From: a virus
Taxonomy: Duplodnaviria > Caudoviricetes
Direction: 5' to 3' (one strand)
Length of the DNA stretch: 64,000 nt
IMG/VR virus record: IMGVR_UViG_3300033463_000027
Span: 1-64,000 of that record
Part shown: positions 1 to 64,000 of the stretch, one piece after another
Numbering within the stretch: position 1 is the stretch's first letter
Layout of the letters: the number at the start of each line of letters is the position of its first letter
Notes under the pieces: model-generated
The model's database searches: none
Seen by the model: the letters and a program-made list of their open reading frames with translations, nothing else
What the model was told of the DNA's origin: nothing
Translations under genes and position numbers: made by a program

Positions 1-4
1 GAGC

Positions 5-761
5 GTGATTCCAATTAAGTACATGGGTTCAAAGAGCAGGATAGCAAAATACATAGTTCCTATTTTGCAAAAAGAGATAGACGATAACAATATTAAAACA
101 TACCTCGAACCATTTGTGGGGGGGGGCAAATGTAATAGACAAAATCCATTGTGATGTTAAAATAGGCAACGATCTAAACCAATATTTAATCGCATTACTC
201 AAACACGTTCAGAATGGTGGTGAGTTACCAAGCAGTATCGACAGAGATGAATACAACAAAGTACGCTCCGCTTTTAATAATCATGATACTTCCGATTATG
301 AGGATTGGTATGTAGGAGCAGTTGGGTTTCTTGCAAGCTATAACGGTAGATGGTTTGACGGCGGTTACGCAAAACCCGGTTACGGAAAGACAAAAAACGG
401 TTTACGCTATCGAGATTATTATAGAGAAGCAAAAGACAATTTGCTTAATCAAATCCCAAACCTTAAAGATATACAGTTTACTTGCACAGATTATAGAGCT
501 ATCAAAGTAACCAATTCTTTTATTTATTGTGACCCGCCTTATGCGAATACCAAACAGTTTCTTAATTCTCAGAAATTTGACTATGATAAATTTTGGCAGA
601 CAATGAGAATTTGGTCTAAGACTAATACTGTTTACATAAGTGAACTTGAAGCACCAAATGATTTTGAATGTGTTTGGCAAAAAGATGTGCAACGCACTAT
701 GAAGTCAACAGATAATACAATGAGAGCAGTTGAAAAGTTGTTTAGATATAAAGGAGAGTGA
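5..761 (+). pseudogene. Dam/D12-class DNA adenine methyltransferase, frameshifted at a G9 tract (118-126)
   Basis: The frame from GTG at 5 reads IKYMGSKSRIAK...YLEPFVG and stops soon after the G run. The 114-761 frame continues GGANVID...IYCDPPY. With G8 the two fuse as EPFVGGANVID (motif I). Confidence 0.8.
118..126 (+). repeat. poly-G (G9) homopolymer within methyltransferase motif I
   Basis: tttgt-ggggggggg-caaat read directly from the sequence. Confidence 0.9.
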
Positions 762-1549
762 TTTCAATTAGTCATTACCAGTTGCAACAAGGTGATTGTC
801 TTGAATTAATGAAAGAAATTCCAGACAAAAGTATTGATATGATTTTGTGCGATTTGCCTTACGGAGTGACCCACAATTCAAAAGATAAATGTTTACCATT
901 AGATGAATTATGGACTGAGTATCACAGGATTATAAAAGACAACTCTCCAATACTTCTATTTGCACAAGGAACATTTTATGTTGATTTGGTCAATAGCAAT
1001 CGTAAAGAATTTCGTTATGATTTGATTTGGAATAAAGTTCTTAAAACTGGATTTCTTAATGCGAAAAGGATGCCGTTGAGACAGCATGAACAGATAGCCG
1101 TGTTTTATAAAAAGTTGCCTACTTACAATCCTCAGTTCACGCAAGGCTCTCCATTACATAGCAAGGGTTCGGCATACAAAAATAAAACATTCACCAATAA
1201 CAATTATGGAGATTTTAACATAACTGGTGATGAACGACAAGGAAGTACCGAAAAATACCCCAATAGCATTTTAACATTTTCAAAACCTCACCCATCAGTT
1301 TGTGTTCACCCTACACAAAAGCCTGTCGCCTTATTAGAATATCTTATCAAGACATACACTAATGAGGGTGATTTGGTTTTAGACAATTGTATGGGAAGTG
1401 GTTCAACTGGCGTAGCCTGTATTAATACAAACCGTGACTTCATTGGATATGAACTTGATAAAAACTATTTCAATATAGCCAAACAAAGAATTGAGAGTGC
1501 TTATGAAAATTCTAACAAACGAAATCCTCTGGACTCAATATCTGAATGA
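758..1549 (+). CDS. N4/N6 DNA methyltransferase (beta-class)
   Basis: DLPYG catalytic motif precedes HPTQKPVALLEYLI and the DNCMGSGST SAM-binding motif. Confidence 0.92.
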   Translation: MISISHYQLQQGDCLELMKEIPDKSIDMILCDLPYGVTHNSKDKCLPLDELWTEYHRIIKDNSPILLFAQGTFYVDLVNSNRKEFRYDLIWNKVLKTGFLNAKRMPLRQHEQIAVFYKKLPTYNPQFTQGSPLHSKGSAYKNKTFTNNNYGDFNITGDERQGSTEKYPNSILTFSKPHPSVCVHPTQKPVALLEYLIKTYTNEGDLVLDNCMGSGSTGVACINTNRDFIGYELDKNYFNIAKQRIESAYENSNKRNPLDSISE

Positions 1550-1691
1550 TAAAGATGAAGTAACGCACATAGTTACTTCGGACAAGCACCGAGATACATA
1601 CAAGCTCTATAAAATTGATGGAGATAAACCAGTGTTTACCAAACGCAAATCAAGTGACCCTCGTGATTTAGAACAATACATTTGGAGGTGA
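1491..1691 (+). CDS. hypothetical protein (likely start ATG 1503)
   Basis: Tightly packed ORF in the + operon. Confidence 0.6.
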   Translation: MRVLMKILTNEILWTQYLNDKDEVTHIVTSDKHRDTYKLYKIDGDKPVFTKRKSSDPRDLEQYIWR

Positions 1692-1885
1692 TGCAATTGC
1701 TTGTAATAATTTTTTGTTTATTGGTGATACTATCATTCTTCATTGATACTCAAATACCCCTCTATATATACATAATCGCAGGTATACTTGCGATAGATGA
1801 AATTGCTGTATTCCTCATAGGTCATGTAGATACAAAAGAAGATAGAGCAAGACGGAAGTTCTACAAGGATTATAGGAGAAAGTAA
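1682..1885 (+). CDS. small two-TM membrane protein
   Basis: Two hydrophobic stretches and a basic C-terminus; GGAGG upstream of the internal start. Confidence 0.6.
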   Translation: MEVMQLLVIIFCLLVILSFFIDTQIPLYIYIIAGILAIDEIAVFLIGHVDTKEDRARRKFYKDYRRK

Positions 1886-1886
1886 A

Positions 1887-2075
1887 ATGAAGTTTATTAT
1901 ATCTAATCTATTAAATATTATTTTAACAATAATATGGATTGTTGCTGGTATTAATGTATTATTATCTGATACAGTTTCCAAAACTGCTTATGCCGTGTTA
2001 TTAATTTGTTTTATAGCAACCTCGATTAGCAATATGGTTTTTAAATACTACTCCATGAAGAAAGAAGATGATTAA
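1887..2075 (+). CDS. small two-TM membrane protein
   Basis: Two hydrophobic segments; operon packing. Confidence 0.6.
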   Translation: MKFIISNLLNIILTIIWIVAGINVLLSDTVSKTAYAVLLICFIATSISNMVFKYYSMKKEDD

Positions 2076-3219
2076 ATTGAATACTGTCTATATGGATTAT
2101 AATGCATCAACTCCACCAACGCAAGAAGTGCTTGACTTTGCTGACCATCTGCAACAAGATTTTTGGTACAATCCAAATGCGGCTTACAAGCAGGGCAGAG
2201 AAGCCCGAAAGCTAATTGACAAAGCAAGAGAACAATGTGCCAATGCGATAGGCGCTGACCCCGAACAGATTATCTTTACTTCTTGCGCGAGTGAGAGTAA
2301 CGCAATGGTATTACATTATGCCAATTACAATTACGAATATTCATTCAAGTCACCTTTTGAACACCCCGACATTATGGAGAACAAAAACATTCGTGACCGT
2401 GGAATAGCATTTTGGAATGAATTTGGACAAAATGAAGGGTTGTGGGACTTCTTATCTGTCATGCTTGTCAACAATGAATCAGGTAGAATATTTAATATAA
2501 AGAAATATGCTGATAGTGTACATAAAGAAGGTTACATTGTACAAAATGGCAAGCTCCACTCCGATATGAGCCAAGCATTTGGTAAGATACCTATTAACAT
2601 TATAGACCTTAACGTAGATTTTGCGACGTTTTCGTCCCAAAAAATAGGTTCAATTCGAGGTTGCTCTGTTCTCTATGTAAAAGAACCCAAGACCTTTAAA
2701 AAGTTTTTTGAACCTTTAGTTTACGGTCATCAAGAAAACGGTCTGCGTGGCGGTACGGAGAACACAGTCGCGATAGTTTGTATGGGACTTGCTATGGAAA
2801 AGTACAACTATGACGAGACAATCAATGACGTTTGGCGACATTACAAACAGATAATGACAAGAGCCTTTAACTCAATCCCCGGTGCAGTTGTACTTAACAC
2901 AAACACCGATACTCATAAGTTTACTAACAATGTAGTCCAAGTCAGCTTCAAAGGTATAGAATCTGAAAGCCTTGTACTGATGTGTGATTCACAAGGTCTT
3001 TGCATCTCGGGCGGTGCAGCGTGTAATAGCGGTTCACTTGAACCAAGCAATGAAGTCAAGTATCTTTGCGGCTTACATGACCCCGATACTGTTAATCCTC
3101 ATGGGGTGGTTCGCATATCGTATGGTTGGGGGACTACGACACAGGACATATACCAAACAATCAAGATAATCAAGCAAGCTGTAACCAACCTCAGAGAGAT
3201 CAATGGAGGAATAAGATGA
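2068..3219 (+). CDS. iscS: cysteine desulfurase, class-V PLP aminotransferase (NifS/IscS-like)
   Basis: YMDYNASTP, IIFTSCASESN, VNNESG, HSDMSQAFGKIP, SSQKIG (PLP Lys), LRGGTEN, ISGGAACNSG (catalytic Cys). Confidence 0.88.
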   Translation: MIKLNTVYMDYNASTPPTQEVLDFADHLQQDFWYNPNAAYKQGREARKLIDKAREQCANAIGADPEQIIFTSCASESNAMVLHYANYNYEYSFKSPFEHPDIMENKNIRDRGIAFWNEFGQNEGLWDFLSVMLVNNESGRIFNIKKYADSVHKEGYIVQNGKLHSDMSQAFGKIPINIIDLNVDFATFSSQKIGSIRGCSVLYVKEPKTFKKFFEPLVYGHQENGLRGGTENTVAIVCMGLAMEKYNYDETINDVWRHYKQIMTRAFNSIPGAVVLNTNTDTHKFTNNVVQVSFKGIESESLVLMCDSQGLCISGGAACNSGSLEPSNEVKYLCGLHDPDTVNPHGVVRISYGWGTTTQDIYQTIKIIKQAVTNLREINGGIR

Positions 3220-3764
3220 AGATAATTGAGAACAATTATACTAAACCATCAGACCCACCCAAAATAGACAAGCCTAAGACTTATAGGGTACGTTGTGAGT
3301 GGTGTGGTTCTGTTATTGAAGCTGAGGACTCCGATCTCTTCCCAATAGACACGGGCTGTGTAAGCTTTAATTGTCCGTGTTGTAACAAGCGAAGTATGGC
3401 AGACAATATATCGGAACACATTACTTGGAGTATGATTAAGTACCCTGACAATTTTTGGCTTTATACTCACAATGCAGATACGCCAGATATCAAGTTACTT
3501 GAAAGCTCTGAGCATTATATCTCAAAAGCAATCGAAACTTTATATCATGAACTAAGCAAGATTGACCTCCCCGAAGATTACGAGAATGAGATTGGGCGTA
3601 GGTATTGGATGGGCAATACTATATTAATCATGTTTAAGTATCGCAATGATTGTAAAAGCGAAGTCAAAGAAGGGATTGAATATCTCTATGACATTCAGAT
3701 CGTTAAGCCTTTGGCAGATGCTGAAATAGCTGATTTACATAAGAGATTTTATGAGGGGGAATAA
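3216..3764 (+). CDS. hypothetical Zn-ribbon protein
   Basis: ATG at 3216 after GGAGG, overlapping the upstream stop; CEWC...CPCC. Confidence 0.65.
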   Translation: MKIIENNYTKPSDPPKIDKPKTYRVRCEWCGSVIEAEDSDLFPIDTGCVSFNCPCCNKRSMADNISEHITWSMIKYPDNFWLYTHNADTPDIKLLESSEHYISKAIETLYHELSKIDLPEDYENEIGRRYWMGNTILIMFKYRNDCKSEVKEGIEYLYDIQIVKPLADAEIADLHKRFYEGE

Positions 3765-3767
3765 TAA

Positions 3768-4343
3768 ATGCGACCTTTACTTTGTGTGTTAGGAGCCAGC
3801 GGATCGGGAAAGTCTACGCTCTGTTCTGAACTCGAAAAACGTTATGGTTTAAAGTCGATACCGAGTTATACTACAAGAGCGCCGCGATTTAATGTGGAGC
3901 AAGGACATACGTTTGTAACCGAGAACGAATTTGACAAACTTGAAGAAATCCTCGCGTATGCCAAGACGGACAATTGTCGATACGCCGTTACTAAAGAAAT
4001 GTTTGAGAACAAGAACTATTCTTTGTATGTTGTCGATCTCACTGGTCTCAAATATCTGTATAAACATTATCGCGGTAACAGACCTATAATCTCCGTTTTT
4101 CTAAGGGCTAATGCTTATGACAGATTTAACCATATGATTAATCGCAAGGATGAAAGAAACGAAGAGGAGATTATTAGGGCTGCTCTTGAAAGAATAGAAC
4201 ATGACGCGGTTGAGTTTAACGAAGAAGAAATAAAGAATAACGTGAATTACATATTCGATAATTATGAGGGACAGTTCGAGCTTGTTATTAATCTGGTTGA
4301 ACGGATTTGTAAGAATTATGGAATTATAAAGGAGCATAAATGA
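3768..4343 (+). CDS. gmk: guanylate-kinase-like (deoxy)nucleoside monophosphate kinase
   Basis: GASGSGKST P-loop and SYTTRAPR motif. Confidence 0.85.
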   Translation: MRPLLCVLGASGSGKSTLCSELEKRYGLKSIPSYTTRAPRFNVEQGHTFVTENEFDKLEEILAYAKTDNCRYAVTKEMFENKNYSLYVVDLTGLKYLYKHYRGNRPIISVFLRANAYDRFNHMINRKDERNEEEIIRAALERIEHDAVEFNEEEIKNNVNYIFDNYEGQFELVINLVERICKNYGIIKEHK

Positions 4344-4786
4344 TGGAAATTAAAATAAAGAAGTTACATGATGATAGCAAAATACCAACAAGAGGTAGTG
4401 AGTACGCAGCGGGGTACGACCTTTATGCTTATATAGAAGATAATGGTATGTTTGAAATCAAGCCGTTTGAGACAGTTCTTATAGGTGCCGGCATAGCTAT
4501 AACACCGCCCGATGGAACATTCGGTGCTATATTTGCAAGAAGTGGTTTAGCAACAAAGAATGGGTTGGCACCCGCTAACAAGGTCGGGGTTTGCGACATA
4601 GATTATACTGGAGAATATAAGGTTGCTTTGCATAATCATTCTGATAAGACAGCGTATGTGCATCACGGCGATAGAATAGCACAGCTTGTTTTTATTCCTT
4701 ATGTGGTTGGTGATTTTGTCGAGGTCGAAAACCTTAATGAAACAAAACGTGGTTCAGACGGTTTTGGCTCAACGGGTAACAAGTGA
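4340..4786 (+). CDS. dut: trimeric dUTPase
   Basis: AAGYDL, RSGLA, GVCDIDYTGE, GDRIAQL, RGSDGFGSTG motifs. Confidence 0.96.
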   Translation: MMEIKIKKLHDDSKIPTRGSEYAAGYDLYAYIEDNGMFEIKPFETVLIGAGIAITPPDGTFGAIFARSGLATKNGLAPANKVGVCDIDYTGEYKVALHNHSDKTAYVHHGDRIAQLVFIPYVVGDFVEVENLNETKRGSDGFGSTGNK

Positions 4787-4797
4787 GGTAAAAACAA

Positions 4798-5088
4798 ATG
4801 CTATACATTTGTAAAGATTGTCGAGAAACATTTGTAGACCCCGCCACCGAACGAGAGGATTGTGGTTGGGAAACCGATCTTGGTCATGTTTCGGCATATC
4901 AAGATTATTATGTATGCCCAAATTGTGGTAGCGAGGACATTGATGAAGAGGACGTATGTGCTATGTGCAAAGAAGCGTTCGCAAAAGACGAGATGGATTA
5001 TAACATAGATGGCGACTTGGTTTGCGAAAAGTGCCTATCGTCAATGAGTATTTACATAGATGAAGAAGGAGATAATAAAGATGATTAA
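4798..5088 (+). CDS. small acidic Cys-rich (Zn-finger) protein
   Basis: Four CxxC pairs; RBS GAGG. Confidence 0.7.
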   Translation: MLYICKDCRETFVDPATEREDCGWETDLGHVSAYQDYYVCPNCGSEDIDEEDVCAMCKEAFAKDEMDYNIDGDLVCEKCLSSMSIYIDEEGDNKDD

Positions 5089-5788
5089 AATTGAAAGCAC
5101 AGATGTTATTGGATGGCAAGCTGCTATACGCGGTATGAGAAACCCCATGAACTCGTGGGATAAGTCTGATAGTTTGATAGGTTGCAATGTAGGAAATTGT
5201 AGCTCATGCAATTTCAAATTTGATTGGTGTGGGAACACTCCACAATTATCTGTAGGAAAGAACGATCTTGACCTTATGAAACGTCTTGTTAATGCGGGGT
5301 CGGATCATTCTAAGTTTATGCGAATGATTAATGTTACTTGTGATGTTACAGCCCCCCTTTACTGGTGGAAGGAGTGCGATACATATAAAGTAGGAACAGT
5401 TAGGGATAGCTGTTCAACTATGCACAAGATACACTCTAAGGAATTTACTCTTGATGATTTTTCTCATGAACATTTGGTTGCTATCCATCTTGATATCTTG
5501 TCTGAAACAATCGAAGCATTAAATGCCGCCAGAGAACTTTATCTTGATTATGATGGGCATGAAGAAGAACTTGAAACTAAGTTTGGTATTAAAGACAAGA
5601 AGGATTTATGGTGGCAGATGATACAGCTTCTTCCGAGCAGCTACAATCAGAGAGCAACACTTCAATTAAACTATGCAGTTCTTAGAAATATGTATCACAG
5701 TAGAAAGAATCACAAGCTCGATGAGTGGCATGATTTTTGTGATTGGATTGAATCTCTTCCTTATGCAAGGGAGTTGATTACTATATGA
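5081..5788 (+). CDS. ThyX-like flavin-dependent thymidylate synthase (divergent)
   Basis: AIRGMRNP, DHSKFMRMI, APLYWWKE, SCSTMH, QLLPSSYNQ, RKNHKLDEW; lies next to dut and gmk; the canonical RHR motif was not seen. Confidence 0.65.
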   Translation: MIKIESTDVIGWQAAIRGMRNPMNSWDKSDSLIGCNVGNCSSCNFKFDWCGNTPQLSVGKNDLDLMKRLVNAGSDHSKFMRMINVTCDVTAPLYWWKECDTYKVGTVRDSCSTMHKIHSKEFTLDDFSHEHLVAIHLDILSETIEALNAARELYLDYDGHEEELETKFGIKDKKDLWWQMIQLLPSSYNQRATLQLNYAVLRNMYHSRKNHKLDEWHDFCDWIESLPYARELITI

Positions 5789-6546
5789 GTCAAGGTAAGC
5801 CATTAAATTTAGAGGGGCAAAGATTTGGTAGATTAGTTGTTATAAAAAGAGTTGAAAATGAAGTATCATCCAATAGAAGAAAGCAAAGCTATTGGCTTTG
5901 TCAATGCGATTGTGGTAATACAAAGGTAGTTAGAGGAACACATTTAACAGATGGTAACACTCAAAGTTGCGGTTGCCTTCAAAGGGAAACACTATTAAAG
6001 TGCCGTACTATTCATGGTCAATTTGGAACAAGAATATATGGCATATGGGCTGGTATTAAAAGCAGATGTAATCTTCCAACAGAGCCAAATTATAAACATT
6101 ATGGTGGACGAGGTATTTTTGTTTGTGAAGAATGGAATCAAAATTTTGCTGCCTTTTATGATTGGGCAATGCAAAACGGATATACCGACGAGCTTACAAT
6201 AGACCGTATAGATGTTAATGGAAATTATGAGCCATCGAATTGTAGATGGGTAGATATGAGAGTTCAACAAAACAATCGCCGCAATAATACTCATTTAGAA
6301 TTTAATGGAGATGTACATACTATAGCAGAATGGAGTAGAATTGTTAATATAAATGTTGAAACAATTATATCAAGACTGAGTAGAGGGTGGACAATTGAAC
6401 GCGCCTTAACGCAACCAGTTCAGCTTTCTGATGCGCAAAAAGCGGAATATGAAAGAAAAAGAGGGCTTAAACAAATCCGAAAGGAGTGTCTTGTTAATGA
6501 TTCCGACATTCAAGAATTACAATCTGTCAAACCTAATGACAGCTAA
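5785..6546 (+). CDS. free-standing HNH-type endonuclease
   Basis: GQRFGRLVV, WLCQCDCG, SCGC, YGGRGI, TIDRIDVNGNYEPSNCRW. Confidence 0.85.
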   Translation: MSQGKPLNLEGQRFGRLVVIKRVENEVSSNRRKQSYWLCQCDCGNTKVVRGTHLTDGNTQSCGCLQRETLLKCRTIHGQFGTRIYGIWAGIKSRCNLPTEPNYKHYGGRGIFVCEEWNQNFAAFYDWAMQNGYTDELTIDRIDVNGNYEPSNCRWVDMRVQQNNRRNNTHLEFNGDVHTIAEWSRIVNINVETIISRLSRGWTIERALTQPVQLSDAQKAEYERKRGLKQIRKECLVNDSDIQELQSVKPNDS

Positions 6547-6691
6547 AGAGCTTCAAGAATATTTACACATAGGCAAAAATAAAGCCTATGATCTAATCAA
6601 ACACAACGATGTTCCAACAGTAAAGATTGGCAACAGAATATACGTAGTAGCTGATAAACTACAACGATATATCGAAACGCATACAGTTTAA
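6497..6691 (+). CDS. excisionase / MerR-like HTH protein
   Basis: LMTAKELQEYLHIGKNKAYDLI...VKIGNRIYV; RBS AAGGAG at 6481; convergent with the integrase. Confidence 0.85.
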   Translation: MIPTFKNYNLSNLMTAKELQEYLHIGKNKAYDLIKHNDVPTVKIGNRIYVVADKLQRYIETHTV

Positions 6692-6729
6692 ACCATAAAT
6701 CAATTATCAAAAATTTTACAAAATCACAA

Positions 6730-6760
6730 GGGGTATGTATTACGCATACCCCATTTTTTT
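6730..6760 (+). terminator. intrinsic terminator between xis and int
   Basis: GGGGTATG-N7-CATACCCC followed by a T run. Confidence 0.8.
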
Positions 6761-6771
6761 ACTATTTTGGC

Positions 6772-7950
6772 TTACACATCAATCTGCGTTATGGTTTTAG
6801 CCTTTTCTTCCTCTATCAAATGAATGTATGTGTTATATGTGAACGAAACGCTTGCGTGTCCCAACATTTCAGATATCAGTTTAATATCCACTCCCTTACG
6901 TATCATTAAGCTTGCAAAGGTGTGTCTAAGAGTGTGTAATGACTGTGGGTTTTGTATCTTAGCTCTGCTACAAGTTTCAACATATAAAGAAGTAAGAGAA
7001 CTTATATCCCGTTTTCCATTTGTGGCGAATAGATAATCCGACTGTTTAGGCTTGCGGATATCATACAATTCAGATAAGTATTTCTGAGCCGATTGAGTCA
7101 GATAAACTATTCTACTCTTACGAGTTTTAGTGCTATCCTGTTTGATTACTTGGCGTTCATGATTTTCATCATATACTATAGCGATGTTAGCATGAATCTT
7201 AATATACTTATCTTTAAAATTTACATCAGACCATTTAAGAGACACCGCCTCCCCCGCTCTGATTCCCGTATAAATCATAGACACTATAAACAAGCCATTA
7301 TGAAAATCTGTACGCTTCCAGCTTTCATCCAAGGCAACGGCAATAAATCGCTCAATCTCATCATCATTAAAGAAACGAATATCCTTCGTTTGACTCTTGG
7401 ACTTCTTGGGCATTTCTACTAGCTCGCAAGGATTTGTAGGAATTAATCTCTGTTTATAGGCGAACTTCAAGGATTCATTCAAAAGAACATATGCCTTATG
7501 CATAGTAGAATAAGCGCAACCTTTGAGTATCAACTTGTTTATCATCTCATTCTGTATGATCTGAGTAGTTAAGTCCGTAAGATAGTAACCGCCAAGATAC
7601 GGTTCTATATTACTGTGCCAAGTATAAACGTTTCTGGCATGGCTTGCAATTTTGATTTGTGGTTTCTTGATGTTCTCCAAAAACGGAACGAAGAAATCTG
7701 AAAAGAGAACAAGGTCTGCCTTGTCTCTATCTTCTATAACATCGGTTTTCTTTTTAAACTCCCGCATCTTATAAATGACTTCTTCTTGGGAAGCATCATA
7801 AAAACGTTTGTACTTAACACGACCTTTTGGATATTTACCGATTTCAATTTGCCCGACCCATTTGTTTGTAGTGCTATCAAAATAGACCGCGCCCAAATCT
7901 TTTACGTGTCTAACCTTCTTGTTGTCCTTTGCCATAATTAACCACTCCAT
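6772..7950 (-). CDS. int: tyrosine integrase
   Basis: YTGIRAGE, LHTLRHTFAS, LGHASVSFTYNTYIH; adjacent to the tRNA-derived att core. Confidence 0.95.
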   Translation of the reverse strand: MEWLIMAKDNKKVRHVKDLGAVYFDSTTNKWVGQIEIGKYPKGRVKYKRFYDASQEEVIYKMREFKKKTDVIEDRDKADLVLFSDFFVPFLENIKKPQIKIASHARNVYTWHSNIEPYLGGYYLTDLTTQIIQNEMINKLILKGCAYSTMHKAYVLLNESLKFAYKQRLIPTNPCELVEMPKKSKSQTKDIRFFNDDEIERFIAVALDESWKRTDFHNGLFIVSMIYTGIRAGEAVSLKWSDVNFKDKYIKIHANIAIVYDENHERQVIKQDSTKTRKSRIVYLTQSAQKYLSELYDIRKPKQSDYLFATNGKRDISSLTSLYVETCSRAKIQNPQSLHTLRHTFASLMIRKGVDIKLISEMLGHASVSFTYNTYIHLIEEEKAKTITQIDV

Positions 7951-8022
7951 TCACAAAAAGTTTACATTGCTTATTGGGTAATGACTTATGTAAATGTATA
8001 CAAGCGTTCTGTTTTTTATTAC

Positions 8023-8051
8023 ATTATAGCACATTTGTGTTTTAATGTCAA
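8023..8051 (-). promoter_or_regulatory. sigma-A promoter of the integrase
   Basis: TTGACA-N17-TATAAT with extended -10 TG on the minus strand. Confidence 0.8.
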
Positions 8052-8057
8052 GGGAAG

Positions 8058-8330
8058 AATCGTGTAAAAATCGTGTAATTTTTCGGGAGAGTTAGGGATA
8101 AATAGGTACAAACAGGGAAACTTTCAGACTGTCTATAAAATAGCAGAGATAAAGAAAACCCTTGAAATACCGCTAAAATAACGATACTACAAGGGCTTGA
8201 TTGGCTGGGGTAGAAGGATTCGAACCTACGGAATGGTGGAGTCAGAGTCCAATCTTTAATAGCCCATAAACGCCCTATTTATCGGCACTTTAGCGATTTC
8301 TCATTTTGAAAATCGTGTAAAATCGTGTAA
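8058..8330. mobile_element. attP region with arm-type sites
   Basis: Tandem AATCGTGTAA pairs at 8058-8078 and 8311-8330 flank a tRNA 3' fragment; phage genes lie on both sides. Confidence 0.8.
8202..8250 (-). other. att core: 3' half of tRNA-Gln(CTG)
   Basis: Minus strand GGACT-CTG-ACTCC...GTAGGTTCGAATCCTTC-TACCCCAGCCA gives the anticodon arm, T arm and CCA; no 5' half is present. Confidence 0.85.
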
Positions 8331-8406
8331 AAATTTTCAAAACAGTTTTTTAGATTGTGCAATAGCAAAATAATCCTTGACACAATCGCCACTTGCTTAA
8401 ATATAT

Positions 8407-8435
8407 ATTATATCATAAGGTTAATTACTTGTCAA
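8407..8435 (-). promoter_or_regulatory. consensus sigma-A promoter pointing into attP
   Basis: TTGACA-N17-TATAAT with TG extension; no ORF between it and the att core. Confidence 0.7.
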
Positions 8436-8453
8436 TGAATAAATCGTAAAAAA

Positions 8454-8494
8454 TAGGGTACTCTCATCTATTAAGTATAGATAAGGGTACCCTA
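8454..8494 (-). terminator. terminator after the NYN gene
   Basis: TAGGGTAC...GTACCCTA long hairpin followed by Ts on the minus strand. Confidence 0.7.
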
Positions 8495-8512
8495 AATTTT
8501 TGTTGATACAGA

Positions 8513-9103
8513 TTAATTTTTTAGCAAACACTTCGAAAAGAAATCATCTCTCAAAACGTAATAATCATCAACGTGCGGAACAAGCGTTTTGAAGGACTGT
8601 CCTTCGACTACAACAACCGCTACAAGTTTACCATAATTTTTTAACTGTGAATATAAACTAATATAATCCGTGTCTCCACTTACAACAAAAGCCACATCGT
8701 AGGAATTATGAAAAGCTCCTGATAGAGCGTACAAGCCCAAATTTAAATCCGTACCTTTTTCAGATATAGAATAAGTTGATCTATCAGCTATATTCATTTC
8801 TATTTCGGGCTTGGTAGGTCGAGCTATGGTTCTACCATACACAACATCAATATATTTAAAATTCTCCAAACTCTTAATCCAATCATAATAACTCTTATAA
8901 TATGAATCATAAAGTAAAAAATCACATGGTTTTGGGGCGAATATGTATGATTTGGTATAGATAGTATTGTATTTAAGTCGAGAAATATTAATCATTAATT
9001 TAGAATAATCGACTTTGGAGGGTGGTTGCTCTAAGCTGTTGTAATACTTTTTAAAAGCAATATCAAAATTCAAGTAATCAAAAAACACCATTCCTCTAAG
9101 CAT
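8513..9103 (-). CDS. NYN (LabA/DUF88, PIN-fold) domain putative RNase
   Basis: Start MLRGMVFFDYLNF after GGAG; EKGTDLNL and VVSGDTDY acidic motifs. Confidence 0.85.
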   Translation of the reverse strand: MLRGMVFFDYLNFDIAFKKYYNSLEQPPSKVDYSKLMINISRLKYNTIYTKSYIFAPKPCDFLLYDSYYKSYYDWIKSLENFKYIDVVYGRTIARPTKPEIEMNIADRSTYSISEKGTDLNLGLYALSGAFHNSYDVAFVVSGDTDYISLYSQLKNYGKLVAVVVVEGQSFKTLVPHVDDYYVLRDDFFSKCLLKN

Positions 9104-9132
9104 GATGAAGGCAACTCCAAACAAAATTAAAA

Positions 9133-9240
9133 GGGAGTGTTGTTCTTCGAGTGCGGTCATTGCTCGGTATCTACGCATCTATGGAATCCATATCACTCCA
9201 CCGTGCCGCTCATTTAATCGAAGGGTGTCAACTAACTCCC
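9133..9240 (-). ncRNA. candidate structured leader RNA upstream of the NYN gene
   Basis: Nested pairings GGGAGT/ACTCCC, GTTG/CAAC, TTCGA/TCGAA, GCGG/CCGC, CGGT/ACCG, plus a TATGG/CCATA hairpin; GC-rich within AT-rich flanks. Confidence 0.55.
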
Positions 9241-9270
9241 GATTCTTAGATTTAATATTCTTATATTCTA

Positions 9271-9299
9271 ATTGTATAGGATTAATATTAATTTGTCAA
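9271..9299 (-). promoter_or_regulatory. sigma-A promoter of the leader-NYN unit
   Basis: TTGACA-N17-TACAAT. Confidence 0.7.
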
Positions 9300-9343
9300 T
9301 AGTAATATTCGACAAATTTAGACAAGATTATTTGTTTGAGTTG

Positions 9344-10297
9344 TTAGATTTCAAATTGATCTTTGAGTTTACTTATTCTTTCTGTATCTTCCCTGAGATA
9401 GTGTTTCTTAGTAACGTCTGTTCCTGAATGGTGTAATAGAGCTGATACATCTTCTAATGGCATACCAGCTTTAAAAATGAGGTCGCTGCCGCTATGTCTC
9501 AGGTCGTGACTGTGAAATTCTGGAACTCCAATCATATTCCCAATTTTCTTACACCACTCATTCAAAGTCCCCGTGCTTATCGGCTTATCCTCGGCGGTAT
9601 ACCCCGTATACCACACCCAACCAAAATCATTGATGCCCTTTTCTTCTCGTTCTGCTTTAAGCTGTAACAAAAGTTCTTTTACTTCCTTACTAAAAAACAA
9701 ATCTACGATCTTACCCTCTTTTTCAAGAACGTCTTTAACAATCCGATTTTCAAAATCAATCTGTTTCCACTTGACATTAGCAACCGCATTGACTCTCGCC
9801 ATAGTAGATAACGAGAACAGGGCATAGGTCTTTAACTGCAAGTCTCCATACTCTGTCAATTTATCTTTCATCAACTGAACTTGCTCCTTGGTCAAGAACG
9901 TCTGTACGACCACGGGCTGTCCCTTTTTGGGTCTGTCAAGAAATTCGCACGGATTTTCAAGAATCAGTTTTTTCTTTCTAAGGAATTTGTAGAACGCAGA
10001 GATCGCTGCCATTCTACGTTTCATACGTTCTACATTGTTCCCCGATTGCTTACAGAAATAAAGAAACTCCGTTATGTCATCATCGGTCAGGTCTTTGACA
10101 CTTTGATTAAACTGATTGTCGTGAATGTACACAAACCATTGTTCCAAGTCTTTCTCGTACTGATAAATAGTTTTCTCCGAAAGCTCACGCAAACTCATAT
10201 CTATCTTGTACTTTTTCATGAGTGCAAGAGTTTCAGGATTGACTTGATCCAACTTTTCTTTATCATGTAAAATTATCCTTTTACTTCGTTCAGGCAT
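9344..10297 (-). CDS. second tyrosine recombinase (XerC/D-like)
   Basis: STMARVNA, HSHDLRHSG, LLHHSGTDVTKKHY; start at MPERSKR preferred. Confidence 0.9.
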   Translation of the reverse strand: MPERSKRIILHDKEKLDQVNPETLALMKKYKIDMSLRELSEKTIYQYEKDLEQWFVYIHDNQFNQSVKDLTDDDITEFLYFCKQSGNNVERMKRRMAAISAFYKFLRKKKLILENPCEFLDRPKKGQPVVVQTFLTKEQVQLMKDKLTEYGDLQLKTYALFSLSTMARVNAVANVKWKQIDFENRIVKDVLEKEGKIVDLFFSKEVKELLLQLKAEREEKGINDFGWVWYTGYTAEDKPISTGTLNEWCKKIGNMIGVPEFHSHDLRHSGSDLIFKAGMPLEDVSALLHHSGTDVTKKHYLREDTERISKLKDQFEI

Positions 10298-10321
10298 TTT
10301 ATCATCTCGCTTTCTATAATA

Positions 10322-10354
10322 AAATAAAAGGGCTGTCAACGAATAACAGCCCTA
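10322..10354 (-). terminator. terminator at the end of the fibre cassette
   Basis: AGGGCTGT-N9-ACAGCCCT then TTTATTTT on the minus strand. Confidence 0.65.
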
Positions 10355-10378
10355 TAATGCAATTATAATTTTAGATTA

Positions 10379-10453
10379 TTATTTCACAAAAGCAACTCGA
10401 TAAAAGTCGGGCGTGCCTTGCCATCGGGATATGTCAATGCCTTTTTTCTGCAT
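10379..10453 (-). pseudogene. 24-codon N-terminal remnant of a GH25 lysozyme/endolysin
   Basis: GGAGG RBS then MQKKGIDISRWQGTPDFYRVAFVK*; GIDISxWQG is the GH25 N-terminal motif. Confidence 0.65.
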
Positions 10454-10466
10454 AGTTACACCTCCG

Positions 10467-11108
10467 TTATAAATATAATTTCATCCCAAAGAAAGTGACG
10501 TTGTTGTTCGCGGATTTTTCCGGATTTTTGTAATGATACCAGCGCACGCCATAAATCGGAGTGCTCGGAAGCCTACATTCAAAAACGTTTAGCGGATATG
10601 GTAAATTCGTCGCGATCGTCAAATCTTCAAAGTCATTCCAATTGCCGTTTGCGTCGCGGGTCTGTACCGTTACCGTTAAGGCTATATTCTGATCCGAATA
10701 CCGCCCGAGCCAAAATTTGGCGCGGCTGATGACTGTGGGCGTATTCCAAATGTAGCCGCCATATGCACCTTTGCGATTCTCATAATTGTAATAGCACGCA
10801 CCTGTACCGTTCCACCCTTTGCTCATACGTGTATTTAATGTCGTTTCATCGTCGATTTCGAGAGCGCTAAGCACTAACGCGCCGTTATCGCCATAGTTAG
10901 CAGACGAACCGCTTGCTATCGGTCGCATAGCTATGAGTACAGGCTCAGGCACGTTTACAGTTACGGCGCTATATCCGTCAGCGTTATCTGAGCTTGCGTT
11001 ATACGTCCCGTTCGCTGTGATGTTTTTTGCTATTGTGGACGGCTTGACCCGCACAGACCCGATGTCTATATCAGGCGTTCCCGCAGGTGATTTAATATGT
11101 AAGGACAT
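10467..11108 (-). CDS. tail-fibre-associated protein with a putative C-terminal carbohydrate-binding beta-sandwich
   Basis: KNITANGTYNASSDNADGYSAVTVNVP fibre-type unit; aromatic-rich C-terminus. Confidence 0.6.
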   Translation of the reverse strand: MSLHIKSPAGTPDIDIGSVRVKPSTIAKNITANGTYNASSDNADGYSAVTVNVPEPVLIAMRPIASGSSANYGDNGALVLSALEIDDETTLNTRMSKGWNGTGACYYNYENRKGAYGGYIWNTPTVISRAKFWLGRYSDQNIALTVTVQTRDANGNWNDFEDLTIATNLPYPLNVFECRLPSTPIYGVRWYHYKNPEKSANNNVTFFGMKLYL

Positions 11109-11605
11109 CAGAATCCCTCCTTCCTGTATTTAAGCAAGACTTTTTCAGGCGCTACACTTTGCCCCGCATAGTCCACAATTGTTGTACCTTCAACCGTCGG
11201 CAGTGCCGGAAGTGCAACAGGCGGGTCTGTCGGTGTTAGTGTGCCGTCTATCATGCGGTATACTTTTTGTGTTTGATAGTCCACATACTCGTCCTCACCG
11301 AGCGGGTCGGCACCGATGTAGATGGGAGTGGTGGTTGATGTAGTGCCATCTGAAACACTCATATCTACCTCATAGCCATACGCCGTGCCGCTGTCGTCCC
11401 CCACTCCCCCAGCACTACCATACACACGGTAGTCAGCAAGGTAGTCGCCGTTAGCTGTGTACTGCGCGGGGAGGGTGCCGTCATACTCGCCCCAGACGGT
11501 AAAGACCTGCTTGTCCCCGAAATACACTTCTTCAATATCTCTTTCTACACTACTCAATAAATCATCAATGTTCGTTATCTCTGTTGTTTGCTTATAAATA
11601 GGCAT
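11108..11605 (-). CDS. tail-fibre-associated protein
   Basis: In the fibre cassette; G/T/P-rich. Confidence 0.55.
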   Translation of the reverse strand: MPIYKQTTEITNIDDLLSSVERDIEEVYFGDKQVFTVWGEYDGTLPAQYTANGDYLADYRVYGSAGGVGDDSGTAYGYEVDMSVSDGTTSTTTPIYIGADPLGEDEYVDYQTQKVYRMIDGTLTPTDPPVALPALPTVEGTTIVDYAGQSVAPEKVLLKYRKEGF

Positions 11606-11617
11606 TACCTCACCACC

Positions 11618-11881
11618 TTACGAACTTGTAGGATAGACAAGATACAAGATATTCTCCTTGGTCAGTAATGCCGCATAACTTGCGCTGTCTATAATATGCC
11701 AAATCTGAGTATCGCCAATCCATAAGTCACCATTGTTATCAATCGTAACAATTGAGTGGCTTATATCGGCAATCGCATTAGCAACTACTTTATTTTGCAC
11801 TGGATTCGTACTCGTTGTATCAAGTCTACCATCAACAACGGGAGTCGAGTAATCAATACCATTTCTAACCAGTTTACCCAT
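11618..11881 (-). CDS. small fibre-like protein
   Basis: LDTTSTNPVQNKVV unit shared with the DGR target protein. Confidence 0.65.
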   Translation of the reverse strand: MGKLVRNGIDYSTPVVDGRLDTTSTNPVQNKVVANAIADISHSIVTIDNNGDLWIGDTQIWHIIDSASYAALLTKENILYLVYPTSS

Positions 11882-12020
11882 TACTAATCGCCTCCCTTAT
11901 CTGTTCCTTATCTTCCTCAGAGAGGTTTGGATAAGAAGCGAGTATTTCTTCCAAATCTTCCCCAGCTTTCATTCTGCGTTCGATTACTCTTAAATAAATT
12001 CTAAGCATACTTGCACTCAT
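11874..12020 (-). CDS. 48-aa hypothetical protein (not in the ORF track)
   Basis: GGAGGGG RBS; MSASMLRIYLRVIERRMKAGEDLEEILASYPNLSEEDKEQIREAISNG*. Confidence 0.6.
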   Translation of the reverse strand: MSASMLRIYLRVIERRMKAGEDLEEILASYPNLSEEDKEQIREAISNG

Positions 12021-12033
12021 TTCTCACCCCTCC

Positions 12034-12336
12034 TTAGAATATTCCATAGAGTTCCGTGATTGCTTCTTCAACATCTGCAAGTCTAATGTCGGCTTCGGCA
12101 ATTTTCACATCATTCTCTATAATTTTTTCGTCGTTCTGCATAGTTCTCTCGAATATTCCCCAAACTTCTTTGGGGACTTTTTGCTCTTCGAATGAATAAA
12201 AAATCTCTTTTATCCCCTCATCATTTTCGCGTTCATGTTCTTCGATGTTGCGACGAACATAGACCCACTTCTTGGACGAGGTGGTGTCAACTAATGAGGG
12301 ATAAACAGAGCTTGTACCTTCATACCATGTACTCAA
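12034..12336 (-). CDS. hypothetical protein, possible fibre chaperone
   Basis: Overlaps the RT stop; C-terminal coiled coil ending AITELYGIF; not an Avd-like helical bundle. Confidence 0.6.
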   Translation of the reverse strand: MSTWYEGTSSVYPSLVDTTSSKKWVYVRRNIEEHERENDEGIKEIFYSFEEQKVPKEVWGIFERTMQNDEKIIENDVKIAEADIRLADVEEAITELYGIF

Positions 12337-13432
12337 TTTTCATTCCTCCCTTACTCTTATTACGCTTTCTATCATAAACTGAAATTTTGTGTCTCATTTT
12401 CTTCATGCTAACGAACGGTGCTATGTGAGTCATAAACCATTTATAACAATCCGCGTATTTAATCAATCCCGCGTATACAATTATCTGCCGAGCATCATGT
12501 ATATTGGCGTGTCCCTTTTTAAATATCCTCTTCGCCTTGCGCTGTGCTTTAAGTGCAAGTCTACTACGTAATCCAACATGATTTCTATAGAACTTAAATC
12601 CCAAGAAATCGAGAACTCGTCCTTTTTTCTTTCGGCTTCTCACGCTGTCCATGAAGAATACTTGCCAATTGCCTTTGAGCTGCAAGTGTAATTTATTTTC
12701 AAGATACTCACTAATCTGCCGCCTGATATTGTGCATAATGCGTTTGTTACTTCCAAACAGAACCATATCGTCCATGAAGCGGATATAATACTTAACGTGC
12801 ATATCTTCCTTAATCTTGTGATCGAGTTCGGTCAACAAGTAATTTGCAAACCATTGAGAAGTAACAAACCCAAGCGGTATACCAGTTTTGGTTGTGCGAA
12901 CTATTTTCTCAATATACTCAAAGTATCGCCTATCTCTAATCTTCCTGCGTAGCCGTTCAAGCAAAACATTCTGATCTATACTATCAAAGAATTTTCTTAT
13001 ATCAAGTTTCAGACAGTATTTCGTATTTTTGTGGTCATTATAAATCCACTTGCGAGTCATTTTCATACCAGCATGAAGCCCTCTCCCCGGTATGCTTGCA
13101 TAAGAATGTTCGTACATTCCACTTGTTAGTATTGGCTTCAATACATTAGCAACTGCGTGATGAACTATCATCTCTCGAACGGTTGGAACAATAATATACC
13201 TTTTCTTTGCGGATATCCCATCATTTATCTCAACGGGCGTATGCTCTGCGGGTTCAAATTCCAATATCCATTTGCGAACTATCGGAATATATTCGTCAAC
13301 ATGATCACGTATATAGCGAAGCCTTTTATGGCGTTTATTATTCTTGCGTTTATTTTTAGCCGCTTTATAAATTGCAAGTCTGATATTATCATCAGCTATC
13401 ATTTTCTCATACAATCCATTATAAGATTTCGT
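12320..13432 (-). CDS. DGR reverse transcriptase (probable ACG start at 13432; first standard start TTG 13414)
   Basis: YASIPGRGLH, LKLDIRKFFDSID, GIPLGFVTSQWFANYLL, YIRFMDDMV, DFLGF; adjacent TR/VR pair. Confidence 0.93.
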   Translation of the reverse strand, partial: TKSYNGLYEKMIADDNIRLAIYKAAKNKRKNNKRHKRLRYIRDHVDEYIPIVRKWILEFEPAEHTPVEINDGISAKKRYIIVPTVREMIVHHAVANVLKPILTSGMYEHSYASIPGRGLHAGMKMTRKWIYNDHKNTKYCLKLDIRKFFDSIDQNVLLERLRRKIRDRRYFEYIEKIVRTTKTGIPLGFVTSQWFANYLLTELDHKIKEDMHVKYYIRFMDDMVLFGSNKRIMHNIRRQISEYLENKLHLQLKGNWQVFFMDSVRSRKKKGRVLDFLGFKFYRNHVGLRSRLALKAQRKAKRIFKKGHANIHDARQIIVYAGLIKYADCYKWFMTHIAPFVSMKKMRHKISVYDRKRNKSKGGMKIEYMV

Positions 13433-13554
13433 ATAACCACCTTCTTCTTATATCTTCATCCACTTTGGGTGTTGCCACTTACTAACAGATGCTTGCTGTC
13501 GATTTCATTTTTACCAAGAGGTAAGGGAAACATGGCGCATTATGAAGGTGTGTG

Positions 13555-13671
13555 ATAAGAGTGCGCAGCCCCGTTGTTCCAATTGCGATTCGACACAGCG
13601 TTGTTGAGGTTGACGTAGAACGCTCCGCAACTCGCACCGTTGTGGGAGGCGCCGCCGACACGGGCGAAGCC
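13555..13671 (-). repeat. DGR template repeat (TR)
   Basis: 117-nt copy of 13823-13939; 12 of 13 mismatches fall at TR adenines (minus strand); rich in AAC/AAT. Confidence 0.95.
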
Positions 13672-13749
13672 GCACCATGAATCCCTGTTGTGTTTTTCGT
13701 TATATACGTGCAAGTCAATAATTAAATTTAGTTGTTGACAATTTCATTT

Positions 13750-13800
13750 AGGGGACACGCAAGCGTTTCCCCTCTTGCCAGCTCGCTTCGCTCACGGCAA
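13750..13800 (-). promoter_or_regulatory. hairpins downstream of the VR (probable DGR target-recognition hairpin or terminator)
   Basis: TTGCC...GCGAAGC...GGCAA and AGGGG-AAACGCTTGCGTGT-CCCCT immediately after the target stop. Confidence 0.55.
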
Positions 13801-13801
13801 T

Positions 13802-15886
13802 TCACCCCTTCGAGCAAGGCTTACAAGAAGGCGCAGCCCCGCCGTCCCAACCGCGAGCCGACACAGCGGCGTTGAGGGTGACGTAGAACGCTCCGCAACT
13901 CGCACCGTTGTGGGAGGCGCCGCCGACACGGGCGAAGCCTGTTCCGTTATAATAGTAATCTTTGTAATATTGTGTAGAGTAGGCACCAACTTCAAATGGT
14001 AACCAGCCAAATGTCCCAAACTTCATTTGTTTTACATAGTTACTTGTTGTCGGCTTACTATTAGTAGAAAGATAGCCAGAGCCGTTCGTGTTGTATACAC
14101 TCGCCGTAGAACCGTCAGCGGTTGAAGCAGTCAGCTTGTATAAATACGTATTATTTGCTTCACCAATCAATCCCGCAGTTCTGCGCCATTCAAGCGCCCA
14201 CCAGTTCTCCATACCGAACACCTTGACGGCGGTATTGCCGTTTGCAGTTGAACCGTAGAACAGTCCCTTGTCGTTGAGCGAACCTGTTACATAGCTTTCT
14301 TTCGCCGCCTGAGAGCCACTGTCGATACCCCTGCCAAATGCGCCTTGCGTATCAATAAACTTAGAAATCAACACGAGCAATCCGTTAATCAACACTCTAT
14401 CACACCACTGATCTATATACCATTCGACTTTCGCCGTGGTGTTGTTTGCCGTAGCCTGTGCTATTTCTTCCGTGCCGCTTGTATTACCGTTAAACGCGAA
14501 CTGCTCCCATTTTTCAGAGTTAAACGCTTCGGCGGTTTCAACGGCAGTTATACACTTCCACATTCTGCCATTATAGTTAACCTTATCGCCCACGGCATAG
14601 GTAGCACTTGACGAATATGCAGTCGTACTCCACGGCGCAAGAGTAATGCCCGAAATCGAGCGCATTTTTTCGTCATAGGTTGCGCCGTTATAGATTGGCA
14701 TATAGAAATGGTCTATGATGTTGCCGTCGCAGTCCATATTAGACCAACACTTATACGTGCTGTCAACCTTTTTATTGGAAATGTAAAAATATCCTTCGCC
14801 ATTAGCTACACCCTGCTCAAACTTATACCAAATTAGCGGGAACTCCATCATTGCGTTGCCACCATAGGCAAGATTGCCTACATCAGAGGGAGTACCATCT
14901 ACCCTTTTGGTATAATCATTCGGGTCAAGATAATAGTCAACTGTACCATCAAATTTCAGCATACAAGGCTTGGGCATAAAGAAAGCGTTTTTCCACGAGC
15001 CATAATTAAATGCTGTAGTCCCCATAGTCGCAGGAGTCATACCAACCGCATCTGCAAGATATGTTACACAGTCATATGAGTCGGACTCGTCGGGGTCAAT
15101 GTGAAAACCATAAATGTATGTCATAGGTTCGGGTTCTGCATCAGTAATAAAGTATTCCTTATTGTCCGTATATTTTTCAGCACCTATAGCATTGTATTCT
15201 GCCTGTGTAAGTTCAACGTGACTGTTCTCGATCTCGGTAAACTTATCAGTAACCACCTTGTTTTGAACAGGGTTAGTTGAAACATTACTAAGCGCAGAAT
15301 CAACAACAGTTTTATTAGCTTCGGCTTCAATACTACCAAGTTTAGTCTTTTCAGCCGTAGTATAATCCTCGGTCGAAAGACCTTTGCCTTGTACCTTATC
15401 AACCTTACCGTCAAGCCCCTGTGTTACGAAAGCGTAAACACCGCCTGACGTAACCATATTGGTCGAATTTTCAGTCGGTGTAGAATCTATATCATCATCA
15501 TCAGTAATAACAACAAGTGTCCCCGCTTCAAGAGTAGAAGCCACTTGCGCATACTCAGCCTGTGTACCAACCCAAAGAGCATTAAGACCTAACTGCGCAA
15601 GGGTAACATTACCATTCAGGGTCACACCATTAATCTGCGGCTTGTTCGTAATATTAGCATAAGGGAACGCATTTAACAGTGCAGTAAGCACCGCGTTCTG
15701 TACGGGGTTGGTAGACTGATCGCTTAACTGATCGTCAACCACAATGCCCAACTCAGCAAGCGTTAAGTCACCTATCAGAGTAACGCCGCCAATAGAAGGT
15801 TTGTTGGTTAATGCTTCATAATCTGTAGTGCCACTACTACCACCAGCCCCCATTAATGCAAGAAGTCTCGCAAAATTATCTGTCAT
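13802..15886 (-). CDS. DGR target: tail fibre / receptor-binding protein
   Basis: NKPxIxGVTL and STNPVQN repeats, a CBM5/12-like YAVGDKVNYNGRMWKC module, and a C-terminal VR (probable C-type-lectin fold). Confidence 0.88.
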   Translation of the reverse strand: MTDNFARLLALMGAGGSSGTTDYEALTNKPSIGGVTLIGDLTLAELGIVVDDQLSDQSTNPVQNAVLTALLNAFPYANITNKPQINGVTLNGNVTLAQLGLNALWVGTQAEYAQVASTLEAGTLVVITDDDDIDSTPTENSTNMVTSGGVYAFVTQGLDGKVDKVQGKGLSTEDYTTAEKTKLGSIEAEANKTVVDSALSNVSTNPVQNKVVTDKFTEIENSHVELTQAEYNAIGAEKYTDNKEYFITDAEPEPMTYIYGFHIDPDESDSYDCVTYLADAVGMTPATMGTTAFNYGSWKNAFFMPKPCMLKFDGTVDYYLDPNDYTKRVDGTPSDVGNLAYGGNAMMEFPLIWYKFEQGVANGEGYFYISNKKVDSTYKCWSNMDCDGNIIDHFYMPIYNGATYDEKMRSISGITLAPWSTTAYSSSATYAVGDKVNYNGRMWKCITAVETAEAFNSEKWEQFAFNGNTSGTEEIAQATANNTTAKVEWYIDQWCDRVLINGLLVLISKFIDTQGAFGRGIDSGSQAAKESYVTGSLNDKGLFYGSTANGNTAVKVFGMENWWALEWRRTAGLIGEANNTYLYKLTASTADGSTASVYNTNGSGYLSTNSKPTTSNYVKQMKFGTFGWLPFEVGAYSTQYYKDYYYNGTGFARVGGASHNGASCGAFYVTLNAAVSARGWDGGAAPSCKPCSKG
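13823..13939 (-). repeat. DGR variable repeat (VR) at the 3' end of the target gene
   Basis: Encodes GFARVGGASHNGASCGAFYVTLNAAVSARGWDGGAAPSC versus TR-encoded ...YVNLNNAVSNRNWNNGAAHSY. Confidence 0.95.
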
Positions 15887-15906
15887 TCATTTCACCTCTT
15901 TCTAAA

Positions 15907-16173
15907 TTATTCCGAGGGTTTTGTTCTCCACTGTTTATTTTCATAATCGAATACATAGACAGCCCACGTATCAAGTTCAAAGAAAAGAGAAAACTGCGGG
16001 GGAGTTATGCCTTTCCATATAATAGGCTTAGTATCAGTCGAAAGTCCAGTAAAGAACATCTCGCGCTGATTCTTGTCATCTCCCTGAGAGTTAAGTTCTA
16101 CCATATTTCTTACCACCTTTCTTATAGTAAAGGGCGACCACCAAAGCAGCCGCCCATAAAATCTAAGTTTCAA
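15907..16173 (-). CDS. small tail-associated hypothetical protein (likely start MVELNSQ)
   Basis: GLSTDTKP...FFELDT...FDYENKQW, a pattern seen ahead of phage fibre genes. Confidence 0.6.
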   Translation of the reverse strand: MKLRFYGRLLWWSPFTIRKVVRNMVELNSQGDDKNQREMFFTGLSTDTKPIIWKGITPPQFSLFFELDTWAVYVFDYENKQWRTKPSE

Positions 16174-16655
16174 ATATCGTTATTGTTTTCATCAAGCTTG
16201 CCTTCAATGGGTAGTTTATCCAATTTATCCATAAGCGTAGACACATAACCATTACCGACAACACCATGTTCGTCGGGCTGATGATAAATGTCATACATCT
16301 CATGCAAAGCCTTCCACTTGCGAATAGAAATCTTCCCCTCTGAGAGAGCTTCTTCTCCCGCCCTCACAATAGAATGGCGCATTTCAATCCGCTTGTCATC
16401 GTTCTGCTTTTCAAGGATATGTATTACGTTGTCAATCTTTTTGCTAATATCGCCTATCTGATCGTCATGACGATGTATGGCTTCTTTAATTTCCTCAAAC
16501 TCGTCTTTCTTCTTCTTGATATTCACAAGCAAATGAAAGAGTTTAACGACACCCGTATAAATTACTCCTACGATAATACCAAATACAATAATCCATGCAA
16601 TCAATACGCCAATTGGTATCTGCGACAAAACTTCCCATACAGATTCAGTACCCAT
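16170..16655 (-). CDS. membrane protein, lysis module (holin-like)
   Basis: N-terminal TM plus coiled coil; follows the endolysin. Confidence 0.6.
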   Translation of the reverse strand: MGTESVWEVLSQIPIGVLIAWIIVFGIIVGVIYTGVVKLFHLLVNIKKKKDEFEEIKEAIHRHDDQIGDISKKIDNVIHILEKQNDDKRIEMRHSIVRAGEEALSEGKISIRKWKALHEMYDIYHQPDEHGVVGNGYVSTLMDKLDKLPIEGKLDENNNDI

Positions 16656-16671
16656 ATCAAATCACCGAACC

Positions 16672-18084
16672 TTATAGGAGCTTATTGACTTCTTTTTGAA
16701 CGGCATTATAGTCATATCCTGCGGCTTCAAGTCTGTTCTTACGGTCAGCGCCGTTACCCCACTTGCCAGCAACCACTTCTTTTGCAACTTCGGCATTGGA
16801 CTTAGTGGGCTTTGCAGGGTACTTATCGGTATTGCCAGTCAGACATATCCAACCCGCACCCGATTTCAGCTTGCCCCATACATTATCACCGATAGTCTTT
16901 TTCTCAGTGATTGTATAGGTTATTCCATAGTTAGCCTTGGAAGTTACGTTACCGCCACCCGCAGTAGACTGAACCATAACACCGTTCTTGTTAGTAATTG
17001 TTACGGTTTCATAATTTGTAGGTGCGGGAGTAGGAGTAGGCGTTGGAGTAGACCCGCCACCATTGAGTATCTTGTTGACTTCCTGAACGATGTAAGGGAA
17101 TTTGCCCCCAAGATACTGACCGGGGCAACCAGTGGCATAAAACCACTTGTGCATGGTAAGGTTAGAGCCGTTAAGCTGTCCTGTAAAGGTAAGCTTCTTA
17201 ATGCCGTTTCTCTTACAAATATCAGCACAAAGCTTAATAGTAGACTGTAAAGCGGCATCGGTTACTTTCCAATCGGGTTCACCCGCATTAGGAGCATTAG
17301 CCACCTCGATAGTAACCGCTCGATAATCATTATCGGGACTATTGCTTGTCCATGCTCTATTCTTCTCTTCGAGTAAAAGTCCAATGGTACCGTCAGATTG
17401 AATAGCATAGTTTACAGAACCACCTCTTGTTGACATAAGAACGTTTTTACATTGATCTATTGTAAGATTTCCCGCCATGTGATGAACAGTGATTCTATCA
17501 ATCTTTTTACCTCCACGATCGTTATAATTTGTAGTAAACAGATTCTTCTTGGTTGCGAGAGGACTATTCGTGTACTTTACCGTATTACTGTTGTTGGTTT
17601 TAGTGGTCGTAGTGTTCTTTGTGGTTGTGGTAGTATTCTTACTGTTCGTCTTAATTCTCGACTGGTCTTTCGGACGAAGAACACCGAGAATATAATTATA
17701 GTTATGGTCATGAAGTGTACAACATTCACCACAACCGTCCCAATTCTGTTCGTAAGACCTAAACCAAGAAGTGTCACCGTCGCCAGTACAAACCGCTACG
17801 TGTCCCGCTTCGCCATTCAGCCCCGCAGACCAAACAATTATATCGCCTTTCTGCGGGACAAATGAAGGAGTATTAGCTATTCTTGTAAATAAATCTTTGC
17901 TCGGTTGACTATTAAAATTCTCATAAATCTGCCACGCATACATACCCACAAAAGGTTTGCCACCAATTACTTTAACAGTATAATCATTAGCAAGATCGAA
18001 ACAAGTTACGCCGTAAACTCCGTCATAGTCTATGTACTTCCCCTTGTTTTGCTTAAAGTATTCGTCATAAGTCATAAGCGCCAT
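16672..18084 (-). CDS. modular endolysin: CHAP + amidase_2 + SH3-like + Cpl-7 repeat
   Basis: TCFDLANDY/GHVAV/EQNW (CHAP); ITVHHMAG/AWTS/TIEVAN/HKWFYATGCPG (amidase); WGKLKSGAGWI (SH3); VAKEVVAGKWGNGADRKNRL (Cpl-7). Confidence 0.92.
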   Translation of the reverse strand: MALMTYDEYFKQNKGKYIDYDGVYGVTCFDLANDYTVKVIGGKPFVGMYAWQIYENFNSQPSKDLFTRIANTPSFVPQKGDIIVWSAGLNGEAGHVAVCTGDGDTSWFRSYEQNWDGCGECCTLHDHNYNYILGVLRPKDQSRIKTNSKNTTTTTKNTTTTKTNNSNTVKYTNSPLATKKNLFTTNYNDRGGKKIDRITVHHMAGNLTIDQCKNVLMSTRGGSVNYAIQSDGTIGLLLEEKNRAWTSNSPDNDYRAVTIEVANAPNAGEPDWKVTDAALQSTIKLCADICKRNGIKKLTFTGQLNGSNLTMHKWFYATGCPGQYLGGKFPYIVQEVNKILNGGGSTPTPTPTPAPTNYETVTITNKNGVMVQSTAGGGNVTSKANYGITYTITEKKTIGDNVWGKLKSGAGWICLTGNTDKYPAKPTKSNAEVAKEVVAGKWGNGADRKNRLEAAGYDYNAVQKEVNKLL

Positions 18085-18087
18085 AAA

Positions 18088-18468
18088 TCATTCCTCCTTC
18101 TTGTTTTCTTTTAAAATTTCTCTAAGAGTTTTCAGCGAATTATTAATCTCCGCATCAATAAATGCAATCACTTCTTCCTGACTTGCCGCTTTAGAGAGTA
18201 TCGGGTACTTATCATATATCTCTGCAATTACCTTTGACCTCTTAATGCTACCCGATTTATTCCATTCCTCGAAGTCAATTTCAGCTTCGGTAATCATCTT
18301 TAGCATGATTTCTTTAATCAGCTTCTTAGCAGTCTCAATTTTTTCTGCGTTATCAAGGGCAAGATACTTGCTTACCAATCTGCTTATTGAAATCAATGTG
18401 CCAGTAAGCACAAGTAGCATTACCCAATTCTCTGACAGAAAACCAATAAATCTTTCAATTCCCGTCAT
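18088..18468 (-). CDS. putative holin
   Basis: N-terminal TM; directly upstream of the endolysin. Confidence 0.6.
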   Translation of the reverse strand: MTGIERFIGFLSENWVMLLVLTGTLISISRLVSKYLALDNAEKIETAKKLIKEIMLKMITEAEIDFEEWNKSGSIKRSKVIAEIYDKYPILSKAASQEEVIAFIDAEINNSLKTLREILKENKKEE

Positions 18469-18853
18469 TTATATTCACCTCTTCAAAGCCACTTCCTTCT
18501 AAGTCACCACTACCATTAACGGTTGTTTCATAAACAACACCGCCTACGCAATTCTCTTTCGCTGCCTTGTGATAATATCCAAGTACAGACGGAACTAATG
18601 TAACTGGGACTCCTATCAACGTATACAGCGCACTTGTGTCTCCTGTTTTTATCATAGCGAACTCAGAAAAAAGAACTATTTCGATACAAATTAAAATGAC
18701 CGTCCACAAGATCAGTTTACTTGTAGACGGTGCTTTTGCTTTGGTTTTATATTCATTTTGTTCTGCTTGTAGCTTGTATTTTTCTTCTAAATACTTATTT
18801 CTTTTTTGTAGATTTTCAAGTCTTTTTTCATACTTACCTTTCATTATCGCCAC
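18455..18853 (-). CDS. two-TM membrane protein (holin-like)
   Basis: Two hydrophobic segments then YYHKAAKEN. Confidence 0.6.
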   Translation of the reverse strand: MAIMKGKYEKRLENLQKRNKYLEEKYKLQAEQNEYKTKAKAPSTSKLILWTVILICIEIVLFSEFAMIKTGDTSALYTLIGVPVTLVPSVLGYYHKAAKENCVGGVVYETTVNGSGDLEGSGFEEVNINDGN

Positions 18854-18865
18854 CTACTTTTAAAA

Positions 18866-19987
18866 TTAAACTATCGTGCTTGTTTGAGTGACTATCCATT
18901 TTTGCGATGGCACATTGTTGGGAATACGTATCAATGCAAGAGGATTATTCCTGATTGATGCAAAAGCCATACTGCCATATCTACCAGAAGGATCTGTAGG
19001 ACAATAACGTTGCCATTGACCATCATTACAGACAACGGGACGCATGGTTATATTAATTCCGTTAATGCCATGTGATTCATTTCCAAAATCAGTATTCCAC
19101 ATTGTAGAACGATCAAATCCAGCAATCGAACTTTCTAATATAAAAGCAACACTATCGTTTGAATATCCACCCGGATAAGTATGGCACACTCGGGTATTTG
19201 AATTTGAATCTGTCTCGATTATTTGATACTTTAAAGATGCTGGATTAAGCTGAATTGAATAATTATATTCTTCTATATGTGCCTGATTATTATTTATTAT
19301 TATAAATGGCAATGTAATGTTGTCATAATGTGTTGCATTATATATATTAAATAGTCGATCCCTACCTTTTGGAACAACCTCTGCGGGATCATTGGTTAAA
19401 GAAACAACAACGTTATTAAATAAAGTTATTGTATAATACCATACCATGTGATAAAAAGCTGCGAAAGTAATACCCTGTTCCCAAGCTTCGGGACTATAAA
19501 CATACCTATCAAACACAAATGTTCCATATAAAAAAGAAATTCTTTCGCTTTGACCTATTTGTTCATTTACCGAATAACTATAATTATTTGATTCGGTATT
19601 AGCAGTTTTTGTAAACTGATAGGAATTAACAACCTTTGTCTGTACGTTTATCGGAGGTGTGATTGTTTCTCCACCTTCTGCGCCAAATGATGATAACCCT
19701 ACCTTTAAAGCAATATATCCATCAGTGATGCTATTCCAATAATGAACCCAAACATGATCTCCTTCTAAAAGCGTGTCTTGGGATTTATTAATTAATACCA
19801 CGCATACTTCATCATTCTCGTTATTTATATAGGTAACTTTAAATTTAGTATTATTACTATTCTCAACAGCTCCAATAACAACCGCATTAATTCTTTTTAA
19901 TCTCGTCTTTCCACGAAGATGACGATATATAATATTATACAAAGTATTCAATGCATAATCACCTCTTTTAATACGGTGCAGATTCAA
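18866..19987 (-). CDS. baseplate/tail-tip protein, paralogue 3
   Basis: LINKSQDTLLEGDHVWVHYWNSITDGYIALKVG shared motif. Confidence 0.7.
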   Translation of the reverse strand: MNLHRIKRGDYALNTLYNIIYRHLRGKTRLKRINAVVIGAVENSNNTKFKVTYINNENDEVCVVLINKSQDTLLEGDHVWVHYWNSITDGYIALKVGLSSFGAEGGETITPPINVQTKVVNSYQFTKTANTESNNYSYSVNEQIGQSERISFLYGTFVFDRYVYSPEAWEQGITFAAFYHMVWYYTITLFNNVVVSLTNDPAEVVPKGRDRLFNIYNATHYDNITLPFIIINNNQAHIEEYNYSIQLNPASLKYQIIETDSNSNTRVCHTYPGGYSNDSVAFILESSIAGFDRSTMWNTDFGNESHGINGINITMRPVVCNDGQWQRYCPTDPSGRYGSMAFASIRNNPLALIRIPNNVPSQKWIVTQTSTIV

Positions 19988-21248
19988 TTCTGCTCAAAGT
20001 TTGACGCACGTATTCTCTTTCATCATGCGAAGAGAAAATCGGTGCAAACCCTCCGTTGTTTTGTGAATTACCATCACAGCTACAAACCAAATATTGTTCT
20101 CCTGCAATGTAAGGCACTTCTGAAGAATCTCCTAACGATGGGTCTGGTGTTAATAGTTTTCCTTTAACAAAACTTTTATATACCCATTTACCTACCAAAT
20201 AGCCATAAGGCACCGACATGGCTGATTCATCTGTACCATTCAAGTATACCTTATCATATACATAAATAAATCCCCCATTTAAAGCATCTGCGTAATTTGT
20301 AAATGCTACATCTCCCGGTGTATAATATTCAGATGGCGACATTTCCCAAGCCGCACGGACTGCTCCCGAATCCCCCCACTTCATCATTGAATACAAATGC
20401 GAATCCGAACCTATAATATTATACATCATAGTGGCACGACAAGATTCCCCCGATGTAAAAGTATTATAATATGTATTAAAATTATTATAATTTTGAGCAA
20501 AATTATCAGCCCACAATGTGTCCGGGATACCCCCCCGTATATCATACACTCCAAAATGAATATCGACTTTTTTATAATTAGTATTATCTTTATTTCCTAT
20601 ATAAATCCCTTGTATATCTTTTATAAACAAACTATCATCTAAATCAATAATAAATTGTATGAAATTATTTATAGATGTTGTCCAACCAGTATTCGGTTTT
20701 ACAGGCGAAGCATATATTTGTGGCAAATTAGATACACGGGGATAATAAACCGCAGGACACCCACAAACATATATTACATTGGGTGTATTATCGCAAGCTC
20801 TGGTAACTTTATTTTTTATTTCAAAAGACGACACCGTTTGAGACATTTGCCTTATAGCATTACTTTTGTTAGTAATTGTCATCGCTCTCTCTAATCCAAT
20901 TTTATGACTAATACTTTCTGTTGGTTTGCCAATTTTAATTGCAACATAACCATCAGTTATTGTTCTCCAATAATATATCCATACAGCATCGCCGATTTTG
21001 AGCCTTTGTTTAGTTTTGTTTAATAATGTTAGCCAATTTTTTTCATCGGGATCGTTCTCAATCTCAGTTTCGGTTAAATCATCATCTACAATATTGCGTA
21101 TCTTAACCTTCACTTTGGCACTATCTGTATCGGGAATTAGTTTTTTTATAACGCCATATTGTCGCTTGATGTTTTCAATATTCTCAAAAGTGCAATCAAC
21201 AAGAGAGTCAAAGCACGACAAAACGTCCGACACAAATATCACCTCCAT
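19968..21248 (-). CDS. baseplate/tail-tip protein, paralogue 2
   Basis: LLNKTKQRLKIGDAVWIYYWRTITDGYVAIKIG shared motif. Confidence 0.7.
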   Translation of the reverse strand: MEVIFVSDVLSCFDSLVDCTFENIENIKRQYGVIKKLIPDTDSAKVKVKIRNIVDDDLTETEIENDPDEKNWLTLLNKTKQRLKIGDAVWIYYWRTITDGYVAIKIGKPTESISHKIGLERAMTITNKSNAIRQMSQTVSSFEIKNKVTRACDNTPNVIYVCGCPAVYYPRVSNLPQIYASPVKPNTGWTTSINNFIQFIIDLDDSLFIKDIQGIYIGNKDNTNYKKVDIHFGVYDIRGGIPDTLWADNFAQNYNNFNTYYNTFTSGESCRATMMYNIIGSDSHLYSMMKWGDSGAVRAAWEMSPSEYYTPGDVAFTNYADALNGGFIYVYDKVYLNGTDESAMSVPYGYLVGKWVYKSFVKGKLLTPDPSLGDSSEVPYIAGEQYLVCSCDGNSQNNGGFAPIFSSHDEREYVRQTLSRIESAPY

Positions 21249-22352
21249 TTATTCTTCAATTGGTTGGAAATCACAAGAACTTAATACACATTGAGCATAT
21301 TCATATTCTGCTTCATTTTGAAAACCGAAATTTTGATTGAGCCAATATGTCCAATAAGCATTCCAAGTATTATATATTAAACACCCTGTATTGACATATC
21401 CATAAGGAAAGGTGCTATTTGGACTATGAACGTTATTCTTATCCCATATTATTAATATAAAACCAAGGTTTTCAAAAGCGGCGTTTGGATATGAGAACCA
21501 CTGATTGTTGTCTAATATAGTATTCTCAACACCATCTTGTTCAACCATAACACTAAAAAATGCCGCTTGTTCATCATCGCGAGTTTCAAGACATCTCATA
21601 GCAAGAAATAATTTAGAATCTCTGTTGGGGTCGAGAGAATATGTTGATGTAGATATTCCTCCCGAAGAAGTAAATTCGCATTTTGTAACATTACGTGCAG
21701 CACGTACATTCATTTCATGAGTGAAAAAGTTAGGATTAACCAATCCTATATCATTGGACACATCAGACCCCGAACGCATTATTAAAATTGGATTGCCGTT
21801 GGCGAAGATTGTGTTATAACCGTGAGCTTCTTCGCCTTGTGTAATCTTAATTCCTGTTGATTTATCTACATTCATCAATCTACTGTCATAATTTTCCCTC
21901 CACTTAGTATTTTCGTAGTCACTACCCCACTCACTTGAAGAATCGTATTTTTTGGCATGAGCATATAAATCTCCTTGCACAGTTGTTAATACGGCAAGAT
22001 TTTGTACAGTTAAATCACATGAATTATTTTGAGAGATTCCATTTTTAATTGCGATGTAGCCACTTGTAACGGTAGTCCAGTAATGAATCCAAACAGAATC
22101 TCCGTTTTTTAGTTCTTCTCCTGTCATGTTTAATAGAGTCACATCGCCATTTTCGGCTTTAACATTATCCTCTTCCTCGGGCGGTCTATTCTTGTATTCT
22201 TTTTGCAATCCAAGCATATCATCATTTTCAATGGTCACGATTGCCTTTTCATACGATAACACTTTTTTTATTATTCCATATTTGCGTTTTAACACTTCGT
22301 ATGTTTTATAGTGATTATCTATTAATTGATGTAGTACTTCAAGACCTGTCAT
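21249..22352 (-). CDS. baseplate/tail-tip protein, paralogue 1
   Basis: LLNMTGEELKNGDSVWIHYWTTVTSGYIAIKNG shared motif. Confidence 0.7.
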   Translation of the reverse strand: MTGLEVLHQLIDNHYKTYEVLKRKYGIIKKVLSYEKAIVTIENDDMLGLQKEYKNRPPEEEDNVKAENGDVTLLNMTGEELKNGDSVWIHYWTTVTSGYIAIKNGISQNNSCDLTVQNLAVLTTVQGDLYAHAKKYDSSSEWGSDYENTKWRENYDSRLMNVDKSTGIKITQGEEAHGYNTIFANGNPILIMRSGSDVSNDIGLVNPNFFTHEMNVRAARNVTKCEFTSSGGISTSTYSLDPNRDSKLFLAMRCLETRDDEQAAFFSVMVEQDGVENTILDNNQWFSYPNAAFENLGFILIIWDKNNVHSPNSTFPYGYVNTGCLIYNTWNAYWTYWLNQNFGFQNEAEYEYAQCVLSSCDFQPIEE

Positions 22353-25300
22353 GTAATCACCTCAAATGGAATATTATTAGCTGTAGCAAATGCCTGAACG
22401 TTTCCGTTAGCTACACCATGAATCTTGAAATTGGCGTTGTTATTCTCAAATAACTTACCATAACTTGTATTTGTTACAGTAAAATTATCATCATAGAAAT
22501 ATACATCAGTAAGATAATTGTTGTTACAAATAAACTGTAACCCATTTAGAACATTTCCACAGTCAATTGTTACCGCTCCGTAAAAACGAATTGCCGTACA
22601 ATTATTTCCTGTAACAAAATTCATAGTTTCATCAGCTATCATTTCTGAACAATCAATTTCAACATTGTTTCTAAAATCAATAGATTCAAGAGAAGTATTT
22701 GAGATTATAAAGTTGCCATTATATCTAAGTTTCACTTCGGCTTTTATATTTACATTTGTTAAGTTAGTCGCTTGCATAAAAGTGCTTTCATAAACATAAA
22801 TATAATCTCCGTCAAGAGAAAATGTGGTATTATAGAATTGAGAATATGAAAGGAATATACTTCCGTTACATAGCTTTACGTCACCACTAACTTCCAATTG
22901 CCTTACCGAACTAAAAAGAGCTTTTGAATTTTCAAAATATACATTAGCTAATGCAACTTCGATGTAATTTTTCCAATAATCTCCCGCAAATGATACAACA
23001 TTGTATAATTCTAAACCACCCTTAAATCTATATTCAGATTCCGCATTACCTATATTAATTAAAGTAATATAAGTATTATTGATGTTAGGGTGATAAACCG
23101 TAAACAAACATTGACCTTGTGAAGCAGAATTATCAATTTTGATTCCTTTTGCAAAATCAACGTTAGGGATTCTTATGCTACTGGCAGATGGGTATAAAAT
23201 ATAGGAATCGCTGTTTCCCGTAGTGATCGTAACATTGTTTTTAGCAGACACTTTTTGCATAGTATACCCTACTAAGAAAGCATTCGTATTACTCATATCA
23301 AAAGATAAATTGTAATCATTGTTAAATTCAAATTCTTTTAAACCTGTTGGGGTATGAGAAGAAAGTGTAACATTCTTTACATATTTAGGGAGGACTATCG
23401 TTTCTAAATATGAGTCACCAAATGTATCAATGTCAAGTGATTCAACAGCGTTTGGATATTTAAGATAAGTTACTTTTCCGTTACCAATTCCATTATTTAA
23501 CAACGTAGTAAGCACACCATTTAATGTCATAACAGTATTATCAACTATTGGTACACAGCCATACTTGATTGTTGGAGTACCCTCAATCGTAGGTGATACC
23601 ACCGTTGTGGGTTCATAATCTCTACCCCAATAATAATATTTTTTGTCCCCGACTATAAGAAACATAGATGAATACACATCGGTAGACTGATCTGTTATCT
23701 TTGACATTGAAACAACTCCGCTACTAATTTGAGTAGTTCGCAGTTCTAATACATAATCTTCATAATTCGCCCAATTTGCCATCAACACGAAACTTTGATT
23801 AGGCACAAGATACTCTGTCTCCAATTCATAAGTACCACCATTAATATTATCAGTCCAACCTACAAGTTCATGATCTTCTTTGCTAAACTGTATAACATGA
23901 GTATTTTCATCAATATCTGTTGCTGTAATAAAGTTCTCACCGATCTCAATAAGTTGATTTGTAGGCGGTACTCCCGTTACCTCGCCTACGGAATAAACAA
24001 TACTGAACTTAATAGGAGAATTTGGTAATGCTGAATATTGTGTTTGCGATGAAATATCAGAATTAAGAAATCCAAGATTAGATACTTCAAGCTGTATGGA
24101 ATCCGCTCCGAGAGGGAATGTTATGGAATTGATAATATACAAATCACAATCTAACGCAAAATCAGGGTCGGTAATTGCAATAACATCTCCCTCATTCAAA
24201 TGAAGATAGGGAGAGCAACTAAAACTAATACTGGTAGCAAGGCAAGTTTCTTGCATTAATCTATATTCAGCGTAATCTCTACAACGTTTAATTACAAGTT
24301 CTTCTGCTTCGCCTTGCAATGTTGGGTCTTGTTCAATCTCTTCGTTTGTCACGATATTTCCCGCGTTTATAATAACAACCCCTCCATTTTCAGGAAGGGT
24401 TCTTGCTCCAATCTTATTATAGCAAAGAGGTGAACGTGGATTTTTATTTATTGCTGTGTAACTTCCATTGGGAGTTTCAACATTGTCGGTAGCAACGATA
24501 ATTTTATTGACACCTGTAAGTTTAATTGATTCTTGTGGATTTTGATAACCGGGCAAATGATACTTTACTTCAATTGCGGGTGCTCTAAAACCTATCCAAT
24601 ACGGGAAATCATCTGAAAACGATCTTCGCAAAACAAGTCTGCCTACGTTATCATAGAATATTTCTGCCCCATAGCTTGTTGCAAGCTCATTTAAGAAATC
24701 TCCATAGTATTGTCCTGCGCTCAATGTAAACTCTTTATAAAGATAAATAGAGTTCAAGCTATCATCGTCAATCATCGGATCAATGGGGTCTAATACCATT
24801 CCATTTCCCATGTCTAACGAGAGAATATCCCTTATTACCTCTTTAATTTTTGCACCATACTCAAATACCGTATTCATTTCATCGGCTTGCAATACATTTA
24901 AAGTGCCGTCAAGTTGAGCATATTTGTCAATACCAGAGATTGACACCGTATGAGCTGTACTATCGACATGAATATCCTGAGTTATATAGACACCCTTACT
25001 AAACCAATAAGTATCAGTCTCGTTAGTCCAGTGTACATTAGCATCATTCTGTTTATAGTGGCGATTATCGACCAAACCTATATACAATCTGAATTTTCTG
25101 TTAAACCAAAACGGCGAATCCTCAGTTGGAATATATTTTAAGTCTACATTAATCAAGGTTATTGAACATGATTTCCGAGTGCCTTGTGAGTTATTGCAAG
25201 TAATACTACCAGCATTCCCATAATCTATGTCCTGCTCTATACAAGCAACGGTATTTTCATAATGGTCAAGCAATTCTAATTTAACACGCCATAAAAACAT

Positions 25301-25354
25301 AGAGTGTTTTATGAGATTAAGATATTGACTATCAGCCCTGTCATAAAATTCCAA
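22349..25354 (-). CDS. baseplate hub / Tal-like tail protein with a repeat-rich C-terminus
   Basis: Position after the tape measure; EIFYDNVGRLV and PYLHLNEGDVIAI hub-like segments; ends IHGVANGNVQAFATANNIPF (BspA/LRR-like cap). Confidence 0.7.
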   Translation of the reverse strand: MEFYDRADSQYLNLIKHSMFLWRVKLELLDHYENTVACIEQDIDYGNAGSITCNNSQGTRKSCSITLINVDLKYIPTEDSPFWFNRKFRLYIGLVDNRHYKQNDANVHWTNETDTYWFSKGVYITQDIHVDSTAHTVSISGIDKYAQLDGTLNVLQADEMNTVFEYGAKIKEVIRDILSLDMGNGMVLDPIDPMIDDDSLNSIYLYKEFTLSAGQYYGDFLNELATSYGAEIFYDNVGRLVLRRSFSDDFPYWIGFRAPAIEVKYHLPGYQNPQESIKLTGVNKIIVATDNVETPNGSYTAINKNPRSPLCYNKIGARTLPENGGVVIINAGNIVTNEEIEQDPTLQGEAEELVIKRCRDYAEYRLMQETCLATSISFSCSPYLHLNEGDVIAITDPDFALDCDLYIINSITFPLGADSIQLEVSNLGFLNSDISSQTQYSALPNSPIKFSIVYSVGEVTGVPPTNQLIEIGENFITATDIDENTHVIQFSKEDHELVGWTDNINGGTYELETEYLVPNQSFVLMANWANYEDYVLELRTTQISSGVVSMSKITDQSTDVYSSMFLIVGDKKYYYWGRDYEPTTVVSPTIEGTPTIKYGCVPIVDNTVMTLNGVLTTLLNNGIGNGKVTYLKYPNAVESLDIDTFGDSYLETIVLPKYVKNVTLSSHTPTGLKEFEFNNDYNLSFDMSNTNAFLVGYTMQKVSAKNNVTITTGNSDSYILYPSASSIRIPNVDFAKGIKIDNSASQGQCLFTVYHPNINNTYITLINIGNAESEYRFKGGLELYNVVSFAGDYWKNYIEVALANVYFENSKALFSSVRQLEVSGDVKLCNGSIFLSYSQFYNTTFSLDGDYIYVYESTFMQATNLTNVNIKAEVKLRYNGNFIISNTSLESIDFRNNVEIDCSEMIADETMNFVTGNNCTAIRFYGAVTIDCGNVLNGLQFICNNNYLTDVYFYDDNFTVTNTSYGKLFENNNANFKIHGVANGNVQAFATANNIPFEVIT

Positions 25355-25375
25355 ATCGTTCCACCTCTCTTCCTG

Positions 25376-27700
25376 TTAATATTCTACTATCTGTATGTTA
25401 TCCGGAGAATCAACTTCTGTCCATGAATAGCTAACTTTTGTTATAATATCATCAACCGATTCATCATAAGAACGCGAAGGATTATCAGAAATAGAAATAA
25501 TCCATACATCACCTTTATCAGACTTCAAAATGAATAAGCAGTCATCGGTTATGAATTTTAACCATTTATTTACTTTTTCAATATTATCATAAATCTTATC
25601 AGTCGCACATTCAAGAGTTACTAACTCTGTTGTAAAACTTCCAGTTTGGTATTTATTATTAGTCCCCGAAATGGTGGGGTAAGTTGAAGTTCCCACATGA
25701 ACATTACGCCCAAGATTAGAAACAATTTCTCCCGAATCAATAGCGGCATAGAATGTCCAAGTATCGCCAACTTTGTAAGGAGTTTTGGAACATACAAACT
25801 GTGAAATAGTTGACTTATATTCACCTTCATAATTAATAATATGTCCATCATCTGTCTTAACCGCATCTATCGGGTCACTAATATAATCGTTCTCACAAGG
25901 ATAGATCGCTGTAATAGACCACCCGTCCCATTTTGTAGATACTGCATTTTCAAACACATGAGCCTTATATTCTTCTGCGGGGTCGTAATCGTATTCGTGT
26001 AACGGGTCAAATCCGGGCGGTGTTCCACCCTCTGGATAAGGATCGACGAATTTAACTGTCTTTGCAATAAGATAATCATAGGTGGTGTTATTCGCAGCTA
26101 AGTAATCCGTAAAGGTGTTTCCATTGCGCATAAAACCAATGTAATCCCATTTGTCAACTATTACATCATCCATTGCTGTTGTCTTAGTTTTTCGATACAA
26201 CCCAAAAAATCTATCATCGTTTTTGATTGATTCCTTAAACGTAAGCTCGACAGTTTGCTTTGAAGGGTCACTCTCTATACTGTATTCATTATTGATCTGA
26301 CCATAATCGTAAACCAATTGCGGTTCAGGATAAATGATATTAACGCAAGTATCAGAAACTTGCTTTTCATAAGATGTAAGTATTGTCTCAATTTGGATTT
26401 TTTCTCCCATTACATAGAGAGGAAAGTTATAAGCCAACCTCCACGAATAGCAATCACCACTATCCGCTATTAATGTTCTTTCATTTAATTCCAAAGTATA
26501 GGGACTGCCTTCATCGGGATATTGTTCAAGTTCTCGCCTTAATGTAACAAGTCCAGTTGTATCATCATAATTGACAATTTCTCCCCAATCACCACTCGTC
26601 AGTCTACCGCTTTCACCTGACTTTCCAATAATAATTCTTTTATTCTTTAGATTTAAACCGGGATAAGAAGTAGTGAGGTTTTTTTGGATAGGTATATGCT
26701 TGTAATCACACCCTTTATTTTCTCCTGTTTCTTCATCTTCCCACGATAAGGTTACGCCATTAATATATTCAGGTGTTTCAGGGTCGTTGTCATCAATTAT
26801 CTTATAAACTCTAAATCTATACTTTTCTAATCCGATATTATCGGGGTGATTATACGCAGCAAGACACCTAAACGCTCCCGGAACTGGGTCTGCGTAAGAT
26901 GACGATTGTATTTTTTGACGAACATAAAAATCCCATACACCCTCACTCGAACTGCCCGATGACGAAATATAATTTCTGTATATCGTATAAGGCATACCCT
27001 GAACTAATGCGGGAATCATTACTTCTGTATTAACATATATTGGTGTAAGCGGAGTAAATAATGTTGCTACACCTGTTTCGGGGTTATAATCTGTTATCAT
27101 AGCCTGTTTTCCATAAATGTCTATATAATCACAGTATACTATATATGTATTAACATCGGGATATCGAGTATATCCATAAATTGGGTTTCCGTGTTCGTCA
27201 GTTCCAACTTGTCCATAATACTGAGGTTTGCTAATGTCTAAATATTGAGCGATAACAACACTTGTTTCAGAATTAACACCCAATAATTTGCCACTTGTTG
27301 CTTTAACATTTATATTAGGCACGTAAACGGTTTCCCCTTCGACTTCGCGAGGGAAAGCGCTGAATTGCCAGATATTCAAGCTGTAATGACCTCCGTATTC
27401 ATAGTTATATACATCGGCATTGAGTGACTTTTTTCTATTTACTCTAAATGATCGTTTTTCACCTCTATGCCCCGGATGGATTACCTCGTCATCATCTGTC
27501 CCACCTTTACGCCAATGATGTATAATTTTTTCTACGGGAAAATTAGTGTTAATGTTATACGTATCATATTGAACAAAGGTCAGGCTATCAGTATTATTTG
27601 TAAACGAAAACCATGCTTCGTTGTCATCATTAAACACCACTACTTGCCCGTTCTTGGGATAAACATTTGTTGGTGTCGCAAATGAACTTCTTCCCGACAT
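25376..27700 (-). CDS. large tail (distal-tail-like) protein
   Basis: Position; C-terminal FILKSDKGDVWII...VSYSWTEV; start MSGRSS after an RBS. Confidence 0.65.
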   Translation of the reverse strand: MSGRSSFATPTNVYPKNGQVVVFNDDNEAWFSFTNNTDSLTFVQYDTYNINTNFPVEKIIHHWRKGGTDDDEVIHPGHRGEKRSFRVNRKKSLNADVYNYEYGGHYSLNIWQFSAFPREVEGETVYVPNINVKATSGKLLGVNSETSVVIAQYLDISKPQYYGQVGTDEHGNPIYGYTRYPDVNTYIVYCDYIDIYGKQAMITDYNPETGVATLFTPLTPIYVNTEVMIPALVQGMPYTIYRNYISSSGSSSEGVWDFYVRQKIQSSSYADPVPGAFRCLAAYNHPDNIGLEKYRFRVYKIIDDNDPETPEYINGVTLSWEDEETGENKGCDYKHIPIQKNLTTSYPGLNLKNKRIIIGKSGESGRLTSGDWGEIVNYDDTTGLVTLRRELEQYPDEGSPYTLELNERTLIADSGDCYSWRLAYNFPLYVMGEKIQIETILTSYEKQVSDTCVNIIYPEPQLVYDYGQINNEYSIESDPSKQTVELTFKESIKNDDRFFGLYRKTKTTAMDDVIVDKWDYIGFMRNGNTFTDYLAANNTTYDYLIAKTVKFVDPYPEGGTPPGFDPLHEYDYDPAEEYKAHVFENAVSTKWDGWSITAIYPCENDYISDPIDAVKTDDGHIINYEGEYKSTISQFVCSKTPYKVGDTWTFYAAIDSGEIVSNLGRNVHVGTSTYPTISGTNNKYQTGSFTTELVTLECATDKIYDNIEKVNKWLKFITDDCLFILKSDKGDVWIISISDNPSRSYDESVDDIITKVSYSWTEVDSPDNIQIVEY

Positions 27701-27756
27701 ACTATCACTTCCTTTCATAAAAATCTGCAATAACACTAAAGTGCAGAAAATAATAA

Positions 27757-27834
27757 AAGACCCCAAAGCTGTGACACTTTGAGGTCTTAGTTACAATATG
27801 TAGTAATGCGCAGTACGCATATGCTATATATTGT
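27757..27834. other. two adjacent intergenic hairpins
   Basis: AAGACCCCAAAG-CTGTGACA-CTTTGAGGTCTT and ACAATATGTAGTA-ATGCG-CAGTA-CGCAT-ATGCTATATATTGT. Confidence 0.55.
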
Positions 27835-27948
27835 GGTTAAGATAAATTTAAAACTTTTAAATCATTTCTTTGGACATCACGGTTTTTTAAATCTGTGAAT
27901 GAAATCTTTAATGTTTCTTCCATACGGTTATCCTTCCGTTATTTTCGT

Positions 27949-28137
27949 TCAGTTTTCATATAGGATGATTATAGTAGGTTCTTTCTTTTGTTGAGTTTGA
28001 TTCAACTGACCATTTTGCTTATTAAGAGCAAAAAAAGCTTTACGTCTCCTATTTCCCAACCGTCTCTCTTTTAATGCTTGTTGTCTTGAATTAACTCTTT
28101 TTGGCATCTTTTTATTTGCCATACTTGATAGTGACAT
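27949..28137 (-). CDS. small basic hypothetical protein
   Basis: GAGG RBS; K/R-rich. Confidence 0.5.
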   Translation of the reverse strand: MSLSSMANKKMPKRVNSRQQALKERRLGNRRRKAFFALNKQNGQLNQTQQKKEPTIIILYEN

Positions 28138-28187
28138 TTTTATAACACCTCACAATGCTTTAAATTATTTTATTTTAATGTATCATT

Positions 28188-28802
28188 TCACAACGAGATA
28201 TTCTTTGCACCGTATTCATCAAGTGCAATCACATTTACATATCCACCCACACCATAGTTCTTTTCATCTTTATGTTTGTCCATGATTTCATGCGTGGCTT
28301 TTATACATTGTCTTGCAAACTTATCAACAGTCAACAAGGGGAGTGCGCTTACTACGTTACTTATATCTGCTCTTGCTCGACCCTCGCCTACAATTGCGTA
28401 TCTTGATGAAGTGAATAGAGAATTAATTCCGACTCTACTAATTTCAAACAAAGCTATATGTGGCTGTCCATTCTCATAGTAACCAAACACAATATTTGTT
28501 TCTAAGTTATCTGCCTTGATGGTCTGCAAATATAAGCAAATAGTATAAAGAAGATTCTCAATTCCAAATTCAACCTTAACAAACGTGTTATCAAAACGTT
28601 CATTCAGAATGTGAATTATTTCCTTATCACCAACTGTTCCTGCTCCTGCGACACCGACAAGTAGATTAAGACCATTCACATTTTTGATTATAGTGGACTT
28701 GTAAATCTCGTCACTGACTACTTCTTTGTTTTCGTCAAGCACTCTGGAATCTGTTACACAACAGATTCCATCTGCACATATACCCATTGTTACAATAGAC
28801 AC
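28188..28802 (-). CDS. Ntn-hydrolase / proteasome-beta-like protein
   Basis: GGAG-N9-GTG start gives (M)SIVTMGICADGICCVTDSR; also VGVAG, YAIVGEG and C-terminal GVGGYVNV. Confidence 0.6.
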   Translation of the reverse strand: MSIVTMGICADGICCVTDSRVLDENKEVVSDEIYKSTIIKNVNGLNLLVGVAGAGTVGDKEIIHILNERFDNTFVKVEFGIENLLYTICLYLQTIKADNLETNIVFGYYENGQPHIALFEISRVGINSLFTSSRYAIVGEGRARADISNVVSALPLLTVDKFARQCIKATHEIMDKHKDEKNYGVGGYVNVIALDEYGAKNISL

Positions 28803-28918
28803 ATCAACAATCTCCTTCTTGGGATAGTTTTCAATATCTACATTATACATAAATTCACTTCCTTTGTCAATAGAATAGAAAACACAAGAGGGGAGTTGCA
28901 CCCCTCCTGCGCTAATAT

Positions 28919-31900
28919 TTACTTTTTACCGATCTGTGATTCCTGATTCATTTTAACAAACGCTCCAGTGAGCATAGACATAAACGCAGCTTCGGTCATG
29001 GCAAATCCGGGATTATTGACATTAATAGTCTGAGTACGATTATCAACATTATTCTTGTTATTTGTTACTGTGTCAGCTATCATCTTTCCTGCATTTATTA
29101 TTTTGTCAGACAAACTACTTGAAGCGTTATTAAGAAGATTTGGTATCGTTTTGGCAAAACTGTCATAAACAGAGGTTGATTGATTAAAGATACCCATGAG
29201 CTTACCAATCAGACCATTGTTTGCTGTACTATCATTGGTAGTTCCACCCTTGAAATCGGGATATTCACGAATGTAATCTTCGTCAAACAAGGACTTTGCC
29301 CAATCCCATGTTTTGTCTGTATCGTTCATGTTGGACAATGCGGTATTCATAGCAATAGCCTTATTCAGAGCTTCAACAGCTTCTTTCTGCTGATTCGTGG
29401 CATCGGCAAACTGTTCAGCATAAGTCTTGTAAAAGTCGAGGTACTTCTTTTGGTTATCCTCCATGTCCTTATACAAGTCTTTCTGCTCTTTAAGTTTGTC
29501 TATCTGCTCAGAGTAAGTATCAAGTTCCTTATTGGCTATTTCTATCATAGGAATTACAGAATTATTAAGTTGATTTTGTAAGCCCTCATAATTATCCTTG
29601 TAATCCTCGATAATCTCCGTATCTTGTCCTGCAACCTTAACACGCCAATCAGCACCAAGAATAGCGGCGGCGGTCATTTCTTCTTGGGCTTTCTTGTAAG
29701 CGCCTATGGCTTCCTCCCAAGCCTTTTTATACTCTTTGAGTTTATCCATCTCCACTTGAAGAGCTTCGATTTCTTTCTCTCTAAGGTTTTCAATCTCGGA
29801 AGTACGCTGTTCTTTCTCAGCTTGCAGACGTTCTTTCTCTTGTTCAAGACGTTCTTTTTCTTTTTCGAGTTTAGCTATTGTATCTTCTCTTTGAGCTTCT
29901 TCAAGCTCTTTACGGGCTGCGGAAACGGCTTCTGAATTTTCCATAATTTGCCAGCCCTTTTCCGCTGTATAGACTCTAACCTTTTCATTCTTAGCCTTTT
30001 CAAGAGCAAGCTCTTTCTCTTTCAGCTTATTAAGCTTATCCTGCTCGTCTGCTTCGTCTTGCAAAGCCTTGATTTGCTTGTCAAATCCTTCCTCTTGGGC
30101 TTCAATCAACTTGACTTGCTTATCATAGGTTTCCTCAATAGCCTTGATTTGAGCATCATATCTTTCCTCAATCTTGTCCTTTTGTTTTTCAAGACCGTCG
30201 TTCTGTTCATCAATGTAGTCCTTGACCACACTTGCGGCTGTCTCGTAATCGTCAATCAAGTCCTCTAAACGGTCTTTTTCCTTTTCAAGAGTTTTGATGT
30301 ACTTCTCTTGCAAATCCTTTTTCTTTTCAAGAGCATCTATCTGTTTATCAATGGTTTTGACTTCACGTTCAAGAGCCTGAATGTTCTCATGGATTTGGAG
30401 CTTTTGGTCTTTGTAGAGATCAGAAACTTTAGTGGTTTTTTCTTTGACCTTTGCGGTTACGTCTGCTTGTTGTTGAAGCCAATTGATGAGATTTTCAACT
30501 TCGCTATAATCAGAAGAGAGCGGATTAAGAGTAGATTGTATATCTCTTAATTGGTCTATCAAAGGCTGCATTTGAGCATTGGCAAGTTGTTGTAACTTGA
30601 ATTTGAGTGTTTCAGCATCGTCAAGATACTTAGCCAAATCAGGAAACGCACTTAGAATATCTGAATCAAGAGCAAAGCCATTGCCTGTTTCTTCAAGGTT
30701 TTTGTAGGCGGTTTGGATTTTGCCTAAGAGTTTTTCAATATCTTCAAGACCATTCTGATTGTAGAAGTCGGCAAAATCAAAAGAAAAATCTACGTTTTCA
30801 GGATTAAGCCATTCGTACATATCATCAAGCTTCTTTTCTATCGCGGCTTGCAAAACAGTATCATCAGAAGCAAAATGCTTTATCATAGCATCGTGCCATG
30901 ATTGATAATTTTCTTTAGTGACAGTTTGATAATTTATACCATTGAGAGTAAACTCAAATATATCTAATTGAGCTAACTGTTCTGCCGAAGCTATTTCTTC
31001 ATCTCTTGCGGCAAGCAATTCATCACGATAGACAACTAATTTTTGAACAAAATCTTTATATTCCTCGGTGGCTTTTTCTTCGGTTTCTTCTAAATCATCC
31101 ATCCATTTTAAAAGTTTATCAAGCTGTTCTATTGTGGTATCCCGATCTGCCAATCTATCAACATAATCTTGTACTCCATCTCCAAAATTCATAGGTTGGA
31201 ATAAACCTAAATCCCTACCTTTTCTTTTTGATCGAACAACAATATCGCTTTCGGATTTGCCAAAACCAAAATATGCTCCGCTTGCATTACCACTTACGGG
31301 TTGATTAGATTTTTTAGTTTCATCATAGGCTATTTGCGCGGCTTGTCTTGCGCGTTGTATTTCAAGAGTAGTAAGCTGTTTAAGTTTTTCAATTTGATCT
31401 TCATATTTTCCATTGACCAAATCAATACTTTCGGCTTCTTTACCATAAGAATCATAAAGACTATTTTGCACCTTTAATAATTCTTCTTTATCGTCAGTGC
31501 TTAAAGAAATTTTCTTACTTAATTTTTCATAAGTATCTGTATAATCTTTTAAATTCTTTACAGACTCAGTATAAGATTTTGCTTCTTCCTTTATTTTTTC
31601 TATATTTTCTTCTCTGCGTCTTTTTTCTTCTAAAGAAGCCTGTGCTTCACGCTCTCGTCTTTTTTCTTGCACCCTTGACCATATTGACACACCAATAGCA
31701 ACGGCGGCGACCACGGCTGCTGTTGCTGCTAACGCAGTGCCAACAACGCCAAGTTGTGTTGCTATCATTTTAATTTCATTGCCAATACCACGAAGCAAAA
31801 AAGGAGTTCTTTGCAACGAAGCACCATTACTTAATGTTTTAATAACACCCTGCGCTTGTGCTGTATTTAAACCCTCTTGTGCTGCCGCAGCCAAAATTGT

Positions 31901-32302
31901 TTCTCTTGTTAAATTTTTAAGTCCAACGATTTCACCATTTTGGGCTTCGGTCAAATTTAAAGCAAGCATAATTGCCTTTGCCTTTTCTGCATTTCCTGTG
32001 ATGGCGGTTAATGTATTTTGAGCTTCTGCAAAAGTAAGATTTTTATTCGTTACAATCAAACCAGCGGTTGCCATAGCTTGTGCTATTTCTGATTCGGTAG
32101 CGCCATTAGCGGCTAATGTTTGTGCGATTAATTCATTATTCAAATTTTGAGAAGATAAAACTGCGGCTTGTTGCACTGTAGATAATTTGGACACCGACAC
32201 AGCCATAGCTTTTATATCACTTGCTTCCCACGTACCTGTCCATGTGCTAACATTCAAAAAGCCCTTCAACATTTCCGTAGCTTTACCAATTTCTTTAAAC
32301 AT
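28919..32302 (-). CDS. tape measure protein, exon 2 (1127 aa)
   Basis: Ala/Gln/Glu/Lys-rich coiled coil; begins MFKEIGK right after the intron's terminal G. Confidence 0.88.
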   Translation of the reverse strand: MFKEIGKATEMLKGFLNVSTWTGTWEASDIKAMAVSVSKLSTVQQAAVLSSQNLNNELIAQTLAANGATESEIAQAMATAGLIVTNKNLTFAEAQNTLTAITGNAEKAKAIMLALNLTEAQNGEIVGLKNLTRETILAAAAQEGLNTAQAQGVIKTLSNGASLQRTPFLLRGIGNEIKMIATQLGVVGTALAATAAVVAAVAIGVSIWSRVQEKRREREAQASLEEKRRREENIEKIKEEAKSYTESVKNLKDYTDTYEKLSKKISLSTDDKEELLKVQNSLYDSYGKEAESIDLVNGKYEDQIEKLKQLTTLEIQRARQAAQIAYDETKKSNQPVSGNASGAYFGFGKSESDIVVRSKRKGRDLGLFQPMNFGDGVQDYVDRLADRDTTIEQLDKLLKWMDDLEETEEKATEEYKDFVQKLVVYRDELLAARDEEIASAEQLAQLDIFEFTLNGINYQTVTKENYQSWHDAMIKHFASDDTVLQAAIEKKLDDMYEWLNPENVDFSFDFADFYNQNGLEDIEKLLGKIQTAYKNLEETGNGFALDSDILSAFPDLAKYLDDAETLKFKLQQLANAQMQPLIDQLRDIQSTLNPLSSDYSEVENLINWLQQQADVTAKVKEKTTKVSDLYKDQKLQIHENIQALEREVKTIDKQIDALEKKKDLQEKYIKTLEKEKDRLEDLIDDYETAASVVKDYIDEQNDGLEKQKDKIEERYDAQIKAIEETYDKQVKLIEAQEEGFDKQIKALQDEADEQDKLNKLKEKELALEKAKNEKVRVYTAEKGWQIMENSEAVSAARKELEEAQREDTIAKLEKEKERLEQEKERLQAEKEQRTSEIENLREKEIEALQVEMDKLKEYKKAWEEAIGAYKKAQEEMTAAAILGADWRVKVAGQDTEIIEDYKDNYEGLQNQLNNSVIPMIEIANKELDTYSEQIDKLKEQKDLYKDMEDNQKKYLDFYKTYAEQFADATNQQKEAVEALNKAIAMNTALSNMNDTDKTWDWAKSLFDEDYIREYPDFKGGTTNDSTANNGLIGKLMGIFNQSTSVYDSFAKTIPNLLNNASSSLSDKIINAGKMIADTVTNNKNNVDNRTQTINVNNPGFAMTEAAFMSMLTGAFVKMNQESQIGKK

Positions 32303-32334
32303 CAAACAATATTTAGGTTTTGTGGATAAACCTC

Positions 32335-32363
32335 TTGACAAAAGCTACAAAAAATGATATAAT
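32335..32363 (+). promoter_or_regulatory. consensus sigma-A promoter inside the intron (antisense to TMP)
   Basis: TTGACA-N17-TATAAT with TG extension. Confidence 0.85.
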
Positions 32364-32406
32364 AGTCTAAAAGATTTTTGCGATATTGGGAGACAATAAA
32401 AATATC

Positions 32407-32817
32407 ATGTGGATTATAATTATTATCTTTTTTTTATTAGTGTTCCCCTCATTATGTGATTCTGACAAAAAGTCTTGTTTGTCAGGGATTGCAAGCATTG
32501 TAATCATAGGAACTATACTATATGGATTATCAATACTAAATAATATATGGGATTCTACCATTGCAACTATTACTTATATTATTCTTGCCTTAATTACCAT
32601 AACAATTATTTGGATTGCAATTCAAGCGTGTATTAGTATTTCCAAAAGAAATAAAGAAGAAGAGCTTATAAAAAAAATTCTATCAAATACAAAATGTCCT
32701 TATTGTCAAAGCAATAAAACTGTTTTTTTAGAATATTATAGAATTAATCGTGACATGAATCAATTACAACTATATTGTCAAGACTGCGGAGAGACTTGGA
32801 TTTATAAAGAAGAATAA
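32407..32817 (+). CDS. intron cargo 1: multi-TM membrane protein with C-terminal Zn ribbon
   Basis: About three hydrophobic segments then CPYCQS...CQDCGETW; directly downstream of the promoter; the TTG at 32386 is an alternative start. Confidence 0.75.
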   Translation: MWIIIIIFFLLVFPSLCDSDKKSCLSGIASIVIIGTILYGLSILNNIWDSTIATITYIILALITITIIWIAIQACISISKRNKEEELIKKILSNTKCPYCQSNKTVFLEYYRINRDMNQLQLYCQDCGETWIYKEE

Positions 32818-32821
32818 GATG

Positions 32822-32846
32822 GATTGATTTATGCGGTCAATCAATC
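32822..32846. terminator. hairpin between convergent cargo ORFs
   Basis: GATTGATT-N9-AATCAATC. Confidence 0.5.
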
Positions 32847-32853
32847 ATAAAAA

Positions 32854-32982
32854 TCACTTAAACTCAATCCCCAACTCTTGATAAGGTTCTTTCTCGCCAG
32901 TTTCTTCATCAACCATGTACTTTATACCCACCTTATCAAATAACTCTTTCCATTCTTGTTCCCGGTTTTTTATTCTCTTCAT
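32854..32982 (-). CDS. intron cargo 2: 42-aa hypothetical protein
   Basis: MKRIKNREQEWKELFDKVGIKYMVDEETGEKEPYQELGIEFK*; weak RBS. Confidence 0.4.
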   Translation of the reverse strand: MKRIKNREQEWKELFDKVGIKYMVDEETGEKEPYQELGIEFK

Positions 32983-33050
32983 CAAACAAAGAGAGGAAAT
33001 CTCCAACAGAAGTAATATCTAACAATTTTGTTACAAGGAGTGTGACCACT

Positions 33051-33182
33051 ATGCGCGGCAAACAAAATCTCCCTCTTGGTTTTTCTATTGGTATGATTAT
33101 TGCGGGGTTATGCTTGGGTGTCCCCGGTATAATCGTATACCTTATAGGGTTCTTTATTATTGCAAGTATATTTAAACTATAA
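33051..33182 (+). CDS. intron cargo 3: 43-aa membrane peptide (not in the ORF track)
   Basis: AAGGAG RBS; MRGKQNLPLGFSIGMIIAGLCLGVPGIIVYLIGFFIIASIFKL*. Confidence 0.65.
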   Translation: MRGKQNLPLGFSIGMIIAGLCLGVPGIIVYLIGFFIIASIFKL

Positions 33183-33210
33183 ATATTCTGTAAAAATTCA
33201 CAATGGCTAA

Positions 33211-33239
33211 TTGACAATCACAATACCATGTGTTATAAT
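33211..33239 (+). promoter_or_regulatory. second consensus sigma-A promoter inside the intron
   Basis: TTGACA-N17-TATAAT with TG extension. Confidence 0.85.
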
Positions 33240-33274
33240 TTATAAGCTAAAATATAACGGTGTTAATGGAGTGA

Positions 33275-33697
33275 TTGTTCGTGCTAAATCTTGACTATAA
33301 GTGTTTCCGTGATGTTCTGAATTATATTCACAAACACCTTGAAATGCCTACGTTTGTAGATTATCCTAACTCAATTTCAATACTTGAAATTTGTAACGCT
33401 CCTGAATTATCTGATTACAGCAAAGTACAAATCAAATATACAATCATGAAATTAATCGAAGCTGATTTTGTTTGCTGTCATGGTTTAGACAATAAAAGTA
33501 AGTCACCCAAATATATTTACATAGACGATATAACCATAAAGGGCTATAGTTTTCTTGCAAATTCAATGAACAAAATAGTTTGGAATAAAGCTCTATCATC
33601 AATTAAGTCAACAGGAATAGTTTCACTGAACGCATTTTGTATGTTAATGGACAAAATAGCCTTGAAAATTTCTATTGACTCACTACGTAAAATATGA
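33275..33697 (+). CDS. intron cargo 4: DUF2513-like winged-helix protein
   Basis: LDYKCFRDVL...IKYTIMKLIEADFV...DITIKGYSFL...VWNKA pattern; has its own promoter and terminator. Confidence 0.7.
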   Translation: MFVLNLDYKCFRDVLNYIHKHLEMPTFVDYPNSISILEICNAPELSDYSKVQIKYTIMKLIEADFVCCHGLDNKSKSPKYIYIDDITIKGYSFLANSMNKIVWNKALSSIKSTGIVSLNAFCMLMDKIALKISIDSLRKI

Positions 33698-33703
33698 ATC
33701 CAA

Positions 33704-33733
33704 GACACTATCGCAAGATAGTGTTATTATTTT
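33704..33733 (+). terminator. terminator of cargo 4
   Basis: ACACTATC-GCAA-GATAGTGT followed by TATTATTTT. Confidence 0.7.
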
Positions 33734-34176
33734 GCTGTAATCTTACCAACTCTTACAGCGAGAGTACCACATACATGAAAGTACAAGGTAAGTTTATACT
33801 ATAAATCAAAGTGCCATGCTCACTTGTTCCGAGCGCATCTTAGTACGATCAGCGTTTCATCTAAATCGTACCCACCTGTTGTCGCTACTGTGAGGGCTTA
33901 ACTTGTATAACAAGTTCTATCCCTGCGAATCCACCGAGCGCAACATTTTTACAATCCTAAACTGTCACCAGAGTAGGGGAGTAGTCACGTTGTACAGTGT
34001 TCCTCGCATATTGAGGTATAGCCTGTATAGATAGGATTTATACTATATTCTATACAGACATAGGATTTCTCCGTTTTACATTAGTGTATTTCACTAACGT
34101 CTGAAATAAAACTGCCTATCGACAAGAAACTTTTCAGATGGCGGCATATTCTGTTGAGGGTAAACAATTTAACCCT

Positions 34177-37100
34177 ACCGCCGTTTTTGAGAAGTGCTGT
34201 TGCACCTATTGTGCCAAGTATTGTTGGGATTGCGCCAAGTGTATCTACAAGATCAGTTGCAAGTTGCACTAACTGAGTAAATGCTTTTAAGAAACCAGTT
34301 ACTTTATCGGTGTCAAAGAATTTGCTGAAAAATTCTTGTCCTGATGTTTTAAGATTCTGTAAGGAACTGGCGAGGGTATTTACGGTCTTATTCGCTTCCC
34401 GCATAGCTGAACCAGCACCGCGCTCATAAGTTTCCATAATACCTTGCATGGAATCCCAATCTTGAAGAATTGCAGCAAGGGTATTAGCCCTATACTTGCC
34501 GCCCAGATCACTAAGCACCACAGCGCGTCTATCATCGCCTTGTGGTAACTCGTTAAATACTTTAGCCAATTCTCCAAGTAATTCAATAGGTGTTTTAAGC
34601 TGTTCAGCCCCATCAACTATTTTGTGCATTGAAATACCAACAGTATCAAATGCCTTAACGACTTGTTGATTCGTCACATCCGAAATTTGGAGCATGATTG
34701 ATTTGATCGCGTTACCAACGACGTTTCCACCCTGTTTGGTTCTTGCTTCTGCAATAGCAATCAAGGCAGACAATTCCTCAATACTCATTCCATACTGATG
34801 AGCAACAGATGCGGCTTCTTTGGTACCTTCGGTCATATCTTGCATTGACACTGCATATCGGTTTGTGATAAGGTTCTGTCCGTCGAGTATTTTTGTTAAT
34901 TTTTCAATGCTACCACCTAATTGATAAGCGGCATCAGTAGCAATCAAATAGTCTCTTGCGGTGCTATCGCTCACATCACCCGCTGCCTGAACCAATAGTG
35001 CGAGATCAGCCATCTTCTCCGACTGACCCTCGCCCAACGTTTCATAACCAGCTCTCGCCATTTCCTGAACGCCAGTCAGATAATTCTGAACACTAACACC
35101 ATACTTGCTTGCGGCATCAAATGCAGTCTCACCCAACTTCTCCAAACTCTCAACACTACGCTCAGAGGTCTTAGAGATTTCAGTCAAGATACTATCAACA
35201 TCTTTAAGAGTAACAAGGGCTTGCTTGCCTTCGTTTGTTATCATCATGAAAGCATTAGCAAGATTGAACCACCCTGCAAATTTCAAAGCCTTTTCTTTGA
35301 AGGTGTCCATAAAACTCTTACCAATCTGCCCTGTCTGCTGTGCAGTCCTATTCAGTTCGTTAAACTGTTGTGTCAGATGAGTAAGCGTTTGTTTATCTGC
35401 ACTCTGTATCTGTGTCTGCAAAGATTTCATGGACTGTCTCATACTCTCACTTGCACGAGTATTGTTTCTCAGCCATGTTTCGATCTTGTTGTTCAGATTA
35501 CTCTTTCTATCTTCAAGAGCCGCCGCATCTTTTACAGATTTCAAACTTGTTTGAAGTTCTTTGGCGCGTTCAGAAGTAGATTTGATTTGATTATCAAGTT
35601 GGGTAAATCCCGCAATAACCTCTTGTGTAGCACCTTCGCTTTGGAATCGCGCTTGCAACTGAGCATACTGATTAGAAAGATTAGTTATATCTTGTTGAAG
35701 TTGAACTACCTCGCTATTACCTGAGTTTTGTGCAAACAGACCCTTGCTTGTATCGGTCTGTAATTTCTTAATGGCATTATCTGTGGCTTGAATACTTTGC
35801 TCACTGTTTTGGAGAACCTTAGAATACTCTATAAAGGCTTGTATGGCTTGCTCCGCAGACTTTTTACTTTGGTCAAAAGTATCAGTAGTTGCATTTCTTA
35901 CTTCATTGACAGCTACAACAACAGTATCGTACTGATCTCTTAAAAGTTTGATGGTCGCGGGGTCTTGAATAGCTTTACCGTTGGTGTTAGAATTGGTCGC
36001 TTCACCATAAGCCTTATTGATTAAATCAGTAAGTTTTTGCCATTCTTTCTCTTGATTTTGTATTTCCTGTGTTTGTTGTCTCACTTCTTTTGTAGCCTGA
36101 GACAACATTTTATTAAACGTTTGTAAACTATACTTATCGGTTATATTTGCAAAAGCACCAAGTAAATCAGTAGTAGTAAAGGTTAGCTCATTTTCATTTA
36201 CTCCAAGCTCTTGCACTTTCTTAACTATTTCATCTAAAGAAGCGCTTGCTTTAGAATAATCAACATTAAATGAATTTCTTGCCGCATTTGATTGACTTAC
36301 CTTTTGTAAACTATCAAATTCAGCTTCCAACTTGCGTAAATCTTCATAAACAGTCCTAAAACTATTTCTATCGCCTACAGTTTGTAGCGCTTGATTGACA
36401 GCATGAATCCTATCTATAAAGTCTTGCGATGCAAGATTGGAATTTCTAACATCATTTTCAAACTCTTTGATTTCTTCGTTAAGAATAGCTTTTTGATTAA
36501 CTACGCTTTTACTTGACATTTGAGTGTCAGCGTATTGAGCACTTCTTATTACTTCTGCAAGCCGTTTAAATGCCGCTTCACGATCTTGTAAATCTTTAAT
36601 TTCTTGTTGATTTACAGTATGTCCACTCTTTATTGTTTGTTGGATTTCCTCAATTTTTTGTTTGAGTTTAGAATATTCGTCAATGTATGTATCAATTTGA
36701 GTTTTTAGTGTAGAACTCTGTTCGCCATATAAACCATTTTTTGAAATAACACCATTTTGAGTATCAACGCCCAACATTGGTTTGTTTTTTTCATGTGTTG
36801 AAGCAATGATGTTATTATATAAATCATTAATTCTTTGTAATTCTTTCTCTTGATTTTTAAGCTCTTTATTATACTCTTGGGTATCTTTAATAGCAGACTC
36901 ATTAAAAGCACCACCCATAAAATCAAAAGAAAATCCTTTAATTACATTAGCTTCGTCTTTAATTGATTGTAATGAATATCGGAATTTTAATATTTCATTC
37001 TCAGCATTTTTGGCAGAAATAGTAAAAGCATCTATCTTGCCGCTGGCATCAGTAATACCTTGTACATCAACATTCCCTTTGCCAAAAGCATTTTCATAAG

Positions 37101-37590
37101 CTTTTTGGACTTGATTCATAGCTAAAATTAAAGATTGCGCAGATGCTTCGGCGGGTTTGTTATTTATAACTGTAATACCATTGCTATCAATATTTTGACT
37201 GGAAGGTAATTTATTCCCAATCATTGCTTGAACTTGTTCTTTAGCAAGATGTTTATAGGTATCAGCTAACTGCTGTACAGCCTGTTTCGCCTGTTGTGTC
37301 TGTTGTGTAACGCTGCTCGTAGTATTCGCCACTTGTTGCATTTCATTCCGAACACTTTCTAAACCAGCATTATCAAAGCGTACTTCACCAACATTTATAG
37401 TGAGTTTTTGATTGTTTAACTGATCTTGAATACTCTTAACAGATAAAGAACTTGTATCTAAAATTGCTTTAACCTTAATCGCATATTCATCTTTAGTTTC
37501 AACATCTTTCTTAAACGCCGCAAACTGAGCCTTTATACTATCAAGACTTGTATGGTCAAGTTTAGCTCTAACATTAAAAATATAATCCAA
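34177..37590 (-). CDS. tape measure protein, exon 1 (1138 codons; spliced product about 2265 aa)
   Basis: TP901-type TMP core (DSILTEISKT, EMARAGY, GGNVVGNAIKSI, LGGKYRAN); the read-through tail RVKLFTL... is intron sequence. Confidence 0.9.
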
Positions 37591-37615
37591 AAAATCACCT
37601 CCTACTTAAAAAGGA

Positions 37616-38248
37616 TTACTTCTTCTTACCAAATGCAGCTCTTGCTCCTGCGGCAATCCCCGCATCAAAAGCAAGATTAATCATTTCAGAATCACCTATA
37701 TCAGTAAGAGAACCATATACACTTGCATTAGTATCACTTACTTCATCGTTCATTAGATAATAGATTAATTCTCCCCAAATTCCTACACCCTTATCACCCT
37801 GTTTGGGATATGCGGCACCATGCAATCCTGTTTCTGCGTATTCCAATACTTCTGAACCTGAATGACTTGGTGGCTGAGAAGGTGGATAAGTATAACTCAA
37901 ATAATTACTAATAAACACATGACCACCATAACCCGACACATACATATCAGAAGCATTATAGAGAGTTTCAGTTCTGACATATTTTTCGGGCGTATAATCA
38001 TTATACCAATCCTCAATTACATACTCTAAAACATTGAACACATATTTGGTCGCCCAATCAACGCCAAAATGAATACGCTTTTTCATATCTTTAAAAATCG
38101 CTTCTAATGAATCAAATTCAACATCTTCATACTCCCATGTGTCCATGTTAAAATTTGCAATCGTACCACTTCCAAGATTGTTTCTAATTTCCTGCTTTGC
38201 CCTTTTCAGCCGAGGTGATTTTGTTCTCTTTTTAGGATTAAGCGCCAT
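37616..38248 (-). CDS. tail-module protein (tail completion-like)
   Basis: WYNDYTPEKYVRT motif; immediately upstream of the TMP. Confidence 0.55.
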   Translation of the reverse strand: MALNPKKRTKSPRLKRAKQEIRNNLGSGTIANFNMDTWEYEDVEFDSLEAIFKDMKKRIHFGVDWATKYVFNVLEYVIEDWYNDYTPEKYVRTETLYNASDMYVSGYGGHVFISNYLSYTYPPSQPPSHSGSEVLEYAETGLHGAAYPKQGDKGVGIWGELIYYLMNDEVSDTNASVYGSLTDIGDSEMINLAFDAGIAAGARAAFGKKK

Positions 38249-38520
38249 CAGCCATCACCCAAACCCCGAATATACTTAACAGCCCTATAAAGTTCCTCTT
38301 TACCAGTATTATCATCATGTTTGTTTACAACAGCAATTGTAAATTCACTACCCTTATGAAGCCCAAGAGATAATACTCCTATGATAGACTTGGCGTTTAC
38401 CGATCTGTCTGCATTATTAAAATAGACACAACTGCCAAGCCCTTGCATAAAATACACAAGGGCGTGAACCATACGACCATTCACCTCACAGGGGATAATT
38501 ATATTTTCCGAGTAACACAC
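38248..38520 (-). CDS. HPr/Crh-like phosphocarrier homologue
   Basis: VNAKSIIGVLSLGLHKGSEFTI matches the HPr Ser46 signature; the His15 region reads VNGRM. Confidence 0.8.
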   Translation of the reverse strand: MCYSENIIIPCEVNGRMVHALVYFMQGLGSCVYFNNADRSVNAKSIIGVLSLGLHKGSEFTIAVVNKHDDNTGKEELYRAVKYIRGLGDG

Positions 38521-38526
38521 AAGATA

Positions 38527-39126
38527 TCACCCTTTCTTCTTCTCTTTTTCTTCTCTTTTCTTCTCATCATGGATAACATGAGCTAACTGTTTTGCAGTCT
38601 CCTTGAAATCACTCTGCTTTATAGCATCTGCATAGGACTGAAACCTTTCGCTCACTTCCTGAATATCAACGTCCTTATACTTCTCTTCAAGAGTATCAAC
38701 AAAATCACCAATCTTATTCAAAAGATTGGCAATTGTTTCTTTGGTAACATCACGATTCTGATAATCATATATCTTATCGTTGATAGTTTCAAGCATTTCC
38801 TCATAAATATACTTAGGGATAGGAAGAATCTCAGGTAACATATCATCATAAGTGTCATTAAGTATCTTATACAAATCAGCACCCTTAAATGCGATCTTGT
38901 CTTTGTCATCTTTAATATCAAAATTCCTTAGTTCATTCCAAATCACACTCTTATCAGAATTACCTAACTCATCCTCGGTAGGTTCATACCCATAGAAGAT
39001 ATTTGCTCCAAAGAGAGCTATATAAAAATTCTTCTGTTCAATGCCTTCCTCAATGGTCTTGTCTACAACAGCCTTGATAAAGGTCAGATAATCAACATAA
39101 GTAAATTCCTTATTAGTTTTCAGCAT
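38527..39126 (-). CDS. hypothetical protein, possible tail assembly chaperone
   Basis: Lies between the tail tube and TMP genes. Confidence 0.5.
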   Translation of the reverse strand: MLKTNKEFTYVDYLTFIKAVVDKTIEEGIEQKNFYIALFGANIFYGYEPTEDELGNSDKSVIWNELRNFDIKDDKDKIAFKGADLYKILNDTYDDMLPEILPIPKYIYEEMLETINDKIYDYQNRDVTKETIANLLNKIGDFVDTLEEKYKDVDIQEVSERFQSYADAIKQSDFKETAKQLAHVIHDEKKREEKEKKKG

Positions 39127-39129
39127 AAT

Positions 39130-39657
39130 TTATTCCTCCGTTATATTATTCAAGAACTCGTCCACATTCCATGTATAACGAGTACGTTTTTTCTCACCAT
39201 GTATCTCAATGGCATTATAGGTGATAATATCCTTTTCATTACAACTTGCCTTGTTCAAATTTGCAACCATCGTATTAAAGTCACCTATGTATTGGAAATA
39301 AGTGCGTTCAACCGCATTTTTATCGTCCCTAATATTAAAGATAAATCCTGCAATCACATGGTCGTGTTCTGCAAATTCAGTAAGAGCCTTGATTTGATGT
39401 AATTTAATCATTTTGCTCTTTTCTTCTTTGGTTCTCTGTATAGAAAAACTTGAACTCTTGGTTGACTTCAACTCTAAGGTTAAGAACTTTCTATGTAAAC
39501 TATCAAACGCAATATAATCACATGGGTTCTTATTTGAAAACCTCAACCCCTCACTTTGTCCAAATGATTGCGGCGGGTCTGCAAGGCGTATCACCACACA
39601 ATATTCGGGAAAAGAGGACTTAATTGCGTTCTCAAAAATCTTTCCTGCGTTCTGCAT
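39130..39657 (-). CDS. recU: RecU-like Holliday junction resolvase
   Basis: GKIFE, NPCDYI, LELKSTK, IKLHQIKAL. Confidence 0.8.
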   Translation of the reverse strand: MQNAGKIFENAIKSSFPEYCVVIRLADPPQSFGQSEGLRFSNKNPCDYIAFDSLHRKFLTLELKSTKSSSFSIQRTKEEKSKMIKLHQIKALTEFAEHDHVIAGFIFNIRDDKNAVERTYFQYIGDFNTMVANLNKASCNEKDIITYNAIEIHGEKKRTRYTWNVDEFLNNITEE

Positions 39658-39756
39658 AAATATTAATCACTCCAATAAAACCGCGCTTTCATAGTTAATT
39701 CTGTAAAAAATAAGGGGAACAATAAGCCCATAAACCGACCTACGTTCCCCTTTCTT

Positions 39757-40116
39757 TCAAGAATCCACTTTTGACTTGCGCGTTCGCTTAGTAGTTTTCT
39801 TCTTTGGCTGCTCTTCTACTACCTCAACTTCGGGTTTTTCAAAAACAGCACCTTTAATGTCATTAACAACATCTTTTATATCATCTGCATACTCAATCTC
39901 ACCATACATCTTTTCGGCATTAAGCAAATCAGTCTTTGCCTGTTCCTTACTGATTTGTTTTCTGATATACCTTATAATAGGAATATGGTATACAAAATGC
40001 TCTTGTGTGCAAACAACAGACCTCCACGCCAAGAACTCATTCTGTGAATCACAAAATGCACAGGCGGGATATTCCTTGCCGCAAACAAGACAATTTTTCA
40101 TAATAGTTTTAGCCAC
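39757..40116 (-). CDS. small Cys-containing tail-module protein
   Basis: CLVCGKEYPACAFC...WRSVVCTQEH. Confidence 0.65.
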   Translation of the reverse strand: MAKTIMKNCLVCGKEYPACAFCDSQNEFLAWRSVVCTQEHFVYHIPIIRYIRKQISKEQAKTDLLNAEKMYGEIEYADDIKDVVNDIKGAVFEKPEVEVVEEQPKKKTTKRTRKSKVDS

Positions 40117-40135
40117 AATATCACCTCACTATATT

Positions 40136-40228
40136 TTTTACTCGCGTACTCAGTACACGATGAACTCATATACTCAATACGCGAGTAAAAGGGCTACAGA
40201 CCGTAGCCCATAGCCCCTTCGCGTACTC
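40136..40228 (-). promoter_or_regulatory. terminator with mutually exclusive alternative stems after the major tail gene
   Basis: GGGCTAC/GTAGCCC+TTTT, overlapped by a 13-bp TTTTACTCGCGTA/TACGCGAGTAAAA stem and an upstream GAGTACGCGAAGGGGCTA copy. Confidence 0.55.
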
Positions 40229-40243
40229 TTATGTTTAGCCTTT

Positions 40244-41353
40244 TTACGACTTGGTGGCAGTAATGTAATAGGTTGTAGGATTAGCACCCGCCTTAGAAGC
40301 AGTAACAACAACCTCATTAGCACCAGTAACCCACGTTGCATCTCCACCGCTTGCAATCGAATTGCCATTAACAGTGATAACAACGTTAGTTCCAGCCGCC
40401 GCAGTAGCAGTAATAGCACTTGTAGCCGCAGTTACAGAGGTGGTGTAAGAGGTTACATCAGCATCGAACGTAGGCGACAGAGTAGCATCGGCAACCGTCA
40501 AAGCGGTGAGCTTCGCAGTCTCAGTGGTGGACTCGTCCTTATAAACGATGAACTCCCACAGACCATTGGTCTGAGTAGCAGCACAAGTATCAACAAGAGA
40601 GTTAGCAGTAAAGCTCTGGATGGTCTGATCGCCACCAAGCTCAAAGTCAAACTCGCCGCTGAACTGTGCGCGATAGATAACGAACTGACACTTGTACTCG
40701 TTATCACAGGCATCAACGCCTGTGCAATCTATTACAAGATACAGAGTCTTACCAAATACATCAGACTCATTAACAACTCTTGCACCAGTAGCAAGGAAGT
40801 CGTACATAACAACTATCTTCTGACCCGCGCTAAGAGAAGCGTTAGTAGGCAGAGTAAGTTCCTTAGTAGAGGGATTATAAGCATACTTGTTAGAAGCAGC
40901 ACTATTACCCTGAGTCCACTCATTAGCAATAAGACCACCGTTGTCAGAGAGAACTCTAACGTCAACAATCTCAGCACCCGCAGTGCCAACCGCAGTATAA
41001 GTGGTAGTTACCTTACCCGCACTAACCATAGCAGCAGTAAGGTCTATAATATCAGGATAACGTACCCTGTAGTCACCATAGGTCTGCGAAGAACCAGTCT
41101 GTGCAGCCATAAGATCGCCAGAGATAAGTGCAGAGTCACCAGTTACAGAAACAGCTTTGTTTCTCTTTAACTGTTTGAGCAAACGACCACCCTTACCAGT
41201 AATATCAACAGTATCTTCCGTGTTAGAAATGGTAGTAGACTGTAACTCAGTCAACAGCATTTCGCCCTTTTTGGAAGTTCTGTTATAAGCATGGATTCTA
41301 TCGAGACTTGTTATGGTAAAGTTATCAATAGTAAAAAGTCCAGTAACAGCCAT
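40244..41353 (-). CDS. major tail (tube) protein with a C-terminal cadherin/Ig-like domain
   Basis: Biased, high-expression codon usage; LSPTFDADVTSYT...GANEVVVTA...TTYYIT domain. Confidence 0.8.
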   Translation of the reverse strand: MAVTGLFTIDNFTITSLDRIHAYNRTSKKGEMLLTELQSTTISNTEDTVDITGKGGRLLKQLKRNKAVSVTGDSALISGDLMAAQTGSSQTYGDYRVRYPDIIDLTAAMVSAGKVTTTYTAVGTAGAEIVDVRVLSDNGGLIANEWTQGNSAASNKYAYNPSTKELTLPTNASLSAGQKIVVMYDFLATGARVVNESDVFGKTLYLVIDCTGVDACDNEYKCQFVIYRAQFSGEFDFELGGDQTIQSFTANSLVDTCAATQTNGLWEFIVYKDESTTETAKLTALTVADATLSPTFDADVTSYTTSVTAATSAITATAAAGTNVVITVNGNSIASGGDATWVTGANEVVVTASKAGANPTTYYITATKS

Positions 41354-41403
41354 ATCTTTTCCTTCCTTTCTATAATAAAATGAAAAGCCGCCTTGACAGC
41401 GAC

Positions 41404-42162
41404 TTACCTAAACGACAGATAATTCAAATCAGATTTCTTAATCTTCTTGACATTGACTGTCCCCATACCCGAATATACTCCGCGCATGATGTTAGTATAA
41501 TTCACCCACTTCATGATCTGTTTCACACAACAGTAAAAGTCATAGATAGTGAGGTTATTGATTGTTTCAAAATCATAGGGAAATCCATCATGACACACAA
41601 GGGCTATAATAAGTTCATCAAACTCATTCACACTCTTGCGTTTAATCCTGTGAGCATTACGTCTATGTTCTTCTTCAAGCTCCAAGAAATACTTATATGC
41701 TGTCTCATTCGCGGGTTTTCTCTTATACTTCTTACAATTAAGAAGCTCACAAAACAACAACCCCACTTGCATATAAACATACTCGTCAATAATAATATTG
41801 TTGTCTTTATCGACTAATACAATCTTTCCATTAGCTTGTTCAATAGGCAACAAATCCCTAAAGTCCAAATCTTTAAAAAGAATAGTAGAGTCAATCTTGA
41901 CCTCTTTACCATTGAGCTTTTCAACTATAAAGAACGCAAAGAAGTTCTCAATAAAGAACTCATACTCAGAAATCTCCCTAAAATCACGCCCCGCCTGATG
42001 TAACTCCAACATATAGTTAGAGGGTGTCATGAGAAAGAAATTCATTAACATCTCATAGTTGGGACGATTTTGTTTATTTCTATATTCACCGAGAGTGGGA
42101 ATATAGACTGTCACTCTATCGGTGATCTTATATTCTCTCTCGTTTAAAAGGCTTATTGCCAA
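41404..42162 (-). CDS. neck/tail protein
   Basis: Synteny with the SPbeta-like head-tail cluster. Confidence 0.55.
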   Translation of the reverse strand: MAISLLNEREYKITDRVTVYIPTLGEYRNKQNRPNYEMLMNFFLMTPSNYMLELHQAGRDFREISEYEFFIENFFAFFIVEKLNGKEVKIDSTILFKDLDFRDLLPIEQANGKIVLVDKDNNIIIDEYVYMQVGLLFCELLNCKKYKRKPANETAYKYFLELEEEHRRNAHRIKRKSVNEFDELIIALVCHDGFPYDFETINNLTIYDFYCCVKQIMKWVNYTNIMRGVYSGMGTVNVKKIKKSDLNYLSFR

Positions 42163-42701
42163 TCATCATCACCCGTTCCATACCTTATCTTATCAGCAAA
42201 GTCGGTGATTTTAAATGCGACCAATCGCCCTGTATACTTGTAATTTGTCTGCGTAAATATATTATTGTAAAGAAATCTGTTCTTGCTAATGCCAAGATTG
42301 GCTTGTGGAACAAACGTCTTTTTAAGCTCTCGCACAATAATATCATTCCGCAGTCTATTCTTGCTTGTAGCCATATTCCCCTCATACCTTACTATATCTC
42401 TATGAGTCAAGACCCAAAAGAACAGAGTAAGCGTAACATAACCTGTTCCATTACGCCCAACTTGTGAGGACACAGTTTCATTTATATCATAAAAGATATA
42501 ACTTTCTGTCTCAGTAATAGTCTCAGGGTCGAACTCTTGTGGCAAAAGGTTGTGCCAAACCAATTCGTCAGCATCATCAGTAGTTAATGTTCCACGGCTT
42601 AGAACATCTACCAAGACTTCATTATTCAAAATTTCATTGGTGATAACATTTCTGTAATCCTCAATCAAATCCTCGTTGATATTCTTTGCCACATTACACA
42701 C
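42153..42701 (-). CDS. tail terminator-like protein
   Basis: Synteny. Confidence 0.5.
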   Translation of the reverse strand: MCNVAKNINEDLIEDYRNVITNEILNNEVLVDVLSRGTLTTDDADELVWHNLLPQEFDPETITETESYIFYDINETVSSQVGRNGTGYVTLTLFFWVLTHRDIVRYEGNMATSKNRLRNDIIVRELKKTFVPQANLGISKNRFLYNNIFTQTNYKYTGRLVAFKITDFADKIRYGTGDDDWQ

Positions 42702-43680
42702 CTCCTACCAATTTAACTTCAAGATGGGACTGCTTCTGCCCTACAACAGCATTTAACTTAAACACCGCATTGTCAAACAGAGTTTCGTCATACTTGCAAG
42801 CAATAGTAATCTTATTGCCATTTGTAGTCACAGTCAAGTTACTCAAATCAAAGTTATTGTCACTTATACTCCATGCGACCTCACCTTCTGTATCTGCGGC
42901 AAATGTCTTTTTACCGCCTACGCGCACAGTTGGTTTCCCCGAATAGGTAATATCAAAGTCATTACCCGTAGGAGCAATATAATCACAAATCCATTGTTCA
43001 ATTGAATCTGTCTCTGCGTTATATTGGTGTTCTGTCATCATCAGTTTCAAGTAGCCTTGATCGTAAGAGAACGTGGTAGTATCATTCTGTGTAAGTTTGT
43101 AAACAGTAGGATTAACATTATTGCGGTCTAAGAAGAACCTCTTGTCATGGTCTAACATCAAAGTATTCTCGTCTGCGGTAATCCATATAGAATGTTGTGC
43201 AGAACCTATAGTTACCATCTGTGTACTCTGAACACCTGAGTTGTATTGTGTCGCATTGGTGTCATACACAGGGTATTCATAGATATTTCCCTTTTCGTCT
43301 TGCCATTTTAAGAACTGGTTGCATCTCGTCAATTTACCCGCACCATTTATCTCGTCCCTATCATAAGACTCTATGCAGAGCCAATACGTACCATTCTTAG
43401 TATTGTATAACATTTCTCCTATTGCAATAGGGCTATCATACAATACATTAAAAGACAGGGTGATACCATAGTTATTGCTCAATTTTTCGCCAAACGTCTT
43501 AATAGGTATAGGTACAAGTTTCTCTTGTTCAACGCCAAATTGCCATCTCACAAACGTGTCCTTAAACGAAGGGTCTTTCATTAACTGATCTGCCATAAGA
43601 CGTTGACCATCAATGATTTTAGACTCTCGAATAGTTTCACCATGTACTGTAAGATAGGCTTTCATTTTTGCATAGCTCAT
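42694..43680 (-). CDS. head closure / neck protein with Ig-like C-terminus
   Basis: Synteny; RCNQFLKWQDEKGNIYEYP. Confidence 0.55.
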   Translation of the reverse strand: MSYAKMKAYLTVHGETIRESKIIDGQRLMADQLMKDPSFKDTFVRWQFGVEQEKLVPIPIKTFGEKLSNNYGITLSFNVLYDSPIAIGEMLYNTKNGTYWLCIESYDRDEINGAGKLTRCNQFLKWQDEKGNIYEYPVYDTNATQYNSGVQSTQMVTIGSAQHSIWITADENTLMLDHDKRFFLDRNNVNPTVYKLTQNDTTTFSYDQGYLKLMMTEHQYNAETDSIEQWICDYIAPTGNDFDITYSGKPTVRVGGKKTFAADTEGEVAWSISDNNFDLSNLTVTTNGNKITIACKYDETLFDNAVFKLNAVVGQKQSHLEVKLVGGV

Positions 43681-43683
43681 GGG

Positions 43684-44259
43684 TCACACACCCCTTGTAC
43701 CATCAATAGGCGGTTTAAACCTTAACGCAGTATGAGTGGGGCAAGGTTTCTTGGGACAACCACAAAATCCAAATCCCGTAGTTGCATACTTATTGGGAAT
43801 ATAGCCATAGCCACCATTTTCCTCATAGGTATTTGATAATATTTCATCTCGACGAATAGAGTAATTTATCACAAACTGGTGAGCTTCTTGCCAATACATT
43901 TCGCGTACAGCCTGTGCCTTACCTAAAACGTTAGCATTGTCAAATTTATGAAAATCCGTTGTACTCATATGAGCCGCAAGAGCCAACGGGGTTCTGATAT
44001 AAGTTGCATCAAGATAATATACAATCATGAAATCAGTAAGTATTTCAAAATTGATATCATCAAGTTCTATATTAAAGGTCTGATTGACATTATCTCTGTC
44101 ACTCAAATCCTGATTGCAACACTCAAAGGCGACAATAGCAGGGCGAATATAATCGCACAGTATAGCATCGGCTTCTGATTCTTCCATTTGAATGAAATCG
44201 TAATCCTTTATCTTGCTATATACCGAATTGCACAGTTCTTTATAAGTCGTGTTAGCCAC
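43684..44259 (-). CDS. head-tail connector-like protein
   Basis: Synteny; TTYKELC...SKIKDYDF. Confidence 0.55.
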   Translation of the reverse strand: MANTTYKELCNSVYSKIKDYDFIQMEESEADAILCDYIRPAIVAFECCNQDLSDRDNVNQTFNIELDDINFEILTDFMIVYYLDATYIRTPLALAAHMSTTDFHKFDNANVLGKAQAVREMYWQEAHQFVINYSIRRDEILSNTYEENGGYGYIPNKYATTGFGFCGCPKKPCPTHTALRFKPPIDGTRGV

Positions 44260-44284
44260 ATTGTCACCCGCCTTTCATTTAAGG

Positions 44285-44998
44285 TTATGTCAAATCAAAC
44301 TGTAACTTTTCTTCCAACAGCTTGATAACGTTTATATCAGTCAGAGCCTTATTACTGTACATGGCTCTTATCTTGGAAATCAATACATCTCGCATATTAG
44401 CCATCAACGCCCTGTCGATTGCCTTTTCGATAGTTTCTGTATTCTGTTTAAACAATGTTTTCAGATTGTTTATCTGTGCAACATTCTCATAAACAGAATT
44501 AAGTCTGAACATTCTTATAGCATCTTCGTTCAACAGGATAACGTTGGGGTTCATGAGAAAATCAGGACACTGGTTATTCATCTCCGTAAGCTCTGCAATG
44601 GTCATTTGCCGAACCTCTCCAATATTGTTCCATATGAACATAGCATTATTGGTAGGGGACTTGTAAACCAACTTACCAAAAGTTATCGAGCGCACATTTA
44701 TTACTGTGTCTCTCGGCAAATCAACAAATGTCTCATTATAGTCATCGTCCTCATTCTCGTCAAGTTCATCTATCGCAGAAGAAATGGTATCGAGAATAGA
44801 CTTTGAAGTTTCATCTTTAACAATATCCACATGAGTAGGCTCTGCCACTAAATCTTCATCATTTGCCATAACATCAGAAATGTTATCCATCTCGTTTAGC
44901 TTTTCAATCAGCTTTTCTCTGCCAATATTGCCAATTTTCATACCCTTGTCTCTTGCAACATCTTTGAGTTCGTCCATGCTCATTGTGCTGTAATTCAT
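44285..44998 (-). CDS. hypothetical head-module protein with an N-terminal Rho-N/HeH-like motif
   Basis: MSMDELKDVARDKGM...REKLIEKL; follows the capsid gene. Confidence 0.6.
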   Translation of the reverse strand: MNYSTMSMDELKDVARDKGMKIGNIGREKLIEKLNEMDNISDVMANDEDLVAEPTHVDIVKDETSKSILDTISSAIDELDENEDDDYNETFVDLPRDTVINVRSITFGKLVYKSPTNNAMFIWNNIGEVRQMTIAELTEMNNQCPDFLMNPNVILLNEDAIRMFRLNSVYENVAQINNLKTLFKQNTETIEKAIDRALMANMRDVLISKIRAMYSNKALTDINVIKLLEEKLQFDLT

Positions 44999-45091
44999 AG
45001 AATAAAGTCTCCTTTAAATTAAAATAATATATGGTAAATGGGGGACGAATCCCCCATCATGCCAAATAAAAACACCTCACGGTGTCAACAA

Positions 45092-46111
45092 TTACTGTAT
45101 AGTGTACTTACCAAATACGCTGGAGAAGGCTACACCTACACCAACTTTAGTTTGTACCTGAGAATCAATAGTCTGATCGTGAGTCATTATCTCAGACAAA
45201 TCACGAGCGCGAGTATCACCCTCAAAGTAAACCTTGATGAACTTCTCGTTATCAGGAAGAACATAGATTACGTTATCATTTACCTTGAAGTTGTAAGTTC
45301 CTCTGATAAAGGTCTGAGGAATCTCAACAGCAGGAACACCGAAACCAGTATTTACCATTACGGCACCAGTGGTAGCCATTTCTTCCTTCTGAGAATTGGA
45401 AATCCAGTTTGCACTCATGCCAGTAGCAATGTTACTCAGTGCAGTCTTAGTACCCGCAAGGATAACATTCTTCTGTGCGCCAACCTGAACCTTCTGAATG
45501 AGAGTTCTCATCTGACCAGCATCATAAGAACCAGTTACCTGTAAAGCGGCGGGGAGATAAGTACCAGCACCATTAAATGCGGTATAAACACGGTCATCAA
45601 TAGCTCTCTGCATAGCAGCCTGCATAGCAGCAACAAGCTCTGCAACGGTGATAAGACCTTTCAAGAAACGCTCGAAATCGTCATAAACGTGAATGTAAAT
45701 CCATTCTGTATCGAGCTGGAAGGTCTTACGACCGCCGAGCTTCTTACGGTCAGTGTCCCAATGATTGCCTGCAAATCTCGTAGCAACAAGTACAGAAGCA
45801 TCGTTTACAACGAACTCGTTCTTGTCACCGAGAGCGCCGTTGCGGGTCTCGACAAATTGATTATAGAACGCAGAACCTTCCCAAGCAAGAGGAAGATTGG
45901 TGTTAATAACCTCTTCGATTATAGTAAATATCTCATTCTTGTGGTTTCTCCAAGCTGCATGAGTCAGCTTGTCCTCTCCAAGAATCTCATAGAAAGCCAC
46001 GCGAATAGCTTCATCGGTATATTTAGTAGCTTCGGGAGAAGCAAATACCGCAACTCTGTTAGAGCAAGAATCATTTATAAGATTAACAATCTGTTCAAGT
46101 CTCTTTTCCAT
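45092..46111 (-). CDS. major capsid protein
   Basis: 339 aa; strong codon bias; position after the scaffold and decoration genes; followed by the hairpin ATGGGGGA/TCCCCCAT. Confidence 0.8.
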   Translation of the reverse strand: MEKRLEQIVNLINDSCSNRVAVFASPEATKYTDEAIRVAFYEILGEDKLTHAAWRNHKNEIFTIIEEVINTNLPLAWEGSAFYNQFVETRNGALGDKNEFVVNDASVLVATRFAGNHWDTDRKKLGGRKTFQLDTEWIYIHVYDDFERFLKGLITVAELVAAMQAAMQRAIDDRVYTAFNGAGTYLPAALQVTGSYDAGQMRTLIQKVQVGAQKNVILAGTKTALSNIATGMSANWISNSQKEEMATTGAVMVNTGFGVPAVEIPQTFIRGTYNFKVNDNVIYVLPDNEKFIKVYFEGDTRARDLSEIMTHDQTIDSQVQTKVGVGVAFSSVFGKYTIQ

Positions 46112-46131
46112 TACTTACTTCACTCCTTTCC

Positions 46132-46722
46132 TTAACCCGAAACAACTGTCTCGTTAGTTATAACCTCGATGATAACCCACTGAGAGTCAGCAACGATTAC
46201 GCCGCCACCCGTAGGAGGATTGCCAGCGGGGACAGTGGCGGTAGATACATTTATGCAAGGGAATATACCATCGTCATAAACTTCTACAACCTTACCTACA
46301 AAGCCCTTACCAGAAGGCTCAGAAGTACCGAGGTCTTTCAGCTTCATGGTAGTACCATCAACACCTATGTAATCGCCAACAGCAAGATTGGTATTGCTCG
46401 AAATAGAATACTTCTTGACACCAAACTTGTTGTGCTTATTCAGACCATAGGTTCTAAAAGCCTTGCCCTGTACATTAATAAACTGATCTTCACCCTGCTT
46501 GTTGGGGTCAGAACTATAGCTCCATGCAGGATTAGCAACGAGGAATACCTCGTCAGTGGCGGCGGGAACACCCGCAGCATAAATATTTCTTTCACCAGAT
46601 ATAAGGTCGCCCTTTGCAACTACCCAACCGTTTTCGATATCAGTAGTAGCGTTCTGCATATCATAGCAGAGACCAGTAACCTTAGTAGTTTCAACTACTC
46701 CGTAAACTGCCATAGTAATCAC
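46132..46722 (-). CDS. capsid decoration/cement protein
   Basis: DIENGWVV; lies between the scaffold and capsid genes. Confidence 0.6.
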   Translation of the reverse strand: MITMAVYGVVETTKVTGLCYDMQNATTDIENGWVVAKGDLISGERNIYAAGVPAATDEVFLVANPAWSYSSDPNKQGEDQFINVQGKAFRTYGLNKHNKFGVKKYSISSNTNLAVGDYIGVDGTTMKLKDLGTSEPSGKGFVGKVVEVYDDGIFPCINVSTATVPAGNPPTGGGVIVADSQWVIIEVITNETVVSG

Positions 46723-46731
46723 TTTCCTTTC

Positions 46732-48198
46732 TTATTCAAATTTCATAACTTTTGCAAGATAGTCGCCATATCTATCACTGTCAGCATAGACAGTCTTGCC
46801 CGAAGGTGTGTCTACCCCGCCAACAGAGGGCTTATAGCTAAACGACTTGTTCTTCTTCTCCATCTCACCCTTTGCAGCGATTTCACCAAGCATCATAGTA
46901 AGCTCAGTCTTTACGCTATCGGGAGTGACCTTGCTGTAATCAAGATTAGCCTTCCAAATAAGGAACGTAGAATTTCTACCCATTTTATCCTCAAACTCAG
47001 CAACAACTGCATTGACAGCATTCTTGTTTTCAAGAGCCTTCATTTCCTTATCGGCAGCTCTAAACTTGTCAAGTTCCACCTTTGCTTCGTCATAAGACTT
47101 AGAAAGTTCCTCAATCTTTTCGGAAAGTTCCTGAACCTTACTGCCGTAGCTTTCAGCATAAGCCGCAGACAAAGAAGTTTCTACTTCGTCCTTTACTGTC
47201 TTGCTTACATTCTCCTTGATAGAACCAACTACCTCACCAAGATCAAATGTTTCAGACTTTTTATCAAAGTCCATAACGATTTCATCATCAACAATAGCGA
47301 AGTCAACAGAATAAATCTTATTATCCTCTCTGTCAAATACGCTTATGGTAGTTTCGTCAACGCCAAGCAGAGAATACTTGGGAGCATCAGTACTCTCAAT
47401 TTTAAACTCAGACAGCTTTTCCAAGATTTTTGCATTATCCATCGTCAATTCCTCTCCTTCCTTTTTTGAATTTATAGAAACAGACATCATGGGGCTGTCT
47501 GATTCATACTTTTGCAGTCTTTCCAGTAACAAATCAAACTCTTTCATAAGAGCGTTATCATGCAAAGCAAAACCCTTGTATTTCTCCACTCTACAAGAAG
47601 GGAAACAAGGGCGAACGTTCTTCTCAGGGTTATCATCTTTGTTCAGCAGACATAATGCGGAGAACGTAAAATCATCAATAGAATAAATATCATTATCCTT
47701 GTAATGCCCCTCGTTCACGGATAACTCACAGCTTTGACCAAAATAAACGTCATCACTATATGCGGCATCCATGATATTATATCTGCCTGTCCAAAGAAGA
47801 ATATCTGCTACCAGATATGTATTAGTGGTCAATCCATCGGGTTCCATAACAACTTCTTTGCGGATATTTGCAGACTCAGGAATTACACCAAATGGTATAC
47901 ACTCATTGATGATTTCAATTCCCTCTGCCGAAATAACCCACTTGCTGTCATGACCACCAACACGATATTTGCCTGTCTCTTCATCTTTAAAAAGGTGAGC
48001 CACAACAGGCTTATTATAAAACTCCCCTCTTGCGATAGCTTTATCAATGGACTCGTCAGTAATATCAGACCCATTTGCATTATCACCCGAAGCAAGCATA
48101 TAACACTTGCACTTTGTGAACTCCGAATTTACAACTGCAAAATCAGAGAACTTAGAAGTAAAATCCAGCGTTTGTTCTTTCTTCAACGTTATCACCAC
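46732..48198 (-). CDS. prohead protease-scaffold fusion
   Basis: GGHD, LLWTGRY, QSCEL, FSALCLL, PCFP; C-terminal coiled coil. Confidence 0.75.
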   Translation of the reverse strand: MVITLKKEQTLDFTSKFSDFAVVNSEFTKCKCYMLASGDNANGSDITDESIDKAIARGEFYNKPVVAHLFKDEETGKYRVGGHDSKWVISAEGIEIINECIPFGVIPESANIRKEVVMEPDGLTTNTYLVADILLWTGRYNIMDAAYSDDVYFGQSCELSVNEGHYKDNDIYSIDDFTFSALCLLNKDDNPEKNVRPCFPSCRVEKYKGFALHDNALMKEFDLLLERLQKYESDSPMMSVSINSKKEGEELTMDNAKILEKLSEFKIESTDAPKYSLLGVDETTISVFDREDNKIYSVDFAIVDDEIVMDFDKKSETFDLGEVVGSIKENVSKTVKDEVETSLSAAYAESYGSKVQELSEKIEELSKSYDEAKVELDKFRAADKEMKALENKNAVNAVVAEFEDKMGRNSTFLIWKANLDYSKVTPDSVKTELTMMLGEIAAKGEMEKKNKSFSYKPSVGGVDTPSGKTVYADSDRYGDYLAKVMKFE

Positions 48199-48205
48199 CT
48201 AACTA

Positions 48206-48421
48206 TCAGCTAAAGCACAAATTTTTGGACATAAAAAAATCCAGTTCTTCAAACTGGCTTGCAAGTATATTCATAAGTTCAGGTGAAGATAAGAACTGAT
48301 AAACTATTTGCTCGTCATTCATTTTCTGCTCATGGCAATGAAAGCCGAGTTTTATAAGTTTATCTGCGGTTTCTTTTTCTACGATGTTTACTATGGGTAT
48401 CATAGTCATCTTCCGCCTCAC
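48206..48421 (-). CDS. small hypothetical protein
   Basis: ETADKLIKLGF; operon packing. Confidence 0.55.
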   Translation of the reverse strand: MRRKMTMIPIVNIVEKETADKLIKLGFHCHEQKMNDEQIVYQFLSSPELMNILASQFEELDFFMSKNLCFS

Positions 48422-48626
48422 TATCTATATCATCTGCAATCTCTTTAGTCACACTTAATTCAGTGAAATCTTTTTCAGAATAAACAAAACTTCTTCTAAG
48501 ATAATCATGCCCACCATCAACAGAGCATACTTCACAACTGCAAGTCACAAAATCATGTCTGCTTTTGGATTCTATAATGTCACCGCAGCGATTGCATTTA
48601 ATCTTATTTGTTATAATTTGTAGCAT
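48360..48626 (-). CDS. small Zn-binding protein
   Basis: KCNRCGDIIES...HDFVTCSC...VDGGHDYLRR. Confidence 0.7.
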   Translation of the reverse strand: MLQIITNKIKCNRCGDIIESKSRHDFVTCSCEVCSVDGGHDYLRRSFVYSEKDFTELSVTKEIADDIDSEAEDDYDTHSKHRRKRNRR

Positions 48627-48643
48627 TTTATATTCACCTTATG

Positions 48644-50173
48644 TCATACGCGGTTTTCAGGGAGATTAGTGTCATTACTTCGAGCTGCTTCACCCGTAGG
48701 AGACAAGTCGCCATCGTCAATTGTAGGTCTGCCAGTATCTTCGCTATCACCCGATTGCGTGTAGCTCGTTTTAAGAGGTGTCCACCCATCAAACATATCC
48801 TTAAACAGAGTGTTCTCTACAAACGAATTACCCAAGACGTTACATACACTCATTCCATTGACTGCACCCAATGCAAATTTATTAGGTAAACCATTTTGCG
48901 CCTGTTTCAGAACTTGGTCTTGCATATCCTTTTCATTAAAGGTAGTCATGTTCAAGAGCCTATATCTAAATGTATAAGCATTGTTTGCAAAGTACATCTT
49001 GCGTAACTTCATCTGCAAGTCTATCCAGTTCTCAATATGTCTGTATATCCTAAACACATCTCCGCTGTCATTAGTGATAGATAACTTTAACTCACTACCC
49101 GAAGTCGCACCACTCATGAGGGCTTCTGAAACACCTACGTCCTTAAAAGCCCAACTTATAGCGTTAGAAACATTATCTCTGTTATCCGCGTTGCTCGAAG
49201 TAAATTCTTCTGTTTCAGTATCAAATGGGGTCAAGATAACACCTATATGGTTTTTAACAACATTCAAGACCTCTTGCAAGAAAGGTTTAAGTAACCCCGC
49301 ATCGAGAGTGATTTGTCCATCTTTAGTAGGTATTTTCATTGTAAGCAGCTTATAAGCATCATTCACACTCTGAGTTTTAGCCAAATCTTTAAAGTCATCA
49401 ACCAACAGTATGTCAGCTATCATCATAAGGAAAGGAGGATAGGGGAATGGAAAGTCAGTATTATACTTCAAACACAATGAGTTAGACATAGGTATTGGAA
49501 CTCTGCCATCTGTATTTTGGTCTTGGTCTATCAAAACCCTAAGTGCTTCGGGGAATAACTGTATCTTTGCCTTTGGCAACTTTCTCTTATTGATGCAAAA
49601 CTGGAACACAGTACCATCAACTATACTGTTTATCTCACAATACATAGGGTCTAAGAAGTAATACTTTAATCCAAAATCATCTTCCTCAACAAACGCAAAG
49701 CATACATCGTTCTTGTAAAGTCTCTTGAAGATATCATGACCAACCTTTTGTAGATTTATCTTATCAGCTTGATAAGCATACTTTATATAGTTAGTCCGAA
49801 AAGCGTTCTGATTAGAATATGCCTTTGGACTATTAATGTTGGTTTCAACTGTATAATTAAGTATGATCTGATTCACAAAGTAATCTATAAGTCGCTTATA
49901 ATACCCTGACTTTAGATACATATAGTCACTCAGCTTCAAGATTTTATTTCTAAATCTTTCGGGCTGTTCAATCATCTGCAAAATGTCACAGCGCCTAAAT
50001 CCCATAAAGGTAGCATCAAACTTGGGGAATGTCAGCTCATGTAAAACTAATCGTGCAAACGCATCATAGTCAAACACTTGTGTCTTGCCATCAAGAAAGT
50101 CATTTACTATCTGCTCGTCCTGTTCTTTTTGAACAAGACCAATATTATCTTTGTCAGTCAATTTGTCAGCCAA
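48644..50173 (-). CDS. portal protein
   Basis: About 510 aa directly after the terminase; TTG start after GAAAGGTGGTGG; PLKTSYTQSG...GRP C-terminus. Confidence 0.8.
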   Translation of the reverse strand: MADKLTDKDNIGLVQKEQDEQIVNDFLDGKTQVFDYDAFARLVLHELTFPKFDATFMGFRRCDILQMIEQPERFRNKILKLSDYMYLKSGYYKRLIDYFVNQIILNYTVETNINSPKAYSNQNAFRTNYIKYAYQADKINLQKVGHDIFKRLYKNDVCFAFVEEDDFGLKYYFLDPMYCEINSIVDGTVFQFCINKRKLPKAKIQLFPEALRVLIDQDQNTDGRVPIPMSNSLCLKYNTDFPFPYPPFLMMIADILLVDDFKDLAKTQSVNDAYKLLTMKIPTKDGQITLDAGLLKPFLQEVLNVVKNHIGVILTPFDTETEEFTSSNADNRDNVSNAISWAFKDVGVSEALMSGATSGSELKLSITNDSGDVFRIYRHIENWIDLQMKLRKMYFANNAYTFRYRLLNMTTFNEKDMQDQVLKQAQNGLPNKFALGAVNGMSVCNVLGNSFVENTLFKDMFDGWTPLKTSYTQSGDSEDTGRPTIDDGDLSPTGEAARSNDTNLPENRV

Positions 50174-50192
50174 TTTGCCACCACCTTTCCAT

Positions 50193-50342
50193 TTAAGATA
50201 AAGCACTTATAATAGAGGGACTACGCCCTAAAGAGAGAATATCCAAATAAGCATTGTCATTCTGAGGTTTTGTAACTTTTGTATTACGACGTAACTGTGC
50301 GAGATAGAAACACAAGAGTCCCGCAACAAAACATCTATCGTC
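50193..50342 (-). CDS. terL: terminase large subunit, exon 2 (49 aa)
   Basis: DDRCFVAGLLCFYLAQLRR... completes the HDDR motif. Confidence 0.88.
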   Translation of the reverse strand, partial: DDRCFVAGLLCFYLAQLRRNTKVTKPQNDNAYLDILSLGRSPSIISALS

Positions 50343-50597
50343 CCTATTGTTACCATGACCGAGGTTCTTCCAAGAGTGTCTTTACACTCGACCCCGATTC
50401 TCGCATTTCAATGTTAGATTATAGTGCGAGTTCAGACTGTCGCATCCCTATATAATACCGATAGGGTTCTTTCACTCAGTCGTTCACGCTGTATTTAAAC
50501 TTGCGCCCTGTCACCCATCGCTGGGTTTCCAAGTCAATCAGAAAGAATTTATCCATGTGGGATATGGATTAACCCACAAAATGCACAACGAAATTTT
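50343..50597 (-). ncRNA. 255-nt ORF-less group I intron in terL
   Basis: P1 AUGCAU/GUGCAU (U.G); P10 UCGUU/GACGA; P3 UUCUUUC/GAAAGAA; P5 CCCA/UGGG; P7 GACUG/CAGUC; P8 CCCUAU/AUAGGG; terminal G. Confidence 0.9.
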
Positions 50598-52301
50598 ATG
50601 CATCGTATTTCTTTTATCAGGCGGGAAGTCATACTTGACATTACCACTTGTTACATACTTACACATAGTTACAATCTCAGTTTTCATAAGCTCAATTTGA
50701 GCCAATGCAACCTTTTGGTCAAAGGTCAATTCAGTTTTCATTTCATTACCATCATCATCAATGGTGAATACATATTCCTTACTTGTGTCATACTCCGCAG
50801 GAAATGTTACAACACCCAACTTAATCATCTGTTCCAATGATTCAAAGATAGCATTGCGATTACCCTTTGGGTCAACAAGTTTGATTATATCAACAGCATC
50901 GGGATATTTTGTCTTGGCTGTCTCACTCGATTTATGAGCGCGATCTATAAGACCTTTATGCTCAATCCCATGCTCATCTTTCCAATTTTCAAAGAGATAG
51001 TCAGTGATACCACCAATCATGTTACCACCAGCACCTGAATCGCACACAACAGCCTTAATGTTCTCATAATCGAGTTTCATTTTATCGTTGCCATTATACT
51101 TTAAAAGTAACTTCTTAAATTCTTCAACCTGTTCGGGCATACGCATAGGAGTCTTAGACTTTGTGCTTATATCCACAAGAGATACGAGATTGCTAATATC
51201 CATACGCCAACCTATATTACTATCAAAGGTTAGCTCTGCGATACCGATAACTGAATTATCGTTTAATCGTGCAGAGTCCCACGCAAAAACAAACAGCCTA
51301 TCTCCTGTATCATTTTCAAGTAAAGGCAAACGATTTGTAGTACATTGTCTTAAATCTCGTCTGCTCAATATTTGTTCATCATAAGAGTCTGCTGAGAACT
51401 TATTGTACAACTCACGCAAAGCCTTGTCTCGGTTGTCAGACATAGCATTATCAACCTTGTCCTGCGATATCAGCGGCGGGTAAGGATCACCATTAAATTT
51501 TGCTTTCATAACTGTTTCAACAGTAAGGTTACAAGCAAAGTAATGTTGATTGCCTTTAAGCATTTCTTTACTAAAAGTCTTGAACTTTTTGTAAAACTCA
51601 GAAGAAGTATCACTTGCAGAAGAGGCATAAAGCAATTGACGGGGAAACCCTTTTGGTTCAATTGACAAGTCAATATTACCACCGAGTTTAAAGTTTTCAT
51701 CTTGGTTTACAAAGTTTTCAGCCTGAACGAACAATTCGTCACTAAACCAGCCAGCTTCATCAAAACCTACCATGTTAGCACGTTTACCCTTAATATTTGT
51801 AATATCAGAGTTTAGCGTATTAACCGTAGAGCCATTAAACAATTCACAAGTGAAAGAAGCTGGGCTGTGAACAAAGCCATCACTATTAGTGGATTTTTTT
51901 AATTCTTCCCAAAAAACATCAGTACAACCCGCAAAGGATTCTATCTCTTTCTTGGCAAGTTTCTCAATCTTTTTAAAAGTATCTTTTGCCTGTTCACCAG
52001 TATTACCTAAAAAATATGTAGCATGAAATGGGAAAAGTAAGCTCTTCGCCATAGTATATATAGCTAACAAAGAGGATTTACTTCCGTTTCTTGAAACTAA
52101 CCATAAAGCAAAATCTCTATTCCAAGAGTTTTCTATGATGTACTTCTGAAAGTCAAGCAACTCCACGCCCATAAATCTCGCGGCAAATGCCGAGGGGTGA
52201 GTTCGCCCCCAAACAATGACTTTAGCATACTTCTCATAAGTCTCCATCTTCCTCGCAGAGATTTCTTTATCAGTAGGTTTAGTAATTATAGTTAATGCCA
52301 T
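50598..52301 (-). CDS. terL: terminase large subunit, exon 1 (568 codons; spliced product 617 aa)
   Basis: SRNGSKS Walker A, GFDEAG Walker B, YASSA, AWDSARLND nuclease motif; ends NTMH. Confidence 0.9.
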
Positions 52302-52309
52302 AATACCAC

Positions 52310-53437
52310 CTACTTTTTCTTCTTACGAGCATCGAGTTTGCCTATTTCGTCATTGAGCAACTTAATCTCAATTCTTAGTTTGCGCCTTTCTTCTTCGAGA
52401 ACATCTATTCGTTCTTGTTGCTTGGCTACAAGTTCTGTCTGCTGCGACAACATTTCTGCGTATTCATCACCACTCAAAGCCAACTCTGCAAGGATAGCTC
52501 TAATATTATCAGTCGCTACCTCTTTATAGGAATCACTAAGTTTTGACGATACCACATTAACTTTAGTTTCCTCAAATCCATGCTCGCCCATCTCACGCAT
52601 AATTCTTGTAAGTGAATTTCCTGTCTGAGTTTTCTTACCACTTGTTATAGCAGAGATACCATTCTCCTTTGCCATAGCATTAATTGCGGCAAGCAAGCCT
52701 TTCTTAACACCTGACAATTTATTCAATTGGTCAGCATCTATCTTGCTTTTACGCAACTCCATGTTAAGTATCTTGTCGATCTGTTCAACCTGAACATAGG
52801 TCTTGACCATAGCAATAACAGATTGTATTTTATGAGAATCCTCTAAAACATCATCGGTAAGGTAATCTGCCAAAGTATTGTAAGCAAAACGCCTATCATC
52901 ATCGCTCCATGAGTCATCGTCAAAACAATCATAACCAATAGAAGAAATAACATAGGTCAAGTTCTTCTTATCTTGGTCATTCATCTTCCTTGCTATAGGC
53001 ATATCAGCAGGAGTTGTCAACTCAGTAATGGTATCATTCAGTTCAGCAATTGTATCTCTGAATGTTTTGTTTTTGTACTGTTGTTGACCACTAATGATTC
53101 TACAATACTTACCAAAGCTACAATCAGACTTGTCGGCAATATCATAAAAAGCCTTATCTGTATAATAGAAATCACAAAAAGCGCACAACGCCATGTAGAC
53201 GAGTCTCTTATCCCTAAACTGTTTCTCTAAGTCTTTCTGAATTTCTTCAAGACAATGAGAACAAATAGGTATACGGTTGTCATTCTGCAAAAACAGATCG
53301 CTCTTTGCGTTCTTAAAGAAGTTGCCTTCATATTTGGTAAAGTTCCTGCCACACCTAATACAAGGATTAGGCTCAACAGGGGGTTTCTTTATCTTCTTTG
53401 GGCGACCTCGTTTACGAGGTGTTGTCGTTGTCGCCAT
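52310..53437 (-). CDS. putative terminase small subunit
   Basis: CxxC pairs; directly upstream of terL as in SPbeta-like phages. Confidence 0.55.
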   Translation of the reverse strand: MATTTTPRKRGRPKKIKKPPVEPNPCIRCGRNFTKYEGNFFKNAKSDLFLQNDNRIPICSHCLEEIQKDLEKQFRDKRLVYMALCAFCDFYYTDKAFYDIADKSDCSFGKYCRIISGQQQYKNKTFRDTIAELNDTITELTTPADMPIARKMNDQDKKNLTYVISSIGYDCFDDDSWSDDDRRFAYNTLADYLTDDVLEDSHKIQSVIAMVKTYVQVEQIDKILNMELRKSKIDADQLNKLSGVKKGLLAAINAMAKENGISAITSGKKTQTGNSLTRIMREMGEHGFEETKVNVVSSKLSDSYKEVATDNIRAILAELALSGDEYAEMLSQQTELVAKQQERIDVLEEERRKLRIEIKLLNDEIGKLDARKKKK

Positions 53438-53467
53438 TTAGTTTTCTCCTTTCTTATAATACTGTAA

Positions 53468-53538
53468 TTGCGGGAGCAAGAGTCGAACTTGCAATGCGAA
53501 CTTATGAGGATCGCCTGTTTCCTTTACATTATCCCGCC
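53468..53538 (-). tRNA. tRNA-Met(CAT)-like, atypical, no encoded CCA
   Basis: GCGGGA/TCCCGC acceptor with a 1:72 mismatch; CT-CAT-AA loop; GCAAG-TTCGACT-CTTGC T arm; T.T mismatch in the anticodon stem. Confidence 0.7.
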
Positions 53539-53594
53539 ATATAAAAGGGCAGCCACAACTGTTGTCACGACCACCCCAAGAGGAAAATATATGA

Positions 53595-54056
53595 TTAGGT
53601 ATCAAAATCAAAACAAAGAACTCTCTTACCATCAGCCCTATTCAGCCACTTAGCAGTAGAATCCTTATGAATGTAGTAGAAATTCTCCCCACAATCTTCC
53701 TCAAAAATATTGGGGAGCTTATCAAGATTTTCTATAAAGCACACTCTATCACTTGCGATGGTGAACGCAAGAGTTTCAATCGCTTCATTATTAAACAATC
53801 CTACAATCTCATTGAGTGAGTATTCCTCAAACATAGAAAACCTTGTCTGTATCTCAGGCGCACAATGAGGATTGAGAATAAAATAATAAAACAGAGTTTC
53901 TATGAAAGTCCTCGGTGCAATCACCATAAGACAGCCATAGTCGTGTGTCTTTTCCATATCTATCTTCTGTTTAAACAAATCTTCTACGTCAAGCAAGAAA
54001 TCTTCCATGCACTCAAACGTATAGTTTTGCACAAGATCAGTATATTTGTATACCAT
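53595..54056 (-). CDS. hypothetical protein
   Basis: Operon packing; RBS. Confidence 0.6.
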   Translation of the reverse strand: MVYKYTDLVQNYTFECMEDFLLDVEDLFKQKIDMEKTHDYGCLMVIAPRTFIETLFYYFILNPHCAPEIQTRFSMFEEYSLNEIVGLFNNEAIETLAFTIASDRVCFIENLDKLPNIFEEDCGENFYYIHKDSTAKWLNRADGKRVLCFDFDT

Positions 54057-54071
54057 AGTTTTTACAACCTT

Positions 54072-55292
54072 TCAGTTTAATTTTATATCATACTGGACAG
54101 ACTTACCTAAGCCTTCCTCAAACACTAAGAAAGTGGCACTTGCGTTTGAAGTCTTGTTAAGGGACAGTCCATAAGAGTCCACTCCGATAATTGAGCCAAC
54201 AGAAATAGCTTCACAATCTATACCTGTCTCAACATTTTCTCTATGATGTTTATGTCCACCAATCAGATAATCAATAGGCATTTTATACGATCTACCAAAA
54301 TCATCAATGGCTTTGCCGAGGTCTTTAACCTCTCCATGAATAGCAAGTACATTGTATTCGCCACATATCAACTGGAAGGGATAGCCTGTTGGGTTCTCGA
54401 TTATCTCTATGTTGGGATTGTTTTCAAGACGAGATTTGATTATCTCGGTAATCACCACAGACATATCTTCATCAGGGAAGGCGTTCTTCGGAGCGCCGCA
54501 AATCCTCAATTGACAATGGTTCGACCTCTTAACAATCTGCAACTTTATATTTACTTTCTCGCTTAATCTGTTCAACCATTCAGCTAAAAAGTTCGCATAC
54601 TTCACAGCAGATTCAAGAATGCCATAACGCAATTTCATAAGTTGTGAAGTCAATCTGAGAATGGAATCAATCGAATCCCCACACTCCCATATATGAATAG
54701 TATCAAGCTGTTCCTTTTCAATAATATCACATACCTTATTAAACAGATACCACATTCTCTGTTCAAAGATTTCCGGGGAATAGGCATTAAGCGTTTCTCC
54801 AAACAATCCTTTAATGTCAAACTCAACGCCATAATGACAGTCAGAAAGAACCAAGATACCCTCTTTTGCAGTATTTTCTTTAACAGTTCTTATTTTAGGA
54901 ATGGTTAAAGGTTCAAGTGAACGCACAGCATTAACAATCTGTTCAGTAATCATCTCGTCCCTTGCGTTCTCACGCAACCAACGATTGTATTCTAATTTCT
55001 CAGTTTGGAGCTTCTTGCGTTCCTTTTCAAGTTCGCGCTTCTTTTCATCGAGACTGTTGGCGTAAGAACCACTATCCATCTTATCAAAGACTTTTGCTTT
55101 GTAAGCCTTTGCTGCGTTGATCGCTTTACGATAGCTCGATTCACAACGATGAGGTTCGCCAACAGGATCACGCCAACGTGTATTTATTTCATCGGCAAGA
55201 CCCTTCCATGTAATCTTACCATCTTTTACATATTCGGCAGTTCGCCATATGTATTGAAGTTCGTTTTCACCATCTCGAATGTTTAAATCCAA
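54072..55292 (-). CDS. calcineurin-like metallophosphoesterase (YonJ-like)
   Basis: LSDCHYG, CGDSID, SNH, AIHGE, GGHKHH. Confidence 0.8.
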   Translation of the reverse strand: MDLNIRDGENELQYIWRTAEYVKDGKITWKGLADEINTRWRDPVGEPHRCESSYRKAINAAKAYKAKVFDKMDSGSYANSLDEKKRELEKERKKLQTEKLEYNRWLRENARDEMITEQIVNAVRSLEPLTIPKIRTVKENTAKEGILVLSDCHYGVEFDIKGLFGETLNAYSPEIFEQRMWYLFNKVCDIIEKEQLDTIHIWECGDSIDSILRLTSQLMKLRYGILESAVKYANFLAEWLNRLSEKVNIKLQIVKRSNHCQLRICGAPKNAFPDEDMSVVITEIIKSRLENNPNIEIIENPTGYPFQLICGEYNVLAIHGEVKDLGKAIDDFGRSYKMPIDYLIGGHKHHRENVETGIDCEAISVGSIIGVDSYGLSLNKTSNASATFLVFEEGLGKSVQYDIKLN

Positions 55293-55346
55293 AAGGTTAC
55301 ACTCCTTTATCTTATAATTTTCTGCAAAATTTAAATATTGCAGAAT

Positions 55347-55541
55347 TTACATAAGTTCAACAGAACTATTCACGCTAATACTAACGTCTTTCTCAACAAG
55401 TCCATTATCCTCTAACAAAGAAAGCAGAGAGATAGGTTCAGCAACGTCCTCTACCTCAATGAATATCTCATTGTTATCAGTTACAGTTATAATACCCTTT
55501 ATAGACAAAGAGTTCTTAGAAACTATTTTTGCGGCAGCCAT
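55347..55541 (-). CDS. YonK-like small protein
   Basis: 64 aa, SLSIKGII...VSISV; upstream of the YonJ-like gene. Confidence 0.55.
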   Translation of the reverse strand: MAAAKIVSKNSLSIKGIITVTDNNEIFIEVEDVAEPISLLSLLEDNGLVEKDVSISVNSSVELM

Positions 55542-55557
55542 AATATTTTTCCTTTCA

Positions 55558-56346
55558 TTATATAAAATCTTTTCTTAACTTTTCGATTATACCAATCTGC
55601 CCTTTCCCAGTAACATAAGTCTTAGTCCCAATCTGTTCACCATAGGCAGTATTATAAGTATACTCTCTTACAACAAACCACCCATTGTCAACATATTTCT
55701 GATAAGGCTCATTCTTATGTTTGCCATGAGACATGAGGTACTTATTATCACGAAGCCACTCAAACAACCTATTTCTGCCAATTTTGATGTTTTCTTTCTT
55801 AGCAAGTTTTGCAAGAGTGGACATATCAATCAAATCGCTCGTATCAGCAACGTGGTCAGCAAATTCAACTTTGGGTTTATCGGCTTCTATCTTTTGTTCA
55901 AGTGGTTTAATATAATTATTTTCCAAATTATTTAATGCAATCGCTCTACCTACTTCACTATCAGCATGAATTATATTAAGATACAATAAATCCTTCTTAT
56001 CTTTTTCACCAATAATATAAGTTCCTGTTTTTCGTAATGAAGGAAGAACTTTGCTTGTTACCCAACGTTTAAATTCTTTTGCACTCGGAAGCCTGCTTGA
56101 AAGTATAAGACTGTACAAACCACTTTCATTTATTATAGCAAGCTCTTGCAGCCCTCCAAGGGTGTCGAGATTCACGACTCCCTTATCTTCAACGTCAACG
56201 TGTCTTGCAAGTGCATCTCTGGTATTATTATATCCAAGCACCAAAGCTACGTCTTTACCTACGAACCAAGGCTCTCCGTTGATTACCACAGTTCTAACCC
56301 TGCCAAATTCTTCATTCTCAAATACCTTAACAATCTGATTTTCCAT
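55558..56346 (-). CDS. BRO-N / ANT (KilA-C) antirepressor
   Basis: FENEEFGRVRTVVINGEPWFVGKDVA, INESGLYSLILSSRLP, KPKVEFAD, TYVTGKGQ. Confidence 0.93.
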   Translation of the reverse strand: MENQIVKVFENEEFGRVRTVVINGEPWFVGKDVALVLGYNNTRDALARHVDVEDKGVVNLDTLGGLQELAIINESGLYSLILSSRLPSAKEFKRWVTSKVLPSLRKTGTYIIGEKDKKDLLYLNIIHADSEVGRAIALNNLENNYIKPLEQKIEADKPKVEFADHVADTSDLIDMSTLAKLAKKENIKIGRNRLFEWLRDNKYLMSHGKHKNEPYQKYVDNGWFVVREYTYNTAYGEQIGTKTYVTGKGQIGIIEKLRKDFI

Positions 56347-56389
56347 AAAGTATCTTTCCTTTCTACTTAATAAAGTATCGTTTGTTTTC

Positions 56390-56605
56390 TTACTCGCTAT
56401 CAACACCAATGATTTCTCTCATTCGCGCCAATGTAAGTAAATCTTCCTTGAATTTATTATCCAACCTAAAAATGAAAACAGTTTTTTCCTTGTTTTCCTT
56501 ATTAGGTTTAATATCTATAATAGTATTCCCCAGTCTTAACAATTGTCTTGCTGTTCTTGCTGAGAAAATTGCCTTTGTATTTTTTATTTCATCCATTTTT
56601 TTCAT
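56390..56605 (-). CDS. small hypothetical protein
   Basis: IFSARTARQLLRLG...IKPNKENKEKTVFIF. Confidence 0.65.
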   Translation of the reverse strand: MKKMDEIKNTKAIFSARTARQLLRLGNTIIDIKPNKENKEKTVFIFRLDNKFKEDLLTLARMREIIGVDSE

Positions 56606-56623
56606 GACCTTTCTATTGGATTT

Positions 56624-57919
56624 TCAAATCAGGTCTGCCAATTCAGCAATCTCAGACCTATAATTGTTCTTCAACTTAACGCATCCAAAGCTCTTATGAC
56701 CCTTGAATACATCTATAAGCCTAAACAGCCCACACGCTCTGTCAACGTCGCGCTGTTCCAAAATGTCACCCTCTAAAATTATTTTTGCGCCTTCCTTACA
56801 TCTCTGAATTATTGTCTTTAATGTATAAGGATCGAGATTTTGTGCTTCTGTCACATAACAGATAGTATCAGGAGTCATCTCCATACCTCTAATATTCGCT
56901 GTTGGAACTATTTGTAAGGTATCGCCCATCATGCGTTCTACCGCACTAACATCTCCGAGTTTTGACCCCAATATATTACCAATAGCGCCCTGAGTTAAAA
57001 TTTTCTCTTCAAGTGACCCCGGTGTGAAACCGAGCTGCCTTGCTCCACGCAAGGTTTCAAAATCATAAACAATAACACACTTTCTAAAAGTCTGTTTTTC
57101 CAAACCTTGCATTATAAAATTCAAGGGGATAGTAGTCTTACCACTGCCTGAACGCCCAAACAGCACAGTAATGTCATTATTAACAATACTGTCAAAAGCA
57201 CACCGCTGTATCTCGTCAAGAGGTTTTATGTTACCCAATGCTCTTGACTTAAAAGGTTTAGTCCCTACAACAGCATAGTTCTCACCAGTCCACTTGACAA
57301 CATCACAAGTGTTTCCCTCACTGTCTTGAATAACAGCGTACTCATTTATTTCACACTCAAAGATGTTTTCGCAATTATCCTTTGCATAGACCTCCGCAAG
57401 CTGTTCATCGGTACAAGTGATAATTTTATAGCCCTTATAGATTTCTCTACCCTGAATGTTATCAACCAAGACAGTTCTAATTGAGCTGCCGCAATTTGAA
57501 ATTATTTTACGCCATTCGGAAGATAACTCCAAAATCTTAGCAAATAAATAACACAAAACATCTTTGGTATAAAATAGTACATCGCATGGTTCAAAACCTT
57601 GATCTTTTCTCTCAAAGATATACCAATAAACAGAAGATACTATCCTCATATCATTGGTAATTTCAAAACCCAAATGGTCAAATTCAGCAAGAACACCATT
57701 TTGAGGAAAGGCAATAGATAACTTGTCCTCTTTCATGGCTTGTCTTATAGCCCTAACAGCTTGTCTTGCCTTAAACTTAACCTCTCCATCTTTGTGAACG
57801 TTGGTCTTGATATTTTCAAGTTCATCTATGACAGTTGAGGGGACAACCACATCTGTTAAGTCATCAAGTACAGAAGGGCAGTCCAAGAACACGTTGGTGT
57901 CATAAAACTTTTTGGTCAT
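56624..57919 (-). CDS. phoH: PIN-PhoH fusion protein
   Basis: FYDTNVF and VIDELE (PIN); GRSGSGKT, IRG, TEAQNL, GDILEQ, YRSEIAELAD (PhoH). Confidence 0.9.
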   Translation of the reverse strand: MTKKFYDTNVFLDCPSVLDDLTDVVVPSTVIDELENIKTNVHKDGEVKFKARQAVRAIRQAMKEDKLSIAFPQNGVLAEFDHLGFEITNDMRIVSSVYWYIFERKDQGFEPCDVLFYTKDVLCYLFAKILELSSEWRKIISNCGSSIRTVLVDNIQGREIYKGYKIITCTDEQLAEVYAKDNCENIFECEINEYAVIQDSEGNTCDVVKWTGENYAVVGTKPFKSRALGNIKPLDEIQRCAFDSIVNNDITVLFGRSGSGKTTIPLNFIMQGLEKQTFRKCVIVYDFETLRGARQLGFTPGSLEEKILTQGAIGNILGSKLGDVSAVERMMGDTLQIVPTANIRGMEMTPDTICYVTEAQNLDPYTLKTIIQRCKEGAKIILEGDILEQRDVDRACGLFRLIDVFKGHKSFGCVKLKNNYRSEIAELADLI

Positions 57920-57928
57920 ATCTCCACC

Positions 57929-58558
57929 TCAAAGAATATCATCAATATCAGTAAGCTCACAATCAGCACAACCAAGATTTATCTGTTCTTCATCAGTCAA
58001 GTACCAATCACTCTTAGAGTGCTTCATAAGTAGGCTGCGCTCGATCTTAGACTTCTCTATAATGTAAGTTCTCATATCCTCGACAATCTTCTTATAAGCC
58101 TTAGTTGATTCCTGAATATCCTCATAGTTACCCGATATACCGCTGGCACTACCACTATGAATAAGCATTTGTGACCTTGGCATACAGTAACGCTTGTGAC
58201 CCGCAAGAAGAATAAGTCCTGCCGCAGAATGAGCCATACTCATATTAACAGTTATAACAGGTGTCTTAGACCTCTCAATGATTGCGATAGTAGCATAAGT
58301 GCTATCAAGAACACCACCACCAGAATTAATCAGAATTACAATTTTCTTACGTTCTTCAACAGAAATACCTTTATCCTGTCTGTTATATTCCAAAATTCGA
58401 CCACCTACGTCTTGCAAAAGACACTCATCAATATCTCCATCAATCCATATAAGGCGATTCTCAATATCCTTATAGTGTCCAAGCAGATCGGGATCAGGGA
58501 GTTTAATATCCGCAATGTCTTTGGGAATAACAATATTCAGCATTGTGTTTTCATCCAT
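57929..58558 (-). CDS. clpP: ClpP-family protease
   Basis: INSGGG, AHSAA (Ser), LIH (His), DWYLT. Confidence 0.88.
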   Translation of the reverse strand: MDENTMLNIVIPKDIADIKLPDPDLLGHYKDIENRLIWIDGDIDECLLQDVGGRILEYNRQDKGISVEERKKIVILINSGGGVLDSTYATIAIIERSKTPVITVNMSMAHSAAGLILLAGHKRYCMPRSQMLIHSGSASGISGNYEDIQESTKAYKKIVEDMRTYIIEKSKIERSLLMKHSKSDWYLTDEEQINLGCADCELTDIDDIL

Positions 58559-58623
58559 AATCTTAATTCCTTTTCAAAATAAGTTAGCTGTTTATACAGC
58601 CCCTACGCACTGGACGTAGGATA

Positions 58624-58803
58624 TTAGTCAACACACTTCACTTCTTCACCGCGCAGCTCTGACAACACTTTCAGTACCTTTGGGGTTTCCTCAGTACAAT
58701 AATGATGACGTTTGCTTTTCTTAGCACAGAACCTTACAATGTGACAGTTATTCTTGAAGCGTTTCCGAAGTTCTTCTGCTTCGGTCTTAGTAATAGATAC
58801 CAA
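58624..58803 (-). CDS. 59-aa basic hypothetical protein (not in the ORF track)
   Basis: GAAAGG RBS, TTG start; MVSITKTEAEELRKRF...KSKRHHYCTEE. Confidence 0.6.
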   Translation of the reverse strand: MVSITKTEAEELRKRFKNNCHIVRFCAKKSKRHHYCTEETPKVLKVLSELRGEEVKCVD

Positions 58804-59077
58804 TGTGATACAACCTTTCTCAAATGTAAATTTATTATTAACAATGATTTTACATCATTGCAATTATACTATTGGCATGATATAATTATAATGAGATATT
58901 ATATTCTCTCATTAATAAAAAATCAAAGAAAAAAGCACACCCCTCAAAAACCGTTGATTTATCGGCGTTAGAGAGGTGTTATATAACAAGGCAAATTTTA
59001 ATAAAAATGTGGTAAATATATTTGGCTATTAACTGTTTATTATGTATATCTATTCATATATAGCTATTTATTGATGA

Positions 59078-59947
59078 TTATGCGCGTTTCTGATTATATG
59101 CTTGATATTGAATTAAACGTTTTTGCTTTTGACATTTTTCACATCTGCATGACCTTTTATTTATTCCATTGACCACAAATTCTTCTCCACAATCAACACA
59201 AGTCAGGGTCTTAATCTTAATAGGTTGATAACCACGACAATCGGGGCAATACTTAGTTGCTCCATTTTTTTTGCGTATGAGAATACCACACTCTGCACAT
59301 TCAATAAACTGGTCTGTCTTATCACCTCGCCAACGAAGATACTGATATCCCAATTCTCTTAAATCAGAAACCTTTAGAGCCACCTCGTCGGTGTCATTAA
59401 CAAACAAAACCTTGTAATTGGTTTTTCTAAATCTTTTAGATCGTTCCAATAACCCTTGCTCTTTAAGTTCATGCAATAACATAGGTTGTTCATATACCGA
59501 AGCTGACACTCTCGCTGATGTAAAAACTGTATTGTAATCCACGTTGACAAAATTGTTGTTCTTAGTATTTCTCAGATTAAAAAGTTTACAATAAACCAAA
59601 GACACAAAAGCAATCTTTTCTAACTTCTTATTCCTTAAATCCCTAATGGTATTCAATTCTTGCAAGGTAACAGGCACATATTCAATACGATGAAGGGGAG
59701 TATGCCCAAACTTATTTATGTACTTGCTTATTCTTATACGCCAATCGTTTATCTCATAATCTTTAATAACTCCATTCAGAAAACTTAAAACACGTTCAAC
59801 AATACGAGTTCTTTGCAAACGCCCTTTGGAGGACTTATAGATTTGACAATAATACTTTACCAACAATACAACGTCCTCGGCAGCATTATCTCCTACCACT
59901 CCATTTTCAATTATTTGTTCTACTATTGCTACTTCATTAAGTACCAT
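59078..59947 (-). CDS. Zn-finger protein translationally adjacent to the RNAP gene
   Basis: C-terminal CAECG/YCPDC/CVDCG/RCEKC; starts immediately after the RNAP stop. Confidence 0.7.
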   Translation of the reverse strand: MVLNEVAIVEQIIENGVVGDNAAEDVVLLVKYYCQIYKSSKGRLQRTRIVERVLSFLNGVIKDYEINDWRIRISKYINKFGHTPLHRIEYVPVTLQELNTIRDLRNKKLEKIAFVSLVYCKLFNLRNTKNNNFVNVDYNTVFTSARVSASVYEQPMLLHELKEQGLLERSKRFRKTNYKVLFVNDTDEVALKVSDLRELGYQYLRWRGDKTDQFIECAECGILIRKKNGATKYCPDCRGYQPIKIKTLTCVDCGEEFVVNGINKRSCRCEKCQKQKRLIQYQAYNQKRA

Positions 59948-62692
59948 TTAATCTTCCTTTCTCATAAGCATAGTTTGTTTACTAAATCTAAGCCCCCTGT
60001 AAATAATATCACCAAATTCATTTTTTACAAGATAAGTAAGCTGATAATCATTTATCGCAAGTAAATGGTCAATAATAATGTCCCCGCAAAGTCTCCATAC
60101 AAAACTCTTAGCTGCATTTGATGAATAACACAAGTCCACCATAATATTACACATAGAATCTTGATTTGGACAAACAAGTATACACTCTTTAAGAAACTCT
60201 TTAGATAACGCTTCAATAGAATCCTCATAATCCTGAGTTTCTTCCTTGCTACTTTTCTTATACTTGGTTTTCAATTGCTGTATCTCATGATTAAATTGCA
60301 AGTATAGTTTCTTAATGGCGTTATAATCCTTGCGACTATACTCAGCCCCACTCTTTAAAATACTACTATTAAAGTCGCTGGTTCTTTTTATTTGAGGGAC
60401 ATAACCATCAAATTCATTCTCAACCATGTGGCACAACCTATTCATAGTACTTTGCTCATCAAAGACAGGAAAGTATTTTGTATAGTTATCTACAAAGGAC
60501 TGCTGTTGCGGCGTGAGCTTAGTTCTTCTTAACAGATCGTCAACAATGGTTTTACCCTTGCCATAATCAAATATTCCACAAACCACACTATCCTTAATAT
60601 AGGACTTATAGTTTGCCATTTGCTCTGCATAAATGTAATTCATAAAATAGGGCTTCTTACAGGCGCAAATAGATTTCTCAAAATCTGTCTTGCAGTCCTC
60701 ATATACATACCATGATTTAGGCATGGGATCTGAAATAATTCCTTTGATCTTATCAATTTCATTTTGCTGATAAAGTTGCCCACACTTTATTCTATCTTCC
60801 AAGACTTGATATTCTTTACTTCTTTTATCAAATTGGGCTTGTACATCATACATTGCGGTAATTCTATTTGTAATTGCACCAATAGAATTACCAAAACCAT
60901 TTGAGTCTGCCCTTGCCAATAACTCTTCGGTAATAACTTTTTTCTCCGCTTTCTTTTGAACACAAACTATTGGAAGTGTATCGCGTGTATTGTTAAGTAA
61001 TATGTGATTATTGGTAGAAAATACCAAATCTCCGTCGTTATCGGCTCCGTTCCACGAATGAGTAAGGGTATCATGTGCGTTAATAATAAATACTTCGCTC
61101 ATATACTGATACCACTTAGCCACATCAGGATTGTTCACAACACTAACAACCTTAATATTTGAATGTGAACTCATAGGCGCACGAAAAGTAACCACCTTAT
61201 CAACAGATTCTTTTACCCAATAATGAGAATACACTTCTCCTGCTTTAAGCAAACCACAATTATTGTAATCTTCTTGTTCCTTTAACAATCCGAACATATG
61301 TTGACATAGTGCATAAGGATCGCCACTAAGTACCTGATAATTGCCATGAACATTAATAACACCAATTTTAGCATCGTTAATCTTCTTCTTAATCATAAGA
61401 TTAATCCTATCTATTACATAGGGGTCATTAATCATTCGTTTATCAATCATAAGGGCTTTAACATAATCGTCATTTAAATCATTTAACACGTTATCATCGG
61501 TAACAGACATTCCCCTTAAAAAAAGAATAGTCTTGTCTATGTCTTCATGCAGAACCGATTTGATCTCATTAACCGTAGGGCTTATCAACTCATAAATTTG
61601 TTCATCGGTCAAGTCATAACTCTGAATAAATTGATAGTTTAAGGTTCTTTCATTATCAAGATACTTGGGTGTAACCTTAGTAGCAGCATAGGTATAGCCA
61701 TAATATTTAAACCACTTTTCATAATCCTCATAGCTTGAATAGCTATCCCATAATTTAGCCATAGATACTGTGAGGATAAGTTCAATATCATTTATATTAT
61801 GTTCGTTGCCCCAAACATCAATGATAATATCAGTCTTAGCTATTTCTTTGGCAAACTCATGAAAGTCAAATGTGTATACCATGCCTTTAACAAAAGCATT
61901 ACGCAAGCAGCACCCTGACATTCTATAAGATAAGTCCAAATCATTACTCCATCTTTCTGACAACGCGGGAGAAATTAAACCAAAACCATCATTGGCATTT
62001 AGTTGGATCAGGGTGTCTTTTTCTTGTATCTTAGGGTCGCCACCAGCAATATCAGAGTCGCTTATCTCTAAAACATGAGACATAAATTCCAACTCCAAAT
62101 CAGAAACCACAACAACACCTTTGGGGTCTGATAAGGGAATAGATGAACTACACACAAGACTTTTATATGCTTCAAACTTAGCAGGAACTATTTCTTTTGT
62201 AGTGTCTCTGCCACAGTTCATACGCTCATTAAGTTGCTCCCATATAGAAGTATATATCACGATGGACTTTTTTACGCCATTAGGTGTTCCCACCAACCTC
62301 TTGAAGTGCTTACCATTAAAACCAAATCCTTGTGATAATACTTCCATATCATCAGGTTTATCTATAATCACACAAAGATATTCGTTGACTATCTGTATCT
62401 TTTCAAGTTCCTTGTAGATGTTATTGATCTTAGTTTTGGTATCAGATTGCCTTTCACCTTTACGGATTAGTTTTAATTCTTTGTGCAATCTTTTATAGGC
62501 AAGATTGTTTTCTTCTCTATTAGTTTTATTAATATCATCAATAAATCGAAGTATCTGACTGTCAGCTAATGTAATAAGTTCTTGCTTTTTTCTTGCATCT
62601 GAAACTGTTAAATTAAATGAGAGTTTGGATTTTATAATTTCCTTACTATGAATTTTATAAACATACCGTTGGTACATTTGCTGTCTTGCCAA
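59948..62692 (-). CDS. yonO: YonO-like single-subunit RNA polymerase (two-barrel, RdRP/QDE-1-related)
   Basis: NDGFGLIS, RNAFVKGMV, FRAP and catalytic GADNDGD; 914 aa; heads the late gene cluster. Confidence 0.88.
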   Translation of the reverse strand: MARQQMYQRYVYKIHSKEIIKSKLSFNLTVSDARKKQELITLADSQILRFIDDINKTNREENNLAYKRLHKELKLIRKGERQSDTKTKINNIYKELEKIQIVNEYLCVIIDKPDDMEVLSQGFGFNGKHFKRLVGTPNGVKKSIVIYTSIWEQLNERMNCGRDTTKEIVPAKFEAYKSLVCSSSIPLSDPKGVVVVSDLELEFMSHVLEISDSDIAGGDPKIQEKDTLIQLNANDGFGLISPALSERWSNDLDLSYRMSGCCLRNAFVKGMVYTFDFHEFAKEIAKTDIIIDVWGNEHNINDIELILTVSMAKLWDSYSSYEDYEKWFKYYGYTYAATKVTPKYLDNERTLNYQFIQSYDLTDEQIYELISPTVNEIKSVLHEDIDKTILFLRGMSVTDDNVLNDLNDDYVKALMIDKRMINDPYVIDRINLMIKKKINDAKIGVINVHGNYQVLSGDPYALCQHMFGLLKEQEDYNNCGLLKAGEVYSHYWVKESVDKVVTFRAPMSSHSNIKVVSVVNNPDVAKWYQYMSEVFIINAHDTLTHSWNGADNDGDLVFSTNNHILLNNTRDTLPIVCVQKKAEKKVITEELLARADSNGFGNSIGAITNRITAMYDVQAQFDKRSKEYQVLEDRIKCGQLYQQNEIDKIKGIISDPMPKSWYVYEDCKTDFEKSICACKKPYFMNYIYAEQMANYKSYIKDSVVCGIFDYGKGKTIVDDLLRRTKLTPQQQSFVDNYTKYFPVFDEQSTMNRLCHMVENEFDGYVPQIKRTSDFNSSILKSGAEYSRKDYNAIKKLYLQFNHEIQQLKTKYKKSSKEETQDYEDSIEALSKEFLKECILVCPNQDSMCNIMVDLCYSSNAAKSFVWRLCGDIIIDHLLAINDYQLTYLVKNEFGDIIYRGLRFSKQTMLMRKED

Positions 62693-62705
62693 AATAACAC
62701 TTCCT

Positions 62706-63308
62706 TTACAACAATTCTAATCCTTTGGTTATCTCGTCTGCTACTTCATCAGCGAGAGGTCTGAACCCCACAGCTATGCGTTCATCGTCATACCAGAAGT
62801 CGATCCAGTCCTCTTCATAAGTCATGTCACACATAACCCTTTCACTCATAATCTCTTTCATCTGAAAATGACCCTGTACCTTGTAAATGGTAGGAGCAAG
62901 AGTTCTGTCTGTGTATTGTTCAAACGTATCTTGGTCTAAAGAAAACTTAATATTGCATTGGAGCTTTACTTTTTCTGGGGGTACTTCTATAAAATGAACA
63001 CCATATCCTTCTTCCTTTATTTCCTTAACGTAAAAGTATGCCCTATGCGCTTTATATGCTTTGTCAGCAATTTTAAAAATCTCACTATTCATGTAATGAA
63101 TACGAACCTTCTCCTTCTCTTGCGCTCCACCTCGCCACTTAGAACGATACTGCCAAACAGGAAGTTTTTGATAAGGCGGGGAAATAACCTCATCGGTGTT
63201 TTCAAATATCTTGTGAGTAATCCATGCCCTGCCAGCGAGGGCAATATATTGAACGAGGGTTTGTTTACTGGCGGGGACACCAGTGTTTAGTAAGATTATC
63301 TGTTTCAT
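62706..63308 (-). CDS. hypothetical protein
   Basis: GGAGG RBS; overlaps the upstream stop. Confidence 0.65.
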   Translation of the reverse strand: MKQIILLNTGVPASKQTLVQYIALAGRAWITHKIFENTDEVISPPYQKLPVWQYRSKWRGGAQEKEKVRIHYMNSEIFKIADKAYKAHRAYFYVKEIKEEGYGVHFIEVPPEKVKLQCNIKFSLDQDTFEQYTDRTLAPTIYKVQGHFQMKEIMSERVMCDMTYEEDWIDFWYDDERIAVGFRPLADEVADEITKGLELL

Positions 63309-63991
63309 GGTGCGGTTAGCCCTCCTTGTTTTTTGTATTCTTCTACCAACTCATTACAAACTTCAACAAACCTTGCCTTGCAATCAGGAATTGACTTAAT
63401 TGCCAATTTTTTATTTCCACCTAAATTATGTTCTCTGAGCGTTTTGTCCCAAATATACTTAGTGTACATTTTGCTATAAATGCGTTTCTTAATGATTATT
63501 ATAGATGTATCGTCTTTGGCAAGATAACGTATACTATCAAGAATAGTTTCATAATCATCTGTTATAGTAAAGGGTCTATGAACTATTAATGAGATTTCAA
63601 CAGCAACACGATCTTTGATATCAGTAATGGTATTTTCGCTTTCGATAATCTCATTCACGTTCTTTGCCTGTTCCAATAACTCATTAAGACAGGTTATATA
63701 TTCTTCTCTGTAAAGAGGAACATCTGCAATAGCTGTTATAGTAGACACGCCCACATTAGAAGTAAGGTTATATTTGTGCATATATTCTCTCATAGCCACA
63801 CAAGCATTAAATCCATACTTATTAAACATTGCTCTGTAAACAGACTTGTAAGCATCCACAATAGGAATATTAAGATAGCTTGCAAGCTCTATGGTTCGCT
63901 GCTCCACATTTTGTTTCTTCCATACATTATGAGCTTGAATGTCAGGTTGCATAGATTTTAAACTTGCGTGATCCTGCAATTGACATTGCAT
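63305..63991 (-). CDS. hypothetical protein (probably begins beyond the window)
   Basis: Open frame reaching the window edge. Confidence 0.6.
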   Translation of the reverse strand: MQCQLQDHASLKSMQPDIQAHNVWKKQNVEQRTIELASYLNIPIVDAYKSVYRAMFNKYGFNACVAMREYMHKYNLTSNVGVSTITAIADVPLYREEYITCLNELLEQAKNVNEIIESENTITDIKDRVAVEISLIVHRPFTITDDYETILDSIRYLAKDDTSIIIIKKRIYSKMYTKYIWDKTLREHNLGGNKKLAIKSIPDCKARFVEVCNELVEEYKKQGGLTAP

Positions 63992-64000
63992 AATAGATAA

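Follow-up and report, generated by a model that had tools for sequence, protein, structure and literature searches.

A putative divergent group I intron with opposite-strand accessory genes in the tape measure gene of an uncultured phage

Phage group I introns such as those of T4 nrdD and sunY carry a 3'-placed, sense-strand open reading frame (ORF) for a homing endonuclease, which is the mobility enzyme of the intron. An IStron, for instance CdISt1 of Clostridioides difficile, is a fusion between a group I intron and an IS200/605 element. Prophage morons and phage-borne defense hotspots are small, variable cassettes with their own promoter and terminator that include abortive-infection and toxin-antitoxin genes; the known phage defense hotspots lie between genes. 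Finally, the introns TMP-IVS1, IVS2 and IVS3 are described as group I introns of the IA1/IA2 types in the tape measure genes of Bacillus cereus-group prophages, found with homing endonuclease genes or without a complete one (Tourasse and Kolsto 2008, PMC2504315). That group I introns occur in tape measure genes has thus been published and is not in itself new; it is the cargo architecture of the element described below that appears to be unpublished so far.

This element lies in the window, by which we mean the whole 64,000-nt stretch analyzed (positions 1 to 64,000 of IMG/VR record IMGVR_UViG_3300033463_000027). There the tape measure gene is split by a 1,874-nt insert on the minus strand, with exactly the coordinates given in an earlier, sequence-only reading (32303-34176):

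37590..34081, minus strand: upstream tape measure ORF, with PhageMin_Tail at residues 825-1031
34177..37590, minus strand: exon 1 of the tape measure gene (ORF and translation), 1138 codons from the TTG at 37590, product ending ...ALLKNGG
32303..34176, minus strand: group I-type intron of 1,874 nt (from sequence), from the base after the splice-site U (A at 34176) to the terminal G at 32303
28919..32302, minus strand: exon 2 of the tape measure gene (translation), 1127 codons plus stop, product starting MFKEIGK

The exon 1 product contains the PF10145 (PhageMin_Tail) domain (residues 825-1031; Pfam E 1.3e-18) and aligns with residues 32-709 of SPbeta YomI, which runs about 1,590 residues further past the point aligned with it. 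As the sequence-only reading had anticipated, removal of the insert joins the halves in frame as ...LLKNGG/MFKEIGK... (the slash marking the junction), and the resulting 1138 + 1127 = 2265 residues match uninterrupted homologues. Two such metagenomic homologues have the junction uninterrupted in a single ORF, namely L007/P0006 (...FALFKNGG/VIKELGIAQ...) and P0004 (...GLFKNRGV/LVEFGK...). Because these intron-less homologues keep the junction contiguous, and YomI also continues onward, the comparison supports a single tape measure gene interrupted by a precise insertion.

Other uncultured phages have about 20 homologous copies of the ribozyme at this codon (L004-L006 and L008-L025; 18 IMG/VR loci), which we gathered by an exhaustive HMMER search and a 16-mer pattern from the P7 region. 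The ribozyme part is 80% identical to L006:7812-8334 and 85% identical to L004:1-268; identity between the window and L006 is 84% in exon 1, 80% in the ribozyme and only 38% in exon 2. Megablast and blastn queries with the intron returned no match among 50,697 phage records, and no second ribozyme copy was found within the phage's own genome.

The second half of the gene bears on the view that the insert is a decayed ribozyme relic that does not splice, such that two tape measure polypeptides act together or separately, with the N-terminal half ending in a 31-residue intron-encoded tail and the C-terminal half starting from the ATG at 32302. We consider this unlikely. The window's exon 2 does happen to begin with ATG, and in nearly every one of the 46 clusters gene callers treat the C-terminal half as a protein by itself; for nearly all 46 cluster representatives, homology to the first 230 residues of exon 2 starts at the N-terminus or close to it. 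However, the first codon of exon 2 is ATA, GTA or ACA in the relatives (GTT in the intron-less L007), and no Shine-Dalgarno sequence was found upstream of the window's ATG; thus, exon 2 is not set up for translation on its own. Moreover, SPbeta YomI and L007 each have one continuous protein here, and the site of the split lies within its region of hydrophobic segments. The exon-2 start matched nothing among the phage records by tblastn and retrieved no relative in a related-locus search of IMG/VR.

We set the intron boundaries by comparison with the intron-less L007. At the 5' side, the last six bases of exon 1 (GGCGGT, 34182-34177) form the 5' strand of the proposed P1 (GGCGGU/GCCGCC with a U.G at the splice site), which is indeed present and is 100% paired in 11 sequences: its six pairs include an invariant U.G and two with compensatory changes (GUCGGU/GCCGAC and AUCGGU/GCCGAU). 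The proposed P10, in which the guide GAAUAU pairs with the first six bases of exon 2 (AUGUUU), is likewise found in the window and covaries in the relatives (GAAUAU/AUAUUU in L006, GAAUAU/AUAUUC in L008 and AAAUAU/AUAUUU in L012), with 5 of the 6 positions paired in G001. At the 3' side, a terminal G directly before the exon-2 homologue was seen in 7 of the 7 intron ends examined, and it closes a conserved tail:

32303..32330, minus strand: intron 3' tail UCCACAA...UUGUUUG, ending in the terminal G, with the same tail in L004, L005 and L006

Judging from these four sequences only, CCACA of this tail may pair with UGUGG at intron nt 406-410, and its GUUU with GAAC just 3' of P7. The latter retains part of a 6-bp P9.0 (GAACAA/UUGUUU) that had been put forward for the window: a GAAC/GUUU-type pairing recurs, but the full six pairs are not conserved, and comparison with the relatives rules out the longer version as a conserved helix, its 'AA' being part of P9, a hairpin that covaries between the window (AAGUG/CACUU) and L006 (GACUG/CAGUU). 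A long candidate helix, UGUUGCGCU/AGCGACAACA, was separately rejected because the pairing is broken in L004 without compensation.

Downstream of the 5' splice site, homology, covariation and RNAalifold delineate the following predicted ribozyme part and core:

33732..34176, minus strand: ribozyme part, intron nt 1-445
Intron nt 1-20: P1a hairpin
Intron nt 26-31: P10 guide GAAUAU
Intron nt 32-37: P1 3' strand GCCGCC
Intron nt 39-77: P2
Intron nt 79-97: P2.1
Intron nt 98-159: variable hairpin, followed by P3, P4-P5-P6, P7, P8, P9 and P9.1
33830..34017, minus strand: catalytic core, P3 to P8
Intron nt 160-163 (ACCU) with 300-303 (AGGU): P3
Intron nt 169-174 (UGCGAG) with 248-253 (UUCGCA): P4
Intron nt 178-182 with 241-245: P5, its extension capped by a GNRA loop (206-215)
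Intron nt 254-256 with 281-283: P6
Intron nt 261-266 with 272-277: P6a
Intron nt 287-297 (C[A]G[U]AGCG[A]CA) with 340-347 (UGCGCUCG): P7
Intron nt 306-312 with 328-334: P8

We counted covariation in a MAFFT alignment of about 13 distinct homologues, with slid pairings and 500 shuffles as controls. Paired cells amount to 85% as against 30-44% in the slid controls, double-change cells to 123 as against 11-31, and the observed score was reached by 0 of the 500 shuffles. The support comes from P1, P10, P3, P4, P6a and P8. P3 is 100% paired over its four pairs, three of which are changed on both sides (ACCU/AGGU, GGGA/UCCU, GGAA/UUCC); P4 is 100% paired with three of six pairs compensatory; P6a has four compensatory pairs out of six; and P8 is 100% paired over seven pairs, six of them compensatory. 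P5 is only 67% paired in this alignment, in part because of register shifts. De novo folding with RNAalifold recovered P1, P1a, P2.1, P4, P6, P6a, P7, P8 and P9.1. The P3-P8 domain has P3 crossing P7, which is the pseudoknot typical of the group I fold; the P4 strands fit the classical P and Q consensus (UGCGGG / CCGCA in RF00028), those of L008 (AAUUUGCGGGAAC and AAUCCGCAGGG) being as in the RF00028 consensus; and J8/7 is UAAGA, close to the AAGAUA consensus. P7, in which a bulged A and a G-C pair form the guanosine-binding site of group I introns between J6/7 and J8/7, has an unusual sequence here that is identical in 13 of 13 sequences, and its drawn pairing has three bulges in the 5' strand, two beyond the bulged A. 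Being invariant, it is neither supported nor contradicted by covariation, and the invariance of this region is partly a selection effect, since an exact 16-mer from it served as the probe for collecting the homologues. The G+C content is 0.36-0.44 in the ribozyme part versus 0.22-0.35 in the cargo.

Covariation and the RNAalifold helices thus bear out the group I reading and support the insert as a candidate group I intron, an assignment that stems from covariation across the approximately 13 distinct homologues and not from a library match. A covariance-model test of the group I core, proposed alongside that reading, went against it: Rfam RF00028 (Intron_gpI) gave no match at the gathering score or at E<=10 in the window, a 2.1-kb region, the 216-nt core or six relatives, and the Rfam group II models likewise gave none at either threshold. 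Weak Rfam sRNA and snoRNA matches were judged to be chance. The same run did detect a canonical group I intron elsewhere in the same tail region of L006 (73.8 bits, 14166-14500), which is followed by Y1_Tnp and OrfB_IS605 genes and is probably an IStron. We judge the miss at our locus to be a blind spot of the model, arising from the unusual invariant P7. The negative Rfam result and the unusual P7 would also suit the decayed relic considered above, but the core is strongly conserved, and compensatory changes preserve its helices across lineages with exon 2 only 38% identical; helices maintained in this way across divergent lineages point to selection on RNA structure. The Rfam negative could further be taken to mean that there is no intron at all, given how common it is in phages for antisense genes with promoters of their own to lie between late genes. 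This is exceedingly improbable and already contradicted: the intron-less homologues form a single continuous ORF across the exact point, the non-coding element of 445 nt shows 80-85% conservation together with compensatory base changes, and P1 and P10 covary with the exon sequences.

Finding the same splice site with different cargo in related phages had been set as a check beforehand, and the outcome was positive: introns at the shared codon measure 909, 1,874, 2,163, 3,455 and 8,059 nt and differ in their gene sets. The cargo of the relatives is varied, ranges from 0.45 to 7.6 kb (the largest in G001) and sits in the same 3' loop. In L008 it includes AbiQ/ToxN (Pfam 1.4e-34; PADLOC 3.1e-29), with no ToxI-like tandem repeats found upstream of the gene, and in L010 it includes NsnA (1.5e-30) along with PD-T4-9 A and C. 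These comparisons support the putative intron as a variable accessory locus.

The cargo of the window itself and its predicted signals are as follows:

33275..33697, plus strand: antisense cargo gene 1, DUF2513 (winged-helix-like), 140 aa, PF10711 E 1.1e-13
33042..33182, plus strand: probable antisense cargo gene 2, 45-aa hydrophobic peptide, ATG at 33045 with AAGGAG upstream (ORF list)
32386..32817, plus strand: antisense cargo gene 3, 143 aa, hydrophobic helices at the N-terminus, CxxC...CxxC zinc ribbon at the C-terminus
33211..33239, plus strand: consensus sigma-70/sigma-A type promoter of the DUF2513 gene, TTGACA-17-TATAAT with TG, 12 of 12 matches
32335..32363, plus strand: consensus antisense promoter at the intron 3' end, TTGACA-17-TATAAT with TG, 12 of 12 matches
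33704..33735, plus strand: intrinsic-terminator-like hairpin and T run, 7 nt past the DUF2513 stop codon

The ORF list agrees with the earlier description of the loop as holding mostly antisense small genes, and Pfam and PHROGs confirm that neither a homing endonuclease nor an IS200/605 gene is among them: LAGLIDADG, GIY-YIG, HNH, His-Cys box and TnpA/TnpB were all absent from intron ORFs of at least 46 aa, whose only matches were DUF2513 and a weak zinc ribbon. The DUF2513 protein belongs to a family of unknown function (phrog_585, E 1.5e-14), has a homologue inside the L006 intron (PF10711 E 1.1e-15) and gave no PADLOC match. The 45-aa ORF, which matched no PHROGs family, is probably a real gene for a membrane peptide. 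The product of gene 3 has only weak zinc-ribbon Pfam matches (E 0.0015-0.006, all below the cut-off), a match to another function-unknown family (phrog_6081, E 1.2e-5) and a PADLOC match to PDC-S64 that is too weak to count (E 0.0027); homology among the zinc-ribbon cargo proteins of the window, L006, L005 and L004 could not be demonstrated at 12-17% identity. None of the window's own cargo proteins has a significant PADLOC defense-family match.

The antisense promoter at 32335..32363 starts 32 nt inside the intron 3' end, ahead of the membrane/zinc-ribbon gene, and equally perfect promoters occupy the equivalent place in L006 (10011 to 9983) and L012 (3736 to 3708); the intron family conserves a predicted promoter beside the 3' splice site. 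The hairpin at 33704..33735, the sole terminator-like site in 32200-34300, is predicted from its motif match to end the antisense transcript short of the ribozyme. By motif matches only, therefore, the cargo has the promoter and terminator of its own, on the strand opposite to the tail gene, that typify a moron, in which such signals flank a gene dispensable for lytic growth.

Taken together, we regard it as very likely that the insert is a divergent group I intron with its catalysis in the first ~445 nt, a large cargo loop and a short 3' tail. During late transcription the 5' part of the intron would fold, and the guide GAAUAU-GCCGCC would pair first with the end of exon 1 (P1, with the U.G) and then, as P10, with the first bases of exon 2. 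Two standard transesterifications would then join GGCGGU to AUGUUU and yield one 2265-aa tape measure protein, so that the tail gene would suffer no harm from the cargo. Between P9.1 and the 3' tail, the loop would serve as a cargo bay, here for three opposite-strand genes. Given their strand, the two perfect promoters and the terminator, these genes could do without the late operon for their expression, for instance in a prophage. The genome encodes three tyrosine recombinases, and no large serine recombinase (PF07508) was found in it. Since the same slot holds recognized anti-phage defense genes in related phages, prophage-expressed exclusion or defense is the most likely role of the window's cargo, a suggestion drawn from context and not from homology. 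Splicing, cargo expression and cargo function we infer from sequence comparison.

A counterpoint is that 1.9 kb separate the splice sites here, and 8 kb in one relative, with strong converging promoters between them, and this distance and the promoters could lower the efficiency of cis-splicing. The intron might alternatively work in pieces, with exon 1 plus the ribozyme and the 3' tail plus exon 2 transcribed separately, the converging promoters or the terminators of the cargo breaking up transcription, and the exons joined in trans. The catalytic part being wholly 5', with only ~30 nt needed at the 3' end, would suit such an arrangement, as would the cargo of up to 7.6 kb in G001 and a sense-direction terminator-like hairpin directly after P9.1 in L006. 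Yet the window's intron showed no terminator-like site on the sense strand, and no sense promoter stands out upstream of exon 2, the best minus-strand matches being 10 of 12 and distant from it; no trans-splicing group I intron is known from phages, and we hold this alternative to be very unlikely. Returning to splicing in cis, it is about an even call whether the family constitutes a dedicated accessory and defense hotspot, in which the ribozyme was co-opted, or persists, as a safe landing pad in an essential tail gene, with a perfect antisense promoter built into its 3' end to drive any incoming passenger, and spliced despite up to ~8 kb of cargo. The intron, being conserved, may further serve as a joint at which tape measure halves are exchanged by recombination, exon 1 and exon 2 being so unequal in their identity to L006 (84% and 38%) on its two sides.

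Should the intron splice, standard annotation mistakes a single giant tape measure gene for two truncated ones here, and the same miscall would affect many uncultured gut-type phages, because nearly all second-half homologues are recorded as separate proteins. It would also extend the use of group I introns beyond selfish homing, to a phenotypically silent slot in an essential gene that collects prophage-expressed genes, including known abortive-infection and defense systems in the relatives. This would be a new kind of location to search for phage-borne defense genes, harbored by a ribozyme lineage that current covariance models miss. Mechanistically, it raises the question of how the second splicing step could proceed with splice sites 2-8 kb apart across converging promoters.

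The element shares with IStrons a 5' group I ribozyme followed by a long 3' part with non-endonuclease genes, and an insertion into a coding gene that would be silent. It differs from them in having no TnpA or TnpB, and its cargo is not a transposon: it lies on the opposite strand, has its own predicted promoters and varies between relatives. Like the T4 nrdD and sunY introns, it has the core upstream and, ahead of the 3' splice site, an ORF-bearing loop of the P9 region, whereas its genes are antisense and no endonuclease domain was found in them. The AbiQ/ToxN, NsnA and PD-T4-9 genes in the introns of the relatives recall morons and defense hotspots; however, the present slot is located in an intron of an essential structural gene. 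With the TMP-IVS introns it has in common the self-splicing type, the tape measure gene of temperate Firmicutes phages as host, several insertion sites per gene, a P1 and P10 adapted to the site and, for some of them, the absence of a complete homing endonuclease gene, while independently promoted antisense cargo does not figure in their description as far as it was available (PMC2504315). In contrast to them, the present family is missed by Rfam and holds 0.45-7.6 kb of unrelated genes.

Within the 139.5-kb record of this uncultured virus, of which the window covers the first 64 kb, translation reveals two long minus-strand frames on either side of an insert, here termed exon 1 (the coding part of the upstream frame), the intron and exon 2:

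37590..34081, minus strand: upstream ORF with a PhageMin_Tail domain
34176..32303, minus strand: insert of 1,874 nt
32302..28919, minus strand: second long frame, opening with ATG 32302

The last 400 residues of the upstream ORF show 24–30% identity to the tape measure proteins of Enterocloster phages and of SPbeta-like phages from Bacillus, Staphylococcus and Mammaliicoccus. The alignment with SPbeta YomI stops near residue ~700 of 2285, where YomI itself goes on and the window's frame passes into 31 codons of unrelated sequence and a stop. With the initial 230 residues of the downstream frame as query, a search of 1.84 billion representative proteins recovered 46 matches, nearly all of which align from their own N-terminus. 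The exceptions are two homologues, P0006 and P0004, with 66 and 92 additional residues homologous to the end of exon 1; both are continuous across the junction (...FALFKNGG/VIKELGIAQ... and ...GLFKNRGV/LVEFGK..., respectively; slash at the junction). At the DNA level, the related locus encoding P0006 (L007) reads AAAAATGGCGGT directly followed by GTTATTAAAGAACTTGG, where the window has AAAAACGGCGGT, 1,874 nt and ATGTTTAAAGAAATTGG. Because L007, P0006 and P0004 are uninterrupted across the junction, the insertion is exact to a single base. The coordinates of the gap proposed by the sequence-only reading, 32303-34176, match exactly, and its in-frame join of the halves holds: removal of the insert leaves one frame of 1138 + 1127 = 2265 codons. 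The observation of one tape measure gene split by an insertion is thus confirmed.

Exon 2 might instead be translated separately, and its first codon in the window is an ATG. That ATG is found in the window only; the codon is ATA in the related loci L006, L005, L008 and L012, GTA in L004, ACA in G001 and GTT in the uninterrupted L007. The starts chosen by gene callers for the exon-2 proteins are upstream TTG codons lying within the intron, and no Shine-Dalgarno motif was found before ATG 32302. On account of these three observations, separate translation looks unlikely.

Over its first ~445 nt the insert shares 80% identity with L006:7812-8334 and 85% with the beginning of L004, and a shorter stretch aligns to L005; in each of the three, an exon-2 homologue lies downstream. 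Searching with a 16-mer taken from the conserved middle of this ribozyme part retrieved 18 further IMG/VR loci, and in every locus long enough the element begins directly after ...K-N-(G/V/I)-G of a tape measure ORF. The Rfam group I model RF00028 gave no match to the window, a 2.1-kb region, the 216-nt core or six relatives, whether the gathering score or a cut-off of E 10 was applied. We relied on an alignment of 13 distinct ribozyme copies, on which a group I structure was drawn and its pairs counted, with 3' partners slid by 1-3 columns and 500 shuffles as controls. Standard pairs are formed in 85% of cells in the proposed structure versus 30-44% in the slid controls, and 123 cells versus 11-31 remain paired after changes on both sides; the observed covariation was matched by 0/500 shuffles.

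P1, claimed earlier with a U.G at the splice site, is paired in all copies with the U.G constant, and its exon and guide strands co-vary (GGCGGU/GCCGCC, GUCGGU/GCCGAC, AUCGGU/GCCGAU). P3 is replaced wholesale between lineages (ACCU/AGGU, GGGA/UCCU, GGAA/UUCC), P4 has five variants, each paired (including UGCGAG/UUCGCA, AUCGGG/UCCGAU and UGCGGG/UCCGCA), with strands similar to the classical P and Q consensus, and P8 shows compensatory changes in 6/7 pairs. RNAalifold, blind to the drawn structure, recovered P1, P1a, P2.1, P4, P6, P6a, P7, P8 and P9.1. The proposed P10 likewise covaries in relatives, the guide GAAUAU facing exon-2 starts AUAUUC or AUAUUU and the L012 guide AAAUAU facing AUAUUU, and a terminal G immediately precedes the exon-2 homologue in 7/7 3' ends examined.

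The weak point of the structure is P7. Its strands are CAGUAGCGACA and UGCGCUCG, the usual ones being of the GACUA/UAGUC type; the best pairing retains C-G, the bulged A and G-C and requires two more bulges. Covariation is silent here because the region, which also contained the search bait, is invariant. The RF00028 consensus, as printed, treats both R and S as conserved but unpaired, and the missing match probably reflects deviation in these P7 strands together with long P2 and P5 insertions. Notwithstanding the failed library match, homology and covariation strongly support the group I intron reading at the comparative sequence level.

At the 3' end, the 6-bp P9.0 (GAACAA/UUGUUU) of the sequence-only reading is not conserved. 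Only a GAAC/GUUU-type contact recurs, and the AA is part of a P9 hairpin that covaries (AAGUG/CACUU in the window, GACUG/CAGUU in L006). A 3' tail UCCACAA...GUUUG is common to the window's subgroup. In the few sequences available for the closing helices, the tail CCACA is able to pair with UGUGG within P9.1, and L012 has a different helix of 8 bp, AAAACUAU/AUAGUUUU.

As read earlier, the window's intron contains no homing endonuclease, transposase or TnpB domain, and its small genes lie antisense to the tail gene:

33275-33697, opposite to the tail gene: DUF2513 protein, 140 aa
33042-33182, opposite to the tail gene: probable hydrophobic peptide, 45 aa, with an AAGGAG ribosome-binding site
32386-32817, opposite to the tail gene: protein of 143 aa that combines hydrophobic helices with a zinc ribbon at its C-terminus

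Each of the two larger genes is preceded by a motif match to a promoter, TTGACA-17-TGnTATAAT, at 12/12 positions, and a terminator-like hairpin lies immediately past the DUF2513 stop codon, just before the ribozyme. The promoter adjoining the 3' splice site has equally perfect counterparts at the corresponding position of L006 and L012 and seems to be a constant element of the intron. None of the window's own cargo significantly matches a defence family, and we infer its role only from the cargo context in relatives.

Introns and cargo at the same splice site in five loci
L012: 909 nt; a single antisense zinc-ribbon gene
Window: 1,874 nt; DUF2513, 45-aa peptide and zinc-ribbon genes, promoters, terminator-like hairpin
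L006: 2,163 nt; antisense genes for a 106-aa, a DUF2513 and a zinc-ribbon protein; one 100-aa ORF in the sense direction
L008: 3,455 nt; cargo including a ToxN/AbiQ toxin gene (L008:6663-7256, minus strand of the locus, sense orientation in the intron)
G001 (L010 type): apparent intron of 8,059 nt (contig 14418-22476); defence-like and regulatory genes

In G001, 8,059 nt separate the 5' ribozyme from a matching 3' splice site (AUAGUAUG followed by ACAUUCAAAACA); the cargo comprises NsnA-like, PD-T4-9 A and C, XRE-type regulator and Bro-N/KilAC antirepressor genes, with an antisense lipoprotein gene adjoining the 3' splice site. Upstream of the L008 toxin gene, a search for ToxI-like tandem repeats found no such array. 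In all five loci the cargo lies between P9.1 and the short 3' tail. With differing gene sets in introns of 909-8,059 nt at one splice site, the idea that the intron may act as a cargo bay passes the comparative test put forward in the sequence-only reading. A sense-strand terminator-like hairpin with a T run was also observed immediately past P9.1 in L006 (8349-8375); if functional, it would halt tail-gene transcription within the intron.

The intron is located at a mosaic boundary: when the window is compared with L006, identity is 84% over the final 200 residues of exon 1 (34177-34776) and only 38% over the first 230 of exon 2 (31613-32302), with 80% DNA identity in the ribozyme between them. 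Several introns per tape measure gene seem to occur in this phage group. The exon-1 homologues of L006 (5363-7567), L008, L009 and L013 are interrupted upstream of the ribozyme by inserts of 0.6-2.2 kb, whose sense-strand ORFs measure 557, 523, 504 and 190 aa; the 190-aa ORF has a GIY-YIG-like start, and Rfam flags none of these inserts. L007 has a different insertion in this gene, ~65 codons further upstream (L007:1-1264), with a sense-strand ORF of 396 aa or more that lacks a Pfam match; after the insertion the tape measure frame restarts at ...VNTLASSLQNLKT... A whole-window Rfam scan at gathering score gave no group I match at 50343-50597. The tail genes of L006 include one for a small PTS-HPr family protein (PF00381; 1856-2131), which shortly precedes the tape measure gene. 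Tyrosine recombinase (Phage_integrase) matches occur at window 6811-7374 (minus) and 9380-9898 (minus), close together near the left end, and at genome 87539-88069; given these three genes, a temperate life style is plausible.

A search of one full-text literature collection, which is no proof of novelty, found no description of antisense or defence cargo under its own promoters within a phage intron. IStrons show that passengers other than endonucleases can be carried at the 3' end of a group I ribozyme. A probable IStron is present in the 144-kb phage contig L006 (14166-16191), elsewhere in the tail region than the present intron site: a canonical group I intron (RF00028 73.8 bits, E 6.6e-17) with a Y1 transposase gene of the IS200/605 type and a TnpB-like gene directly behind it, located between tape measure fragments and the distal tail genes. 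In the tape measure genes of Bacillus cereus group prophages, group I introns are described at three sites (PMC2504315).
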